From contig JAUILH010000006.1 of the NCBI GenBank assembly GCA_030433115.1, positions 1,691-65,690 on the forward strand: DNA of 64,000 nucleotides. Direction: 5' to 3'. A program made the translations under genes and the position numbers. Under the pieces are notes generated by a model, which worked only from the letters and a program-made list of their open reading frames with translations, searched no databases and had not been told where the DNA came from. The stretch comes from Bacteroidia bacterium. Lineage in GTDB: Bacteria > Bacteroidota > Bacteroidia > Flavobacteriales_D > JAUILH01. Of this stretch, positions 1-64,000 are shown piece after piece. Positions within the stretch are counted from its first letter, which is position 1. The number at the start of each line of letters is the position of its first letter.

Positions 1-239
1 ATGTATTTATGCCGGAGCGATTTGAATATGAAAAAGAGTATCACAAGTTTCAATACTTTCCGTTCGGAGGAGGTCCAAGATTTTGTATTGGAAACAACTT
101 TGCTCAACTTGAAATGCAAATTATCCTGAGTCAATTTTTAAGACAGTTCGAATATGATTGTTCTAAGGAGATCGAGAAAGAACCGATGATTACATTAAGA
201 CCAAAAGGTGGACTTTCGGCTCAACTTACTCAGCGATGA
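1..239 (+). CDS. Cytochrome P450, C-terminal fragment (5' end outside the window)
   Basis: ORF 9..239 carries the haem-thiolate loop FPFGGGPRFCIGNNFA (FxxGxRxCxG). The frame is open to the window edge. Confidence 0.8.
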   Translation, partial: VFMPERFEYEKEYHKFQYFPFGGGPRFCIGNNFAQLEMQIILSQFLRQFEYDCSKEIEKEPMITLRPKGGLSAQLTQR

Positions 240-1476
240 GTTCCTCAACAATATTGTAAAATTCCTTAACCGTTTCCTGGTATTTCTCGCCAGTTCCAGG
301 ACCATAGAAACCAGTATGAATTTTTCTGACGACTCCTTTTTTATCAATGAATATGGTGGTTGGAAAAGACATGATGTGATTCAACATAGGTAGTTTTTTG
401 TTGGCCTCAGATTTGCCACTAAGTCCTGCATGAAGAAACGTGTAGTCTGCATTAAGGTGGTCTTTCAACCTCTTAACATTGCTCATAGCAACACTATGTA
501 TATCTGATCTTTCAAAACAAAGCGCCACTATTTCCAAATCGTTTTTAGGCTTTTTTTGTCTCATTTCTGTGAGCAAACGTGTTTCGTCCAGGCAGTTAGG
601 ACACCAAGATCCCATGATTTGAATGATAGTGACCTTGTCATTAAATTGCTCTGATGGATAGGTCACCATCTTATTATCAATGTCTGGAAACGAGAATTCA
701 ATACCCTCGTACCCCTCTTTTATATAGGTTAATGAATATGGATTTCTCAATTTAAAATCGGGGTTAATATTGGCTACCCAGGGCTCCCTCCAGTGCGTAC
801 CAGATTTAAAATACGCTTCATCAATTTTATCCTCTGAGGCAATATGTGCTTTGAAAAGAAAGGCATGTGACCCATCAAAACAACTTAAAATTAGGGTGTC
901 ATTACAAAAACTACCAGCCAAGTAACGAAAATCTCCGGTTTCTGTTAAAAAGGTACCGTGCACTGCATCTCCAACGGAGTGAAATAAGCCAATGGCATCA
1001 CTCACATCTTCACTATCCGGAGAAAAATGAACCTCCCAATTGTCTCCATTATTTAATGGGAACTTGTCGGGTTTACAAGCATAACGTTTTTTGTCAGTCC
1101 TTTCAGCAGAAAATCGAATTTTATAGTCTTTGTGCTTTGCGTAATTGTACCAGTAACCTTCAATGTTTTTCTCAGAATTCACTTTTCCCTTGAACTCAGA
1201 ATCAAAAACCGGCAACATCATGAAAATAGAATCGCCTTTGTATTTTATCTCATCAACCACGATTCTCTCTTCTGCATTCATGATCACACCATGATGAGTG
1301 TCTTTGAATTCAAACTCAAACTCCAACATGTCGCCATCACCCAGGTCCATTGAAAAGAGCCAGGTACCGGCTTCCGGAGTCGAAATATTTTGGCTTAATT
1401 TGTCGGTTGTTGGCTTCTTGACCTCACACGAAATCAGTGCCAAAGAAAAAATAAGCAGGCTTAAAAGTTGTTTCAT
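226..1476 (-). CDS. TlpA/AhpC-like thioredoxin-fold lipoprotein (thiol-disulfide oxidoreductase) with a long N-terminal extra domain
   Basis: Lipoprotein signal MKQLLSLLIFSLALISC. The C-terminal domain has the WCPNC redox motif in a TlpA-like context (IIQIMGSWCPNCLDE). Confidence 0.8.
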   Translation of the reverse strand: MKQLLSLLIFSLALISCEVKKPTTDKLSQNISTPEAGTWLFSMDLGDGDMLEFEFEFKDTHHGVIMNAEERIVVDEIKYKGDSIFMMLPVFDSEFKGKVNSEKNIEGYWYNYAKHKDYKIRFSAERTDKKRYACKPDKFPLNNGDNWEVHFSPDSEDVSDAIGLFHSVGDAVHGTFLTETGDFRYLAGSFCNDTLILSCFDGSHAFLFKAHIASEDKIDEAYFKSGTHWREPWVANINPDFKLRNPYSLTYIKEGYEGIEFSFPDIDNKMVTYPSEQFNDKVTIIQIMGSWCPNCLDETRLLTEMRQKKPKNDLEIVALCFERSDIHSVAMSNVKRLKDHLNADYTFLHAGLSGKSEANKKLPMLNHIMSFPTTIFIDKKGVVRKIHTGFYGPGTGEKYQETVKEFYNIVEELIAE

Positions 1477-1606
1477 AAAGTAGTAGTATCACCAAAGTAC
1501 AACATTTAGCCGTATTTTGATGTCTACAAATGTAGGTAATAAAGAAAATTAGTCCAGATGCAACTTTTTGTGCAAACTTGTAGTCTTAACTCCGAACCTG
1601 TGACAT

Positions 1607-2140
1607 ATGACAGATGAGCAACTGATTAAATCGAGTATAAAAGGAGATAGAGTTGCGCAGAAAAAGTTGTATGAGAAGTATGCGGGCAAAATGATGGGTG
1701 TGTGCATGAGATATGTGGATAACCAGGATGATGCCAGTGATGTTTTGCAAGATGGGTTCATAAAGATCTTTGAAAAACTGGGCTCTTATAAGCATCAAGG
1801 TTCTTTTGAAGGGTGGATCAGGCGAATATTTGTAAACACAGCGCTAGATCACTTGAGAAGGAATAAAAACATGAAGTATGCTGTGGAGTTAGATGGGGCT
1901 GAATACCTGGCACCTCAAATGGAGAATGTATTGAGCGGATTGGCAGCAGATGATCTATTGCAAATCCTTAATAAAATACCTTCTGGATATAGAACGGTAT
2001 TTAACATGTACGCCATTGAAGGATATAGTCATAAAGAAATAGCTGACGCTTTGGACATTTCTGTCAACACATCTAAATCACAATATTCGAGAGCAAAAAG
2101 TTTTTTGAGGAAAATAGTGGAGCAACACGATTTAAGGTAA
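1607..2140 (+). CDS. ECF (sigma-70 family, group IV) RNA polymerase sigma factor
   Basis: 177 aa with region-2-like DASDVLQDGFIKIF and a region-4 HTH (GYSHKEIADALDISVNTSKSQYSRAK). Confidence 0.9.
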   Translation: MTDEQLIKSSIKGDRVAQKKLYEKYAGKMMGVCMRYVDNQDDASDVLQDGFIKIFEKLGSYKHQGSFEGWIRRIFVNTALDHLRRNKNMKYAVELDGAEYLAPQMENVLSGLAADDLLQILNKIPSGYRTVFNMYAIEGYSHKEIADALDISVNTSKSQYSRAKSFLRKIVEQHDLR

Positions 2141-3316
2141 TTGGGGAAAAAAGACAACATAGAAGAAATTTTTAAGGACGCATTTGAGTCGTTTGAAGCG
2201 CCTGTAGACCCATCTGTTTGGGCTGGGGTGCAATCAGGAATGTCCGCCGGTGCGGGATCGGCTGGTGCTGGTGCTACCGGAGCGAGCTTAACGGCAAAAA
2301 TTATTGGCTTCACAGTTGCTGCTGCAGTTACCACAGCTGTGGTAGTTGGTATTTATCAGTACACGTCTACGGATGATGAACCAAAACATACTGAGGAAAC
2401 CAAAAAAGAATTGGTGGAGCATACAACAAATCCGGACGTGGATTCCAAGAAGCCTTTGATTGTTGAAGACCAAATCTCAGATAGAGAAATTGATCAAAAA
2501 GAGCCAAAACCGACTTCAAGTCAAGATCAACCAGACACAACTAAACCAGAAGAAACTAAAACAAGCTCTTCTAATGTGCCTGTTAACTCGCCAGATGAAC
2601 AAACGGATTCAAACGTGTCAGACAATAACTCAAACACGTCTTCTGACGACAAAGTAGCAGACAAGCCTGACAAATCCGATAAACCAGACAAAGCGAACAA
2701 TAAGCCTCCTGTGAAATCCGCTGATAAACCGGAAAAGACACCGTTGAAAATAACAGCGCGTATTGAAAACGCAAGAGGAGCCGCTCCGTTGAAGGTTAAT
2801 ATGGTGGGAGAAACAAATGGAAAGGACCTGGTTTGGTGGGTGAATTACAGTGAAGGAAAGCAAATTCTGGAAGGGAATGAGCAGTCGTTTACTTTCAATG
2901 AACCTGGAAATTATCTGATTTCGGTTATTGGTACCAATGAAGCGGGAGAAAAAGAAAAACAAGAGTTTGTGGTTGAGGTTGAGCCGAATGTGGAAATTTC
3001 CTTGAAGCTGGAACCAGCTCTATTGGGAAGAGATAAAGGTGTTATTTTGACACCAGGAGGCTTTGATAACCAGGCATTGAAATTCATCATTGAAAATGAA
3101 GACCAGTTTGCCTTTTTCAAAATGGCCATTGTAGATGCGAATACTCAAAAGATCGTTTTTGAAACTAGCGATATCTCTCAAAGAAACTGGAACGGAACAA
3201 ATCAATACGGAGAACCCTTACCGGCAAGTCAGAACTATTACCTTACCATTTTTGCCGGGGATAAAGAGGGGAATACCATTGAGCCAATCAGAAAGCGATT
3301 GACCATCATACGTTAA
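2141..3316 (+). CDS. Putative anti-sigma-like membrane protein with a PKD-like domain and a CHU_C / T9SS type-B-like C-terminal domain
   Basis: TTG start immediately after the sigma stop. One TM segment (IIGFTVAAAVTTAVVVGIYQY) and a D/K/P/S-rich linker. PKD-like segment (FTFNEPGNYLISVIGTNEAGE). C-terminus LTPGGFDN..WNGTNQYGEPLP..YYLTIFAGD..RLTIIR resembles the gliding-motility C-terminal domain. Confidence 0.6.
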   Translation: MGKKDNIEEIFKDAFESFEAPVDPSVWAGVQSGMSAGAGSAGAGATGASLTAKIIGFTVAAAVTTAVVVGIYQYTSTDDEPKHTEETKKELVEHTTNPDVDSKKPLIVEDQISDREIDQKEPKPTSSQDQPDTTKPEETKTSSSNVPVNSPDEQTDSNVSDNNSNTSSDDKVADKPDKSDKPDKANNKPPVKSADKPEKTPLKITARIENARGAAPLKVNMVGETNGKDLVWWVNYSEGKQILEGNEQSFTFNEPGNYLISVIGTNEAGEKEKQEFVVEVEPNVEISLKLEPALLGRDKGVILTPGGFDNQALKFIIENEDQFAFFKMAIVDANTQKIVFETSDISQRNWNGTNQYGEPLPASQNYYLTIFAGDKEGNTIEPIRKRLTIIR

Positions 3317-6300
3317 TCGATCTTTACACCGATTACCAGAATATCATCTACTTGTTTTTGATCTCCTTGCCACGATTTAAGGGTGTCATTTAGTCTCTCG
3401 TGTTGCTCATCCATGCTCAAATGATTCACTTCCAATAACAGCTGTTTAAATCGTTTTCTGGTGAACTTTTTGTTTTTCGGTCCACCAAACTGATCCGTGT
3501 ACCCGTCCGAAAATACATACAAACTATCTCCATGCTCCAATTGAAACTCATGAGAGAAAAACCCTTTTTCATGGTCAGACGAGCCGCCAATGGATTCTTT
3601 AGTTGGTTCGTAAATCAACAACTCTCCGTTTCTAACTATATACAATGGGTTAAAGGCTCCGGCAAACTGACACATCATGCTATCTAAATGAACAGCACAC
3701 AAGGCAATGTCCATACCGTCTTTGGTACTGGCAACACCCTCTTCACTCTGATGCAGAGCTCTGATGATCATTTTGTCCAACTTTTCAAGGGCCTGATGAG
3801 GCGCATCAATGTTACTGTTGTTCACAATCTGGTGAAGGAATTCATTACCGATCATACTCATAAATGCCCCAGGAACGCCATGTCCCGTACAATCAGCAGC
3901 AGCAAAAATAAGGACCCCTCTAATGTGAGAAAACCAATAAAAATCACCACTAACAATGTCTCTGGGCTTATACAAGACAAACGATGATCTAAAATAAGAT
4001 TGCATGATACCAATATCTGGTAATACAGCGCGTTGAATTTGCTTGGCGTAAACAATGCTGTCCGTTAAATCCTTATTGGTTTGCATGAGTCGTGTGGCGA
4101 TCTGTTTTCTTTCAGTAATGTCTGTATAAACCACTACTATGTGTCTCAAAATACCATCTTGATAAACAGGCGTTAGTGAGGCTGTGGTCCACATGACGCC
4201 CCCATCTTTCTTATTGTGAAAGGAGTCATAAAAAATGGTTTTTGAACTCACGTGGAAATTCTGCACAATTTCTTCAATATTCTTATTGGAACTGAGGTTT
4301 TGAATGGTATGCGCTTCCTTTATGATCATTCCGAACTCATCACTCGTATATCCGGAATTTCTAACCATTCCAAAATTGTAATACTCAATTACACCAAATT
4401 CATCTGTAATGATCACCGCCTCATTCATCCTTTCGGCCACCATCGACAGTTTTTCAAGCTCCTTATTCTTTTCCTGAAGCTCGTCTTCAAACGTCTTTCT
4501 ATCGGTGATGTCTGTGTACACCCCAATGATGTTTTTGAGCTTACCTTTTTTATTGTATATGGGTGTTAAAGTGCCGCCGGTCCAGCGCTTGTTTCCTGTT
4601 TTACTGATGTGCAAACTGTCGTATCTGAAAGGCCTGTCTACTTCATGAAAACCCGCAATAACAGCAGGCAATTCTTCATATGAGCTGAGGTCTTTTAAAT
4701 TTTTAATTTGTCCATATTTAGACGCTTTAAATTCTTCTAAGGTCTCATACCCGGCCATTTCATGAAAAGACCGGTTATACCACTCAATGTTTCCATGTGC
4801 ATCACAAATCAAAACAGCATCATAAATTTCTCTTGCAACAATGGAGAGCCTTTCCAGGTCCTTATTGTTCTTTTGAAGCTCAAAGGTTCGCTGCCTGATG
4901 AGTTCCTCCAAACGTCTTTTCGATCTTGATAGTCGCCGGGTTCTCCACAACAGTAATAGGTAAATTATAATGATGGAAAGCGGAATGATAATGGCATAAA
5001 ACCAGGTTTTTTTCCAGAAGGGTCCTTCTATTTCGAAGGCGTAAGTTCTTTCATTGCTCCAATTCCCGTATGCATCACGACAGCGCACTTTGAAGGTATA
5101 TTTTCCCGGTGGTAGGTAAGGGTAAGAAGCAGAGGATTCTTTGGTTTCCGGAGACCAGTCGCTGTCATAACCTTCTAACATGAACTGATACACGACTCCA
5201 TCTGCATTCTGGAAGTCAATTCCAGTGAAATCAAAGGAAATGTGATTGTGCTCATGGTTGAAAACAGGATCAACAGGTAAGCCATTCTTTTCTTTAAGGT
5301 CAGGATACTCTTTTCGCCAATTTACGGCTCCGTACTGAATTCTGAGATTACTCAACAACATAAATGGTGCAGTTGTCTTTGGAATGTCATTCTCCTGAAC
5401 GTAGCGGTAGGCTCCTTTGATACTGCCAAACCAAACACTACCGTCTTTACTTACCATGAACGCTTTATCATTGGTTTCTACACCACCAAAACCATCTGCC
5501 TTGGAAAAAGCCCGTTTAGAGTTAATAGTCCCATTTGGGTTGAGCACAATTTTGTCCAGACCAGATTGATGTCCCACCCAAAGGAAACCATCCACAAACC
5601 TCACGAAATAAGGGCTGTTATTGCTTAAGCCAGTCGATTTATCCAAAAGAATGGTTGGACCGTCTTTTCTCAATACAGAAATTCCTGACTGATGAAGCAC
5701 AAAGTGGTTGCCCTGATCGTCTTGCGTTATATCGCGAAAAGAACCGGTCTTTTCTGGTAGAGAATACTCATGAGACCGTTCACCATCATAACTAATTACC
5801 TGGTCCTCTGTTAAAAACCACATCACTCCATCCCGATCTTCGTAAATGTAATTGATCGTGACATCACCCAACACCTCAGGAAGTAAAGTATAAACAGTAT
5901 CCTCTTTTAAAACCTCAACACCCATATCTGTTGACAGCCACATTTCTCCCGGACTGGCTTCATAAACGGAATAGACCTCATGATCGTTAAACTGAACTGG
6001 GGTATAAATTGAATCTCCTTGATTGGTATATACAATGACACCATCGATGGTTGTGACCCACATGTTCCCGGCGTGGTCTTCAAGTAAAGAGGTAACGTAA
6101 TTGTGAGGTAATCCTGTGTCTTCTGTGAAAGATTCAATCTGGCCGTCCGGTCCCATTCTATCCAAACCTTTTTCCGAGCCAAACCACATATTCCCGAATC
6201 GGTCTTCCTCTAAACACATGATTTGGTTGCTCGATAAACCAACTTTTTTGTTGTAAGAGGTAAAAGCAAAGCCATGAAACAGAGAAAACCCTGTTCCGTC

Positions 6301-7224
6301 GGTGCCCACCCACATGTTCCCATTATTGTCTCTATAGAGGTCATAAATGTAGTTCGTATTGAGTCCGTTCTCATCATTAATGACATGTACCATATCATTT
6401 TGGTAGACATAAATGCCCTCTTCTTCTGTAGCAACCCAAATGCTGCTTCCCTGACCTTCTTCAATGTCTATAATACCGACTGTGTTGAGGCTGGAATCAA
6501 TAAAATCAGGTCTTTTAAAAATATCTTCATCCAACTGCCAAACCCCTTGATCAGATGCACAAAAAAACCGGTTTTGACCATCCAGTAAGAAAGCGTTAAC
6601 CAACTTGGCGTCAAAATGAGAAACTCCGGTCACGTTTTTCGCTTTGTGATTTTTAATACGTGCAACGCCATGCCCATACGACCCGACCCAGATATTTCCG
6701 TCGGCGTCCTCTCCAATCGCATTAACCTTACTAAACCCCAAACCATCATTAATGCCATAATGCGTGAAGTTTTTACCGTTGAACATGTACAAACCATGGT
6801 CTTCCGTACCAACCCAAATATTGTTCAACCGGTCTTCAAATACGCACCAAACAGGGCTATTAGTAAAACCGTCTTGTTCGGTAAACTGTTTGAGTACATT
6901 GTTTTTCGATTGAAATAACCCTGTTTCTGAAGCAATCCACAGCGAACCATCTGACGCGTTGATGATCTTCCAAACTGTGAGACTTGAAAACTCTTTTCCA
7001 TGAAAACCGTCGAACTGCCTCCCATCAAACACATTGATGCCGCCACTTTGTGTTCCAATATAAATGAGCCCATCATTCGCATGAGCCATACTTAGAACCT
7101 GAGACTGACTTAGCCCATCTTCCGTACTGTAGTGCCTGAAGTGATAATTTTGAGTGAACCCGTGAAAGGCAAAGCCAACAAAAAGCAAGACGAGTATGTG
7201 GGACAGGCGCTTCACAAATAGCAA
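3313..7224 (-). CDS. Membrane sensor: periplasmic two-component-regulator propeller repeats + Y_Y_Y domain, TM, 2x PAS, C-terminal PP2C/SpoIIE phosphatase
   Basis: Repeated ..G.LW(V/I)GT..GL.. propeller motifs; Y_Y_Y-like YQFMLEGYDSDWS..GKYTFKVR; TM segment WFYAIIIPLSIIIIYLLLLW. Two PAS/PAC blocks ending DITDRK / DITERK. SpoIIE-like end (GDFYWF.., DCTGHGVPGA, SDGYTDQFGG). The start may be GTG at 7215 rather than TTG at 7224. Confidence 0.85.
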   Translation of the reverse strand: MLFVKRLSHILVLLFVGFAFHGFTQNYHFRHYSTEDGLSQSQVLSMAHANDGLIYIGTQSGGINVFDGRQFDGFHGKEFSSLTVWKIINASDGSLWIASETGLFQSKNNVLKQFTEQDGFTNSPVWCVFEDRLNNIWVGTEDHGLYMFNGKNFTHYGINDGLGFSKVNAIGEDADGNIWVGSYGHGVARIKNHKAKNVTGVSHFDAKLVNAFLLDGQNRFFCASDQGVWQLDEDIFKRPDFIDSSLNTVGIIDIEEGQGSSIWVATEEEGIYVYQNDMVHVINDENGLNTNYIYDLYRDNNGNMWVGTDGTGFSLFHGFAFTSYNKKVGLSSNQIMCLEEDRFGNMWFGSEKGLDRMGPDGQIESFTEDTGLPHNYVTSLLEDHAGNMWVTTIDGVIVYTNQGDSIYTPVQFNDHEVYSVYEASPGEMWLSTDMGVEVLKEDTVYTLLPEVLGDVTINYIYEDRDGVMWFLTEDQVISYDGERSHEYSLPEKTGSFRDITQDDQGNHFVLHQSGISVLRKDGPTILLDKSTGLSNNSPYFVRFVDGFLWVGHQSGLDKIVLNPNGTINSKRAFSKADGFGGVETNDKAFMVSKDGSVWFGSIKGAYRYVQENDIPKTTAPFMLLSNLRIQYGAVNWRKEYPDLKEKNGLPVDPVFNHEHNHISFDFTGIDFQNADGVVYQFMLEGYDSDWSPETKESSASYPYLPPGKYTFKVRCRDAYGNWSNERTYAFEIEGPFWKKTWFYAIIIPLSIIIIYLLLLWRTRRLSRSKRRLEELIRQRTFELQKNNKDLERLSIVAREIYDAVLICDAHGNIEWYNRSFHEMAGYETLEEFKASKYGQIKNLKDLSSYEELPAVIAGFHEVDRPFRYDSLHISKTGNKRWTGGTLTPIYNKKGKLKNIIGVYTDITDRKTFEDELQEKNKELEKLSMVAERMNEAVIITDEFGVIEYYNFGMVRNSGYTSDEFGMIIKEAHTIQNLSSNKNIEEIVQNFHVSSKTIFYDSFHNKKDGGVMWTTASLTPVYQDGILRHIVVVYTDITERKQIATRLMQTNKDLTDSIVYAKQIQRAVLPDIGIMQSYFRSSFVLYKPRDIVSGDFYWFSHIRGVLIFAAADCTGHGVPGAFMSMIGNEFLHQIVNNSNIDAPHQALEKLDKMIIRALHQSEEGVASTKDGMDIALCAVHLDSMMCQFAGAFNPLYIVRNGELLIYEPTKESIGGSSDHEKGFFSHEFQLEHGDSLYVFSDGYTDQFGGPKNKKFTRKRFKQLLLEVNHLSMDEQHERLNDTLKSWQGDQKQVDDILVIGVKID

Positions 7225-7233
7225 TATACCAAA

Positions 7234-7821
7234 TTATCTATACAAGACTTTGGTTTCCTGATTGGCGAGTTCAATCATAGGTTCATCAGACGCGTCATTT
7301 CCATAGCAGTAGATTTTATCAAAATCCTTCAAGTTATATGAGGCTTTGATGCGATTTACTTTCTCTTCTCCCTTGCAATTCTTTCCGATTAGTTTTCCGG
7401 AATATGTGTTGTTGACACGCTCTAGTTTTGACGAAACTAATTCGTAAGACCGCCCTTCGGACCAAGGCTTCAACCACAACTCACAACTCGCACTCACAAT
7501 AACAATTTGAGTGTTCTGTTTCTCGAGAAAAGCCAACTCCTGAGCAGCGGTTTTGTAAATACGGCCATCAAAAGATTTGGTCAATTCTTGTACAGCGAGC
7601 GCAATGCTTTTGTCATCAATACCATTCAAAATGTAAGACAAGAACTGTTCTTTCGCTTTTTGAGAAGGCCTTAAACCCAGCTTTTTCATGAAGATGTTAA
7701 AGCTGCATTTAAACAATGCCTTTTTAACAAAGGTGTCTCCCCTCAGAATTTTTGCAAACTCCAACATGGAATCCCCATCGTAGATCGTTCCGTCAAAATC
7801 GATAAACGCTATTGTTTTCAA
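7234..7821 (-). CDS. HAD-superfamily phosphatase (phosphoserine-phosphatase-like subfamily IB)
   Basis: N-terminal DxDxT motif (FIDFDGTIYD) and C-terminal GNDASD motif. There is a 4-nt overlap with the upstream gene. Confidence 0.75.
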   Translation of the reverse strand: MKTIAFIDFDGTIYDGDSMLEFAKILRGDTFVKKALFKCSFNIFMKKLGLRPSQKAKEQFLSYILNGIDDKSIALAVQELTKSFDGRIYKTAAQELAFLEKQNTQIVIVSASCELWLKPWSEGRSYELVSSKLERVNNTYSGKLIGKNCKGEEKVNRIKASYNLKDFDKIYCYGNDASDEPMIELANQETKVLYR

Positions 7822-9914
7822 AGAGACAGCTTTTTGAATATAAACTCAGGCACGTGTTTGATGACCCACATGATTGGTCTCCAAACAGCTTTAGTATATA
7901 CCACGCTCTTTTTTCTAAGATAGGCTTTATAACATGCTTTTGCCACATCTTCAGGCATGGCAGTTAATGGTCCTGGGGTTTTTAGGTCACCAATCATTTT
8001 GGTTTTGACGAATCCCGGTTTAATGGTTGACACATGCACACCATGCTTAATGCAGTGGTTTCTTAAACCGGATAAGTACGCCGTAAAACCTGCCTTTGCG
8101 CTACCATAAATGTAATTGCTGCCTCTTCCTCGGTCACCCGCAACAGAAGAAATTCCCAAAATACTGCCTTCTTTACGTTGCTTAAAGTCTTCGGCAATCA
8201 CATTCAGAATAGACACGGCTCCCGTATAGTTGGTTTGAATCGAACTCAGGGTTTCGTTGAGGTCTTGTCTGGCTTTGTCCTCATCCGGAAGCACACCAAA
8301 GGCTAAAATAACTACGTTGGGTTTTTGGGAGAGGTTTTGGTAAAATGTTTTGTGGCTTTCAAGGTCCCTGGCGTCAAAATAGATCAATTCTTTGTCACCA
8401 GAAATGTGCGCACTCCAGGTTTGCATGGTTTCCATGTTACGACTTGCCAGCGTGAGAGCATACCCTTTTTCAGCAAATAATTTGGCACAGGCCTGAGCCA
8501 TGTCTGAGTTGGCTCCCAGAATCAATACATTCTTCATAAATCGTTTTGATTGAGTGTGAGGCGCTTCTTTTTCCAGGAGTTTTAGCCGGAGTGCTAAGTC
8601 TGAATTGAAGACGCCTTTAGGGTTGTGTTTCGATAGGATTTCTTTAAAATCCGGAAGGTCAGGATAGGAGTTTTTGAAAGTCTCAGCGGACATTCTGGCG
8701 TCTTTGGCCAGATAAACCCTTCCACCCATATTTAAGACCAATTCATCCAATTCATCCAGAAGCTGATGTGTTTTAGAGTTCAGTTTGATGTCCAACGCCA
8801 GGTTAAGTCCGGCCATCGGGAAAGCGAGATAGTTTTTCGAGCGCTCCGGGCCAAACATCTTTAACACAGACAGAAAACTGGCGGTTCCGGAAGCCGCGAT
8901 CTTATCTAGAATTATTCGCATCCCTTCAGCAGCATGTTCTGGCGGTAATACAAATTGGTATTGAACAAAGCCTTTTCTGCCATAAATTTTATTCCAATGG
9001 TGAATGCCATCTAGAGGGTAATAGTAAGGGTCATAATGAACAACGGCATCTTTTTCTTTAACCAATTGTTTATTGTAATACAGCCAATTGAAAATACGTA
9101 CGCTGAGTTTATTCAAAACAAAGGCAGGAAAAAAGAAGGGAATTGATAGTTTTCCGGCTTTGTGTAGTTTGAGAGGGCTTTTTTGCAGTTTTGGCTTGAG
9201 GTCGGACAAATTAGCGTGCTCACCCAGATATAAAACAGACCGCCCGAGTTGCTTTCCTTTTTTAAGACAATCAATCCACGCAACAGAATATGTATACTCA
9301 GTTGTGCGGTTCATTTGCTCTATAACTTCTTCAAGTGAACGGCACTTAATCGCCTTGAGTTTGATATAAGCTGTTTCAACTGGCTTTAAGCGTAAAAAGA
9401 CGTCCTGTATAAACCCAGTCAGTCCCATTCCTCCCATGGTCGACCAAAACAAGTCTGAATGCTCAGTTGATGAACAAAATACAGTTTCTCCACTGGCTAA
9501 AACCAAAGTAAAACCCTCTACCCATGAAGAAATATTGCCATCAACATGATGGTTCTTGCCATGAATATCTGCTGCAAGGGCCCCCGCCAAAGAAACAAAC
9601 TTGGTACCCGGTGTCACCGGTAAAAAGAACCCTTTTGGGATGCAATACTCCAGAATTTCTGATAGTAGCAAGCCGCTTTCGCAATGAAGTATTCCGGTTT
9701 CCGGATTTAAATCATGAATTTTTTTGAAGGCTGTGGCTTCCAGGCTTTGCTCATAGTTTGAAGCATCTCCATAACTCCTGCCATTTCCTCTGATGTTGAT
9801 GGAGTCCTGAGCATCTAAAAATGGTGTTAACTCCTCTTTTGTGCTGACTTTTTTATGCCAGGCTTTTTTCATAGGAAATAACCCCCATCCGGATATGTTC
9901 TTCTTATCCGCCAT
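7818..9914 (-). CDS. Fused FAD-dependent oxidase (DprE1-like) and short-chain dehydrogenase (DprE2-like): putative polyprenyl-phospho-ribose 2'-epimerase
   Basis: The N-terminal ~460 aa are an FAD-binding PCMH-type oxidase (GNGRSYGD, PGT..VSLAGALAADIHGKNHH). The C-terminal ~240 aa are an SDR (VLILGANSDMAQ Rossmann, YIYGSAKAG YxxxK). There is no stop between them. ATG at 9914 (MADKKNISGWG) is preferred over the ORF-track start at 9950. Confidence 0.75.
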   Translation of the reverse strand: MADKKNISGWGLFPMKKAWHKKVSTKEELTPFLDAQDSINIRGNGRSYGDASNYEQSLEATAFKKIHDLNPETGILHCESGLLLSEILEYCIPKGFFLPVTPGTKFVSLAGALAADIHGKNHHVDGNISSWVEGFTLVLASGETVFCSSTEHSDLFWSTMGGMGLTGFIQDVFLRLKPVETAYIKLKAIKCRSLEEVIEQMNRTTEYTYSVAWIDCLKKGKQLGRSVLYLGEHANLSDLKPKLQKSPLKLHKAGKLSIPFFFPAFVLNKLSVRIFNWLYYNKQLVKEKDAVVHYDPYYYPLDGIHHWNKIYGRKGFVQYQFVLPPEHAAEGMRIILDKIAASGTASFLSVLKMFGPERSKNYLAFPMAGLNLALDIKLNSKTHQLLDELDELVLNMGGRVYLAKDARMSAETFKNSYPDLPDFKEILSKHNPKGVFNSDLALRLKLLEKEAPHTQSKRFMKNVLILGANSDMAQACAKLFAEKGYALTLASRNMETMQTWSAHISGDKELIYFDARDLESHKTFYQNLSQKPNVVILAFGVLPDEDKARQDLNETLSSIQTNYTGAVSILNVIAEDFKQRKEGSILGISSVAGDRGRGSNYIYGSAKAGFTAYLSGLRNHCIKHGVHVSTIKPGFVKTKMIGDLKTPGPLTAMPEDVAKACYKAYLRKKSVVYTKAVWRPIMWVIKHVPEFIFKKLSL

Positions 9915-10770
9915 AAATAATGACTCCAAATGAAACAACCCAAAGTACAATTACAAGCTGAAGTAGCCGATCGTCATAAAGAACCTGTGTGGGCTTCCCG
10001 GAAACGTTCTTTTTGTAGATAAGCCAGTAATACCTCAATAAGCCGAGGGCGACGAAAATAGTCGTAATAGGCACCATATTTCCTATTCTATCTTGAATGG
10101 AAGACGAGAGCGTATACAGCAAGTAGAACAACAAGGTTAAAAAAGAACTGATAACAATACCAACATTGATCATGGGCATTGAATATAAGCTGATAGATTT
10201 GCGTGTTTCTTTCCCTTCCAGCTGAAATAATAGGTAATCATGTCGTCTTTTTGCAAAAGCCAGAAACAAGGCAAGAAAAAATGTGACAATGATGATCCAG
10301 AAAGATAAGGGGACATCTGCCACCATACCACCACTGATAATTCTGATGATAAAGCCAATCGAGATGATCATGACGTCCAATACAGGGAAGTTCTTAAGTC
10401 CGGCAGAATAAGCCAGGTTGATGCCAAAGTAGCCCAGTAGAATCATGGCAAACTTTATATTGATAATTCCTCCCAGCAGAATCGCGGCCCCAAGAAATAG
10501 CAACACAAGCTTAAAGACTTTCTCCGAACCAATTTTTCCGGATGCAATGGGTCGATTTTTCTTTTCCGGATGCAAACGATCAACCGGAGCATCAAACCAG
10601 TCGTTCATAATGTATACAGAGCTGGCTGCTAAAGAGAAAGCAAAAAACCCTCCAATCAAACTTAGAATCAGTGAAACCTCCCACTCTACTGAAGCAAAGA
10701 ATGCCGGAAAAAACATAAAACCGTTTTTAATCCACTGTTTAGGCCGTATGAGTGTAATGAGGTCCTTCAA
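9904..10770 (-). CDS. UbiA-family prenyltransferase, decaprenyl-phosphate phosphoribosyltransferase-like
   Basis: 288 aa polytopic protein with N-terminal LIRPKQWIKNGFMFFPAFFA and the Asp-rich motif NDWFDAPVDRLHPEKKNRP. Confidence 0.85.
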   Translation of the reverse strand: MKDLITLIRPKQWIKNGFMFFPAFFASVEWEVSLILSLIGGFFAFSLAASSVYIMNDWFDAPVDRLHPEKKNRPIASGKIGSEKVFKLVLLFLGAAILLGGIINIKFAMILLGYFGINLAYSAGLKNFPVLDVMIISIGFIIRIISGGMVADVPLSFWIIIVTFFLALFLAFAKRRHDYLLFQLEGKETRKSISLYSMPMINVGIVISSFLTLLFYLLYTLSSSIQDRIGNMVPITTIFVALGLLRYYWLIYKKNVSGKPTQVLYDDRLLQLVIVLWVVSFGVIIYGG

Positions 10771-12450
10771 TTAGTTCACTTCAATGGTGTAAAAATAGGA
10801 ATTGCGACTCGGGAAATAAATTACCCCACTAATTCCACACGAAAGTAAGTATTTGCCCGATTTGTCAGGTGTCGGAATGCGAAGATTTAATGTAGAATCC
10901 AATAAACGCTCACTCATATTTATGTTTGGGAAGTGGGTTAGCACAACTTTCTTTTCCTGAATCCATGTAAACGCTAAATTGGGAGTGATATTATCTCGTG
11001 GCGACCAATCATGCTTATGTTCGGGCATTTGGTTGGTAATTTTTAGTTTAATGTCGAGACTATCGGAGACGCTGGTTTCATCCGGCGTTACCATATCCAT
11101 CCAAATAAACTGATAAGATCTGAAATCCGGAATGTACCTGAAACAAATAGGATCTCCTTCATAGTCGAAAAATTCATGACAGTCATTTGAATTTTGCCCA
11201 ACCTCCAAAACGGTTTGTCCATCGAACTCGAATGACCAGTCCATTATATCAAATTGATTACCTCTGTAAAAGCTGGTGTTTAAAGAATGTGACTGATCGC
11301 CAGAATAGAACATATACAAGGCAGGATCTTGATAGGAGTCCAGAAAAACCACAGGTCTTCCAGATGCCCGCTTTTGAATAGTAAGTGCCCAGTCTTTATA
11401 ATAGGCATACTTAAAGTTGAGGTCGACCTTGTTTTTGAATTGGCCTGCTATCAATTCGACCCGAATAAATAAAATACAAAGAATTGGCAAAGCTGAAACG
11501 AGTACAACTTTTTTGAAACGGATGTTTTCTATGGGTTTATAAAATACGATAAGCAATGGGGCGTAGATGAGTGCGCTCCAGTTGGCTTCAACTTGGTTTC
11601 TGAACGACAAGATCAAGAGAAAACCTAAGAAGGAGACAATAAATCTAAATAAGGTTATTTGAAATGAATCCAGGCATGTCCGTTTCCACCCAGAACCGGG
11701 AAGCAATGACAACAATGGAATTAGCAACAAGAACTGCCCGCCGATAAAATATACGATCCATATGGGGTTATAATCAACTAGGTCCCGATTAAACAAGTGG
11801 AAACGAAAACTCACCCAATCGTGTTCGTATTGCCAGATGAGATGTGGTAAAAACAAGACTAAGGCAAAAACAGGAATGAGGTAAAAAAGAAGTTCTTTGT
11901 GGTGTTTTTTGAGGAGCAGAAGGAAAAAGATTCCAAGAAACACAAGGGCGTGATACTTGCTATAAAGCATGCAAGCCGCAATCAAACTCAAGCTTATAAC
12001 TTGCTTAGGTTTAATCCTGTCTTTGACTTTAGACAGTTGTAGTAAAAACAGGCATGAAAAGAAGATCAAAGGAGCATCCGGAACGGCCAGCAAAGAACCA
12101 GCATGAATTAGGAAAAGCGAACCACACACCAAGGCGAACACCATAGGTTTTTTGGCTTTACAGAGGTGATAAATAATGCCCAGATTGATCATGTGGGTGA
12201 GTACAACCAGCAGGCGAACACCCAATTCATTTTGGAAAATGGAATAACCAAATTTTATGAAGATAGCGACCATGGGTGGTTGCTCAAAGTAGCCCCAGCT
12301 GAGCTCTTTCGTGTAGAGCCAATACAGTGCCTCATCTGGATGCAGCTCTGTGAAATAAGCTTGAAAAAGACAAATGATTAGCCACAGACCTGCGATCAGC
12401 CAAAGCTGCTTTTTGTGTAATGAGCTATTTTCTTCTAGTGTTGTCGGCAT
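10771..12450 (-). CDS. GT-C fold glycosyltransferase (family 39 / ArnT-PMT_2-like) with a soluble C-terminal domain
   Basis: N-terminal motif HPDEALYWLYTKELSWGYFEQPPMV and about 10 TM segments. The stop abuts the UbiA start. ATG at 12450 (MPTTLEENSS) is preferred over TTG at 12459. Confidence 0.8.
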   Translation of the reverse strand: MPTTLEENSSLHKKQLWLIAGLWLIICLFQAYFTELHPDEALYWLYTKELSWGYFEQPPMVAIFIKFGYSIFQNELGVRLLVVLTHMINLGIIYHLCKAKKPMVFALVCGSLFLIHAGSLLAVPDAPLIFFSCLFLLQLSKVKDRIKPKQVISLSLIAACMLYSKYHALVFLGIFFLLLLKKHHKELLFYLIPVFALVLFLPHLIWQYEHDWVSFRFHLFNRDLVDYNPIWIVYFIGGQFLLLIPLLSLLPGSGWKRTCLDSFQITLFRFIVSFLGFLLILSFRNQVEANWSALIYAPLLIVFYKPIENIRFKKVVLVSALPILCILFIRVELIAGQFKNKVDLNFKYAYYKDWALTIQKRASGRPVVFLDSYQDPALYMFYSGDQSHSLNTSFYRGNQFDIMDWSFEFDGQTVLEVGQNSNDCHEFFDYEGDPICFRYIPDFRSYQFIWMDMVTPDETSVSDSLDIKLKITNQMPEHKHDWSPRDNITPNLAFTWIQEKKVVLTHFPNINMSERLLDSTLNLRIPTPDKSGKYLLSCGISGVIYFPSRNSYFYTIEVN

Positions 12451-12490
12451 AAAAAACAAAAGTCCCGACCTTGTTTTGGATCGGGACTTT
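12451..12490 (-). terminator. Rho-independent terminator downstream of tRNA-Cys
   Basis: On the minus strand: AAAGTCCCGA-loop(12 nt)-TCGGGACTTT followed by TGTTTTTT. It lies directly 3' of the tRNA. Confidence 0.6.
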
Positions 12491-12492
12491 AA

Positions 12493-12566
12493 TGGAGGTC
12501 TCGAGCGGATTCGAACCGCTGTAGATGGTTTTGCAGACCACTGCCTAGCCGCTCGGCCACGAGACC
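12493..12566 (-). tRNA. tRNA-Cys (anticodon GCA), CCA encoded
   Basis: The reverse complement is GGTCTCGTGGCCGAGCGGCTAGGCAGTGGTCTGCAAAACCATCTACAGCGGTTCGAATCCGCTCGAGACCTCCA. It has a 7-bp acceptor stem, anticodon loop CTGCAAA, T-loop TTCGAAT and discriminator U73, which is typical of tRNA-Cys. Confidence 0.92.
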
Positions 12567-12642
12567 CTAATTGCCTGTTTCCACGTTAGGAATGTCAATC
12601 GGCGGATGGCAAATTTAATATAATTCTAAAAACTACGCCTGT

Positions 12643-13002
12643 TTACTTAAAGGATTCTTCCCAAACCATGGCAACATGCCCTACTTCTCCCCCAATGGGC
12701 GCATTGTGTTTTTTGAGGACCAGCCGCATGGATTCGATTCCCGGAAATTCCTGCTTTAGGCTATCTGCCATTCTTTTGATCACGGTTTCAATGAGCTTGG
12801 CACGTGTTTTAATCTCTTGTTCAACGAGCTCTCTCACCCTCACATAATCAATGGTTTTGTTTAAATCATCGGTGAGAGCAGATTCCGTGTAATCGTATTC
12901 CAATGACACATCTGCTTCAAACCAGGTGCCCACCAGCGCTTCCTCATCTAAGCAGCCATGGTAGCCATACACCTTAATGCCATTAACCTCTATGCGCTTC
13001 AT
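12643..13002 (-). CDS. folB: Dihydroneopterin aldolase
   Basis: 119 aa with YGYHGCLDEE near the N-terminus and DDLNKTIDY, the typical FolB pattern. It overlaps gltX by 4 nt. Confidence 0.85.
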   Translation of the reverse strand: MKRIEVNGIKVYGYHGCLDEEALVGTWFEADVSLEYDYTESALTDDLNKTIDYVRVRELVEQEIKTRAKLIETVIKRMADSLKQEFPGIESMRLVLKKHNAPIGGEVGHVAMVWEESFK

Positions 13003-14561
13003 TGAGCGGATGCTTTGAGTGCAGAAATGGCCTTTACGCCACTTTGAATTCTTTGAATGACGGCTTCTTTTCCGAGCACTTCACAAATCTCAAACATGGA
13101 GGGTCCTGCACCTTTACCGCTTACCAACACCCTGAAATTAGGGAGCACACGACCAAGACCTAGTTCCTTGGTTTCTAAAAACGATTTGAATTGAGCCTCA
13201 ATATTAACAGCATTAAATGGGTCGATGGTCGATAAAACCTCCGCCAGGCCTGTCATGACTTCAGCGGTGTCATCTTTCCATTTTTTTCTAACGGTTTTTT
13301 CGTCGTAAGACTGAGGAGCTTTAAAGAAAAATTGTCCCTCAGCCCAAATGTCTTTAACAAAAGTAGCACGCTCCTTAATGAGTCCGCAAACAGCTTCCAC
13401 ATAAGATGTTTCACGTGAAACAGAGTTGGCGTCAAGAGTTGGCTTGATCAATTCAGCTAACTCTGAATTACTCTTGGACCTCAAATACTGCTGGTTGAAC
13501 CACTTGGTTTTATCGTGGTCGAACTTGGAGCCGCTCTTCCCTACCCTATCCAGAGAAAATGCTTTTACCAACTCTTCCAGAGAGAAGATCTCCTGATTGG
13601 TTCCCGGGTTCCATCCCAGCATGGCAAGCATGTTAATGAATGCTTCCGGAAAATAGCCGTCTTCTCTGTAGCCACTAAAAGTTTCATCAGAATTTGGAAC
13701 TTTCCACTCTGTAGGGAAAACAGAGAAACCAAGTCTGTCACCATCTCGTTTACTCAACTTTCCTTTGCCGTCAGGACGCAACAACAATGGCAGATGTGCA
13801 AACTTAGGTGCTTCCCAACCCAAAAATTCGTATAACAAAACATGCAAAGGCGCAGAAGGCAACCACTCTTCTCCCCTAATCACGTGAGAAATTTCCATAT
13901 GGTGGTCGTCAACTACATTAGCCATATGATATGTCGGCAGTCCGTCAGATTTGAATAAAACTTTGTCGTCCAAATTATTGGTGTTAACCACAACCCAACC
14001 TCTGATTTCGTCATGAAAACGAACCTCATGATTTCTTGGCATTTTTGCGCGGATCACATAAGGGTCGCCATTATCCAGTCTTTGCCTGACCTCATCCTCA
14101 GACAAACTCAAGGAGTTTTTCATGGATGAACGTGTGATGTGATTATATTGCCACCCTGGGAGGCCAGCTTTTTTAGCTGCTTCACGGGCATTTTCTAAAT
14201 CTTCGGAAGTATCAAATGCATAGTAGGCATGTTCGGAAGCCAACAACTTGTCTGCATATGGCTTGTAAATGTCATTTCTCTGAGACTGAACATACGGACC
14301 AAAATCTCCGCCCAACTGAGGGCTTTCATCCGGAGTAATGCCACACCAGTTAAGGGCATCTACAATGTATGCCTCTGCCCCCTCTACGAAACGGGTTTGA
14401 TCTGTGTCTTCCACCCTTAAAATGAAAGCACCACCATGTTTTTTGGCAAATAAATAGTTATACAGGGCTGTTCTTACCCCACCCATATGAAGAGGTCCAG
14501 TTGGACTTGGCGCAAAACGTACGCGTACAGATGTGTGATCCATGAGAAAAAATTTTGCCAA
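12999..14561 (-). CDS. gltX: Glutamate--tRNA ligase
   Basis: VRVRFAPSPTGPLHMGGVRTALYNY (HIGH-type motif) and KLSKR (KMSKS-type motif). The true start may be the internal M at 14543 (MDHTSVRVRF). Confidence 0.95.
   Translation of the reverse strand: MAKFFLMDHTSVRVRFAPSPTGPLHMGGVRTALYNYLFAKKHGGAFILRVEDTDQTRFVEGAEAYIVDALNWCGITPDESPQLGGDFGPYVQSQRNDIYKPYADKLLASEHAYYAFDTSEDLENAREAAKKAGLPGWQYNHITRSSMKNSLSLSEDEVRQRLDNGDPYVIRAKMPRNHEVRFHDEIRGWVVVNTNNLDDKVLFKSDGLPTYHMANVVDDHHMEISHVIRGEEWLPSAPLHVLLYEFLGWEAPKFAHLPLLLRPDGKGKLSKRDGDRLGFSVFPTEWKVPNSDETFSGYREDGYFPEAFINMLAMLGWNPGTNQEIFSLEELVKAFSLDRVGKSGSKFDHDKTKWFNQQYLRSKSNSELAELIKPTLDANSVSRETSYVEAVCGLIKERATFVKDIWAEGQFFFKAPQSYDEKTVRKKWKDDTAEVMTGLAEVLSTIDPFNAVNIEAQFKSFLETKELGLGRVLPNFRVLVSGKGAGPSMFEICEVLGKEAVIQRIQSGVKAISALKASAQ
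13407..13422. repeat. 16-bp perfect palindrome TGTTTCACGTGAAACA (inside gltX)
   Basis: Read directly from the sequence. On the minus strand it encodes VSRET in gltX. Confidence 0.9.
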
Positions 14562-14656
14562 AGATAGACATACAGGATTTATATGAGCAGGTTGGGCAAC
14601 AAAAAACCCCCACCCTTTGAGGCAGAGGTTCTATTAATATGATGAGATTAATGTAT

Positions 14657-15085
14657 TTATTTCGTCATGGTTACATCAACAGCATCTCCATCTGCATCAG
14701 TTCCATTAAACTTAAATGTGCTTTTGTCCGATTCGGTTATCGTAGCACCTGTGATATCCGTGAAATCTTCACTTGCAAAATCGATATTTAGCTTTGTTCC
14801 TTTTTCATAAATTTTATAAGTAAAAGAACTGCTTGAAGTGCCAACTCCTGTTATTGTAACAGTAGCCGAGCCTCCACAATCTTCTTTTTTAACCTTGCAG
14901 TTTTCAAAAGTGTATGTAGACGAAACGCCAGACTGAACTTGTTCCACGTTATTCACCTTAAAACTGGTCACATTCCAGGTTCCTTCATCTAAGTTCTTAA
15001 CTACTTTCTGATCTTTGTTACAAGAGCTTAGTAACAAGCCTCCAGCAATAAAGGCAATAGATAAAAATCCTTTAAATAATTTCAT
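14657..15085 (-). CDS. Small lipoprotein, lipocalin-like (function unknown)
   Basis: Lipoprotein signal peptide ...GGLLLSSCNKDQ and a 142-aa beta-rich sequence. Confidence 0.5.
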   Translation of the reverse strand: MKLFKGFLSIAFIAGGLLLSSCNKDQKVVKNLDEGTWNVTSFKVNNVEQVQSGVSSTYTFENCKVKKEDCGGSATVTITGVGTSSSSFTYKIYEKGTKLNIDFASEDFTDITGATITESDKSTFKFNGTDADGDAVDVTMTK

Positions 15086-15155
15086 TTGATTTAGTTTTTA
15101 ATTACATCAAGTATTGATGTTTAAATAGAGCCAATGGTTGCATTGTCGTAAAAAC

Positions 15156-16841
15156 TTATCGCTTGCTAATTGGGTAGGTTTTGAAGCCTTTTTGCGTGTA
15201 AATAGACACAAAGTAGTATCCGGAGCTTAGGTTAGATAAATCAACTCTGTTGTTTAAGACCTGAATTTCTCCATCAATCAGAAGTCGCCCCTGCTCATCA
15301 TGTATGTAATAAAGTCCGTTTACAAGGTGTTCATTCGCATCAATGTATAAAGTGGTATTCACCGGATTAGGATACACATTTACGCCCTCAAAAACGGCTT
15401 CATTGACACCAACAAAGCTCACGTTTTCACAATGTTGATTCGTACATCCATTACTGTAAGTTACATCTAAACAGGTGTTAAATGGTCCTGCCCCAGGAAA
15501 CGTGTAGGTAGGTGTTTGTTGAGTAGAAGTACCCGTACCATCACCAAAATCCCAGGCATAGTTAGTAGCTACAGGCGCCCCTTGAAATTCTGTTTGTGTG
15601 CCCCCAAAATTGTTTAAAGTGAAAACTGGAATTGGGTTAGGTAAGAATGTCAGTATGACTTCCGTACCTGGACTTTCACATCCGTTCACCGTTTCAGTCA
15701 CGTATACGGTGTCCCCTAGTATAATTCCGGAGCTAAACGGACTTCCTGTTCCCAGAACTGTGTTGAGCCCCATATCGTCATACCATATAAAATTAGACCC
15801 GGAACCAGAGGCTGTTAAGTCGAGGGCTGGTGTGTACTCGCAAACTGGTGTCGGAGGTGTTGAGTTGGGGGCTGCCGGAATTGCGAAAATGTCGATTGAA
15901 TGCGTCACATTGTCGGTGCAAAAGCCCGTCCACATAAAAATGGTATCTGTTAAAGTAACATTGTAGGTGCCTGGTGCAGCAAAGGTGTTGTTGCCGTCTT
16001 CCTGATAAGCGCTTGAATTACCATCTCCATATTCCCAATGGTAGCTAATTGGATTTCCAAAGAACACATCCTGATTGTAGAATTTACTCTTAATAGGACC
16101 TGATGATGTGTTGTCAAAATTGACAGGAATACCTACACAGCCAGTACCAGGGTTTGAGAACTTGGCATCCATGGTATAGCTTACAAAGGGCTCCATCACA
16201 AAATCAAAATCGCCAAGAGCCCACAGACTTAGATTTTTTCTCCAGGTGTTGATGGGCTCATAGTAACTAGCAGATAACCCTTGCCCTGCCCCGTCATTGT
16301 TGTCTTCATCATTACTTGCCAAGAAGAGATAATCTGTATTCGGGTTTTCAATAATCAGCGCATAATTAGAATTTAAAACAACCGGACTTGAGAAGACCAC
16401 ATCTCTCTGAGAATTCGCCTGAATGGCATCCACACTGATGATTTCTGTTGCAAGTGCACTGCCTGTTGGCAAGGAATCTGAGCCAAGCTCATAAATTGAA
16501 CAGGTAATGTTGAGCACTGGACTGGTCATGCCTGAAGGGTCAAAACTATACCCGTACCACCTAAAGCCATGAACAGTCACGGGGACTCCGGAATTGGCCG
16601 TAAACATTTGGGATGCTCTAGACGAATACGAGCCATCACTGTATAAAATTTTTGTTTCCGAATTAGATGTTTTGGCCTGAACGTAGGTCACAGTATCTAC
16701 GTCACAATTAACAATTGCCCGACTATTTTCATGATCTTTTATTGGCCAGTTAATAGTTTGATTAACAGTTTTTAAAGGAACTTGAGCAACCCCTAAAAAG
16801 GCACTCAATAAAACAGAAGCACTAAGCAGTAATTGTTTCAT
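15156..16841 (-). CDS. Secreted PKD-domain protein with a T9SS type-A C-terminal sorting domain
   Basis: Signal peptide MKQLLLSASVLLSAFLGVAQ (ATG at 16841 preferred over the ORF-track start at 16979). Two PKD motifs (WEYGDGNSS.., WDFGDGTGTS..). C-terminus VYPNPVNTTLYID...YFVSIYTQKG is typical of a T9SS CTD. Confidence 0.75.
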   Translation of the reverse strand: MKQLLLSASVLLSAFLGVAQVPLKTVNQTINWPIKDHENSRAIVNCDVDTVTYVQAKTSNSETKILYSDGSYSSRASQMFTANSGVPVTVHGFRWYGYSFDPSGMTSPVLNITCSIYELGSDSLPTGSALATEIISVDAIQANSQRDVVFSSPVVLNSNYALIIENPNTDYLFLASNDEDNNDGAGQGLSASYYEPINTWRKNLSLWALGDFDFVMEPFVSYTMDAKFSNPGTGCVGIPVNFDNTSSGPIKSKFYNQDVFFGNPISYHWEYGDGNSSAYQEDGNNTFAAPGTYNVTLTDTIFMWTGFCTDNVTHSIDIFAIPAAPNSTPPTPVCEYTPALDLTASGSGSNFIWYDDMGLNTVLGTGSPFSSGIILGDTVYVTETVNGCESPGTEVILTFLPNPIPVFTLNNFGGTQTEFQGAPVATNYAWDFGDGTGTSTQQTPTYTFPGAGPFNTCLDVTYSNGCTNQHCENVSFVGVNEAVFEGVNVYPNPVNTTLYIDANEHLVNGLYYIHDEQGRLLIDGEIQVLNNRVDLSNLSSGYYFVSIYTQKGFKTYPISKR

Positions 16842-16997
16842 AAAAGCAACAAATTTTGACTTGTTACTACGTAATATGTGATGAAAGGTTTTGTTCTTAG
16901 TCCACACTTGTGGTATTTTTACATAGAAAGTTCGCAACAAAGCGCTCGAAATGTGCGTTAAACTGAACACAAGACACAATAAGGTGTAATACTAAAC

Positions 16998-19900
16998 ATG
17001 ACCCACTCTTACAAAGCACTCATATCAAAACTGGATGGCTTTATTCGGAAATTCTACAAAAATGAATTGCTGAAAGGCCTGATCTTATTTCTGGCATTAG
17101 GTCTGGCTCTTTATTTAAGCATCATTGGTCTGGAAGCAATAGGTCGATTTGGCTCAACAACCAGATCGGTATTGTTTTATGGCTTTGTGATTGGTTTCGG
17201 GTTTTTATTGGTGAGGTATATTCTTACCCCACTATTCAAGTTGTATAAGATTGGAAAAACCATTGACCACACCCAGGCGGCCCAAATTCTAGGAAGACAT
17301 TTTCCGGAAGTCGGCGACAAACTCATTAACACACTTCAGCTTAAAAAAGATGCTGAGAACAGCAATAATGATCTGTTACTGGCGGGCATTGATAAAAGGG
17401 TAAGCTCACTGTCTCCGGTTCCATTTAACAACGCGGTAGACTACAAGGAAAACAGAAGGTACGCCAAGTTCGTCCTGGTGCCTTTGTCTGTATTGATTGT
17501 TTTACTGTTTGTGAACGCCAAATGGGTAACTGAGCCAACAGACCGCATTGTGAATTACGACAATGAATACACGCCTCCTCCACCCTACGAAATTGTTCTT
17601 GAGAACGAAAAGCTATCTGTTGTAGAACAGGAAGAAGTGGTGCTCAAGGTACGGGTAAACGGAAATGAGGTGCCTCCGAGTATCTCCGTGATTAAAAATG
17701 GCAGCAAGTACCGAATGAAGAAGGTCTCAAACCGAGAGTATATCTACAAGATGAGAGCTGATGGCGATACCAGACTCAGGTTTACTTCTGGAGATATTGA
17801 CAGTAAGCAATACACATTGAAGGTGCTGCCCAGACCGAGTATTGAAGAGTTTACTTTGGAGCTCGATTATCCGGATTACACCGGAATTAGTGATCAAAAA
17901 CTAAAAAGCATAGGAGACCTTAACATTCCTGAAGGAACTATTGTTAAATGGACCTTTAACACCAAAAATGTATCAAAGGTGTACATGAATTCCCAAGTAA
18001 TAGATACTGTGCTTGCTGTGGATGTGATGGATGAAACTAGTTTGTCACGCCAATTATTTAATTCGGAACAGTATGTGGTGACTACGGAGAACCAACACCT
18101 GTCAAAAGCAGATTCGGCAGTATACTTTGTAGAAGTGAGTAAAGATGAGTATCCGGCTATTCGCGTTACAGAAGATAAGGACAGCACCAATGAACGCATG
18201 AGGTATTTCACAGGCAAAGTGTCGGATGACTATGGCATTAGAAATCTTATGATGTCCATTAATTACAGAAAAGGTGATAGAAAAGGGCAGAGCAAATCTT
18301 TTCCCGTACGCATCAGCGAGGGCGTTTTATCTGAGGATTTCATGCACTACATCAACTTTGATCAACTTGAGTTATTGCCAGGGGAAGAGATCAGTTACTA
18401 CTTTACTGTATGGGACAACGATGGCATCAATGGTAGTAAGAGTGCCAGCAGTGGTGCCCGAATTTTTGCCATGCCTACTGAAGACGAAATGGAAGACACG
18501 TATCACCAGAGTACGGAAAAAACCATGTCTGAGATGGAAAAAGCCATTAAAGAGGCTGCAGAGCTTAAAAAACAGATGAAGCAGATGCAAAATGAGTTGT
18601 CAAATTCTAAGAATATGAGCTGGCAGCAAAAACAGAAACTGGAGAACATGTTGGAGAAACAAATGAGTCTTCAGGAGAAAGTTGATGAGTTGAAAGAGCA
18701 GTTCAAAAAGAACAATGATGAGCAGGAGAAGTATAAAGAGCTAGATCCTGAGGATGAGGAGAAGAGAGAGAAACTTGAAGAATTGATGGAGGAGCTCTTC
18801 ACACCAGAGATGAAAGAGATGCTTAAAGAACTCCAGGAGTTGATGAAAGAGTTGAACAAGGATAAGATTCAGCAAAACCTGGAAGAAATGAATCTCGAGA
18901 ATGAGAACCTTGAGAAAACCCTGGAACAGGCGCTTGAGCACATGAAGCAACTTCAATTTCAGGAAAAGCTAAAGGATTTGGTTGAAGATTCGAAAGAATT
19001 GGCAGAGAAGCAGAAGGAATTGGCGGACAAAATGGAAGATAAAGCCATTTCTAAGGAAGACGCTCAGAAGGAGCAGGAAGCAATTGACAAGGAAATGGAG
19101 GAGCTCGATGATAAAATGCAAGAGCTTCAGGAAAAGAACGATGACTTAGGCAAGAAACACGACCTGGGTCAGGCAAAAGAGGAACAGAAAGCCTCAGAAG
19201 ACGCTCAAAAAGAGTCCCAGGAACAAATGAAGAGCGGTAAAATGAAAAAGGCATCACAGTCGCAACAAAAGGCGGGTGATCAAATGCAAAAAATGTCTGA
19301 ATCTCTGGCAAGCATGCAAGCGCAAGCTCAGCAACAACAACAGGAAGAGGACATGGATGCCTTAAGACAGCTTCTGGAAAACCTCATTGAGATGTCCTTT
19401 TCTCAAGAAGACATCATGAATGACATTAAGAACCTGGCAGCGCACGATCCTAAGTACGTTGAGGTTGGAAGACAACAAAGAAAGATTAAAGATGATGCTC
19501 AAATCATAAAGGATTCATTATTTGCTTTGAGTAAACGCGTCATAGAGATCAAGCCCATTATTAATGAAGAAATCGGTCAGATTAATTACTACATGGACAA
19601 ATCTCTTGAAGACATAGGAGAACGCAGAACCAATGAGGCACGCTCTAAGCAGCAATTTATTATGAAGTCTACCAACAACCTGGCGCTCCTGCTTGATGAA
19701 GTCCTTAAGCAAATGCAGCAACAGCAAATGGCTCAATCGCAATCAGCAGGCTCTGGCTCGTGCATGAAGCCCGGCGCCGGTAAGAGCAAGCCCACCTCTA
19801 TCCCAAGCCTTAAGCAAATGCAAGAACAGCTGGGCAAGCAGCTTGAGAAGATGAAGAAAGGCATGAAAGACGGCAAAGGAGAGGAGGGTAAAGGCAAAAA

Positions 19901-20414
19901 GCCTGGAGAAAAGGGCAATCCTGGTGGCAATAAACCTAACGGACAAAGTGGTTCGGGAGGTTCAGGCGAAGGCGATCAGGAAGGTCAGCAACAAAGCGAA
20001 AGCTTGGCTAAACTGGCGGCACAACAAGCCGCTATCAGAGAACAACTGAAAAAGCTGAGAGAACAATTGAATCAAGACGGGAGTGGAAACGGCAATGGAC
20101 TTAATAAGATCATTGACGATATGGAGAAAACCGAAGAAGACATCATTTACAACAAGATTGGAGACCATACTTTGAAGCGTCAAAAGGACATTTTGACAAG
20201 ACTTTTGGAGCACGAAAGAGCAGAGAGAGAAAGGGATTGGGATGAAAAACGTGAGTCAAAAGAAGCAAAAAATGAAGAATTTAGTAACCCTGATCGATTT
20301 TTGGAGTATAAGAGGAGGAAAGAAAAGGAAATTGAGTTGTTGCGAACCATCCCGCCTGATCTGAAAAAGTATTATAGAAAGAAGGTGAATGCCTACTTTA
20401 ACAGTGCAGAATAA
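16998..20414 (+). CDS. Large membrane-anchored coiled-coil protein (DUF4175-like)
   Basis: Two N-terminal TM segments, then about 500 aa of E/K/Q/M-rich heptad-like sequence, a G/K/S-rich tract and a basic C-terminus. Confidence 0.55.
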   Translation: MTHSYKALISKLDGFIRKFYKNELLKGLILFLALGLALYLSIIGLEAIGRFGSTTRSVLFYGFVIGFGFLLVRYILTPLFKLYKIGKTIDHTQAAQILGRHFPEVGDKLINTLQLKKDAENSNNDLLLAGIDKRVSSLSPVPFNNAVDYKENRRYAKFVLVPLSVLIVLLFVNAKWVTEPTDRIVNYDNEYTPPPPYEIVLENEKLSVVEQEEVVLKVRVNGNEVPPSISVIKNGSKYRMKKVSNREYIYKMRADGDTRLRFTSGDIDSKQYTLKVLPRPSIEEFTLELDYPDYTGISDQKLKSIGDLNIPEGTIVKWTFNTKNVSKVYMNSQVIDTVLAVDVMDETSLSRQLFNSEQYVVTTENQHLSKADSAVYFVEVSKDEYPAIRVTEDKDSTNERMRYFTGKVSDDYGIRNLMMSINYRKGDRKGQSKSFPVRISEGVLSEDFMHYINFDQLELLPGEEISYYFTVWDNDGINGSKSASSGARIFAMPTEDEMEDTYHQSTEKTMSEMEKAIKEAAELKKQMKQMQNELSNSKNMSWQQKQKLENMLEKQMSLQEKVDELKEQFKKNNDEQEKYKELDPEDEEKREKLEELMEELFTPEMKEMLKELQELMKELNKDKIQQNLEEMNLENENLEKTLEQALEHMKQLQFQEKLKDLVEDSKELAEKQKELADKMEDKAISKEDAQKEQEAIDKEMEELDDKMQELQEKNDDLGKKHDLGQAKEEQKASEDAQKESQEQMKSGKMKKASQSQQKAGDQMQKMSESLASMQAQAQQQQQEEDMDALRQLLENLIEMSFSQEDIMNDIKNLAAHDPKYVEVGRQQRKIKDDAQIIKDSLFALSKRVIEIKPIINEEIGQINYYMDKSLEDIGERRTNEARSKQQFIMKSTNNLALLLDEVLKQMQQQQMAQSQSAGSGSCMKPGAGKSKPTSIPSLKQMQEQLGKQLEKMKKGMKDGKGEEGKGKKPGEKGNPGGNKPNGQSGSGGSGEGDQEGQQQSESLAKLAAQQAAIREQLKKLREQLNQDGSGNGNGLNKIIDDMEKTEEDIIYNKIGDHTLKRQKDILTRLLEHERAERERDWDEKRESKEAKNEEFSNPDRFLEYKRRKEKEIELLRTIPPDLKKYYRKKVNAYFNSAE

Positions 20415-20416
20415 GT

Positions 20417-20842
20417 ATGATTGAAATGGAACAAGAAGCCACGGTTATTCAAAGAATTGAGCTTGAATCTACCTCAGAGAACATTGCCAAGGTTGAGAAG
20501 TTGATTGATGAAGTATGTGAAGTGAGCAAAGTGAATCAAGACTATTACGGAAATATATTAATCGCCATTACAGAGGCCGTTAACAATGCCATTGTTCATG
20601 GCAACAAAAAGGATCCTCACAAAAAATTCAGTGTATCATGTTCCTCTAAAAATGAAGGGCTGTGTTTCACTGTTTCAGATGAGGGAGAGGGCTTTGATTT
20701 TGACAATCTGCCCGACCCAACAGACCCGGAGAATATTGAGAAGCCAAATGGAAGAGGTGTCTTTTTAATGAGAAACCTGGCGGATGAAGTGAATTTTGAA
20801 GACGACGGCCGCATTGTGCAACTCGACTTTAACCTGTCTTAA
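20417..20842 (+). CDS. RsbW/SpoIIAB-like HATPase (anti-sigma regulatory factor-type Ser/Thr kinase)
   Basis: 141 aa with an N-box-like AITEAVNNAIVHGN and a G-box-like SDEGEGFD...GRGVFLM. Confidence 0.7.
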   Translation: MIEMEQEATVIQRIELESTSENIAKVEKLIDEVCEVSKVNQDYYGNILIAITEAVNNAIVHGNKKDPHKKFSVSCSSKNEGLCFTVSDEGEGFDFDNLPDPTDPENIEKPNGRGVFLMRNLADEVNFEDDGRIVQLDFNLS

Positions 20843-20845
20843 CAC

Positions 20846-21262
20846 ATGGTAGAGATATTTTATGAAGACTGGCAGGAGCCGGTCTTTTTTTCTTTTGAGT
20901 TGTCTCATTGGCTTGAGAGTTTGTGTCAAAAAGAGGAACGGGAGCTCATTGAACTGAACCTGATCTTTTGTTCTGACGATTACCTTCTTAACAAAAATCG
21001 AGAAATCCTCGATCACGATTACTATACCGATATCATTACACTAGACTATTGTGTTGATAATCAGGTAATAGGAGATCTTTTTATTAGTCTGGACCGGGTT
21101 AAAGACAATGCCCATCAAAATAAGGCAGATTTTAGTACTGAATTGTCCCGAGTGATTGCGCATGGCGCCCTGCATTTATGTGGTTATGGTGATAAGTCAC
21201 CAGAGGAAATCAAGGAGATGAGAACCAAAGAGGATTTCTATCTATCTTTGCGCTTCCGTTGA
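20846..21262 (+). CDS. ybeY: rRNA maturation RNase YbeY
   Basis: Zinc motif HGALHLCGYGD (HGxLHLxGY) in a 138-aa protein. Confidence 0.9.
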   Translation: MVEIFYEDWQEPVFFSFELSHWLESLCQKEERELIELNLIFCSDDYLLNKNREILDHDYYTDIITLDYCVDNQVIGDLFISLDRVKDNAHQNKADFSTELSRVIAHGALHLCGYGDKSPEEIKEMRTKEDFYLSLRFR

Positions 21263-21290
21263 AGCCTAGTCAGTAGTTTAGAGATTTTAA

Positions 21291-21305
21291 TGTTTCACGT
21301 GAAAC
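21291..21305. promoter_or_regulatory. Palindrome TGTTTCACGTGAAAC, 3 nt upstream of the mnmG ATG
   Basis: 15 of 16 positions are identical to the gltX copy. It sits in the 46-bp ybeY-mnmG spacer. Confidence 0.5.
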
Positions 21306-21308
21306 GGT

Positions 21309-23180
21309 ATGTTAAACAAATATGATGTCATAGTAGTTGGTGCTGGTCACGCTGGATGTGAAGCCGCAGCCGCAGCCGCAAATTTGGGGTCAAGTGTTCT
21401 ATTGGTAACCATGAACATGAACACAATTGCCCAAATGAGCTGTAATCCTGCCATGGGCGGGATCGCCAAGGGACAAATCGTTCGTGAAATAGATGCTCTT
21501 GGCGGATACAGTGGCATTGTGACTGATGAGACCATGATTCAGTTCAGAATGCTCAATCGATCTAAAGGACCTGCTATGTGGAGTCCGAGAGCACAATCTG
21601 ATAGGATGCGTTTTGCAGAAAAGTGGCGCTTGATGCTGGAGCAAACGCCTAATGTTGATTTTTGGCAAGACATGGTTACAGGTCTTTTGCTTGAGGGAGA
21701 CAAGGTTTGTGGGGTTAGAACTGCGATTGGAACAGAAATCAAGGCTAAAACTGTGGTGCTTACAAATGGTACTTTTTTGAACGGCTTGATTCATCTGGGT
21801 GAGAAGAATTTCGGAGGCGGAAGGGCAGGAGAAAGAGCTGCATTTGGAATCACGGAGCAATTAATAGAGCTTGGATTCGAGTCAGGTCGAATGAAGACAG
21901 GAACTCCGCCCAGGGTGGACGGCAGATCTTTGGACTATTCTAAGATGGAAGAGCAGGCTGGAGACCAAATAGCCGGTAAATTTTCATTCACAGACACAAA
22001 ACCTTTGAAGTCTCAAAGACCCTGTCACATCACATACACCAATCCGGATGTGCACGATTTATTGAGAACTGGTTTTGATAGGAGCCCCATGTTTAATGGC
22101 GCCATTAAAAGTTCCGGACCAAGATATTGCCCATCCATTGAAGACAAGATCAATCGCTTTGCAGAAAGAGAGCGTCACCAGATTTTTGTTGAGCCGGAAG
22201 GATGGAATACGATAGAAATTTACGTCAATGGATTTAGCACTTCTCTACCGGAAGATGTTCAGATGGACGCTATGAAATTGATTCCTGGTTTTGAGAACGT
22301 CAAGATGTTCAGGCCAGGTTATGCCATAGAATACGATTATTTCCCGCCAACACAATTAAAGTATACGCTTGAAACCAAACTGGTATCAGGCTTGTATTTT
22401 GCTGGACAAATCAATGGGACAACTGGTTATGAGGAAGCCGCTTGCCAAGGCCTGATGGCTGGAATTAATGCCGCTTTGTCTGTACAAGAAAAAGACACAT
22501 TCGTACTCAAAAGATCTGAAGCCTATATCGGTGTTTTAATCGATGATTTGATCACTAAAGGCACAGAAGAACCTTACAGAATGTTCACAAGTCGAGCCGA
22601 ATTCAGAATCCTTTTACGACAGGATAATGCAGATTTGAGGTTAACGCCTTTAAGTCACAAAATAGGTTTGGCATCAGATGAACGTCTCAAAAAAACAGAC
22701 CAGAAAGATGGTCGCTCTGAACAGCTTCTCAAGTATATTGATAAGACGAGTATTAAGCCTGAGGAAGTGAATGATGTTTTGGCCACGAAGAAAGGATCCC
22801 CAATTAAACACTCTGTTAAACTAAGGAGCGTTTTAAGCAGACCAGAAATGACTTTTGATGACTTAAGATCTTCTGTTTCGTGGTTTGACGATAAACTAAA
22901 AGATGAGGAAGATTGTGATGTTGAAATAGTGGAGCAAGCACAAATTCGTGTAAAATATGACGGTTATATTTCAAGAGAACAAGAACAGGCGAACAAACTA
23001 GAGAGGCTAGATTATGTCAAAATTCCGAAGGACACTGACTACTCAAAATTTGGGTCTTTATCGGCAGAGGCAAGAGAGAAATTGAAAAGTTTACAACCAG
23101 AAACTATTGGGCAGGCAAGTAGAATTAGTGGTGTGTCGCCATCAGATGTGTCAATTTTATTAGTGTATTTAGGACGATAA
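21309..23180 (+). CDS. mnmG: tRNA uridine 5-carboxymethylaminomethyl modification enzyme MnmG (GidA)
   Basis: [19 protein letters not shown] motif, [12 protein letters not shown], and a 623-aa length. Confidence 0.97.
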
Positions 23181-23189
23181 AACAGGGAG

Positions 23190-23204
23190 GTTTCACGTGG
23201 AACA
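23190..23204. promoter_or_regulatory. Near-palindrome GTTTCACGTGGAACA overlapping the GTG start of the methyltransferase gene
   Basis: One mismatch to the palindrome. It sits in the 16-bp mnmG-methyltransferase spacer. Confidence 0.5.
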
Positions 23205-24078
23205 AAAATTGAATTTATTGACAAGATGCCCTCTTTGTGGACACACAGAGACCGAAACTTTTCTGCAGTCAAAGGATTATTCGTACTCAAAAGAGGACTT
23301 TAAAATAGAGTCTTGTAAATCTTGTGGATTCAAATTCACGAACCCTATTCCGACGGAAGAGAGCATAGGAAACTATTATAAGTCCGACATATATATCTCA
23401 CACAATGATTCCAATAAGGGATTGATGAATAAGGTGTACAAGTGGGTTCGCAAGAGAGCGATTAAATCCAAGGAGCGCATAGTGTCTGATTTGACTTCCC
23501 AAAAGAACATTTTAGACATTGGTTGCGGAACAGGAGATTTTTTGGGTTTTTGTAAAGAACATGGTTGGTCAACAAAAGGTCTTGAACCTGATCCTGGAGC
23601 AAGGGAAAAATGTCTGTCGAAAGGCATTGATGTGGCGAACATTGATGAACTACATAACCCAAACTTTCACAAAGTAAACGTGATTACTATGTGGCACGTG
23701 TTAGAGCACGTGTATCATTTACAAAGAGATTTTAAACGGATGGTTGACCTGCTTGAAGACAATGGAGTCATGGTGATTGCAGTTCCCAACCACATAAGTT
23801 ATGACGCGAAAAAGTATCATGAGTTCTGGGCGGCATATGACTTACCAATACACCTATACCATTTCAAACCGAAGGATATAGAATTATTGGCAGAACAACA
23901 TCATCTAAAATTTGAAAGAATGATTCCAATGAAATGGGACGCTTATTATGTTTCCATGTTGTCAGAATCATTTAAAGGTAGAAATAAGTGGCTGGGTCTT
24001 AAAACCGGATTTTTGTCGAACATGAAAGCTAAAAATGGAGAATACTCCTCACAGATCTACATTTTAAGGAAGAAATAG
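23197..24078 (+). CDS. Class I SAM-dependent methyltransferase with an N-terminal Cys4 zinc ribbon
   Basis: CPLCGH...CKSCGF and SAM motif I ILDIGCGTGDFLGF. The GTG start lies inside the CACGTG palindrome. Confidence 0.8.
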   Translation: MEQKLNLLTRCPLCGHTETETFLQSKDYSYSKEDFKIESCKSCGFKFTNPIPTEESIGNYYKSDIYISHNDSNKGLMNKVYKWVRKRAIKSKERIVSDLTSQKNILDIGCGTGDFLGFCKEHGWSTKGLEPDPGAREKCLSKGIDVANIDELHNPNFHKVNVITMWHVLEHVYHLQRDFKRMVDLLEDNGVMVIAVPNHISYDAKKYHEFWAAYDLPIHLYHFKPKDIELLAEQHHLKFERMIPMKWDAYYVSMLSESFKGRNKWLGLKTGFLSNMKAKNGEYSSQIYILRKK

Positions 24079-24194
24079 CCATTTTAACGTCTTTTAACGC
24101 TTTTTCTGTACCCTTTGCATGTCCACGGTCGTTTTTAACAAGAAAATAAATTTGAGGGCCGTTTCTTGGCCCCAACGCAAACACCTGCAAATCA

Positions 24195-25469
24195 ATGAAT
24201 TACAACAAACAAAAAATAAAAAACGCTGGTTATCAAAGGCTTAGTGTTTTTACACTGTTCTTAGCGATTTTGATATTATCGGCATGTTCGAACTCGAGTG
24301 AAGACACTGAAGAAGATAAAAGCGAAAAAATCAAGCCTGATTATTATGCCCTGGAAAATGAACAACTTGATTCAACACTTCAGCAAAGTACGTATCTTAA
24401 TGAGTACAAAGCAGGGAAATCTGTTTTGCGGGCACTTGGATCAGATAATAAACCTGCCGTGCTTAATACTAAACTATATGAAACAGCTGGAAAATTCGCC
24501 TTCAGAATAATGAATGATGATTACCCTTCTACTGAAGAACTCTTGATGAATGCCCCATTGTTGATAGAGGCTAAGGCAATCTATGATGATTTTCCGCCTA
24601 AATTATATGATTTGAATGAAGCCGATTACAAACCTATTCTGTTTTCGGCGGCTGAGGTCTTGAATGAGGATCTGCCAGACTTTGAATGGAATGCCTCATA
24701 TGAACACTTGTTGTTATCAATCGTAACACGTTACGCTCATATGCCTGAGGCATATTCACTATACGAAATCAACATGGTTAACCCGGAGGATATTCAAGAC
24801 AATGAAATAAAAACCCTTGCTTACCTCTATAAGGCAGTCAATTTTTCAGAACATGGATTGCCTTATCATGCTGCTGAAAATGCCAAAATGGCGAGAGAAA
24901 CATTGGAAAAGACAGATCATTTAAGCGGGACTTTTACAAGGTCTATTGTCATTGAAGCCTCAGAAGATGAAACAGTTGAGTCAAAAGAACGCTTGAACCA
25001 GGTTTGTCTGCTAGTGGAAGGCCTGGCTCATATGCAAATGACTGATGAAGATGATCGAAAAAAAGGCATCCCGCTATTGAAAGAATACACCATTGCAAGC
25101 AAAGAATACCCTGTTATAGACGAATGGACGGTTTTGTCAGAACTGGTTACACAAATGCAAGCTAATAGGCATGATAATTCTGAGGCTTTGTTAGATCAAT
25201 ATGGCAAGCACCAGAACCTGTCGTTCTCAGAAAAAACAGCTCTGCTTGCCGAGAGAAAACGTGCTTCTTCAAATGATGCAGCAGGGTTGAGAAACGTCAT
25301 CATTACGGGGATTGTTGCCGAGAAACTTTATAGATATGTTCAGAGAACAGCCTGGTTTGAGGGCATAGAAAAACACCCAATAGGAGAGGGGATGATCAAT
25401 GCCTTCGATCGTATTGAGAAATTGGAGGACAAACTTGGAGACCTGAGCTCTCTGCAGAGCTTTTTCTAG
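24195..25469 (+). CDS. Hypothetical lipoprotein (helical)
   Basis: Lipoprotein signal LAILILSACSNSSED. No recognisable catalytic motif. Confidence 0.5.
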   Translation: MNYNKQKIKNAGYQRLSVFTLFLAILILSACSNSSEDTEEDKSEKIKPDYYALENEQLDSTLQQSTYLNEYKAGKSVLRALGSDNKPAVLNTKLYETAGKFAFRIMNDDYPSTEELLMNAPLLIEAKAIYDDFPPKLYDLNEADYKPILFSAAEVLNEDLPDFEWNASYEHLLLSIVTRYAHMPEAYSLYEINMVNPEDIQDNEIKTLAYLYKAVNFSEHGLPYHAAENAKMARETLEKTDHLSGTFTRSIVIEASEDETVESKERLNQVCLLVEGLAHMQMTDEDDRKKGIPLLKEYTIASKEYPVIDEWTVLSELVTQMQANRHDNSEALLDQYGKHQNLSFSEKTALLAERKRASSNDAAGLRNVIITGIVAEKLYRYVQRTAWFEGIEKHPIGEGMINAFDRIEKLEDKLGDLSSLQSFF

Positions 25470-25470
25470 G

Positions 25471-25871
25471 CTACAGATAATCTGAAAGCTTCAATGTCTT
25501 ACCGCACATTTCTGGTTTCAACTCTAGTAACAGTTTCTTATCGCCTGATTTATTGGTTGTAGAGAGATATACTTTTTGCCCTTTTGCACCACGAGTCGAT
25601 TTGGAGTTAGACGCAGTCATCCAACCACTTCCGCCCTTGCTAAACCAGATATGATAATCCGTTTTGGTGTCGTTTTTTATAGTAAAGCTCCCCTTAAAAC
25701 TTGGCCCACTTGATAAGGGTGAGCTTGAAGACGTACAGATGGTTCATAAATTGAATACACATCTACATCAGAAAGGGCTTCTGCTCCAATTGTAAAGAAG
25801 GATGGGTCTTGAGCCTGAACAGAGCAGGTCAAGAAGCAACAGATGACAATCCAAAACCTCATTGACATCAA
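25471..25871 (-). pseudogene. Small secreted protein, apparently frameshifted
   Basis: ORF 25677..25871 gives a signal peptide (MRFWIVICCFLTCSVQAQ) and then stops. A second minus-strand frame is open from about 25735 to the TAG at 25471 and lacks a start codon. It reads ..GSFTIKNDTKTDYHIWFSKGGSGWMTASN..KLLLELKPEMCGKTLKLSDYL. Confidence 0.35.
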
Positions 25872-25904
25872 AAGTACAGACTTAGAAATTAAGTCGAAAA
25901 AGCA

Positions 25905-26474
25905 TCATGCATACCGTTCCATCATCCAGAGTTTGCCCGCTGGTAAATCTAATTCTTTGTAACACCTGAATCCGTAACGCTGGTAAAGCGCCTTGGTTCT
26001 GGGAAGTGGCGTTTCTGCATAAATGGGCAGTCGTTGTTTTGCCGACAATGAAAAACTAAAGTCTCTAATTGCCTGAATTGGCTCCAGCCCTTTATTATTA
26101 GGGTCAATCGCTAATATCCAAAAATATAAATGTGGTCGTTGTTTTCTGTGTTTATCTATTCGTCTTCTAACTTTAAGGGCTTTTCGACTGAGGTCTACAC
26201 CCAAAAAAGAAACCAGTCTTGCTTTGGTCTTTAGTTTAATCCCAAAAGGTTTTTTTTGCCCGGATTCATAGATGACCGCTACTCCTTTCTTAGATTCATC
26301 GTAGTATACAGAACGTATTGAAATGAGTTCTGGCAACATTAAGGAGAATAACCTGAACCGTTTTTCATAGTCAGAACCTTTCGCAAAGAGGGATTCAATG
26401 GTGGGATTGTTATCATAGGCACGCGCCAGCAAGTCTGCAATCCATGAAATATCTTGTTTTGTGGCTTCAAGCAT
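25905..26474 (-). CDS. GNAT-family N-acetyltransferase (probable)
   Basis: 189 aa with a C-terminal ..ALYQRYGFR.. motif characteristic of the acetyl-CoA binding fold. Confidence 0.5.
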   Translation of the reverse strand: MLEATKQDISWIADLLARAYDNNPTIESLFAKGSDYEKRFRLFSLMLPELISIRSVYYDESKKGVAVIYESGQKKPFGIKLKTKARLVSFLGVDLSRKALKVRRRIDKHRKQRPHLYFWILAIDPNNKGLEPIQAIRDFSFSLSAKQRLPIYAETPLPRTKALYQRYGFRCYKELDLPAGKLWMMERYA

Positions 26475-27255
26475 GACTGTTAAACTGGGTAGAGTTTAAG
26501 ATTAAACCAGAACCGGGTGCAATATTTCTCAAGTGAGTATCCGGAGGATTCACAAGCGACTCACGGATATCGTCCAAAGAGACCTCTCCTTTACCCAAAG
26601 CTTCCAATTGTCCCATCATCAACCTTACCTGATACCGCATAAACCCTTTTGATCGAATGGTGTAAACATAGCTATTCTCCGGAAAAAAACTGGCCGTGAA
26701 TTGAGTGTTTTTTTCAATTCTGCTGTGCTCAATTGTGCGAACGAATTGAGTGTTTTCCGATGGTTTAGTACAGTATTGTTTGAAGTTATGTGTGCCTTCA
26801 AAAAGCTGTGCGCCAGCCATCATCAGTTCGATATCTAATTCAGCAGAAAAAGTTGCCATCAAGGGTGCGCAAAAGGGATGGACTTTCTCACCAAAAGCAA
26901 AAAAGTATAGGTATTCTTTCATCTTAGGGTTCTGAATGATGTTGAATTTTTCATCTACTACCTGAACGGAAACCGCCCTAATATCGTACGGCAGGTTTAG
27001 GTTGAAGCTCTTTAAAAAAGCCCCCTCATCTGTAATGGCTTCCTCCAAAAACAACTCAAAAACCATATCCAGAGCCGAAACCCTCGCATCTGTTCTGCTT
27101 CCCCCAAGAGTTTTGAATCGGTCATGACCTAAAACATAAGGCAAAGTTCTGTCTATCATACCATGCACCGTTTTTTGATTTGGCTGTTTTGCCCAGCCAC
27201 TGTAGCGGTAACCTAAAAATTGAATCCTGATAAGGTAATAGTGTTTTTTCGTCAT
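26467..27255 (-). CDS. truA: tRNA pseudouridine synthase A family
   Basis: YYLIRIQFLGYRYSGWAKQP and the catalytic-Asp motif GGSRTDARVSA (GRTDxGVHA-like). ATG at 27255 is preferred over the ORF-track start at 27300. Confidence 0.8.
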   Translation of the reverse strand: MTKKHYYLIRIQFLGYRYSGWAKQPNQKTVHGMIDRTLPYVLGHDRFKTLGGSRTDARVSALDMVFELFLEEAITDEGAFLKSFNLNLPYDIRAVSVQVVDEKFNIIQNPKMKEYLYFFAFGEKVHPFCAPLMATFSAELDIELMMAGAQLFEGTHNFKQYCTKPSENTQFVRTIEHSRIEKNTQFTASFFPENSYVYTIRSKGFMRYQVRLMMGQLEALGKGEVSLDDIRESLVNPPDTHLRNIAPGSGLILNSTQFNSHA

Positions 27256-27451
27256 AAATGGAATGCGAAAGATAAAAATAGAGAATGGTACAGACCTCAA
27301 TATTGGGTTTTATTTTGATTATCGTATCCCTGTGGAATGATAGCCCAAAACACAAGAAAAAGGCGGGGCATTTCCTTACTTAATGATCAAGGATAAAGGA
27401 ATAAACTAAACACATCTCCACAACTTAACTACCTTTACCAAAAACTATTTC

Positions 27452-28303
27452 ATGAAAATCGCGATATCAGTATTTGCATTAAGCGTGTCATTATCTGGCA
27501 TGACACAAATTGAAGCACCAAGAGTAAGCCCTGCTGCTAAAGTGGTGCAAACAGTTGGACTTACAAACATTGAAGTCAGTTATTCAAGACCACAAAAAAA
27601 GGACCGCGAGATCTTTGGATCTTTAGTGCCTTACGATCAAATTTGGAGAGCAGGAGCCAACGAAAACACAGTACTCACAACGGATAAGCCACTTGTATTT
27701 AATAAAGACACGCTGAAAGCCGGTGAATATGCAATCTATATTGTGCCCTTTGAAACCGCCTGGGATATTATATTTTATTCTACGACCGATAATTGGGGCA
27801 CTCCCGATGAATGGAAAGACGAGCAGATAGTATTAAACGTTAAGCAACGTCCGGTCATTAAAAAAGCGAATTCACAGGAGGCATTTTTAATTTCGTTCGA
27901 AAATTTAAGCACTCAATCTGCATCCATCAATTTCAGGTGGGATAAAGTTTTGGTGGAGCTGCCATTTAAGACATTGACAGATCAAGAGGTGACTGCTCAA
28001 ATTGGGAAAACCATGGCAGGACCAAGCGCAAACGACTATTTTCAGGCGGCTGCCTACTATCAATCAGAAAAGAAAGATTTGAACCAGGCTTTGGAGTGGA
28101 TGAACACAGGTATTAAGATGTTGGGTGACGAAACACCTTTTTGGATTATAAGGCGCAAAGCGGTTATTCAGGCAGAAATGAAGAATTACAAAGCAGCCAT
28201 ATCAACAATGGAGGGCGCAATTGCCGTAGCAGGAGCTTCCGGTTATGAGCCTTATGTGGGTGAAATGGAGAAGGTCATTGAGGAATGGAAGTCTAAAAAA
28301 TAG
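27452..28303 (+). CDS. DUF2911-like secreted protein with a TPR-like C-terminus
   Basis: Signal peptide, then SPAAKVVQTVGLTNIEVSYSRPQKKDREIFGSLVPYDQIWRAGANENT, the characteristic DUF2911 opening. Confidence 0.6.
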   Translation: MKIAISVFALSVSLSGMTQIEAPRVSPAAKVVQTVGLTNIEVSYSRPQKKDREIFGSLVPYDQIWRAGANENTVLTTDKPLVFNKDTLKAGEYAIYIVPFETAWDIIFYSTTDNWGTPDEWKDEQIVLNVKQRPVIKKANSQEAFLISFENLSTQSASINFRWDKVLVELPFKTLTDQEVTAQIGKTMAGPSANDYFQAAAYYQSEKKDLNQALEWMNTGIKMLGDETPFWIIRRKAVIQAEMKNYKAAISTMEGAIAVAGASGYEPYVGEMEKVIEEWKSKK

Positions 28304-28305
28304 AG

Positions 28306-28614
28306 ATGGCACTTACCAATAACGACATCATCAAAAAAATCCGTGTAGCGCTCGAATTGCGTGATGACGATATCATAGAAATATTGGCTTTGGTTGATTA
28401 TAAGATTGGGAAAAGTGAATTGGGCGCCTTTTTTCGTCACGAGACACACCCAAAATTTAAGCCGTTACAGGATCAGATTTTGCGTAACTTTTTAAACGGG
28501 CTGGTGATTTACAAAAGAGGTCCAATGGAACCAAAGAGGGACTCAAAAAAAGAGAAAAAATCCTTGTTCGATAAAAAGCCATTGAGTAAACGCCCCAATA
28601 AAACAGAGGAATAG
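28306..28614 (+). CDS. DUF1456 (YehS-like) protein
   Basis: LTNNDIIKKIRVALELRDDDIIEIL motif in a 102-aa protein. Confidence 0.55.
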   Translation: MALTNNDIIKKIRVALELRDDDIIEILALVDYKIGKSELGAFFRHETHPKFKPLQDQILRNFLNGLVIYKRGPMEPKRDSKKEKKSLFDKKPLSKRPNKTEE

Positions 28615-28624
28615 CGGGAGTTAT

Positions 28625-29545
28625 TTATAACTTTCTCTCAAGTTTTTCCCGATCCCAATTGGCTGTTTGTGCGGCGGCATCATAGGTCGTTTGTAAGAAT
28701 TCATATAAAGCCTTCTCGGGATTCTCTTTTGTAATCAAGTCTTTATATTTCAAAAAGAACTCTCCCATATCTGTGCTATAAAATGCTTCTTTGGGAGAGA
28801 CAGCTTGTTCTCCAAAACCCGGTGCACTCGGGTAAGCATAGGCATAAAATGCTGGAAATGGAAACGCCTTCGATCCTAACCAGAATCCGGCACTTGATAC
28901 TTCTTCTGAATACGCTTCCTGCATCACGTCTAAAGGCATATTGGGCATGCCTCCGGGATGAAGTGGAGCCGGCCTTCCGGAAAACCTTGTAACGGCAAGG
29001 TCGAAAGCGCCCCAAAAAAGGTGAACCGGGCTGGCCTTCCCAATGAATTCACTTCTGAATTGACTGAACACCTCATTTGCTTTAAGCATAGATTTCCAAA
29101 TGGCTTCTGCAGCTTCAGGGTTGTAAGATTTGTTTACTTTATTCTCGGCAAACGGAATGGCTGGCTCCATTTCGTTCGGACTTCCATGAATTTTGACATC
29201 AATTCCCAATTGATGAAGCTTGTCAAATAGTTCTGCATGAAAACTGGCAACAGTTCTTGGATGCAATTCCATGGATTCCGAGCCACTATTGGAACAACTG
29301 ATTATGAGCTTGTGCAGTTTGAAATCAAAGTCAATTTGAAAGATTCGCCCCTGGTACGGAATGCTGTTTGTGGAGATACCCGAAGAGCTAATATAGAGCG
29401 TGGTGTGCCATGACTGATTTTGCCATGGCATGGTTCTCAACCTGATTTTACCAACAATTTGAAGCCATTGATGTAATGTTTCTATGGTGTCTTGCATTTT
29501 TGGGAAGTCCAATTCTGGCCAGTTATTAGCAGTATTTTCAGTCAT
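28625..29545 (-). CDS. DUF5996-like hypothetical protein
   Basis: 306 aa with a WPELDF...TLHQWLQIVGKIRL opening recalled from that family. Assignment is from memory only. Confidence 0.45.
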   Translation of the reverse strand: MTENTANNWPELDFPKMQDTIETLHQWLQIVGKIRLRTMPWQNQSWHTTLYISSSGISTNSIPYQGRIFQIDFDFKLHKLIISCSNSGSESMELHPRTVASFHAELFDKLHQLGIDVKIHGSPNEMEPAIPFAENKVNKSYNPEAAEAIWKSMLKANEVFSQFRSEFIGKASPVHLFWGAFDLAVTRFSGRPAPLHPGGMPNMPLDVMQEAYSEEVSSAGFWLGSKAFPFPAFYAYAYPSAPGFGEQAVSPKEAFYSTDMGEFFLKYKDLITKENPEKALYEFLQTTYDAAAQTANWDREKLERKL

Positions 29546-29553
29546 AAGTGTAG

Positions 29554-30129
29554 TTATTTAAAAAGCTGTTCGGTAATTAGTTTTTGCCAGAAAGTTCTCA
29601 GTTCTGGCAATTCATTTAAGCGTGTTTTTAATTCATCGATATTCCAGGATAGTAACTCGTCATTTTGGCTCAATTGTACAGACTTGGGTTCGCGCTTATT
29701 GGCATCAACAAATCCGGCGGCATTGACAAGGTTCACCCCGTTTTCTTGTATATGAACGGCAACGGAGTCTTTATGAATGTTTTCGGAGGCTGTTCCTTTT
29801 GAAATGTTCGCAATTTCCATCCACATTCTGTATAGCTTGTGGTCAAGTGCGGGGTCAATTCTTTGAAGCGTTTCATATTCTTGGGGGCTCAATCGGACGG
29901 GCTTTCTTGATTTGAAAAGCAAATACAACTGAACCGCATTGATGATAAAAAATGCCACACCCCAAATCACAGGTTGCCACAAGGGCCCGTTGGTAACCAA
30001 AAAATAATAACCCATCAAGGCAAGCCCACCTATGATACTGAGAATTCTCAGCAAAAAAATACCGCTCACCAGGTAAGATGTTAAGTAGAGAATGTTGCCT
30101 GCCCACAAGAAGATTTCCGCACTTTCCAT
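29554..30129 (-). CDS. Membrane protein (3 TM) with a soluble C-terminal domain
   Basis: ATG at 30129 (MESAEIFLWAG) sits 1 nt after the upstream stop. Three hydrophobic segments; function unknown. Confidence 0.45.
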   Translation of the reverse strand: MESAEIFLWAGNILYLTSYLVSGIFLLRILSIIGGLALMGYYFLVTNGPLWQPVIWGVAFFIINAVQLYLLFKSRKPVRLSPQEYETLQRIDPALDHKLYRMWMEIANISKGTASENIHKDSVAVHIQENGVNLVNAAGFVDANKREPKSVQLSQNDELLSWNIDELKTRLNELPELRTFWQKLITEQLFK

Positions 30130-30130
30130 G

Positions 30131-30709
30131 TCATTCAGTTTTTTGAGAAACCATGAGTTTTTGAACTGCCGCAATCAAATCATTGGTGTCTGCAATGCCT
30201 GCCACACTTTTGTTTTGGAAGTGGAAATGGAGCATCCCTTCTTGGTCAACTAGAAGCGCACCTCCTTGCTGCCAATTGTCTCCCTGTACTTTACTTTGAC
30301 CAATGCCTTTTGAGAATGATCGGATATAATCTGCCAAAGACCTAAAACTAAATACGGTCCAAAAAGAACGTTTCATTTCGGCCAGTTTGTAAGATTTCAA
30401 GCTGGGGTCTGTGTAAATAGAAACGGGCTTATCGTTTAGCTGAAACTTATCCTTAAAGCCCTGAATAAAATTGGCTCCTCCGTTTCCAATAATGACCAGA
30501 TTCACCCCTAAATTGCAGAGCTCATTTATGCGTGGTGAAATGGCGTCCATTTGTGCAGTACAACCAATACAACCAAAGTGACGCACAAAAATGATGAGAG
30601 CGGGAGTATCTTGCCAGAATGTGTTGAAAACAACAGACTCTTGCTTCTCGTTTTTGACCTCAAAAGAGGAGAGATCTGGCGGAATGGGCTTGGGAAATTT
30701 GTTTGACAT
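30131..30709 (-). CDS. Peroxiredoxin-like (AhpC/TSA-like) family protein
   Basis: Thioredoxin-fold pattern ALIIFVRHFGCIGC in a 192-aa protein. Confidence 0.7.
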   Translation of the reverse strand: MSNKFPKPIPPDLSSFEVKNEKQESVVFNTFWQDTPALIIFVRHFGCIGCTAQMDAISPRINELCNLGVNLVIIGNGGANFIQGFKDKFQLNDKPVSIYTDPSLKSYKLAEMKRSFWTVFSFRSLADYIRSFSKGIGQSKVQGDNWQQGGALLVDQEGMLHFHFQNKSVAGIADTNDLIAAVQKLMVSQKTE

Positions 30710-30749
30710 GGATATCTAATTTAAACAAAGTATGCATGCAAACAGGTCT

Positions 30750-31094
30750 TTAATCATTCAAACCTTCCTCTTTCATCAGCTCAAGCCCATAATTTCTAAT
30801 GGAAATGATGATCTCGATGGACCTTAAACCCCTTTTGGTAATGCTGTATTCCGTTTTAGGAGGCACCACGGCATAGACCTTTCTATTGATGAACCCGTTG
30901 GCTTCCAATTCTCTCAACTGAGTGGTCAGCATTTTGTCTGAAATATGAGGGATGTCACGCTTCAACTCACTGTATCTCATAATTCGGTCTTGAAGACGCC
31001 AAAGTATTGGCATTTTCCATGTCCCACCAATCATTTCCATGGCAAATTCAACCGGATTGTAAAACGTTTTCCCTTTGTATATGAAATCTCCCAT
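30750..31094 (-). CDS. HxlR-family transcriptional regulator
   Basis: GGTWKMPILWRL...RYSELKRDIPHISDKMLTTQLRELEANGFINRKVY..PPKTEYSIT, the canonical HxlR wHTH. Confidence 0.85.
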   Translation of the reverse strand: MGDFIYKGKTFYNPVEFAMEMIGGTWKMPILWRLQDRIMRYSELKRDIPHISDKMLTTQLRELEANGFINRKVYAVVPPKTEYSITKRGLRSIEIIISIRNYGLELMKEEGLND

Positions 31095-31194
31095 GCTTTA
31101 AAGGTCTTGATATTCAGTTCTTAAAACCATTCAAAAAAGAAGATTACCGGTACACAATGTTTGTTAGAACAAGGGGCATAATGGACATCAGATT

Positions 31195-31734
31195 ATGTTG
31201 GGGGTACAGGACCTCAATCGCTTTAAAAGAAAAGAACTATTGGATAACCCAAATACAGAGGTAGCTGACATAAAAGTCGCAGTCCAAAAGTCAGAGGTGA
31301 TATTGCTCGCAACTCCCGCTACAGCTGCCATTGATGTTGCCAAGAGCCTAGGAGATACAGAAGGTAAAATCATAATTGACGCCATGAATATTATCATGGG
31401 AAAAGGACCTGAAGACTATGAGAACACTAGCCAGGCAATTCTGGATAATACGAGCACAACAGATCTCGTGAAATGCTTCAATACGACAGGATTTAACAAT
31501 ATGTTGGACCCGTTTTACGATGGACAGCCAATTGAGCTGTTTGTAGCAGGAGACAGTGAGAGCGGTAAGAAAGCGGCCATTCAATTGGCAAAAGATGCAG
31601 GTTTCTTCGACTGTATTGATGTTGGAGGAAACAATAAGTTTACACTCATGGAACAATTTGCCTGGTTCTGGATTAACCTGGCCATGTTTCAAGGGGAGGG
31701 CAGAGAGATTGGTTTTAAACTACTGAGAAGGTAA
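31195..31734 (+). CDS. NADP oxidoreductase (F420-dependent NADP reductase-like family), N-terminally truncated
   Basis: Matches the family from SEVILLATPATAAIDV..GKIIIDAMN onward. The GxGxxG Rossmann opening is absent, and an in-frame TAG lies 28 nt upstream of the ATG. Confidence 0.55.
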   Translation: MLGVQDLNRFKRKELLDNPNTEVADIKVAVQKSEVILLATPATAAIDVAKSLGDTEGKIIIDAMNIIMGKGPEDYENTSQAILDNTSTTDLVKCFNTTGFNNMLDPFYDGQPIELFVAGDSESGKKAAIQLAKDAGFFDCIDVGGNNKFTLMEQFAWFWINLAMFQGEGREIGFKLLRR

Positions 31735-31851
31735 ACTTGCCCCATTTTAGTTTTGTTTAAGAATGCGGATGCCGGACTTTCACCCAGCTTATCGCAATAA
31801 AACAGCCAGGATTTCATAAATTAAGCGTTTAAATAATGATTTAACGCGCAT

Positions 31852-32340
31852 ATGAGCTCCAATCAACCAACACCTGAACAAGAAATTGCACGTCTTAAAA
31901 AAGAACTTCTGGAGGCAAAAACTGCACTCTCTGATCTCACTATGGTGTTTAATGAAATTCTTGAAGGAACCATGGCAGGTTATTGGGATTGGGACATCCC
32001 AAATGAACAGGAGTATATGAGCCCAACGTTTAAAAAAATGTTTGGTTATGAGGATCATGAAATAGCCAATACACCTGATTGGTGGCAGGCTAACATTTTT
32101 GAAGAAGATTTACCAGGTGTATTCAAAGTGTTTGAAGACCACGTAAAGAGCAAAGGAAAGATTCCTTATGACAACGTTGTGCGCTATCGGCATAAAAATG
32201 GGTCTACCGTATGGGTCTACTGCAGGGGTAAAGTCATTGAATGGAACAACGATGGAAGTCCCAAAAGAATGGTGGGTTCTCACATTGATATTACGGAACT
32301 AAAGACAGTACAATCTGAATTGCAGAACAAACAAGATTAG
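31852..32340 (+). CDS. PAS domain protein: the N-terminal part of a histidine kinase split by an in-frame TAG
   Basis: Coiled-coil then a PAS/PAC domain (GYWDWDIPNEQEYMSPTFKKMFGY...WVYCRGKVIEW..GSHIDITELK). It ends at TAG 32338-32340, in the same frame as the next ORF. Confidence 0.75.
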   Translation: MSSNQPTPEQEIARLKKELLEAKTALSDLTMVFNEILEGTMAGYWDWDIPNEQEYMSPTFKKMFGYEDHEIANTPDWWQANIFEEDLPGVFKVFEDHVKSKGKIPYDNVVRYRHKNGSTVWVYCRGKVIEWNNDGSPKRMVGSHIDITELKTVQSELQNKQD

Positions 32341-33420
32341 GTGGTTGAACACGAAATGCTGTACAGGTATTTATACGAAACAGCACACGAAATGCATGCA
32401 TCCGTTAGCCCCAAAAACGGATTGGTAATAAAATGCAACCATACTTTATGCGAGAAACTTGGATATACAAGAGAGGAAATAATTGGGCAACCAATATTCA
32501 ATTTATACGACCCTCAGAGCATGTCCGCAGCAGAAAAAGCATTTGAAAGTTTCCAGAAAAGCGGGGAGGTAAGAGATGCAGAGTTGATACTCAAAACCAA
32601 AAAAGGTCGAAAGCTAAATGTCATTCTGAATGTAAGCTCTGTTAGAAATAAGAAAGGCGATTTGTTGTACAGCAGAAGCAGCTGGTATGACATCACTGCT
32701 CGCAAGAGACAGGAAAATAAGGAAAGAGAAATGATGAAAATGCTGACACATAGAAACCAGGAAATGGAACAGTTTACTAGCATTATATCTCACGATCTAA
32801 ATGAACCAATCCGCACGATAAAAAGCTTTTCAGGCCTGCTTCATGACCGTTTGCAAGGTGAGGCAGATGACAAAACCATGCAGTATCTGGCCTTAACACG
32901 CAAGTCTGCAGATAAAATGCAGAAATTGGTAGATGCACTGCTGAATTATCGCAGATTGGGAAGTGCCAGTGTAGAATCTGATGTGTCACTACAATCTATC
33001 CTTGAGAATGAAATTAATGAGCTTGAAGGATATATCGAGCTTACTGGAGCTGAAATCAAGCTGGACGGCAATTTGCCAACGATTAAGGGATTTCCGGAGG
33101 ACCTGGCCGTTTTGTTCAGAAACGTCTTGCACAACGCCATCAAATTCGTGCCTGAAGATCGGACACCGCAGATAAAGATCAGTTCCAAAGAAGAGGCTGG
33201 TGGTGTTACGGTAGTCATTTCAGACAATGGAATTGGGATCGACCCTAAATATGCGAAGAAAGTATTCGAAATGTTCCAGCAATTGCATGTATTGAACGCA
33301 GATAGTGGAGTTGGTATGGGGCTCACTTACTGCCAAAAGGTAGCGGATTTACATAACGGCAAGATTTGGTTTGAGCCTCAACAAGTTGGCACTTGCTTTT
33401 ATATAAACTTCAACACTTGA
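32341..33420 (+). CDS. PAS + HisKA + HATPase histidine kinase (C-terminal part)
   Basis: H-box FTSIISHDLNEPIRTI, N-box NVLHNAIKF, and G-boxes DNGIGID / GVGMGL. It begins directly after the TAG. Confidence 0.8.
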   Translation: MVEHEMLYRYLYETAHEMHASVSPKNGLVIKCNHTLCEKLGYTREEIIGQPIFNLYDPQSMSAAEKAFESFQKSGEVRDAELILKTKKGRKLNVILNVSSVRNKKGDLLYSRSSWYDITARKRQENKEREMMKMLTHRNQEMEQFTSIISHDLNEPIRTIKSFSGLLHDRLQGEADDKTMQYLALTRKSADKMQKLVDALLNYRRLGSASVESDVSLQSILENEINELEGYIELTGAEIKLDGNLPTIKGFPEDLAVLFRNVLHNAIKFVPEDRTPQIKISSKEEAGGVTVVISDNGIGIDPKYAKKVFEMFQQLHVLNADSGVGMGLTYCQKVADLHNGKIWFEPQQVGTCFYINFNT

Positions 33421-33477
33421 TTTCTCTATTGAAAGCACTACATTTGCTTAAGCCCAAAAAAGCGCAAAACAGGAGCT

Positions 33478-34326
33478 ATGGTATTGAAAGTTGTAAGAGA
33501 CAATGCTTTAGATGAGAAACAGGAGATAAACATCTTACTGGTAGAGGACAATGAGCACGACATTATGCTTATTGAGGACGCCATGACTAGGGCAATTCCA
33601 GGGTCCAATCTAAGTATTTTTAGGGACGGTCAGTCAGCCATCGATTTTTTTCAAAATTATCCGTTACAGTCAAACTCATCGGTTGAACTGATTTTACTTG
33701 ATCTCAATATCCCTAAAGTAGACGGGTATGAAGTATTAAAGTTTTTAAGAGGTTCGGACCATTTCAAAACTGTACCCATCATCATTTTAAGTGGAAGTCC
33801 GGACCCCATGGATGTCATCAGATCTTATCAGAATCTTGCCAGTTCTTTTGTGAGAAAACCATCCGATTTTTCCCGATTGGTGAGTCTCATGTCGGATTTG
33901 CCAAATTACCAGAACCAGATCATGAGTCAAGCTTCAGAAAGACTTGTGCATGCGGCTCAACTACCCTCTCTTCCTGGGTCAGAGCCTGTCCCCTCAAAAA
34001 TTTCATTGACAACTCAAACGGGCGTTGAATACGTCTTAATTGATACCATTATTCGAGTTGAAGCGGACAGAGCTTATTGTAAGTTTCACATTGATGGAGG
34101 CAAGGTGATACATGTGTCAAAGTCCATGGGCAGTTTTGAGCCTGTTCTAGAGGCATATAAGTTCTTTAAACCGCACAAATCCAACCTTGTGAACGGACAT
34201 TACATTTCAAGGTATGTTAAGACCGACGGTGGCTACATAGAAATGTCCGATGGTAGCCATGTATCTGTAGCCGTTAGAAGAAGGGAAGATTTGTTTGAGT
34301 TCATGAGCCAGATTTCTTTGGCCTAG
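33478..34326 (+). CDS. Response regulator: REC domain + LytTR DNA-binding domain
   Basis: REC motifs ILLVEDNEHD, LILLDLNIPKVDG and PIIILSGS. The C-terminal LytTR-like block is IIRVEADRAYCKFHIDGGKVIHVSKSMGSFEPVL..FFKPHKSNLVN. Confidence 0.85.
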   Translation: MVLKVVRDNALDEKQEINILLVEDNEHDIMLIEDAMTRAIPGSNLSIFRDGQSAIDFFQNYPLQSNSSVELILLDLNIPKVDGYEVLKFLRGSDHFKTVPIIILSGSPDPMDVIRSYQNLASSFVRKPSDFSRLVSLMSDLPNYQNQIMSQASERLVHAAQLPSLPGSEPVPSKISLTTQTGVEYVLIDTIIRVEADRAYCKFHIDGGKVIHVSKSMGSFEPVLEAYKFFKPHKSNLVNGHYISRYVKTDGGYIEMSDGSHVSVAVRRREDLFEFMSQISLA

Positions 34327-34363
34327 ATAGTCTTCCCATACCAAAACATCTTTTATTCTAAAT

Positions 34364-34400
34364 AACTGTACGAAGGGAAATAAAAACCCTACGAAGGGAA
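34364..34400 (+). promoter_or_regulatory. Direct repeat pair (AACnnTACGAAGGGAA x2, 21-bp period): candidate LytTR regulator binding site
   Basis: TACGAAGGGAA occurs at 34369-34379 and again at 34390-34400, each preceded by AAC+2 nt. The pair lies between the LytTR gene stop (34326) and the first operon start (34493). Confidence 0.45.
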
Positions 34401-34492
34401 GATCGCGCAGGATAAAGAACACTCCTCATAATAATTTCAGTGACTGTTAATCTAACGGCATCAAAATCAACTGGAATAAGTCAATAATAGGA

Positions 34493-36136
34493 GTGCTAGG
34501 TCTATCAATCATACTGGTAAATAACAGCTTTAAGCTTGTTGGTCAAAAGAAATCCGAAAAACCAATTCATATTTCTGGTCAAGTTGGTGTTGGTTATGAA
34601 TACGGTCTATTGCCCTTTGTTTCGAACGCTCAACCCCCACAAGGAAATGCTTTTTCTAACGGTGTTTTAGGAGTCTGCTACAAAGGAGTACCATTGACAT
34701 TTAATTATCACTACTCCTCAGTTGGAACGATCAGTGGCTTGAACAACTATGCCAGATTAAGGTTTGATTCTCAGTCATACCGAAAACAACTCAAAGAAAA
34801 GCTTCAGAACTACAAGGCAGAAAAAATACAGCAATTAACCGACCTACAAGGTTACCGCCAAAAAATCCAACAGCAATTACTTTATCTGGATATGTTGGAA
34901 AAAGGAACTGTAAGCAATGCCCAGGCAAAACTACCAGAGTTACCAAGCTTAAACAAGCTGCCGTTTTCCTTGTCCTCAATACCAGGGTTTGAGCTGCCGT
35001 CAGAGGAATTGTCTCTTCCGGAAATAAATACCAACGACCACCTGCCTTTGGACAGTCTTAAGATGCCTTCAATCAAAGACAGTCTGGGTTTCAATGAGGC
35101 CCTTGGAAACAGGAAGACCCAACTGCTTAACATGTTGAGTTTGCTTCAGAAGGCAGAAGGCGCATTGGAGCAGCTGAAGGGAGCCTCTTTGGATAGTTTA
35201 TACCAATCACAAGAAATTCAAAAAGACTTACCAGGTCAGAGTAAACTAAAAAGAATTCTGTCATATACGGACAAGTTAGAGTTAGGGCTCTGTTATCCGG
35301 ATAACAACGTTTTTACAGTTGCCAGAACTCCGGTTCGAGGAGTTAATTTTGAATACAGCAAACACAACAAGTTTTTTGCATTTACCCATGGAAGAACAGT
35401 CAATAACCTGTTCATTGGGAATAACGTTTTGCAAAACAATTTAAATGCCGCAAGGAACCTGTACAACTTTTTCGATTTCAATAATGTTGAATCAGGTAGA
35501 AGAATTACTTCAATAAAATATGGGTGGGGAGCTAAGTCTGGAACTCACTTATATCTTGGGGTTCTGCATGGATATGGTAAAACATCTTATCTGGACTCAA
35601 TAAGTACAACAAAGGAGCATAATCTGGTGGGAGAAGTTGATGCTCAGTGGACCATTAACAAGACCAATCACCTGGCGTTTTCATATGGTCGTTCATACAT
35701 TCAAGCCGACCAAATCAACAATACAGAGCAAAGTGCAATTACAGCCTCTTTTTTTGATTTCACCCATAGGAGCAATGCCGCCTTGCTCAATTATAAGCTA
35801 GAACTTCCGAAAACCAGAACTGAAGTATCCGTGAGTGGGCGACTTGTGGATCCTTTCTTCAAAAGTTTGGGACTTGGTTTCATGCGTTCGGACAACCTAA
35901 GATATGAGGGCAGACTTAAACAAAGAATTGGCAAAACTTTCAAATTGTCTGGTTTTTACAGAAGAGAGCGAGATAACCTTTTGGCAATGTACGACTTCAA
36001 CAATGTATTGATGTCCTATGGCGTTGGAGCAGAGCTCAAAATCAAAAGATCAGGATTCGCAAAAGTAGATTTGCGACCTGTGGTTCATTCAATGGACGCG
36101 GAGTGGATAGTTTGGACTTTCAAAACAATAACCTAA
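34493..36136 (+). CDS. Putative outer-membrane beta-barrel-like protein, part 1
   Basis: GTG start with a weak signal-like N-terminus. Long runs of alternating-polarity strands rich in Y/G/N/S, with a central coiled-coil insert. No known motif. Confidence 0.4.
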   Translation: MLGLSIILVNNSFKLVGQKKSEKPIHISGQVGVGYEYGLLPFVSNAQPPQGNAFSNGVLGVCYKGVPLTFNYHYSSVGTISGLNNYARLRFDSQSYRKQLKEKLQNYKAEKIQQLTDLQGYRQKIQQQLLYLDMLEKGTVSNAQAKLPELPSLNKLPFSLSSIPGFELPSEELSLPEINTNDHLPLDSLKMPSIKDSLGFNEALGNRKTQLLNMLSLLQKAEGALEQLKGASLDSLYQSQEIQKDLPGQSKLKRILSYTDKLELGLCYPDNNVFTVARTPVRGVNFEYSKHNKFFAFTHGRTVNNLFIGNNVLQNNLNAARNLYNFFDFNNVESGRRITSIKYGWGAKSGTHLYLGVLHGYGKTSYLDSISTTKEHNLVGEVDAQWTINKTNHLAFSYGRSYIQADQINNTEQSAITASFFDFTHRSNAALLNYKLELPKTRTEVSVSGRLVDPFFKSLGLGFMRSDNLRYEGRLKQRIGKTFKLSGFYRRERDNLLAMYDFNNVLMSYGVGAELKIKRSGFAKVDLRPVVHSMDAEWIVWTFKTIT

Positions 36137-36615
36137 TTCTTAATGCGGTAGCGAATTACAGAATAAGAATAAAGAAAGACAACTACCTCACGACAACAGC
36201 CATTTATGCTTACTACAAACTGTATAATGGTGAAGAAAATCACACCTATCAAAACTTTAACGTCAATCTGCAAGCCTCAGTTAAAGACAAATGGCTTGTA
36301 AATGCCAATTACAACCAATATACCAGCACAGATACCGCTATTATTCCCCTTACTGGCTTGGCCGACTTGAGTCTTGAATACATTAGAAATAAGTGGTCTC
36401 TTAAAGGAGGAGGAAAGATGGCTGTACCCGGAGAAAATGGAGAACCACTGCAATGGGGATACTTGCTCGGAATCAGAAGTAAACTTTTTAAAAGAACAGA
36501 ATTAGAATTAACCGCAGAACGCCTGGTTATTGGGGATTTTTATAGCTCCGTTTTACTGGATAACGTTCTGGCTTACCCATACAATTTTAAAGCAATTATA
36601 AGCATTCAGATATGA
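36103..36615 (+). CDS. Beta-strand-rich ORF lacking a signal peptide; probably the frameshifted C-terminus of the preceding protein
   Basis: It overlaps the previous ORF by 34 nt in the -1 frame. Strand-like sequence (LILNAVANYRIRI.., TTTAIYAYYKLY.., WLVNANYNQY..). Confidence 0.4.
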   Translation: MDSLDFQNNNLILNAVANYRIRIKKDNYLTTTAIYAYYKLYNGEENHTYQNFNVNLQASVKDKWLVNANYNQYTSTDTAIIPLTGLADLSLEYIRNKWSLKGGGKMAVPGENGEPLQWGYLLGIRSKLFKRTELELTAERLVIGDFYSSVLLDNVLAYPYNFKAIISIQI

Positions 36616-37715
36616 TACGGATCATTAAAAAAACGGCCTTCCTTTTGCTTTTGTCGCTGACAGGAGCTCAATATTCCTCTGGTCAAGTAAGCATAAGTAA
36701 TGCCAACTTATTTCCATTTAATGTTACCAGACAGGCAATGGTTCAAGTGGCTATTATGAGCAATACTTCTCAAGCTCAAATCAGATTGGAAAGTTCGGTA
36801 AGCAATGCTTCAGGAGAAGTGCTTTATAAAGTCTCTACAGCACCATTTCAACTAAATATGGGCTTAAACAACGTATCGCTCTCTAAGGTTCAGATAATAG
36901 AAGAGAGCTACGGTATGTCGAATCAGGCGAGCTATGTTAAAACCAATCACCGGCTCCCCTCCGGGGCATTTAGTTTCTGTGTAGTAGCAATTCCCATAAG
37001 CGGACTGGAGAGTGGAGATGATTATTGTCTGGACATTGATGCAAGTGACAATGAATTTTTATCCCTTGTTTTTCCGAATGATGGAGACACCCTGGACACG
37101 GATCGTCCGGTGCTGAATTGGACGCATAGCGAATCTTTTAATTTGTTAACGGAAGGAGAGTTTTTCAAGTTGATTGTGGTTGAGAAAGAAAAAGACCAAT
37201 CAAATGAGGCTGCAGTAACGACCAACGAACCAGTTTTTCTGAAGAATTATGTTACGCGTCATCAGGTTCCTTATTCCCTGGATGCTAAAAAACTGGAAAA
37301 AGGAAAAACCTATGCCTGGCAAGTTCAAAAAATCTCCAGAGGCTCAATCGTAAACAAAACAGAAGCCTGGGAATTCATAATGCGTCCGGAAGAGGAAATA
37401 AAGGAACATATGTTCACCACATTAAAAAGAAAACTCGACGGAACATTTTACCATGTGTATAACGACAAAATTTACTTCCGGTTTGATGAAAGATACGCTA
37501 CTGGCAACCTAAACTGCCGAATTCTCAATGAGAAGCGTCAGGAAATTAAACCGGAAATGGAAAGTACAGAATCCCATTTAAGTAATCAGAAATCTGCAGG
37601 ATACAATCAATTTATTTTAGATCTGTTGCCCTTCAATCTTGAAAAGGGATTTTACATACTAGAATGCCTTGATGAAAAATCGGAGAAATTTTTACTGAAG
37701 TTTTATGTTGGTTAG
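36612..37715 (+). CDS. Secreted hypothetical protein
   Basis: Signal peptide MIRIIKKTAFLLLLSLTGAQYSSGQ. ATGA overlap with the upstream ORF. Confidence 0.5.
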   Translation: MIRIIKKTAFLLLLSLTGAQYSSGQVSISNANLFPFNVTRQAMVQVAIMSNTSQAQIRLESSVSNASGEVLYKVSTAPFQLNMGLNNVSLSKVQIIEESYGMSNQASYVKTNHRLPSGAFSFCVVAIPISGLESGDDYCLDIDASDNEFLSLVFPNDGDTLDTDRPVLNWTHSESFNLLTEGEFFKLIVVEKEKDQSNEAAVTTNEPVFLKNYVTRHQVPYSLDAKKLEKGKTYAWQVQKISRGSIVNKTEAWEFIMRPEEEIKEHMFTTLKRKLDGTFYHVYNDKIYFRFDERYATGNLNCRILNEKRQEIKPEMESTESHLSNQKSAGYNQFILDLLPFNLEKGFYILECLDEKSEKFLLKFYVG

Positions 37716-38361
37716 AATCAAATACATAACAGGGCTGATCATTTTGTTATCCATTAGTGGGTGCTTTAGACTTTCAGAAAACCAATCTGAACCCACCACT
37801 CGGGAAGAAGTGAATTCGGTAAAAATGAGTCAGAATTCTGTTGAAGGCATGGTGCCTTTGGCAGTTACAAGCCATGAGGTATTGTCGCCTAGAGACTACG
37901 TTTCTTGGGTAAGAAAAGAGGGGAATGGCTTAACCAAAGTGCAGTCGCGGGACCTAATGAGCGTACAATGCACCTATTTGCCACAAGACTATATGGTGTG
38001 CATGGAACTTAAGCAATCGGAAATTGACCAACCAACATATGAAGAAACTCTCAAACATTATTCTGGTTCACAGTATTTCAAATTTCGGGTATCAGGTATA
38101 AAAGAATCAGACAACCTGACATATCTGATGACCCACATGCAGCATGACATTAAGTTGGTGATTAAGCAGGACACAATTCCGTGTATCGAATATATCTGCG
38201 AGCCAATGATTAGCTCAACTGCGCCAATCTCAATCCTGGTGGGATTTGACTTAGAAGAACCCCAGGACATGCAATTAATCATAAAGAATCAGCAGACTCC
38301 AATTGAGTTTAACTGGCTTGAAGAAGACATAAAAAACGCTCCAAAACTTAAAAAAGGATGA
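37705..38361 (+). CDS. Hypothetical lipoprotein
   Basis: Lipobox-like LLSISGCFRL. It overlaps both neighbouring genes. Confidence 0.5.
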   Translation: MLVRIKYITGLIILLSISGCFRLSENQSEPTTREEVNSVKMSQNSVEGMVPLAVTSHEVLSPRDYVSWVRKEGNGLTKVQSRDLMSVQCTYLPQDYMVCMELKQSEIDQPTYEETLKHYSGSQYFKFRVSGIKESDNLTYLMTHMQHDIKLVIKQDTIPCIEYICEPMISSTAPISILVGFDLEEPQDMQLIIKNQQTPIEFNWLEEDIKNAPKLKKG

Positions 38362-41300
38362 GTTACCAAGAGAAACTTAGAATTAGACAAATCATTTTGA
38401 GGATCACATCCTTAAAAATGGCCATGGTCATGATGCTAACCTCCACATTATTCTTGTGGCCCGAAGAAGCTTCTGCATTAACAGGTGGACCAACTCAACC
38501 AGAAGTGAGCAGTTTTTCGCCAGTTGGCACGTCAGATATGGTAGACCCCTTTTCCGGGAATTTTAATTACAACATTCCTCTACTAGATGTTGGTGGCTAC
38601 CCCATCAACCTGGTGTACAATTCCGGCATTTCTATGGACCAGGAAGCGTCATGGGTTGGACTCGGCTGGAATGTCAACGCAGGAGTCATCAACCGAACGG
38701 TAAGAGGGTTGCCAGATGATTTTGACGGAGACACGATTGTGACAACAACAAGCATGAAGCCTATGACGACTTTTGGGCTCACGTATGGAAAGGACTTTGA
38801 GTTTTTTGGAATTACCAAGAATGAAGACAATAAAAAAATAGATACCAGCTTACTTGACCTTAATCTTGGCCTGTCGTTGGGCTTTAACTGGAATAATTAC
38901 ACAGGAATTGGTGCAGAAATAGGCTTGAATCCATCATTCTCAGCTGGAGATAAGAACAAAAACGAATACACAGCTGGATTGGGCTTTAACTCAAGCAGTG
39001 GAGGAGGTTTGAGTATTCAGCCCTCAGCTTCATTTTCAGGGGCAGAGAGGGAGAATAAATCAGAGTCAAAGTTAAAATCTGTAGCAGGTGGATTTCAAAG
39101 TGCATTTAATTCGCGTGAGGGATTAACCGCTTTATCTGTGTCTGGAAATGCGAATATGGCCAGGGCTAAAGAAGGGAAATCACATTTGACCTACAACCTT
39201 GGTGGAACCGCAAGTTTCGATTTTGGCCAACCTACCTACACGCCTTCTGCAAACATTTCAAAAAACAGCTTTGGTTTATCAGCAAGCTTTAAAATTGGAG
39301 CAGAAGTAATTGGAGCCGATATAGGTCAGAGAATAAGCGGTTATTACAATCGGCAATGGATTGCTAAAACTGACAGAATTGCTCAAAACAGGGCCTATGG
39401 TTATTTCAATCTGGAAAATGGACAGAAAGACGATCAGGCGTTATTAGATTTCAATAGAGAAAATGATGGGGCCTATACTTCTGAAACGCCTCTATTACCA
39501 ATGGCTAACTTAACAAATGATGTGTTTTCCGTATCTGGTCAGGGTGTTGGTGGCAGCTTCAGAGGCTTTAGAAATGATGTAGGTCATGTGTTTGACAACA
39601 GCACAGCCACAAACAGTGTTAATGGCAATTTGGGAATAGAGACAGCTACTGGGAATTTAGTTAAAGGCGGGCTTCAGGTTGGAGTTACCTGGTCCAACAC
39701 TCAAACAGGAAAATGGACTAAAAAGAATGACGCTTTGGCTGCAACCACTCACAGACAAAATAAAGCTTACAAAACCTATGAGCACTACCACCTAAAAGAA
39801 GCCAGTGAAAAAAATGTGTCTGCCGATCCCGGTTATATGAGCAGGGTAGGAGGGGTAGACCCCATGCATGTAGATATTTCCAAAGTAGGACTTTTTGGCG
39901 CTCAAGCTAAGAGCAAGTTGGTGAACCACAATGGTACAAGACAAACCATTAGCTCGGCAAGCACTTATAGAAATCAGCGCGAAAAACGGAATCAGTTGAT
40001 GAATGTGCTGCCCAGAGTTAGAGTAAACGAGGGGCACGGACTCAATTTCCTGCCTTCAAATTCCTACGCGAAAACCAACGGTAAAAACCACCATGTGTGT
40101 GAAATCACCAATCTGTCTTCAGATGGCAGTCGTTATGTCTATGGACTTCCCGCATACAATACCAAGAAAAAGGAAGTGACCTTTGCAATTGGAGATAAAA
40201 TTATAGGAACCGGAAGTAACGGTGAATATCCCTATGACCCTGATTGTGCAAACGGTCTTGTGCAGTATGACCCAGGCACCACAGCAACTACAGACAACCC
40301 ATGGGGTGTAGATCAGTATTATAATTCGGTTGAAACACCAGCCTATGCACATGCCTTCATGTTAACAGCCGTGATTAGCCCTGATTATCAGGATGTAGAC
40401 GGCGTTAAAGGACCTAGCGACGGAGACTTGGGAAATTACACCAAGTTTCACTACAAACAAGTAGATGACTATAAGTGGCGTGTGCCATTTCAACAGAATA
40501 GTGCCCACTATAACGAAGGGCTCAGAAGCGATCAATATGATGACAAAGCCAACTACATCTACGGTGAAAAGGAGCTATGGTATCTGGATTCTATTGTGAC
40601 CAAAAACTTCATTGCCATATTCCATACCAATGATAGAGAAGATGGCTGTGGTGTAACAGGAGAGCATGGCGGTCTTGAGACCTCAAATCGAATGCAGAAA
40701 CTGACAAAAATCAGCCTCTATGCCAAACCGGATTACTATGCCAATGGCGTAAACGCCGAGCCGATTAAAGAAGTGCATTTTGAATACAGCTACGAACTGT
40801 GTCCGGACGTTCCCAATAACACGGATGCAGATTATGACCACGACGGGGATCCTGCAACAGCAAAACTCACTAATGAACGCGGAAAATTAACCCTCAAAAA
40901 AGTCTACTTCACTTATAGAGGATCCCAAAGGGGAAAATACAGTGCGTATGATTTTACGTATGGCGGCGACAACAATTATGCTTACAATATGAAGGCCAAT
41001 GACAGGTGGGGAACCTATAAGTACAATCCGGTCACAACGGACTGTGATGTGGTCAATGATTCCTTAAACACATCCGATTTCCCATATACAAATCAATTTG
41101 ATTCAGCCACTCAGGATCTATATGTGTCCGCCTGGTCACTCACGGAAATAGACTTGCCTTCGGGAGGTAAAATCCAGGTAGAGTATGAAAGTGATGACTA
41201 CGCTTATGTCCAATATAAACAAGCCATGCAAATGTTTAAAATTAAGGGACTTCAGAATGGAAGTGGTAGCGCAGTGTTTTCAGGTGTTCAACCCATAAGC

Positions 41301-44060
41301 AACGGAACAAATAAAAATTGGAGACTGCTGTTTGAGCTTCAGCCGGGTTATACCAATATATCGGACTATTTCGAGGGTGTTGACAACTTATATTTCAGAT
41401 GCCTTATGGAGTTTGATGAACCGGGAGGCGGAACAGATGGACGATATGATTTTGTTTCGGGATACGCCAAAATAGACGGCAATAGTTATGGTCAATATGA
41501 CGCCACAACTGGCTATGTGGATCTTAAGAAAGTCTCATTTAAAGACAATGGCAGTGAAGATTATAGTCCCATAGCACTTGCAGGCATCCAATATGGGCGT
41601 TTGCATCTTTCAAGGTTTGTCAATGATCAACCGGCATTGAGTGAAGATGATGGTCTTGGCAAACAAGTTCTTAGTGCTTTTGTGACGTCTATTACGAACT
41701 TCAAAGATGGCTTTAAGAATCCCAATAAATCTATTTGGGACAAGGAAAGAGGCACCAAAATAGTACTCAATAAGTCGTGGATTCGCCTCAACAATGTTAA
41801 CGGTCATAAAAAGGGCGGTGGTCATCGCGTAAAAAGCATCAAAATGGTAGACGAATGGGATGCCATGACCGATAACCAAATGAATGAGTTTACCTACGGT
41901 CAGGAATATATCTATGAATTAGAAAATGGTAGATCTTCCGGTGTTGCTGCTTACGAACCGCAGGTGGGTGGAGAAGAAAATCCGTTTAAACAACCAATTA
42001 CTTATTCGGAGAAAAAGACTTTGGCTCCGGATGCAAGGTTCTACAAGGAAACACCCGTTGGTGAATCATTTTTCCCTTCAGCCAACGTAGGATATAGCAG
42101 AGTAGTGATCAAAAATATTGATCACGACAACGTGAAATCCCACGCCACTGGTAAGGTGGTGCATGAGTTTTACACTGCTCGAGATTTTCCCACATTGGTG
42201 AGATATACACCTGTAGAGAAGTTTAGGCAGAAATCCCCATCATTCAATATAGTATCCCTTTTAAAGGCTGTTTCGTATGACATGATGACGGCTTCTCAAG
42301 GATTTGTAATTGAGTGCAATGATATGCACGGGAAGCAAAAGGCGCAATATGTGTACGCTGAAAATAAATCTACACCGATCACTAGTGTAGAGTACTATTA
42401 TCAAGACGCACCAAATGGCACACAACGTAGGCTGACAAATCAAGCCAATGTAATTAATGAAGATGGTTCTGTTGCTCAGGCAGAACTGGGTGTCTTTTTC
42501 GATATGGCGGTTGACTACAGGGAGTCCAAGAGTAGAACCTTGGCCCCAAACATCAATACGCATGTAGATGCTTTTGTCATTCCTTTTCTTCCGCCAATAG
42601 TCGTTCCGATTCCTTCTTGGATCCCTCAATTCAACTACGAAAAAACCAGATTCAGATCTGCTACAACCACTAAGGTCATTCAACGTTTTGGAATTCTGGA
42701 AAAAGTTGTGGCTACAGACCTGGGCTCCAGGGTAGAGACCAAAAACCTGGCCTATGATGCCGAATCGGGGGAGGTTTTACTAACGCAAACCCAAACCAAT
42801 TTTGAAGATGCAGTTTACAGCCTAAAATACCCTGCGTATTGGCATTATGATGGCATGGGAATGGCCTATAAAAACATTGGATATGAGGATCAATTGACCT
42901 TTGACGCCAATGGAGTTGCAACAGTGAGTGATGCACAAGAATACTATGTGGAAGGAGACGAACTCTTATTGATTGGTCTTAATGACAAGGTCTGGGTGAC
43001 AGATGTGTCAAGTGGCTCAATCACAGCCTTGAAAACGGATGGTTCTCCGGTGTCTGGGTCATTTTCTAGTGAAGTCATCAGGTCTGGAAGAAGGAATCTG
43101 CAAAATTTGCCAATGGCAAGCATCACTACTCGTGAAAACCCACTGAATGCGCTAAAGTCCAATGTTTATGAGAATGTCTTACAAGCCTCTGCTATTGAGT
43201 ACGGAAATGCCTGGAGAACTTATTGCGAATGTTTTGGATCGGGGAATAATGGTATAGGACCAATTAGCTCTACAAATCCATATGTGCTGGGAACCAAAGG
43301 CAACTTCAGACCAAAGTCTTCCTACTTGCACTTATCAGACAGAACTCAAAGTGATTACAACGACAATACCAACATCCGAAAAGACGGCATGTTCAAATCT
43401 TACAGACCATTCTACAGATTAAATCCTTCTGGGGAGTGGGAGATTGATAGAAAAGACTGGACATATACGGCAGAGGTGACCGAATTTAGTCCGCTTGGAC
43501 AAGAACTGGAAAACCAGGATGCGCTGGGTAGATATTCAGCAGCAACCTTTGGTTTCAACCAAACTCTGGCGACTTCTGTTGCGGCCAACGCACAATATAG
43601 AGAGATAGGTTTTGATGGTTTTGAAGACTATGATTTTAATCCTTGCGCTGATGGGCATTTCAAATTTATTAAGGACAGCGTTACTATAGACGATTCCGAA
43701 TCCCATTCCGGAACACATAGTATCAAGGTAAGTAGCGGCAGTCCGGCCACCCTTACCAGACAAATTAGTGACTGGTGTGCACCAACAGCTTGTGCTGTAG
43801 ACATTGATACCAGCTATGGACAAGATGGATCAGGAAACGATATTCTTACAATTGTACCTACCGGAGGCAATGGAAGCTATCTCGTTAACTGGGATGTGAT
43901 ATCAGGCTCACCAATCATTAACTATACACCATCTGAACATGCCATAATAATGAGACTCACAGGCAGCTATTCGATTACCATTAGCTACAAAGACACTGAT
44001 GGCTGTGAAGTGATCAAGACAATTTCAATCACTAACGGAGCATTCTCAGAAATTTTATAA
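38358..44060 (+). CDS. 1900-aa SpvB/TcB-like N-terminal domain protein with YD-like segments and a C-terminal jelly-roll + SprB-like repeat
   Basis: After the signal peptide comes LTGGPTQPEVSSFSPVGTSDMVDPFSGNFNYNIPLLDVGGYPINLVYNSGISMDQEASWVGLGWNVN, an SpvB/TcaC N-terminal-type motif. TcdB-mid-like blocks follow (FMLTAVISPDYQDVDG..GNYTKFHY; WSLTEIDLPSGGKIQVEYESDDY). The end contains PTGGNGSYLVNWD. Confidence 0.65.
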   Translation: MSYQEKLRIRQIILRITSLKMAMVMMLTSTLFLWPEEASALTGGPTQPEVSSFSPVGTSDMVDPFSGNFNYNIPLLDVGGYPINLVYNSGISMDQEASWVGLGWNVNAGVINRTVRGLPDDFDGDTIVTTTSMKPMTTFGLTYGKDFEFFGITKNEDNKKIDTSLLDLNLGLSLGFNWNNYTGIGAEIGLNPSFSAGDKNKNEYTAGLGFNSSSGGGLSIQPSASFSGAERENKSESKLKSVAGGFQSAFNSREGLTALSVSGNANMARAKEGKSHLTYNLGGTASFDFGQPTYTPSANISKNSFGLSASFKIGAEVIGADIGQRISGYYNRQWIAKTDRIAQNRAYGYFNLENGQKDDQALLDFNRENDGAYTSETPLLPMANLTNDVFSVSGQGVGGSFRGFRNDVGHVFDNSTATNSVNGNLGIETATGNLVKGGLQVGVTWSNTQTGKWTKKNDALAATTHRQNKAYKTYEHYHLKEASEKNVSADPGYMSRVGGVDPMHVDISKVGLFGAQAKSKLVNHNGTRQTISSASTYRNQREKRNQLMNVLPRVRVNEGHGLNFLPSNSYAKTNGKNHHVCEITNLSSDGSRYVYGLPAYNTKKKEVTFAIGDKIIGTGSNGEYPYDPDCANGLVQYDPGTTATTDNPWGVDQYYNSVETPAYAHAFMLTAVISPDYQDVDGVKGPSDGDLGNYTKFHYKQVDDYKWRVPFQQNSAHYNEGLRSDQYDDKANYIYGEKELWYLDSIVTKNFIAIFHTNDREDGCGVTGEHGGLETSNRMQKLTKISLYAKPDYYANGVNAEPIKEVHFEYSYELCPDVPNNTDADYDHDGDPATAKLTNERGKLTLKKVYFTYRGSQRGKYSAYDFTYGGDNNYAYNMKANDRWGTYKYNPVTTDCDVVNDSLNTSDFPYTNQFDSATQDLYVSAWSLTEIDLPSGGKIQVEYESDDYAYVQYKQAMQMFKIKGLQNGSGSAVFSGVQPISNGTNKNWRLLFELQPGYTNISDYFEGVDNLYFRCLMEFDEPGGGTDGRYDFVSGYAKIDGNSYGQYDATTGYVDLKKVSFKDNGSEDYSPIALAGIQYGRLHLSRFVNDQPALSEDDGLGKQVLSAFVTSITNFKDGFKNPNKSIWDKERGTKIVLNKSWIRLNNVNGHKKGGGHRVKSIKMVDEWDAMTDNQMNEFTYGQEYIYELENGRSSGVAAYEPQVGGEENPFKQPITYSEKKTLAPDARFYKETPVGESFFPSANVGYSRVVIKNIDHDNVKSHATGKVVHEFYTARDFPTLVRYTPVEKFRQKSPSFNIVSLLKAVSYDMMTASQGFVIECNDMHGKQKAQYVYAENKSTPITSVEYYYQDAPNGTQRRLTNQANVINEDGSVAQAELGVFFDMAVDYRESKSRTLAPNINTHVDAFVIPFLPPIVVPIPSWIPQFNYEKTRFRSATTTKVIQRFGILEKVVATDLGSRVETKNLAYDAESGEVLLTQTQTNFEDAVYSLKYPAYWHYDGMGMAYKNIGYEDQLTFDANGVATVSDAQEYYVEGDELLLIGLNDKVWVTDVSSGSITALKTDGSPVSGSFSSEVIRSGRRNLQNLPMASITTRENPLNALKSNVYENVLQASAIEYGNAWRTYCECFGSGNNGIGPISSTNPYVLGTKGNFRPKSSYLHLSDRTQSDYNDNTNIRKDGMFKSYRPFYRLNPSGEWEIDRKDWTYTAEVTEFSPLGQELENQDALGRYSAATFGFNQTLATSVAANAQYREIGFDGFEDYDFNPCADGHFKFIKDSVTIDDSESHSGTHSIKVSSGSPATLTRQISDWCAPTACAVDIDTSYGQDGSGNDILTIVPTGGNGSYLVNWDVISGSPIINYTPSEHAIIMRLTGSYSITISYKDTDGCEVIKTISITNGAFSEIL

Positions 44061-44062
44061 TT

Positions 44063-45022
44063 ATGAATTACAGAATTTACATAACAATTATAGCTGCACT
44101 GGCAAGTCATTTAAGCTGGGGTCAAATCTGTCCAACAAACACCAGTTGTGCTACCGCTCAGAATTTGTGTGAGGCGGACACCGCAGCATGGCAATGTATG
44201 CCCTGTAGCATGGGATCGAATCCCGAAATATGGTTTGAGTTCACTGTGAACGCCACAGGAAGCATTCCAATGAATTTCTATGACGCCACAGGGTGGCCGT
44301 ATGCAAACATTTTCACCGGTTATGAGTTATATGGACCACTACCAAGCCTTCATGATTGTAGCAATTTACCGTCTCCAATAGCATCTTCTACAGATACAGC
44401 GGGCTTCTATTTTGCAAATATCACCAGTGGTCACTACTTACTTAAAATCAACGTGCTTGGTTGTGCGGATTCTCTTCAGAAAGTAAAAGTATTTCTGGAA
44501 GGCGCTGACCCATTGGTGTGTGCCAACGACTCCGCTTCTTGTGAAAACTGCATTGGCTCCTTTGCGCCAATACCAGGTAAAAAATATGTATTAAGCGCCT
44601 GGACCAAAGAAGACAATCCTTCGTTGAGTAAAACAAGCTACACAAACCCCGAAATATATCTTGATTTTCCCTCTGCAAGCACCACACTTGGACCGTTTAA
44701 TCCCGCAGGAGAAATCATTGATGGTTGGCAAAGAATAGAACAAGAGTTCACGGTTCCGGCTACCGCCAATGAGATTAAACTAAGGCTACAAAGTGCCTCC
44801 GGAGACGTGTATTTCGATGACATTAGAATATTTCCTTTTGATGCAAGTATGAAGTCGTATGTCTACGACCCAGTTAATATGCGCTTAGCAGCAGAGTTGG
44901 ACGAGAGACATTATGCCACCTACTACGAATATGATGAAGAGGGCAAACTAATACGTGTGAAGAAAGAAACCGAAAAAGGCGTGATGACCATCCAGGAAAC
45001 CCGAAATAACGCTTCAAAATAA
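44063..45022 (+). CDS. Secreted Cys-rich protein with a jelly-roll (CBM-like) domain and a YD-repeat-like tail
   Basis: Signal peptide, then a Cys-rich N-terminus (ICPTNTSCATAQNLCE..CMPC). The sequence continues ..VYFDDIRIFPFD.. and SYVYDPVNMRLAAELDERHYATYYEYDEEGKLIRVKKE. Confidence 0.5.
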   Translation: MNYRIYITIIAALASHLSWGQICPTNTSCATAQNLCEADTAAWQCMPCSMGSNPEIWFEFTVNATGSIPMNFYDATGWPYANIFTGYELYGPLPSLHDCSNLPSPIASSTDTAGFYFANITSGHYLLKINVLGCADSLQKVKVFLEGADPLVCANDSASCENCIGSFAPIPGKKYVLSAWTKEDNPSLSKTSYTNPEIYLDFPSASTTLGPFNPAGEIIDGWQRIEQEFTVPATANEIKLRLQSASGDVYFDDIRIFPFDASMKSYVYDPVNMRLAAELDERHYATYYEYDEEGKLIRVKKETEKGVMTIQETRNNASK

Positions 45023-45029
45023 TAGAGAT

Positions 45030-45752
45030 ATGAAACGACTAACTACAAGTATCCTTCTTTTAATAAGTCTGACATCTGGTGCGCAAACAGGCTCTAACAT
45101 TGATGTTGATGAAATGTCTCAAGTGCTCAAACAAGTTGCAGACAAATATACTGCAATGAGCGATTACAGCTTTAATGTCACATATACTTCATATAAAGGT
45201 CACTCAGGGAATGTCATTGCCGATAAATCCAGTGGAGTTTTCAAAAAGTCAGGACAAAAAATGTACGCCAATATCATGGGTATGGAAACGGTTCAGGATG
45301 ATAAAATTCGAATTCTGACATTGGAGCAGGAAAAGCTGATGTTTGTGTATGAACCAAAGCCCATGGAAGAAACTATGGATATTGATGCTTATTCCAAAGC
45401 ACTGAATGATGCCTCAAAAATAACTAAAAGGCATTCCGGGTCTCAACAAATCTTTGTCATCTATTTCAAATCATATTCAACACTAGAAAAGATGGTGCTC
45501 TACCTGAATGATGACCTGTTTATCACCAAAGTAAAGTTGTTTTATGCAGAAGCTCAATCGTGGGAAGTTGGAAGCGGAGTGACCAAAAGCGCGAAACCAA
45601 GACTTGAAATCAATTATAGCAACTTTTCTTTTAGCCCTGTTAAGCCAAACAGTTTTAACACGGCTCAATATGTGACGACAAGTGGAACCTCCTATAAAAC
45701 CACCAGTCAATACGCCAGATACGAATTAAATAACATGATCCTTTCTAAATAA
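45030..45752 (+). CDS. Secreted hypothetical protein (LolA/LolB-like fold suspected)
   Basis: Signal peptide MKRLTTSILLLISLTSGAQ. The size and strand pattern resemble lipoprotein-sorting-like proteins. This is a weak call. Confidence 0.35.
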   Translation: MKRLTTSILLLISLTSGAQTGSNIDVDEMSQVLKQVADKYTAMSDYSFNVTYTSYKGHSGNVIADKSSGVFKKSGQKMYANIMGMETVQDDKIRILTLEQEKLMFVYEPKPMEETMDIDAYSKALNDASKITKRHSGSQQIFVIYFKSYSTLEKMVLYLNDDLFITKVKLFYAEAQSWEVGSGVTKSAKPRLEINYSNFSFSPVKPNSFNTAQYVTTSGTSYKTTSQYARYELNNMILSK

Positions 45753-45761
45753 CAGAATCTC

Positions 45762-48700
45762 ATGAGATTAAAATACTTTATTACAGCACTTATTTTGACG
45801 GGCAGTTCTGCAGTTGCCTTATCAAATGACATTTCGGTTCACCAAAGAATTGCCGCTTCAAATGGAAATGCCGTTGAAATAGGTAGTGCTGAAGCAGAAA
45901 AAACAGTTGAGGTTTTGCCGAAAACAGGAGCATTCAAAGACATCAATCAAAAGGCATTTTTAAGTTTTGGAGTTGATCACAATTATGAAGGTTATCTGGA
46001 GGAAGACATGAACGTGAGAGTGGTTGTGCACGTGACACCATACGATAAAAATGACGTGGCGCAAACCGCTTTTGATCAAAGCCTGGAAATAGAGTATAAG
46101 CCATTTTCTTTCATCAGTTACCAAGACAAAGACCAGTATATTTTTGAAGAGGCCTATAAATTTGAATTTAGAATCGACTCTGTTTTCATCAATGGAGTAT
46201 CAGATACGCTTTTACCGGCCAATATGTATGTTGATGGTGATATAACGATTGACAGAACTTATGAGTTTGCCAGCTCTGTTAACACCGTCATTACACCGGA
46301 CGATTCAGTGATATATCTCAATTGTGATACCCTTGCAGACGAGCTTGAAATCAGGTGGAACACTTTACTAGGTGCTGAAGAATACCAGTTGGAATGGGTG
46401 TTCGTGAACGATTATACCGCCACAGAAAATGCGTATTCGGCTACAGGCAAGACCTATAATTTTAGAAACAATAGTACCCGGATATCCACTGCAGAAACAT
46501 TTTATCGAATTCCACTGGTTTTCGACCATGGCTATGTGTTGTATCGCGTGCGCGCCATAGGGAGGGACACTGCCGATCTGGACAAGAGAATTTTTGGAAC
46601 CTGGAGTTATGACCAGGATGGTTTAATAACTGACGCAGCCGTAATAAAGTATCACAACACCGTTCCTCACGAAAAGGAAAAAAACTGGCAGCTTACTACC
46701 ACCTTTGCTGAAGAGGGTAAAAAGAAAGAAGTCATTTCATATTTTGATGGCAGCTTGCGAAACCGTCAGAGTGTTACTCGAATCAACTCAGATAACAACA
46801 CCATTGTAGGAGAAACAATTTATGACCATCAGGGTCGTCCTGCTGTAAATATATTACCGGTACCAGTACAAACACCTACTTGCGACAGTTCGGGAAATGA
46901 AGAAATATCAGCTCTGCAGTTTTACCCAAATTTTAACTTGAACGACAGTGCTCAGGCATACTCACGCCACGACTTTGATTTGGACGATTCTGCAAGTTGG
47001 TCGGTCAGTGCCGGTAGCTTAAATGACTCAACTGGTGCATCAAATTATTACTCACCTTCCAATCCCAATAAAACAGCACACCAAGCTTATGTGCCTCAGG
47101 CAAACGGCTATCCATTTACCCAGGTAGAATATACACCAGATAATACCGGTAGAATTAAACGCCAGTCCGGAGTAGGAGAAAACTTTAAGTTAGGCTCAGG
47201 AAAAGAGACGCAATACTTCTATGGAAAACCAATGCAAATAAAGCTCAACAGATTGTTTGGGTCGGAAGTAGGTTATGCCTCTCACTACAAGAAAAATCTG
47301 GTAATTGACCCCAATGGGCAAATCAGTGTAAGTTATTTGGACCAGGAAGGTAGAGTGGTCGCCACGTCACTCGCCGGAGAAGTGCCAGATAATCTGATTG
47401 CTTTGACCAGTGAAGAAAATGCAAGTGTAGATTTAACCGCTGATTTATTTGAAAAAGACCCAAACGGCAATAGTTTAACCAATGCAATAGGTCCTGATGG
47501 AAAAAGCATTGTATATAACCAGGAATTGCTGGTATCCACAGCAAGTGACTACGAGTTTATTTACTCCATTGATTCGGACACACTGTATGACAGTTGTTTG
47601 GTAGACACCATTTGTTTTCATTGTGTGTATGACCTCACATTTATGATTACGGATGCTTGTGGTGATACGATTCCTTCAGACACCATTGTAACGGACACCA
47701 CCATTGGTTATTTCACAACAGATAGTTTGGGAACCATTCAGTTTAATACGGAGTGCCAGACCCCATCAGGAGTTTCGTATTCCGATACGCTATTGGTGTC
47801 TTTAACCCCCGGAAATTATACCATCTCAAAAATCCTGACCCTAAGGGAAGATGCCATAGATTATTACGTTGAAGCCTTTCTGGATTCTGCCAATAACGAA
47901 TGTGTTAAAACACTCTATGATTTCCAGCAAGACTTTCTTGCCCTGGTGGACACAAGCAGTTGTTATGTAGATTGCGACAGCTGTGAAAGCCAATTAGGCA
48001 CCAGGGATGACTTTGTATCTCAAGGATTGGGAACGGCTCTGGAGTATGACATTATGTTGGAAGAATGTCAAGCACCTTGTCAGGATATTGATCCGTGTGA
48101 CGTTGCCAGACAAATGATGCTCGTAGATATGATGCCAGCAGGTCAGTACGGCACGTACTATGATGCCCAAGGGAACATTGATGTGAGCAGTTATAACTTG
48201 TCCATCTATTCTTCCAATAACATGCTGTCGGCCACCAATGCCTTGTGGAGCAACCCTTATTTGGAAAAAAATGGCAACACTTATGATTACTTCATAGATG
48301 AGCTCGGAGACAGTGCCAAAGTAATACTTCAGAGTGATGGTAGCGGAGGATACGTACCTTCTGTGACAAGTGCTTTATTGGTTCATACCAATGGCAATGG
48401 TGATTTCTATACTTATCCTGATAATCTGGCAAATGTGACAGATTTTATTGACCTTTTCCAGGAAAGTTGGGCGCAAAGCTTATTATACTACCACCCGGAA
48501 TACTGCTATTACAAAACCTGCCTGGAGTATCATGAGGAAGACAGTGATGAGAATACCAGCAATACGTTTGATAACCTCCTTTTAAATACGGAGACCTTTG
48601 ATGCTGCCATTAATGCTGGAATTATAAAATCTAATTATGCAGCTTTATCTAATCCTGATGACAGATTGGAAGACTTGTTTACTGTTTCCACATCTCATGC

Positions 48701-51700
48701 ATACGACCCATTCGTGACCAGTGGAAATTTTGGTGCCTATGCCAGTGCGTTAGAGACCAAATACGATACCTATGTATCCGGCAGTCCATCTTACAGTATG
48801 ATAGAAATGGCTGCGGCTACAGTGCGCTGTGGAACAGTTAGCGGATTGGGAGGAAGCTGCACAGATTTTGGAAAAGACATTGCTGGTTATACGGCAGCAG
48901 AGAATGACAGTATTCGTGACCTTGAATGGCAAACTTTCAAAGCCATGTATCAGGGCGAAAAACGAACTCAGCAAAATGGATATGCACATGAAGACGCCAT
49001 TGCCAACAAATGCTATAACGGGTGTATTGGACAGGTGCCATTCCATATCCACGCCAATGGCTTTTACGGATCTCCAGGAAACGGTTGGCTCAACAATGCT
49101 TTTTACGACAATGACCAACCGTGTTCTGTAAGCAACTATCATTTGTACAAAACCAAAGCCAAGCGCTTTCCTGATACAGAAGATATTCCCGGATATAATT
49201 CTAATGCAAGCAATCAAACCAACTACAATACAGCATCAAGTGAAAGTTTTATGCAAACCGGAGTGTGTCCAACCGCAACAAACCTTGAACAGTTTTTAAC
49301 TGAACTATCTGCACACGATACTTTAACAGACAATCATCAACTTATTGGGGCATATGGTACTTGGGCTGGCTTATATTATTCGATTTATGGATTTGATAAT
49401 CCAGCACCTCAAGTGTACTGGGACACCCTCTCTTCTGATTTAACTCTGGATGTGACTCTATTAGACTCTACAACTTCAGATACGCTTTGTAAGATGGGTC
49501 TGGATGCTACCGGAGTACTTACAGATTGGGATGATGTGCAGGCCTTCACAAACATTAATCCAACCGGATTCGATGGCGATTACTATAATTTCACAGTCAT
49601 TGTTGAACATGATAGCAGTGGTACCACCTTGTATGATACAATTCCGGGCTACACGTGTATGAACATAGAGTGTTGTTTGTTTGAAACACCTTGCTCTGCA
49701 AACCAGTTGGCTGCTGACTTACAGAATTTGATGTCTGCTCTGGCTTCAGATGATGAACTGCAGTCAATAAGTTTTGCTTATGGTCTGGATAATGACTATG
49801 CTAACACGGAAAGCCTTGTGATCAATAATCATGTGTCCGGTTCGCACAGTACTTTAAAGTGGGATTACAACTCATCCGATGACATATATGAAATAAGAAG
49901 TGCAAATGATACGCTTTGCCTGGAGATAACAGGTAAAACCCCTTCGTCATTTAGTAACTACACGGACATTTGGTATTTCGACAATTTTTTGAGTGCTACA
50001 GAACACTACTTTACTGTAGAAGGTTACGATTCAACGGGAACTTTGTTGGTGACACTAGAGGGACAAGCATTCGTAAAAACGGCTACTGATACTATACCTG
50101 TTTCTTTGGGAGATTGTGATCTAAAATCAATCCAATGTGCTACAGTGGCTCATGGAATACGAGAAGATTTAGAGAACTTACTTCATGAAAGTTTATTGGC
50201 GAATCCATTTTCGAGTAACATCAACTTTTATAACAGTATTTATATCACTGATAATTTTAGTGATGCCTTTGGCTTCAATGCGGCTGAGTCTTCCAGCAGC
50301 GAAGACACGATTACCGTGGATTCTGTTTTCTATGATAGTCTGCATATTGCTTTGACTCCTTCCGGAGAAGGAAGAACAGACACGCTGTGTAATTTATATC
50401 TATCAATCTCTTCTGATACTGCACAACACCTTCAATTTGAAGATTTAACGAACCTGGGCCCCCTGGTGGCAACAGGCACTCCCGGTTTTGATGGCAACTT
50501 CTATGACTTCTACATGTTGGCGGACTTTAGCTACATGATTGGAGAGACCATTTATACCGCTTCAGATACGGTTTGGGGAAGCTCAGCTTGTTTATCGCTT
50601 CAAAACTGTGACCTGTGCGATTCGGTGGTAAGTCCACCGGATACGATCATCTATCCTAATGAAGACGCTGTGCTCATGACCCAAAGTCAGAGCAAGGACT
50701 GCGAATCAGATCACGGAACTTACTTACAGGCAATTACAACATACAACACCTACGTAACGAATAACAGCCTAAACTGGCCTGAGGCGGATACCACTTACAC
50801 CCAGTCCGAAATGACTTTCCTCAATTATTGTGGATGTGTAGATCGCTTTGATAAATATGTGAGCAGCCTAACGGATGGTTTTGGAGAAGACCCCGATAGT
50901 GCCGACATAGTGCCCTATTTGGATCTTGCAGCACATTGTCCAAAACCGCCTTGTCAACCTTACATTCCAGTAACAGACACCATAGAGAATATTTATGTGG
51001 ATTATGTCAATCCTTGTGTGGAGGACCTCATGAACACCGCCATGTTAAATGCTGAGATAGCCTACCAAAATTACCTGGATAGCATGGCTTCTATTGCAGC
51101 AGATCAATACCAAACCCACTGTATAGGGGCTGTCGAAAACCTGAATGCCAGCTTTTCAGACAAGGAATACCACTTCACGCTGTATTATTACGATCAGGCA
51201 GGAAACCTGGTAAAAACGGTTCCACCAGAAGGCGTTCAGCTCCTTGACGACTTAACGGCCGATGGAGACAGCTTGTCTCAATTAATTGCTAACGACAGGT
51301 TTTATGGCACGCATTCCATATACACTTCCCATAGGTTAGCCACTACTTACACCTATAATTCATTAAACCAATTGGTTAAACAAAGCCTGCCAGATCACAA
51401 TAAAATGGATGTTTTTGACATGTCTTTGAGCAGTGGTTTGGACAATGGTATGACCATCGAAAGTGTACAGTTCGTGAACTCAGCAAGAGGTTACTTGGCG
51501 GGCTGGAAAATTGAGGGCAATGATACGCTCGGCTTAGCTTACAAATCTGATGATGGGGGTAAAACCTGGCAAAGATTGCGTAACACAGTAGCAGAAGATT
51601 TAAATAAAGTGAACAGCTTCAATGATGTGGCATATGCCGTTGGAAACAGAGGTGTTTTGCTGAAGTCTTCTGATGCCGGTATGTCGTGGAACATGATTGA

Positions 51701-54700
51701 CTTGTATGGACTCAATGTGACTGAAGATTTGAATGATGTGGCTTTGTCAAGCACCACAAGCGGATTGATTGTTGGAGATGGTGGCAGGTTAATCAGTCTT
51801 CAAAGTAGCGGTCTGTCTTCTATTTCTCCCACTGTTACCAACGCGAGTTATCCAATTAACTCGGATGATGATGTGCTATCAGTTAAGCGTATTGGAACAA
51901 CCTATTACATCTCGGTATGGCATACACCGGCAAGCGGAGACGGCTTTGGACTCATGTACAAAAGTGCAGACACTACCGGCAACCACTGGATTCCATTAAT
52001 TGATGTGCAAGGACCTGGTTACAACGACATAGATTTTGTAGACGCTAATACCGCATACGCTGTTGGAGACCAGGGGAGCGTTTACCAAACCATAGATGCG
52101 GGCGACAATTGGTATGTAGTTGACAACTATTTAACCGATAATTTGTCAAAAGTCTTTTTTATGGATGCCAACAACGGAATTGTATTGGCAGACAGTTTGG
52201 CTTCTTACGGCAAGCTAATGGCAACCAACGATGGTGGCAACACCTGGTACAGATTAAACACTTATGGCCAGTATTACAGCAATTTCCATGTGTATTATGA
52301 GGATGGTTCTTATGGTGCCAAATTGGCTTTGGTTGGTCCTGATGCTGCAGTGGCCAGACTCATCATGCAGAACAATACAGGCTTTGGTGTGATTCCTCTC
52401 GATGATATTTCTGCCTCAGTTGATTTTACAGGTGTTTGGGCAAAAGAATCGAACAACAAACTATTCTTAATGGCGGCAGGAAATGCAGCGAACATTTATT
52501 TCACCAGAGATGCAGAAGCTTCTGTTACGCCATGGTCATCAGACAACGTAGGGGTGTCAAATATTGTTGAGATCAAAGCTGATTCAGTAAGTGCCGTATT
52601 TACCGGAACAGCTATGGATAACAACGGAAAATTGTATGGTTTTACGCTGGATGCAGATCCCGGCACTACCAGTAATACATTTACCTGGGGCGCCTTTACA
52701 ACACCAACAGCGGGTAACCAGGAGTTTTCTGCCCTCGAGAACGATCCCGATAATAGCAGATTGCTTGCCTACAATCAACAAGACAATAAACTGTATACCA
52801 TCTCTCCTTCTGGTGCCAGTTTGGTAACAAGTGCTTCAGACAATGGTGTGGTAACGGCTGGTCTGGCGTCATTGGATCAATATACCGCCATTGCTGTTGA
52901 TGAAAACGGAAGCGGGCTGGTAAGTGGTCCAACAGGTTATTTAACACACGCTTCTGAGTCGGCTGGAAGCTATACCTGGTCAGAGCAAAAAACAAACATT
53001 CGTCCACAAGCCATTAACGACATGGCACTGGTTGAAAATGATCAGTTATGGGCCGTTGGAGAACGCGCAACTCTGTTAAGGCATGATACCACATCAAATG
53101 CTCTTTATCTCCAGCTTGCGGAAACTAAAGACAACTGGAATGCCATAGCCTACTCCGGTGTGGACTCAAGTATCGTAGTAGGAGATAGTGGGGCCATTCT
53201 AAGAGTTTACCGTTCGGGAGGCAATTTTGCTTTCACAAACATTGCTTCAAACACAACTTCAGATTTATATGATGTGGTAGTGGATGCCAGTACTTACACG
53301 GCTTATGTTGCCGGAGAAGGGAACCAAACCAGGATGACCTCTAATAACCTCAATACTGCTACGCCGAGCTTCAGTGTGATGTTTGGAACAGCCTTAAACA
53401 ATACCGGGCTCTCTTTATTTGTTGGAGCGAATAGCCGCATCAATTTTGGAGCCGGGCAGTCTGTAGTGCCCACATGGCAGGTATTCCCACACGCCTTAAC
53501 CGATCTGCATTTTTCAAATGCCCAAAACGGCTATGTAATTGGCGATCATTATACCGTGAGATATACAAACGATGGCGGACAAACCTGGCAATCTGTAATT
53601 CCTGACAATGGCTTTGGGTCCGGAGTACCAGAGCTCAATACCGTGTGGAATACATCTGCGGCAACCGCTTATGTAGGTGGAAACGACAATTATATCGCTA
53701 CAACAAACGGTACAGAATCTACCGAATCAGGCATTACCTTGCCGGGTGGTTATGGTGCCGGAATTGACTTCAATGACATCACCTTTGTTGACAGTGATAC
53801 TGCCTTCATGGTAGGGGGAGATACTGATGGACAAGCCTTAATATCTGTGGATGGAGGTGCTAATTGGACCAGCGTTTCGGGAGCTATTGGAGAAGTCCTC
53901 CACACGGTACATGGTTTCACCAGAAACAACACATTTATTGCAGGTGGAGAGAATGGTCAGGTAGCCTATTTCGATGGAACCAGCATGCTTGAATCGGGCT
54001 ACCAACCAGTTGCCAGCTTCACAGGAACCATCAACGACATTTATTTCCATGATGACATTACAGGTTATTTGGTGGGAGATAATGGAGAAATTCACCGATC
54101 AATAAACGGAAGCCTCAACACCAATGGACTATTAAGTAGTATTAATTGGCTTGAAAAAGGGACAAATGATGGCGGCTTGCTCAACCAAACCACGGAAGGT
54201 GACAAGAATATTAATGCCATTGATTTTGCCGAGCGATTTAACGGGTTTATTGGAGGAAGCTATGCCAGCGGTTCACCAGACGTGTATGCCAGATTACTTA
54301 ACGATGAAAGCAATGAATATTCTACCTATTTCTGGTATGATAAACTGGGCAGAATAGTGGTGTCTCAAAACAGCAGACAGTTTAACGCAGACACCGTTCG
54401 CTACAGTTATACCAGATACGATGAGCTTGGAAGAGTTGTGGAGGCAGGTGAAAAATTAGAAAACACCACAGACACTGTCTTCACAAGTATTTTTGGGGAA
54501 GTCATCAACGGACATTACAACCCCAATGTCATCAACGATACCTTGTTGTCTGCCTGGATTGAAGCCCCATCCGGCAGAAGACAGGAAGTGACCCATAGTT
54601 ACTATGATGTTGCCATTAATGCTCTATCGGACACCTTGCCATCAGGGTTTGCTCAGAACAACTTGAGAAAGAGAATTGCCACTGTGATGTACGAAAAAGT

Positions 54701-57700
54701 GCTGGACAACGACACCACTACCTACGACCACGCGACACACTACAGTTACGACATTCATGGCAACGTGGAGACCTTGATTCAAGACAACAGAAACTCCGGC
54801 ATTGCGGCTCAACGTTTTAAACGCATGGATTATGAGTACGATTTGATTTCGGGTAATGTCCATAAAGTGGCGTATCAGGCCGACTCTGCGGATGCCTGGT
54901 ACCACAAGTACGACTATGATGCTGATAACCGCATTTTACATGCTTATACCTCAATAGACGACATCAACTACGACATGGACGCCAAGTACATTTACTACGA
55001 CCATGGTCCGCTTGCCAGAGTTGAACTGGGTGAAAATAATGTGCAGGGAATGGATTATGCCTACACACTTCAAGGTTGGTTAAAAGCAGTGAATAGCGAT
55101 AAATTAAATCCGCTGAACGACATAGGGCATGATGGTCATTTGCTAGACACCACCAATGTGAATGGAAGCTTTGCCGTAGACGCCATGGGTTACTCCTTGA
55201 GCTATTACCAGGGAGACTATGCCAGCATAGATACGGCAGTTTGGCAGGACACGGCTACCAGATTCTTATCGGCAACCAACCATGCCGCATACATGCACGA
55301 CAGAAAAGACCTTTACAATGGCAATATTGGGAGCATGATTACCACCATTGCTTATGAAACCAACATCAATACACCATTGGAGTTTGGTATGGATGTGAGG
55401 CCACAGGCTACTGCATACAGGTACGATCAATTGAACCGATTATCATCGGCAAAAGCTTACAACAACTTCTGTTCAACCAATAACAAATGGATAGAAACAC
55501 ACGCCTACAAAGGGTTATACGAAAACCGGTTTACCTATGAAGCCAATGGAAACATCCTCACACAACTGAGACGTGACTACAGAACTAAGACCATCGATAG
55601 CCTGAACTACGAATACGCCAGAAATGCCGAAGGGCAACTCGTTCAAAACAGATTATACCATGTGGATGATGCTGTGTTGCCAGGCGACTTTTCAGACGAC
55701 ATAGATGACATGGGCACTTTTGAGGACAATGTGAACCTGATTAACAATGGTAGCAACAACTACCGTTACGACGACATAGGCCAGCTCATACAAGACAGTC
55801 AGGAGGGCATAGACACCATTATTTGGCGCGTAGATGGAAAAATTAAAGCCATTTACAGAACAGCATCTGCTGGGAAGTCAGACAAGAAAAGTTTGACCTT
55901 TGATTATGATGCCATGGGCAACCGCATTGCCAAACATGTGTACTCAACCGACACGGCAGACGGCGGACCAGATAGTTGGATGAAATCCGTATACTACAGC
56001 AGAGATGCGCAAGGCAATGTAATGAGTGTTTACGAATACAAAGAAGATCCGCTCACCGCAGCAGTCAACTACACACTCACGGAAAGAGATATCTACGGCT
56101 CATCTAGAGTAGGGCTTCACAAAGAAAGCATTGAAATGATTGGAGCCACAACAGATGCAACAAACGCCTACCACAGAATAGGTGACAAAAACTATGAACT
56201 GAGCAACCACCTGGGCAATGTCCTGGCTACGGTGAGTGATAAGAAGATCAACACCTATCAATTGAACATTTTGGAACGCTTCAATACCACAGCAGACTCT
56301 ACTGAATTTGACCAATGGGAGCTTCTTGGAAGCGCCACTAAGAATATTGACAATGGGTATTTGGAAGTGATTCCTGGCGCTAAGGGAGATGGTGTTAAAC
56401 GTTTCCTAAAGACCAGAAAAGGGAAAGCCTACGAGTTTTCTATGGATCATGGTTTCCCTAATTCTACTGACTTGACATTGATTCAGATTTATGATATGGT
56501 ATCAGGAGATACGATTCACGCAATCAGACGAATTAATAGTCCCAGTTCTAAGGCATATTGTGCAGACTTTATCGCGCTTAGCGACAGTACAGAGATCTAC
56601 ATAACTGCCAACACCAGTGCGTTTACTTTCAATTTCGACAACTTCTATTTGAGACGACGAAACCTCAATGATTTAAGATACCATATAGACAGGTTTGAAG
56701 ACAGCACAGATATTTGCAAATGGTCGTATGGCGGAACGGTGGCACAAACTCTGGATACAGGATGGCTTAAAGTTGAAGTAGACAATCAATATGAGGCCAC
56801 AGGCAGATGGTTTACAACCGTTCCCGGACATACTTACAACATTGACTTTGATTTGGATTTGGGAACCTGCACAGAAGTGGAGGTAAGGCCTGAAGATTTC
56901 ACCAACTTCCCCCATACTAATTTAACAGGCTATTCATATACCACTGGTGGGCATAAAAGCTTCTGGTTTGTTGCAACAGGTCGTACTCATAGACTCCGCT
57001 TTCATAAACTTGGCAACCATGGCAGCACCACGCATTATTTCTTAGACAATGTTGAAATTAGAGATAATAATTATTACCCATACTGCGAAGGCGTCTTTGC
57101 CACAGAGTTTACAGAGTCAGACCCGGATGATTTGGCAGACACCGTGAACTGGACGGCCGTTAACGGAGCGAGCTTTGAGTTGGAGGATGATAAGTTGCAG
57201 GTGAGTACAGATGCTATTGATGAAGGAATAGAGCGCGTTTTTGTCGTGAACAGGGGGCGCCCACATAAATTGAAGCTATTCTTTGCATCAGACTTTGCCT
57301 CTGCATCTATGTTAGTGCGTATTTATGATGCCAATACTGGAACATACCTGGCTCGCGGATCTTATACCAATGGTGTTCCGGAGAGGCCTATTTCTTTTTA
57401 TCCTGCTGCAGATTCAATCAGAATAGAAATTGTAGCCACGAACGCAAGCTCTTTTGATTGGACAGTAGACAACTTTGAACTTGTAGAACGAGACTATATG
57501 CCTATAGTGGCCGACTTTGAACCCAATCCAAAATCAGCTGAAGAGCTTACCGACTGGCATGTGAATTTGGGCTATTTAACAGCCACCCCAGATGAGGGAA
57601 GAATTAAAGTTGAGACTGAATACACCAATCAAACCTTCGCCAGAATTTTTTGGTGTAAACCATACCACACCTACCGTGTAAAGTTTAATATGGATAAGGG

Positions 57701-60479
57701 CAATACAGCCGGTGTAAGAGCAAGAATTACCACCTACACACCAAGCTTGTCGCCAAGCACACTGCACAACGTAACTTATACCGTAGATGGCGATCATGAA
57801 TTCACGTTTTCACCACCGAGTACTATTTCCAGAATGGTTCAACTGCTATTCTATAAGAGCGGAGGAAATGGCACCATGCAACACTACTATTTGGATGACA
57901 TCATCATAGAAGACATCACCGACACCCTGTTTAGTCCAGACCACAACGACATCATTGCAAGCAGTTACCCAAGCATCCACAGTGCTGTAGATTACAGCCC
58001 CTTTGGTGTGCAGTTGGATGGCAGAACCTATAATTTAGTCGCGGATGCCGTAGAGGCCATAGAACCAGACTATCGTTGGGACTTGATGGATGCAGATTTA
58101 TCAGAAGACAATGGTTCTGGTTATGATATGACTGCCAATGGTGGAGCTTTGGATACTTTGGATAGATGTGGTAATTCTAAAAGCGCCTACTACTTGGATG
58201 GTGTGGACGATTATTTGGAAATAACAGATCAGGTGGCATTTACCCCAGGAGCAGATGACTTTAGTGTGAGTATTTGGGTGAAGAAGTTGAGTGCTACGGT
58301 GAGTTATGCTGGCAATGTAGCTGTGAGTAAGTGGAACACCGGAGGCACACCGGGCACCAATGAATGGAGCTTGGGTATGAGTAGTGGCGCAAGCGGAGCA
58401 GATCCTGGCGGATTCTCGATCGAATCTGGAAGTACAAGTTACAGAGCCGAAGGTTTATCCCCAGTGAATCTGAATGAATGGTACCATCTGGTTGGCGTTA
58501 GAGATGGCGATTATATCAAGTACTTTATAAATGGTGAACTACAAAGTCAGACTTATGTTGGTACGGCCAGCGTTAATGACATTTCTGGTATGGACATGTA
58601 CTTTGGAAAACGCCAAAACAATGGCAATGGGCACATGGTATTGGACGATTTTGCTTATTTTAGAAGAGCCTTAAGCCAAAGTGAAGTGAAAAGTATGTTC
58701 GACCATAGCAGTTGTAATTTTGAGGGGGGACCAGCGGGTTGCAGCTATGTATATACTGGGTATGATGAGGTAATTACAGAGACAGTTACTAACCATTTAG
58801 ATGTATCAGGGGTAGATGATCATGTGAGAGCGGGAGGAGGTAATAGAAACATTACCAATGAAGTGACCCTTGAAGCCTGGATAAGAGCGGACTATGTAGT
58901 TTCTGCTGCCGGGACTTTCTTTAATAAGTATGGTGACGTTGGTGGCGGCAACTACAGAGGTTACCACCTCTTCTACAATGGTGGCCGGGTAAGATTTGCT
59001 GGTGTCAATGGCTCAGATGGTTACAAATCTACCGCATACTCAGACACCATAGCCGATGGTTTATGGCACCATGTGGTTGGTGTAGTAGATAGCAACGACA
59101 CCTGGAGTTTGTATTTAGATGGTGTATTAGTAGACTACACAGATTACACCCTGACAACAGGAGACCTTACAAATCCAGGGGTACTTCAGATAGGCGATGG
59201 GACCTTCTCGAATGATGATTTTAATGGAGAGATGAAACACGCCTCTATATGGAATAGAGCCAGAACAGCCCAGGAAGTGTTAAATGACTATACATCTGTT
59301 CATCCAACAGGAACGGAGGCTAATTTAATGGGTTATTTTCCATTGGATGAAGGCACGGGCACAACAGCCTATGATTTGTCTTCGACTGGAGCAGACGGGA
59401 CATTCTCAGGAAGTCCAACCTGGACAACCGATACTTTGGTTGATACAACGTATGTTCCTAATGACTCGGTGAAGGTGAGCGGTGCTGTGACTTATAGATA
59501 CGGATTCCAGGGACAGGAAAAAGACAACGAACTCAAAGGTGAGGGATTATCTATCAACTACAAGTATAGAATGCATGATCCTAGGCTGGGGAGGTTCTTT
59601 GCGGTGGATCCTTTGTTTAGAGAATATCCAAACCTGTCTAGTTATCATTTTGTTAGCAATGACCCTATAAGTGGTGTTGAAGTTGATGGCAGATGGTGGA
59701 GAAAACATAGGAAGACAGCCACAGGTAGAAATGCAGCAACTATAAATAGTTTGTACGGACCATTTAAAATGGTTATTAATGATCCAGCTGAAATAGAGGG
59801 ACTAGATAATCTGTCAATGATACCTTATGCCGGTTTATTGAGTACTGCCAATAAGTATAAGGCAATTTATGACGACCCTTCCTTAGAGATGTCTAAATTT
59901 GATTATCTCAGTGTGGTTGGAGGAGCTTATTTTAAAGGTACAAGGAAGATAATAAAGTCTCTTACAAAACTTAGTAAGGCCTCAAGAACTGCTCTTGGTA
60001 TTAGTGAAAAGACTTTTGAAGTTATGGGATATGTGTCGAGTGTGGATGAGCAATATCGAGAAATTGCCTATGAAACTTTTACTGCGAGGACTCTTGCCGA
60101 TTACGAAGAAGTGATTGATGGGAAAAGCTATAAAATAGGCTATGTCAATGAGGACAAAAGTGGTTATGTTGATGGGTTTACAATTAATAAAGACTACTAT
60201 GACGCAAAGTTTTCTGAGCAACACACAAAATTCTCAAAAGAAATAAATGGAATTACTGATGAAGAATTTGAAAAGAAACTTGATGAAGAATATCCTTATA
60301 GGCTTGTTTACATGGATAGGCAAGACTATATAAACAGAAAATCAAAAGAAGCTGTTGAAAAACACTTTTATTCTCGTCTGGAGCTAACCAAATGCTCTCT
60401 TAAAGAAAATGTGGATAAAGCAATAATTAAATATCTTAAGTCAAAGACAAACTCAAATAATTCAACTGAAAATGAATAG
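45762..60479 (+). CDS. 4905-aa Sec-signal RHS/YD-repeat polymorphic toxin (DUF6443-like N-region, BNR propeller insert, CBM-like and LamG inserts, variable C-terminal toxin)
   Basis: Signal peptide MRLKYFITALILTGSSAVALS. DUF6443-like ISYFDGSLRNRQSV..YDHQGRPAVNILPVP. Many YD repeats (YYYDQAGNLVKTV, YTRYDELGRVVEAGE, YDYDADNRILHAY, FDYDAMGNRIAKHVY ...). Core motifs NHLGNV, YSPFGV and YRYGFQGQEKDNE..YKYRMHDPRLGRFFAVDP..NDPISGVEVDG. Confidence 0.9.
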   Translation: MRLKYFITALILTGSSAVALSNDISVHQRIAASNGNAVEIGSAEAEKTVEVLPKTGAFKDINQKAFLSFGVDHNYEGYLEEDMNVRVVVHVTPYDKNDVAQTAFDQSLEIEYKPFSFISYQDKDQYIFEEAYKFEFRIDSVFINGVSDTLLPANMYVDGDITIDRTYEFASSVNTVITPDDSVIYLNCDTLADELEIRWNTLLGAEEYQLEWVFVNDYTATENAYSATGKTYNFRNNSTRISTAETFYRIPLVFDHGYVLYRVRAIGRDTADLDKRIFGTWSYDQDGLITDAAVIKYHNTVPHEKEKNWQLTTTFAEEGKKKEVISYFDGSLRNRQSVTRINSDNNTIVGETIYDHQGRPAVNILPVPVQTPTCDSSGNEEISALQFYPNFNLNDSAQAYSRHDFDLDDSASWSVSAGSLNDSTGASNYYSPSNPNKTAHQAYVPQANGYPFTQVEYTPDNTGRIKRQSGVGENFKLGSGKETQYFYGKPMQIKLNRLFGSEVGYASHYKKNLVIDPNGQISVSYLDQEGRVVATSLAGEVPDNLIALTSEENASVDLTADLFEKDPNGNSLTNAIGPDGKSIVYNQELLVSTASDYEFIYSIDSDTLYDSCLVDTICFHCVYDLTFMITDACGDTIPSDTIVTDTTIGYFTTDSLGTIQFNTECQTPSGVSYSDTLLVSLTPGNYTISKILTLREDAIDYYVEAFLDSANNECVKTLYDFQQDFLALVDTSSCYVDCDSCESQLGTRDDFVSQGLGTALEYDIMLEECQAPCQDIDPCDVARQMMLVDMMPAGQYGTYYDAQGNIDVSSYNLSIYSSNNMLSATNALWSNPYLEKNGNTYDYFIDELGDSAKVILQSDGSGGYVPSVTSALLVHTNGNGDFYTYPDNLANVTDFIDLFQESWAQSLLYYHPEYCYYKTCLEYHEEDSDENTSNTFDNLLLNTETFDAAINAGIIKSNYAALSNPDDRLEDLFTVSTSHAYDPFVTSGNFGAYASALETKYDTYVSGSPSYSMIEMAAATVRCGTVSGLGGSCTDFGKDIAGYTAAENDSIRDLEWQTFKAMYQGEKRTQQNGYAHEDAIANKCYNGCIGQVPFHIHANGFYGSPGNGWLNNAFYDNDQPCSVSNYHLYKTKAKRFPDTEDIPGYNSNASNQTNYNTASSESFMQTGVCPTATNLEQFLTELSAHDTLTDNHQLIGAYGTWAGLYYSIYGFDNPAPQVYWDTLSSDLTLDVTLLDSTTSDTLCKMGLDATGVLTDWDDVQAFTNINPTGFDGDYYNFTVIVEHDSSGTTLYDTIPGYTCMNIECCLFETPCSANQLAADLQNLMSALASDDELQSISFAYGLDNDYANTESLVINNHVSGSHSTLKWDYNSSDDIYEIRSANDTLCLEITGKTPSSFSNYTDIWYFDNFLSATEHYFTVEGYDSTGTLLVTLEGQAFVKTATDTIPVSLGDCDLKSIQCATVAHGIREDLENLLHESLLANPFSSNINFYNSIYITDNFSDAFGFNAAESSSSEDTITVDSVFYDSLHIALTPSGEGRTDTLCNLYLSISSDTAQHLQFEDLTNLGPLVATGTPGFDGNFYDFYMLADFSYMIGETIYTASDTVWGSSACLSLQNCDLCDSVVSPPDTIIYPNEDAVLMTQSQSKDCESDHGTYLQAITTYNTYVTNNSLNWPEADTTYTQSEMTFLNYCGCVDRFDKYVSSLTDGFGEDPDSADIVPYLDLAAHCPKPPCQPYIPVTDTIENIYVDYVNPCVEDLMNTAMLNAEIAYQNYLDSMASIAADQYQTHCIGAVENLNASFSDKEYHFTLYYYDQAGNLVKTVPPEGVQLLDDLTADGDSLSQLIANDRFYGTHSIYTSHRLATTYTYNSLNQLVKQSLPDHNKMDVFDMSLSSGLDNGMTIESVQFVNSARGYLAGWKIEGNDTLGLAYKSDDGGKTWQRLRNTVAEDLNKVNSFNDVAYAVGNRGVLLKSSDAGMSWNMIDLYGLNVTEDLNDVALSSTTSGLIVGDGGRLISLQSSGLSSISPTVTNASYPINSDDDVLSVKRIGTTYYISVWHTPASGDGFGLMYKSADTTGNHWIPLIDVQGPGYNDIDFVDANTAYAVGDQGSVYQTIDAGDNWYVVDNYLTDNLSKVFFMDANNGIVLADSLASYGKLMATNDGGNTWYRLNTYGQYYSNFHVYYEDGSYGAKLALVGPDAAVARLIMQNNTGFGVIPLDDISASVDFTGVWAKESNNKLFLMAAGNAANIYFTRDAEASVTPWSSDNVGVSNIVEIKADSVSAVFTGTAMDNNGKLYGFTLDADPGTTSNTFTWGAFTTPTAGNQEFSALENDPDNSRLLAYNQQDNKLYTISPSGASLVTSASDNGVVTAGLASLDQYTAIAVDENGSGLVSGPTGYLTHASESAGSYTWSEQKTNIRPQAINDMALVENDQLWAVGERATLLRHDTTSNALYLQLAETKDNWNAIAYSGVDSSIVVGDSGAILRVYRSGGNFAFTNIASNTTSDLYDVVVDASTYTAYVAGEGNQTRMTSNNLNTATPSFSVMFGTALNNTGLSLFVGANSRINFGAGQSVVPTWQVFPHALTDLHFSNAQNGYVIGDHYTVRYTNDGGQTWQSVIPDNGFGSGVPELNTVWNTSAATAYVGGNDNYIATTNGTESTESGITLPGGYGAGIDFNDITFVDSDTAFMVGGDTDGQALISVDGGANWTSVSGAIGEVLHTVHGFTRNNTFIAGGENGQVAYFDGTSMLESGYQPVASFTGTINDIYFHDDITGYLVGDNGEIHRSINGSLNTNGLLSSINWLEKGTNDGGLLNQTTEGDKNINAIDFAERFNGFIGGSYASGSPDVYARLLNDESNEYSTYFWYDKLGRIVVSQNSRQFNADTVRYSYTRYDELGRVVEAGEKLENTTDTVFTSIFGEVINGHYNPNVINDTLLSAWIEAPSGRRQEVTHSYYDVAINALSDTLPSGFAQNNLRKRIATVMYEKVLDNDTTTYDHATHYSYDIHGNVETLIQDNRNSGIAAQRFKRMDYEYDLISGNVHKVAYQADSADAWYHKYDYDADNRILHAYTSIDDINYDMDAKYIYYDHGPLARVELGENNVQGMDYAYTLQGWLKAVNSDKLNPLNDIGHDGHLLDTTNVNGSFAVDAMGYSLSYYQGDYASIDTAVWQDTATRFLSATNHAAYMHDRKDLYNGNIGSMITTIAYETNINTPLEFGMDVRPQATAYRYDQLNRLSSAKAYNNFCSTNNKWIETHAYKGLYENRFTYEANGNILTQLRRDYRTKTIDSLNYEYARNAEGQLVQNRLYHVDDAVLPGDFSDDIDDMGTFEDNVNLINNGSNNYRYDDIGQLIQDSQEGIDTIIWRVDGKIKAIYRTASAGKSDKKSLTFDYDAMGNRIAKHVYSTDTADGGPDSWMKSVYYSRDAQGNVMSVYEYKEDPLTAAVNYTLTERDIYGSSRVGLHKESIEMIGATTDATNAYHRIGDKNYELSNHLGNVLATVSDKKINTYQLNILERFNTTADSTEFDQWELLGSATKNIDNGYLEVIPGAKGDGVKRFLKTRKGKAYEFSMDHGFPNSTDLTLIQIYDMVSGDTIHAIRRINSPSSKAYCADFIALSDSTEIYITANTSAFTFNFDNFYLRRRNLNDLRYHIDRFEDSTDICKWSYGGTVAQTLDTGWLKVEVDNQYEATGRWFTTVPGHTYNIDFDLDLGTCTEVEVRPEDFTNFPHTNLTGYSYTTGGHKSFWFVATGRTHRLRFHKLGNHGSTTHYFLDNVEIRDNNYYPYCEGVFATEFTESDPDDLADTVNWTAVNGASFELEDDKLQVSTDAIDEGIERVFVVNRGRPHKLKLFFASDFASASMLVRIYDANTGTYLARGSYTNGVPERPISFYPAADSIRIEIVATNASSFDWTVDNFELVERDYMPIVADFEPNPKSAEELTDWHVNLGYLTATPDEGRIKVETEYTNQTFARIFWCKPYHTYRVKFNMDKGNTAGVRARITTYTPSLSPSTLHNVTYTVDGDHEFTFSPPSTISRMVQLLFYKSGGNGTMQHYYLDDIIIEDITDTLFSPDHNDIIASSYPSIHSAVDYSPFGVQLDGRTYNLVADAVEAIEPDYRWDLMDADLSEDNGSGYDMTANGGALDTLDRCGNSKSAYYLDGVDDYLEITDQVAFTPGADDFSVSIWVKKLSATVSYAGNVAVSKWNTGGTPGTNEWSLGMSSGASGADPGGFSIESGSTSYRAEGLSPVNLNEWYHLVGVRDGDYIKYFINGELQSQTYVGTASVNDISGMDMYFGKRQNNGNGHMVLDDFAYFRRALSQSEVKSMFDHSSCNFEGGPAGCSYVYTGYDEVITETVTNHLDVSGVDDHVRAGGGNRNITNEVTLEAWIRADYVVSAAGTFFNKYGDVGGGNYRGYHLFYNGGRVRFAGVNGSDGYKSTAYSDTIADGLWHHVVGVVDSNDTWSLYLDGVLVDYTDYTLTTGDLTNPGVLQIGDGTFSNDDFNGEMKHASIWNRARTAQEVLNDYTSVHPTGTEANLMGYFPLDEGTGTTAYDLSSTGADGTFSGSPTWTTDTLVDTTYVPNDSVKVSGAVTYRYGFQGQEKDNELKGEGLSINYKYRMHDPRLGRFFAVDPLFREYPNLSSYHFVSNDPISGVEVDGRWWRKHRKTATGRNAATINSLYGPFKMVINDPAEIEGLDNLSMIPYAGLLSTANKYKAIYDDPSLEMSKFDYLSVVGGAYFKGTRKIIKSLTKLSKASRTALGISEKTFEVMGYVSSVDEQYREIAYETFTARTLADYEEVIDGKSYKIGYVNEDKSGYVDGFTINKDYYDAKFSEQHTKFSKEINGITDEEFEKKLDEEYPYRLVYMDRQDYINRKSKEAVEKHFYSRLELTKCSLKENVDKAIIKYLKSKTNSNNSTENE
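49280..50620 (+). other. Three tandem, highly diverged ~150-aa modules inside the N-terminal region of the giant protein
   Basis: Each module has a leading helix (NLEQFLTEL / LAADLQNLMSAL / IREDLENLLHESL). Each then has a DTLC(K/L/N) strand and a G(F)DG(D/N)(Y/F)Y(N/D)F or HYFTVEGYD strand. Confidence 0.5.
51540..54330 (+). other. BNR/Asp-box (Ycf48/sialidase-like) beta-propeller region inserted between YD-repeat blocks
   Basis: Six Asp-box motifs: SDDGGKTW, SSDAGMSW, TIDAGDNW, TNDGGNTW, TNDGGQTW and SVDGGANW. YD repeats lie immediately before (51170-51400) and after (from 54331, FWYDKLGRIV). Confidence 0.7.
56270..57920 (+). other. Four tandem diverged jelly-roll (CBM/galactose-binding-like) modules inserted in the RHS core
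   Basis: Each of the four ~135-145-aa units ends in a DNF(Y/E)L / LDN(V)EI / LDDIII strand and opens with an F(E/N)..(D/T)...W motif. They sit between NHLGNV (56205) and YSPFG (57993). Confidence 0.6.
58060..59300 (+). other. Two LamG/concanavalin-A-like (Laminin_G_3-type) domains between the PFG motif and the terminal RHS core motif
   Basis: The patterns FSVSIWVK..W.HLVGVRDG..KYFINGEL..RALSQSEV and LEAWIRAD..WHHVVGVVDSNDTWSLYLDG..IWNRARTAQEV are typical of LamG_3. Confidence 0.7.
58665..59630 (+). repeat. Dispersed repeat, copy A (3' LamG-RHS-core region of the giant gene) homologous to the orphan cassette
   Basis: About 95% nt identity to 61811-62006 over the first ~190 nt. The centre is divergent. 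Identity is about 85% again over 59310-59630 versus 62470-62770. Confidence 0.85.
59691..60476 (+). other. Variable C-terminal toxin domain of the giant RHS protein (family not recognised)
   Basis: It follows the conserved ..DPRLGRFFAVDP..NDPISGVEVDG boundary, where RHS toxins are normally autoproteolysed. About 262 aa, K/E-rich, with no recognisable catalytic motif. Confidence 0.6.
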
Positions 60480-60843
60480 AATAGTCAAGATAGTAATACT
60501 AATTACTTTTTGTTCTTGTTCAAATGATCAATCTGAAAATGGAGGACAATCGCAAGAAAGGAATCGTAAGGAGATTGCCGTTAAACTATATCAGAACAGG
60601 ATAGTTGGAAGTCATGGTATGAATCAAGATAGAATTGTTTTTGAAAAGAATAATGTAATGATAGACTGTGTGAAAATTCACAGCAAAGATTCATTGACTC
60701 TTCTCAGCAAGTTCATTATAGACGATTCCCTAAGCATTTCAGCAGAATCTGTGATTAGGGATTTTGGTGTGGAATGGATTGTTCAAGATATGCGATACTT
60801 TGATACTGTGAGTTTATCAAAGACTATCATAGTAAGGGACTAG
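60472..60843 (+). CDS. Putative cognate immunity protein (lipoprotein)
   Basis: The ATG overlaps the toxin stop by 8 nt. Lipoprotein-type signal MNRIVKIVILITFCSCSNDQ in a 123-aa protein. Confidence 0.6.
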   Translation: MNRIVKIVILITFCSCSNDQSENGGQSQERNRKEIAVKLYQNRIVGSHGMNQDRIVFEKNNVMIDCVKIHSKDSLTLLSKFIIDDSLSISAESVIRDFGVEWIVQDMRYFDTVSLSKTIIVRD

Positions 60844-60864
60844 AGTCAGGGAGTCCCCCCGCTA

Positions 60865-60885
60865 GCGCAAGCTTGTAGCTTGTGC
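60865..60885. repeat. Imperfect palindrome / hairpin (possible terminator or REP-like element)
   Basis: GCGCAAGCT-TGT-AGCTTGTGC forms a 9-bp stem including one G.U pair. It lies between the immunity gene and the RAYT-like gene. Confidence 0.4.
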
Positions 60886-60937
60886 TCTTATCAATTCTAA
60901 ACAGAGCATAAAATAGAAAGGTTGTACCTTTCGGCCA

Positions 60938-61285
60938 GTGAGCAGTAAATACAAAATAAACAATCCAGACGGCATCTACTTTATAAGCTTTGCAACAGTT
61001 GGATGGATAGATGTATTTACCAGAAAAGCTTACAAGGATATACTGGTAGATAGCTTAGAGTATTGTCAAAAAGAAAAGGGTTTAGAGCTGTATAGTTGGT
61101 GTATAATGAGCAATCATGTTCACTTAATAGCCAAAAGTAAAACAGGTGATTTAAGCGGCACATTAAGAGATCTGAAACGACATACCAGTAAAACCATTAT
61201 AGAGGCCATTAAAAACCATCCACAAGAGTCTAGGCGCGAATGGAAGTCACATTCCAATTGTCACCTAAACCACATAACCGATTGA
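60938..61285 (+). mobile_element. IS200/RAYT-like Y1 (HUH) transposase, 3'-truncated remnant
   Basis: SSKYKINNPDGIYFISFATVGWIDVFTR..YSWCIMSNHVHLIAK (HUH motif)..ESRREW. Homology then stops abruptly where the tandem repeat begins, and the C-terminal catalytic-Tyr region is missing. Confidence 0.7.
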
Positions 61286-61572
61286 TAATGAGCAACAATT
61301 ATTTTGAAAACCCTCAAATTTCAGGGGTGTTTGGGCCTCATTGGTGTAAAGAAAGTCTCTTAGAAGCGCTTAAAACGAGTATTAAAAACCTCATGTTCCA
61401 ATTGTCAGTCACATTCCAATTGTCACCTAAACCACATAACCGATTGATAATGAGCAACAATTATTTTGAAAACCCTCAAATTTCGGGGGTGTTTGGGTCT
61501 CATTTGTGTAAAGAAAGTCTCTTAGAAGCGTTTAAAACGAGTATTAAAAACCTCCTGTTCCAATTGTCACCT
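61246..61572. repeat. Tandem direct repeat, 162-bp unit x2 plus a partial third start
   Basis: Copy 1 is 61246-61407 and copy 2 is 61408-61569, with 5 mismatches in 162 nt. The 12-mer TTCCAATTGTCA occurs four times, marking the unit ends. Confidence 0.9.
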
Positions 61573-61741
61573 GGCAATTTTAAAATGAAAGGATATTTGC
61601 TGAAAAAGTGTAACTTGTGTTGTGTAAAAACGTAATAAAAAATGAGACTTCTTATGGCTAACTACAGCACAATGTTATGGAGTCTGCCAGGGATAGAACG
61701 GCCTGTTTGAGCTCTTTTTTGAGCAACAAAAAAAGCGAGTA

Positions 61742-63004
61742 GTGATAGCCCGACCCCAAATGAGACAAACTAGCGGAACATATGATTTTTATGGGGTGGC
61801 AGCCAAAGAAAGAGCCCTAAGCCAAAGTGAAGTGAAAAGTATGTTTGAACATAGTAGTTGTAATTTTGAGGGGGGACCAGCAGGTTGCAGCTATGTATAT
61901 ACCGGGTATGATGAGGTAATTACAGAGACAGTTACTAACCATTTAGATGTATCAGGGGTAGATGACCACGTGAGAGCTGGTACAGGTAATAGAAATGTAA
62001 GTGATGAAGTAACAGTAGAGGCCTGGGTGAGGACGGAAGACTTAAATACAACAACAGGTACCTTTGTGGCCAAATACCAATATGTTGGCGGCCCCGCCAT
62101 AGCCAAGGGTTACTACTTGTATATGAAGAACGGAAAAGTGGGTCTTGGAGGAAGAAACACCAGTGATGGCGTTGGTAAAGTTACGGGTACTTCCGATACG
62201 ATTTCAGATGGTAATTGGCACCATGTAGTGGGTGTTATAGATACCAATGATACCTGGCGCTTATATGTAGATGGTTCATTGGTGTCACAGGTAGACTACA
62301 ACGGGGTCAATTTGGATTTGACCAACAGCGATCATTTGAGAATAGGTGATGGTCATTTTAGCAACGATGATTTTGAAGGAGAGATCAAGGAGGTGTCTAT
62401 CTGGAATCGGGCCAAAAGTGCATTGGAGGTTTTGAATGATTATGCTTCAGGTAGCTTTACAGGAACAGAAGCTAATTTGATGGGTTACTTCCCGTTGGAT
62501 GAGGGGACAGGTAGTACAGCCTATGATTTGTCTGTAGCGGGTGCAGATGGTACGTTCTATAACAGTCCAACCTGGACAACGGATACATTGGTTGACACGA
62601 CTTATGTTCCTAATGACTCGGTGAAGGTGAGTGGGGCTGTGAGTTATAGATATGGATTCCAGGGGCAAGAGCGTGATAACGAGATAAAGGGAGACGGAAA
62701 CAGTTATAATTATAAGTATAGGATGCATGATCCAAGGTTGGGGAGGTTTTTTGCGGTGGATCCGTTGTATAAGGACTATCCGGAATTAACACCTTATCAG
62801 TTTGCTGCCAATCAAGTAATACATGCTGTTGAACTTGAGGGACTGGAAAACTCAAATTATATCTCTCCGTTTGGAGAGCCTACTATGTGGGATGGGTATC
62901 AGGAACCAATAAACCCCACAACACTTATTAATCCTAGTACAATTGATTTTTGGAGTGATACATGGGTGGGGAGGTTTATGGTGTCAGCGGTAAAACATCA
63001 GTAA
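61742..63004 (+). pseudogene. Orphan RHS C-terminal cassette: tail of one LamG, a full LamG domain, RHS core motif and the start of an alternative toxin tip; no credible start
   Basis: Homology to the giant gene begins inside a LamG domain. The cassette contains YRYGFQGQERDNE..YKYRMHDPRLGRFFAVDPLYKDYPELTPYQFAANQVIHAVELEG. It has only a GTG start, no signal peptide and no N-terminal RHS body. Confidence 0.8.
61811..62770 (+). repeat. Dispersed repeat, copy B (orphan cassette)
   Basis: See copy A. At the protein level, RALSQSEVKSMF(D/E)HSSCNFEGGPAGCSYVYTGYDEVITETVTNHLDVSGVDDHVRAG is nearly identical in both. Confidence 0.85.
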
Positions 63005-63621
63005 GGACTGTAAACAAATTAGCTACACCTAGTGGTCAAGCAGAATTGACTATTGAAACTGGTCAAGGAGTTATAACCACAGTTGAAGTGATGTATACCT
63101 ACTATGACATGATGTTTAATGAGGGTAGGAACACTACATATGATGATATCAAACAAGGCAGTGTTTGGCTTAATTCATTTGATTTGACCAATCCTGAAAC
63201 AGCAGGAAGTTTTGCAGCTAACTTTTTTATGTTTGGAGGAGGAAATTGGCTCAGGGGATTGACTATTAAGCCAAAACTTCCACCTAAAGGTGGTGTCCTG
63301 AAATATGAGCCACCTGTGACAAATGAAATTTATAAAAGACCTAACAATGCAACAACACCTACCCAAAGAGCTTCAGTACAGAATCAGCCTTGTGTAGATT
63401 GTGGTGCAACAGGGCAAAAGAATGTTGCGGATCACAAAACTCCACTGGTAAAGGAACATTATGAAACAGGAACAATAGATTTAGAACGCATGAAATCTGT
63501 TGATGCTGTTCAGCCCCAGTGTCCATCATGTTCAGCGAAACAAGGTGCTTCAATGAGTAGTTATTCAAAAGCAATGAAAAGTGTTATTGAAAAAAGGACA
63601 AATTCAGGAGGAGAACAGTAA
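62962..63621 (+). CDS. Continuation of the orphan toxin tip in the -1 frame; C-terminal HNH/EndoVII-like nuclease suspected
   Basis: This frame opens right after a TGA at 62956 and overlaps the previous ORF by 43 nt. The C-terminus CVDCGATGQKNVADHKTPLVKEHY...QCPSCSAKQG has a Cys4 + DH pattern like small HNH/EndoVII toxin domains. Confidence 0.5.
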   Translation: MGGEVYGVSGKTSVRTVNKLATPSGQAELTIETGQGVITTVEVMYTYYDMMFNEGRNTTYDDIKQGSVWLNSFDLTNPETAGSFAANFFMFGGGNWLRGLTIKPKLPPKGGVLKYEPPVTNEIYKRPNNATTPTQRASVQNQPCVDCGATGQKNVADHKTPLVKEHYETGTIDLERMKSVDAVQPQCPSCSAKQGASMSSYSKAMKSVIEKRTNSGGEQ

Positions 63622-63640
63622 TTATAATTAACTTAGTAAG

Positions 63641-63985
63641 ATGCCAAATCAATCAGTTGAACAGTTAGAAATTTGTCAAAAGTATGGGTCAAGATTTGAT
63701 CTACCCCCAAGTCATTATAAGTTAGGGGTGTCAAGAAATGTTCAATTAGACATTTACCCAATTCATGGACTCAGGCATCCTGTAGATGGAGACACTTCAG
63801 GATGGTATATTTGGTCTGGTGAATATTCCGAAGAGGCAGACTTCTTTTTGCCATTGCACATACATCATATTAATGAATGGAATCCATTGATCGAGAAATA
63901 TCTGGCACTTGAACCTGGCTGGAGGTTCCTAATAGCCCATGGACATGAGGATGTCTGGTTTGATGAAAAGCTTCTGAATATATAG
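63641..63985 (+). CDS. Putative immunity protein for the orphan toxin
   Basis: It lies 19 nt downstream of the toxin tip. 114 aa, cytoplasmic, with a GWYIWSGEYSEEADFF..LHIHHI motif reminiscent of polymorphic-toxin immunity families. The exact family is uncertain. Confidence 0.5.
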   Translation: MPNQSVEQLEICQKYGSRFDLPPSHYKLGVSRNVQLDIYPIHGLRHPVDGDTSGWYIWSGEYSEEADFFLPLHIHHINEWNPLIEKYLALEPGWRFLIAHGHEDVWFDEKLLNI

Positions 63986-64000
63986 GATAACCAAACTAAC

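Follow-up and report, generated by a model that had tools for sequence, protein, structure and literature searches.

What does a second, truncated copy of an RHS 3' end signify downstream of the gene that it resembles, and could it still supply that gene with a different toxin? We addressed this in a window of 64,000 nucleotides from a Bacteroidia bacterium (contig JAUILH010000006.1), whose 3' end is occupied by an RHS/YD-type polymorphic-toxin locus. The orphan cassette lies 3.15 kb downstream of the main gene in the same orientation and is, in our judgement, quite probably silent and partly decayed, with its immunity gene intact.

The main gene and its neighbour comprise the following features.

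45762..60479, + strand, main RHS gene, 4905 aa (ORF list)
58197..58692, + strand, main LamG1 (Laminin_G_3, 1.8e-18, profile positions 1-151 of 151, translated segment)
58809..59280, + strand, main LamG2 (Laminin_G_3, best stretch aa 4350-4506, profile positions 2-150 of 151)
59484..59690, + strand, main RHS repeat-associated core (YRYGFQGQE..MHDPRLGRFFAVDPL..VEVDG; TIGR03696; taken to the alignment end)
59691..60479, + strand, main-gene tip, 262 aa, AT-rich
60472..60843, + strand, small gene (123 aa), candidate immunity partner of the main tip (ORF list)

The main protein begins with a signal-peptide-like sequence and DUF6443 (Pfam, 35 bits). Its body carries a BNR/Ycf48-like propeller insert (Pfam PSII_BNR), YD repeats and four unassigned repeated domains, and its C-terminal part consists of LamG1 and LamG2 (two Laminin_G_3 domains), the RHS-associated core and then the tip. 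The core scores 41.4 bits against TIGR03696 (cutoff 32.5) at aa 4575-4643. The YD repeats fall under the Pfam cutoff (20.9 vs 22 bits), and a regular expression for the YD motif gives 7 matches vs 0.3 in shuffled sequences. No sequence match to the tip was detected in Pfam or the PDB, and a search of 1.84 billion representatives gave only three weak matches, of which two are short flavobacterial RHS-core fragments. The small gene at 60472-60843 begins just ahead of the main gene's stop codon and runs across it, encodes an N-terminus that looks lipoprotein-like by eye, and had no match in profile and family searches; from position alone, it is a candidate immunity gene for the main tip.

The preliminary description held that 61811-62770 repeats 58665-59630. 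The repeat is real and extends about 60-70 nt further 3' than claimed.

61811..62842, + strand, orphan segment homologous to 58665-59690 (nucleotide, protein and tblastn alignments)
58665..58849, + strand, high-identity 5' block, copy in the main gene, 173/185 identical

A nucleotide local alignment pairs 58664-59689 with 61810-62841 at ~71% identity. The protein alignment covers 342 codons, in phase in both genes with two 1-codon gaps, and amino-acid identity is about 70% (71.8% by tblastn, E 7e-162); searched by tblastn with the shared segment, the window contains two copies only. Homology breaks sharply at the motif VE(V/L)(D/E)G, the usual core/tip boundary. Past it, the two tips share no relationship (BLASTP E 0.64), nor do the small genes that follow them align with each other, which agrees with the claim of different tips and immunity genes.

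Identity within the shared segment is distributed unevenly, much as had been described. The first ~190 nt, put at ~95%, measure 93.5%; this 5' block runs from the last codons of LamG1 through the inter-LamG linker into the opening strands of LamG2, and its longest perfect tract is 62 nt (58758-58819). The middle of the segment, which is LamG2, is indeed diverged: windows of 60 nt show 40-67% identity, and the synonymous sites are saturated. A block of ~300 nt at ~85% around the core was borne out only in part: identity over 59330-59630 is 78.4% and reaches 86.5% only in the stretch that immediately precedes the core motif (59400-59510), and in the YRYGFQGQE..DPRLGRF motif region the protein is conserved at a nucleotide identity of ~62-85%. 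Of the two preferred crossover zones that were proposed, the first falls on a real block of identity, as pS in the 5' block is 9/37.7 = 0.24 vs 0.73 elsewhere (binomial P ~2e-10); the second depends on 60 nt that lie upstream of the core motif rather than on it, with P 0.0013 before correction for ~17 windows. The mosaic identity is thus statistically robust for the 5' block only.

The orphan itself is a classical C-terminal module of the RHS type, equipped with a toxin and an immunity gene of its own, as had been recognised, and both copies of the core pass TIGR03696.

61742..63004, + strand, orphan ORF-A (ORF list; Laminin_G_3 1.3e-25; TIGR03696 40.8 bits)
62962..63621, + strand, orphan ORF-B, variable linker and C-terminal HNH/EndoVII-type toxin domain
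62959..63004, + strand, frame disruption interval, net -1, between core and toxin
~63283-63609, + strand, NGO1392-like toxin domain in ORF-B, 130 homologues
63641..63985, + strand, Imm33-like immunity gene, 114 aa, intact (PF24719, 2.5e-38, profile positions 1-103 of 103)

The N-terminal RHS body is absent, and the order is LamG1 end, linker, whole LamG2 (~61955-62432; Laminin_G_3 positions 2-150 of 151), RHS core (~62636-62845), NGO1392-like HNH nuclease tip and Imm33-like gene. ORF-A supplies 23 non-homologous codons before the LamG1 end and, after the core, 54 linker codons and a stop. The orphan had been said to lack a start context and to begin inside a LamG domain. Its homology starts 9 codons before the Pfam envelope of LamG1 ends, which places the beginning of the orphan at the extreme end of that domain, but start codons do lie upstream (GTG at 61742, ATG at 61760), and a gene caller chose the ATG (P0121, 414 aa).

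Inclusion of a LamG domain had been singled out as notable; it proves ordinary here. LamG adjoins the core in this lineage, just upstream of it and within ~1 kb of the tip boundary. Cryomorpha ignava carries three LamG-containing orphans in tandem whose 5' blocks are 90-100% identical, and a LamG-containing orphan on an ENA metagenome contig shares only short conserved 5' tracts with its main gene, at 80-93%. P0122, a sibling module and closest relative, combines segments that resemble the main copy with others that resemble the orphan, and so is itself mosaic. Scanning metagenomes for the linker returned nothing. The window's MnmG protein shares 83% identity with an uncultured Flavobacteriales MAG and 72-74% with Fluviicola/Crocinitomicaceae.

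The 130 homologues of the toxin domain share an invariant CxxC, DH, CxxC and Q, a signature given for the NGO1392-like HNH clade (PMC3482391), and we assign the orphan toxin to this clade because both the motifs and the Imm33 partnership match that description. An AF2 model (pLDDT 90.9) has HNH nucleases as its closest PDB folds, none significant. In other genomes the toxin domain is followed directly by an Imm33-like homologue at 79 of 80 loci. The toxin ends open frames of >800 aa at 22 of 62 loci, with short frames at the remainder, and those long frames that were checked encode DUF6443 proteins; loci L159 and L160 have the same pair downstream of DUF6443-RHS genes. The pair therefore occurs on full-length DUF6443-RHS genes as well as in orphan position, the distribution expected if cassettes are exchanged.

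Is the orphan, then, a toxin-switching substrate, as was proposed? At present it is a defective one. A 1-nt indel somewhere in 62959-63004 splits core from toxin: frame A reaches its stop at 63004, frame B is open from 62959 on, and core and toxin match frames 1 and 3, with the two in one ORF in 15 of 17 Bacteroidota relatives. Because they lie in different frames, the product of a main/orphan chimera would end at 63004 and lack the toxin. The interval holds the runs GGGTGGGG and AAAA, and a sequencing error in a homopolymer could account for the frameshift; the orphan could serve switching only if that is so or if the frame is repaired.

Between the cassettes lie two further elements which, like the frameshift, the preliminary description had missed.

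60950..61243, + strand, RAYT (REP-associated tyrosine transposase, Y1_Tnp) gene remnant (PF01797, 1.2e-8)
61245..61568, + strand, tandem repeat of 2 x 162 nt, units 97% identical

The remnant encodes the N-terminal part alone, ~100 aa out of ~180; it scores 66 bits against NF047646 (positions 4-97 of 146), short of the cutoff of 80, and matches only aa 7-104 of a full-length relative from L135 by tblastn. The tandem repeat starts exactly where RAYT homology ends, with no further copies elsewhere within the window.

Taking the orphan as a silent and partly decayed cassette, we propose that the tip of the main gene was most likely replaced by recombination at the conserved inter-LamG linker, and that the older tip and immunity pair may have stayed downstream as a promoterless cassette. 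GC content is 34% in the main tip and adjoining small ORF (59691-60843), 39% in the orphan tip and small-gene region, and 43.5% in the main gene body; this and the frameshift, the only grounds for the order of events, suggest that, of the two tips, the AT-rich one of the main gene probably arrived later.

Salmonella rhs offers an analogy for how the locus may work: the Imm33-like gene that was kept may protect against neighbours deploying this nuclease, and homologous recombination between the two linker blocks would join the orphan to the main gene in frame. The 5' block at 58665-58849 is the most likely crossover tract; a crossover just upstream of the core would be a less likely alternative. 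Such a fusion would delete the main tip, its candidate immunity gene and the RAYT remnant, and a functional switch would further require frameshift repair.

A spare truncated RHS 3' end with a different toxin and antidote gene is already a well-known arrangement; the present case comes from a flavobacterial lineage that has received little study. In Salmonella rhs, main/orphan recombination has been shown experimentally, with 522 bp of homology at 95% in the switching case (PMC3967940). The homology here is smaller, 185 nt at 93.5%, and its 62-nt perfect tract is a poor recombination substrate relative to that of Salmonella.

The 3′ end of the main gene occurs a second time in the window, in a fragment termed here the orphan, which is co-oriented with the main gene, truncated at its 5′ end and matches the 3′ end of the main conserved region. 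A repeat search and local nucleotide alignment placed a copy of positions 58664-59689 at 61810-62841. Aligned in frame, 58665-59690 and 61811-62842 match over 342 codons with two single-codon gaps and in the same codon phase, and tblastn recovered the shared segment exactly twice in the window (71.8% amino-acid identity, E 7e-162). The repeat reported in the preliminary description is thus borne out, as is its remark that the orphan starts inside a LamG domain. The LamG2 domain of the orphan is complete (Laminin_G_3, PF13385, 90.8 bits, profile positions 2-150 of 151, above the gathering score), and its RHS core scores 40.8 bits against TIGR03696, for which the cutoff is 32.5.

Features of the main gene and the orphan (window positions)
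45762-60479, + strand: main gene, a 14.7-kb ORF of 4905 aa, with several small ORFs after it
61742-63004, co-oriented with the main gene: orphan ORF-A, 23 codons non-homologous to the main gene, the last 9 codons of LamG1, linker, LamG2, core, 54 linker codons and a stop
62962-63621: orphan ORF-B, toxin, in another frame than the core
~63283-63609: orphan toxin domain with a CxxC, DH, CxxC, Q signature
63641-63985: Imm33-like gene, 114 aa, full-length match to PF24719 (2.5e-38, 130 bits, cutoff 27)

The identity profile along the repeat is mosaic. The 5′ block at 58665-58849 is 93.5% identical to the orphan (173/185 nt) and includes a perfect tract of 62 nt (58758-58819), the LamG2 body falls to 40-67% nucleotide identity, and 59400-59510 reaches 86.5%; the perfect tracts shared by the two copies measure 62, 29, 28 and 26 nt. 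A sliding comparison therefore upholds the proposed block structure with its conserved 5′ flank, for which ~95% had been estimated, although the ~300-nt block around the core, put at ~85%, measured 78%. Synonymous divergence (pS) was used to tell conversion apart from selection. Over the first 60 codons pS is 0.24 (9 of 37.7 sites), against 0.73 for the remainder (binomial P 2e-10), so that the 5′ block is one solid zone of recent shared ancestry. A second zone is suggestive, since it depends on a pS of 0.34 at 59445-59504 with a P of 0.0013 uncorrected for ~17 windows, and it would lie upstream of the core motif and not on it. The drop in pS at 59565-59624 was non-significant, and the YRYGFQGQE motif is conserved at the protein level only, its synonymous sites being saturated. 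Of the two preferred crossover zones proposed earlier, the 5′ one thus stands, and the other is suggestive and displaced from the core motif. Homology ends at the core/tip demarcation motif (..VEVDG in the main gene, ..VELEG in the orphan), beyond which the tips are unrelated (BLASTP E 0.64) and the small genes downstream likewise, as had been claimed.

A frame break in the orphan was overlooked in the preliminary description. Frame B, which encodes the toxin, is not open before 62959, and frame A ends with a stop at 63004, so that a net -1 indel lies within these 46 nt, an interval that includes the runs GGGTGGGG and AAAA. Core and toxin form a single ORF in 15 of 17 Bacteroidota relatives; in the window they occupy frames 1 and 3. 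As sequenced, the orphan is disrupted and lacks an uninterrupted core-to-toxin frame. The earlier view of it as a toxin-switching substrate survives in that this is an orphan module with a toxin/immunity pair, and fails with respect to a working core-toxin frame. We consider the orphan to be probably a silent and partly decayed cassette, most likely an earlier tip that was displaced and whose immunity gene is still useful.

The orphan toxin domain had 130 homologues in a protein search. Residues C38, C41, H52, C81 and C84 are invariant among 25 sequences, and D51 and Q88 are present in at least 90% of them. The AF2 model has a pLDDT of 90.9, and its top Foldseek matches in the PDB are nearly all HNH nucleases (5h0m, Cap5, Cas9 HNH), each non-significant with E of at least 0.23; the domain had no Pfam match and no PDB sequence match. 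A CxxC, DH, CxxC, Q signature and an Imm33 partner are both described for the NGO1392-like HNH clade (Zhang, Aravind et al. 2012, PMC3482391). With signature and partner matching, the orphan tip is predicted to be an NGO1392-like HNH/EndoVII (Tox-SuFu-Nuc) toxin, and the 114-aa gene that follows is the predicted immunity gene against this widespread toxin.

A toxin-domain profile, run against 185,579 species genomes, yielded 80 loci (L162-L241) from many phyla, and an Imm33-like homologue lies directly downstream of the toxin domain in 79 of them. The pair was seen in Bacteroidota, Proteobacteria (including Neisseria gonorrhoeae and N. polysaccharea), Myxococcota, Actinomycetota, Acidobacteriota and a Candidatus Kaiserbacteria MAG. 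An early impression that this tip is found only on orphans, based on a protein search in which all matches were of 382 aa or less, was ruled out: of the 62 toxin-ending frames that lie wholly within their locus, 22 are longer than 800 aa and 14 longer than 1500 aa, the others being short. The long ORFs checked encode DUF6443 proteins, namely those of Riemerella anatipestifer (L190), Empedobacter tilapiae (L177), a Flavobacteriaceae MAG and a Pedobacter (L165 and L166). A Bacteroidia MAG (L159) and Dyadobacter (L160/L161) have this toxin/Imm33 pair as an orphan, with a DUF6443-RHS gene upstream. Since it occurs in both settings, the cassette is a circulating module, borne on main genes and as an orphan. 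The expectation that the orphan tip be fused to a main gene elsewhere is therefore borne out at the level of the family and not for close strains, as the genomes with the toxin on a full-length gene are not close relatives of the window strain.

The main rival to a decayed cassette is that the orphan is a fully functional switching substrate that recombines measurably, its frame break having arisen as an error of sequencing or assembly at the GGGG or AAAA run. This reading hinges on the frameshift being an error, and we judge it rather unlikely. The disruption is limited to 46 nt holding short homopolymers, and the rest of the cassette is intact, with a full-length toxin domain that retains all invariant residues and a full-length Imm33-like gene; a main/orphan fusion would be in frame, the same tip is present on full-length genes elsewhere, and Salmonella provides a precedent. 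By analogy with Salmonella, recombination between main gene and orphan in the linker block would produce an in-frame chimera with a deletion of 3146 nt. The deletion would remove the main tip, its candidate immunity gene and the transposase remnant between the cassettes; without that immunity gene, a recombinant could be attacked by its siblings, save where duplication of the locus came first. However, the frameshift is present in the sequence as given, systematic homopolymer errors would be expected in longer runs than G4 and A4, the tracts of identity (62, 29, 28 and 26 nt) are short as well, and scans of genome contigs and metagenomes found no variant strains. A chimera formed with the present frameshift would stop at 63004 and be toxin-less.

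Silent cassettes could also serve a different exchange, one that concerns the LamG domains, and sibling modules bear on this. The closest relative of the orphan is P0122, a module protein of 583 aa on an NCBI contig of 20,635 nt, which is 66% identical. It shares with the orphan an N-terminal junction (MRQTSGTYD..GVAAKE, 17/20 residues) upstream of the homology breakpoint, and the 40-aa linker between the LamG domains is invariant in the main gene, the orphan and P0122. The LamG2 of P0122 is partly main-like, and its core ending and tip differ, which we read as direct evidence of mosaicism among sibling modules. P0122 may continue the orphan array of the window as its next member, on a further contig from that assembly. 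We think it quite improbable, yet worth stating, that the inter-LamG linker is a dedicated cassette-exchange site, with silent promoterless modules acting as pilS-type donors and linker-to-pre-core gene conversion diversifying LamG2 of the expressed protein. If so, LamG2, possibly a target-binding surface, would be diversified with or without tip exchange, even from a frameshifted donor. A coupling of LamG type with toxin type was ruled out, for P0122 combines a largely main-like LamG2 with a different tip, and orphans 1 and 3 of Cryomorpha ignava (L157) share 80-97% of LamG DNA and differ in their tips.

A whole LamG domain within the recombination unit had been put forward as notable. LamG-containing orphans are, however, also present outside the window. 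The L157 locus of C. ignava carries at 1-13500 three tandem orphans, each with ..HLGNV..SPFG.., LamG, core, a distinct tip and small genes, as well as a fourth module of lesser length; identity is 90-100% in the 5′ blocks of the orphans and mosaic further in. In the same locus, 5′ stretches of 100% identity are interleaved with YD-repeat fragments broken by stop codons. In the ENA contig L081, main gene and orphan alike carry a LamG between ..HLGNV.. and ..PYG... At 10001-11593 of L158 (GCA_041255245.1), a LamG1-core-DUF6973 module (P0128), with 55% identity to the main LamG1 and no LamG2, stands alone amid integrase/resolvase genes, with no adjacent main RHS gene. A 530-aa ORF at 8726-10318 of L004, from the nearest relative found (MAG CAXRGQ01), lies in a run of ORF sizes matching L158, a likeness of layout alone. 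This suggests that LamG-core-toxin cassettes travel on integrative elements. LamG travels with the tip simply because, in this lineage, no more than ~1 kb separates it from the tip boundary, and its inclusion recurs in L157 and L081, so that the claim of distinctiveness falls away. No true relative emerged when metagenomes were scanned with the conserved linker peptides.

The region between the two cassettes holds, at 60950-61243, part of a gene for a REP-associated tyrosine transposase (RAYT; IS200-like Y1), of whose ~180 aa only residues 7-104 are encoded. With an NF047646 score of 66 bits, below the cutoff of 80, this gene is a truncated remnant. A tandem repeat of 2 x 162 nt (61245-61568, 97% identical) starts exactly where the remnant ends, and neither has a further copy within the window. 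REP-like palindromes in the 162-nt repeat were dismissed, as it contains no significant inverted repeats; an imperfect 10-bp hairpin lies at ~60864-60886, before the RAYT gene. The Bacteroidota -7 motif TAnnTTTG occurs 46 times in the window against 62.6 expected and is not enriched, and sigma-70 and terminator scans were at or under shuffle level. Motif counts at or below chance are uninformative on expression of the orphan or its immunity gene.

The two orphan ORFs might instead be expressed in their own right, as a 414-aa LamG-core protein (ATG at 61760) and a 219-aa free toxin (ATG at 62962), the latter either acting with Imm33 in a toxin-antitoxin-like manner or exported separately as an effector. 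The 17 N-terminal residues before the breakpoint that recur in P0122 (17/20 identical) and the ATG at the second codon of open frame B would fit such expression, but we regard it as very improbable. Both ORFs are without a signal peptide, RHS shell or known delivery domain, the common N-terminus is equally explained by a junction inherited or homogenized between cassettes, and the toxin of relatives sits on the C-terminal side of a core or HINT module, within the same ORF (15/17 Bacteroidota with the core); the promoter-motif scans are uninformative here as well. Least credible of all is an assembly artefact, in which two strain alleles of one 3′ end were stitched in tandem by a metagenome-type assembly: the source contig (65,738 nt) ends <1.7 kb from the window and the related P0122 is on another contig, as is typical of breaks in repeats, but the copies are separated by 1.3 kb of unique sequence (immunity ORF, RAYT remnant, tandem repeat), the 5′ junction of the orphan is its own and non-homologous, and the main-plus-orphan layout is also present in the isolate genomes of C. 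ignava (L157) and Dyadobacter (L160/L161).

The main gene itself encodes a protein with a signal-peptide-like N-terminus, as read by eye, followed by DUF6443. A regular expression for the YD motif gave 7 matches, where 200 shuffles averaged 0.3 and never exceeded 2; the Pfam RHS_repeat score of 20.9 bits is just under the cutoff of 22, and TEN_YD-shell had no match in Pfam. Conserved strands are found at aa 3483 (..HLGNV..) and aa 4079 (..SPFG..), and are followed by two Laminin_G_3 (PF13385) domains at aa ~4146-4310 and 4350-4506 (128.9 bits, full-length, above the gathering score) and by the RHS-associated core at aa 4575-4643 (TIGR03696, 41.4 bits, cutoff 32.5). A BNR/Ycf48/sortilin-like beta-propeller at aa ~1890-2750 (51400-54000) separates the first two YD motifs (aa 1808 and 1863) from the remainder of the shell as an insert, an architecture reminiscent of teneurins and TcB. 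Between ..HLGNV.. and ..SPFG.. (aa 3483-4079; 56208-57996), ~590 aa contain four repeated domains, seen by eye and without a Pfam match, which look like a large insertion in the C-terminal part of the RHS shell.

The main tip (59691-60479, 262 aa) had no Pfam, NCBIfam or PDB sequence match and is near-unique, with only 3 weak matches (E 3e-6 to 2e-5) in an exhaustive HMMER search of 1.84 billion representative proteins; two of the three, both short RHS-core fragments from flavobacteria, share its WW..GGYFKGTRK features. A 123-aa ORF overlaps the main-gene stop codon and is, by position, the candidate immunity gene of this tip; it had no family match, and no conserved partner was found in the one context retrieved for a relative of the main tip (L242, very short). 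Gene body, LamG and core regions have a GC content of ~43.5%, which drops to 34% in the main tip with its candidate immunity gene and to 39% in the orphan tip with its own. Such a drop in GC is the classical compositional signature of rhs tips.

Directly upstream of the main gene are seven co-directional ORFs (34493-45752, + strand) of 547, 170, 367, 218, 1900, 319 and 240 aa, with zero Pfam matches among them. The last (45030-45752) is the sole one named, as LolA3-family (NCBIfam, 5.9e-42, above cutoff), and 44063-45022 has a sub-threshold NCBIfam match to a GTA spike-fibre family. The seven could form an operon dedicated to exporting or assembling the DUF6443-RHS protein. MnmG and GltX are encoded within the window, and the locus is therefore chromosomal. 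The source genome belongs to Flavobacteriales and is related to Fluviicola/Crocinitomicaceae, the window MnmG being 83% identical to that of MAG CAXRGQ01 and 72-74% identical to those of Fluviicola.

Taken together, the feature was correctly identified from the outset, and it is an ordinary polymorphic-toxin feature in an under-studied lineage, which alone raises no new question. Worth recording are the frameshift, the predicted HNH/Imm33 identity, the generality of LamG-bearing orphans in the lineage and the near-unique main tip. The main-plus-orphan organization of RHS genes, studied mainly in Enterobacteria, extends to the very large signal-peptide DUF6443-RHS proteins of Flavobacteriales, in which accessory domains such as LamG lie near enough to the tip boundary to move with the toxin cassette. 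For annotation, the 414-aa and 219-aa “hypothetical proteins” are the halves of one frameshifted orphan module.

The closest experimental parallel is the STM0291/STM0292 pair of Salmonella Typhimurium (PMC3967940). There too, a full-length gene is followed by a co-oriented, 5′-truncated conserved fragment that is joined to a different C-terminal toxin with its own immunity gene; the tips are AT-rich, and homologous recombination across a highly identical block can yield an in-frame chimera, which in Salmonella forms after duplication. The identity block is 522 bp at 95% in Salmonella and 185 nt at 93.5% here. The carrier here is a 4905-aa signal-peptide DUF6443 protein of Flavobacteriales in a window without PAAR or VgrG context, the shared region includes a LamG domain, and the orphan toxin is frameshifted. 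Within Bacteroidota, L159 and L160 likewise have an orphan downstream of a DUF6443-type main gene, and L081 a main gene cut by the contig start. Each orphan of L157 and L081 resembles the present one in carrying a whole LamG upstream of a YRYGFxGxE core and in its mosaic identity with a highly similar 5′ block. They differ in starting further upstream, in the last YD repeats, and in having a single LamG and other tips; the LamG of L081 is at another insertion point, and the adjacent upstream RHS gene of L157 is of another core type and cut by the contig end. The toxin and its partner correspond to the CxxC/DH/CxxC/Q toxin followed by an Imm33-family gene in the polymorphic-toxin catalogue of Zhang et al. 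(2012; PMC3482391), where RHS, HINT and standalone carriers are described. In contrast to NGO1392/Imm33 in that catalogue, the immunity protein here matches the newer Pfam family “Imm33-like” (PF24719), and the toxin domain is without a Pfam model. Bacteroidetes are unlisted for the NGO1392-like clade in the 2012 table, whereas many Bacteroidota loci with an NGO1392-like toxin were found here.
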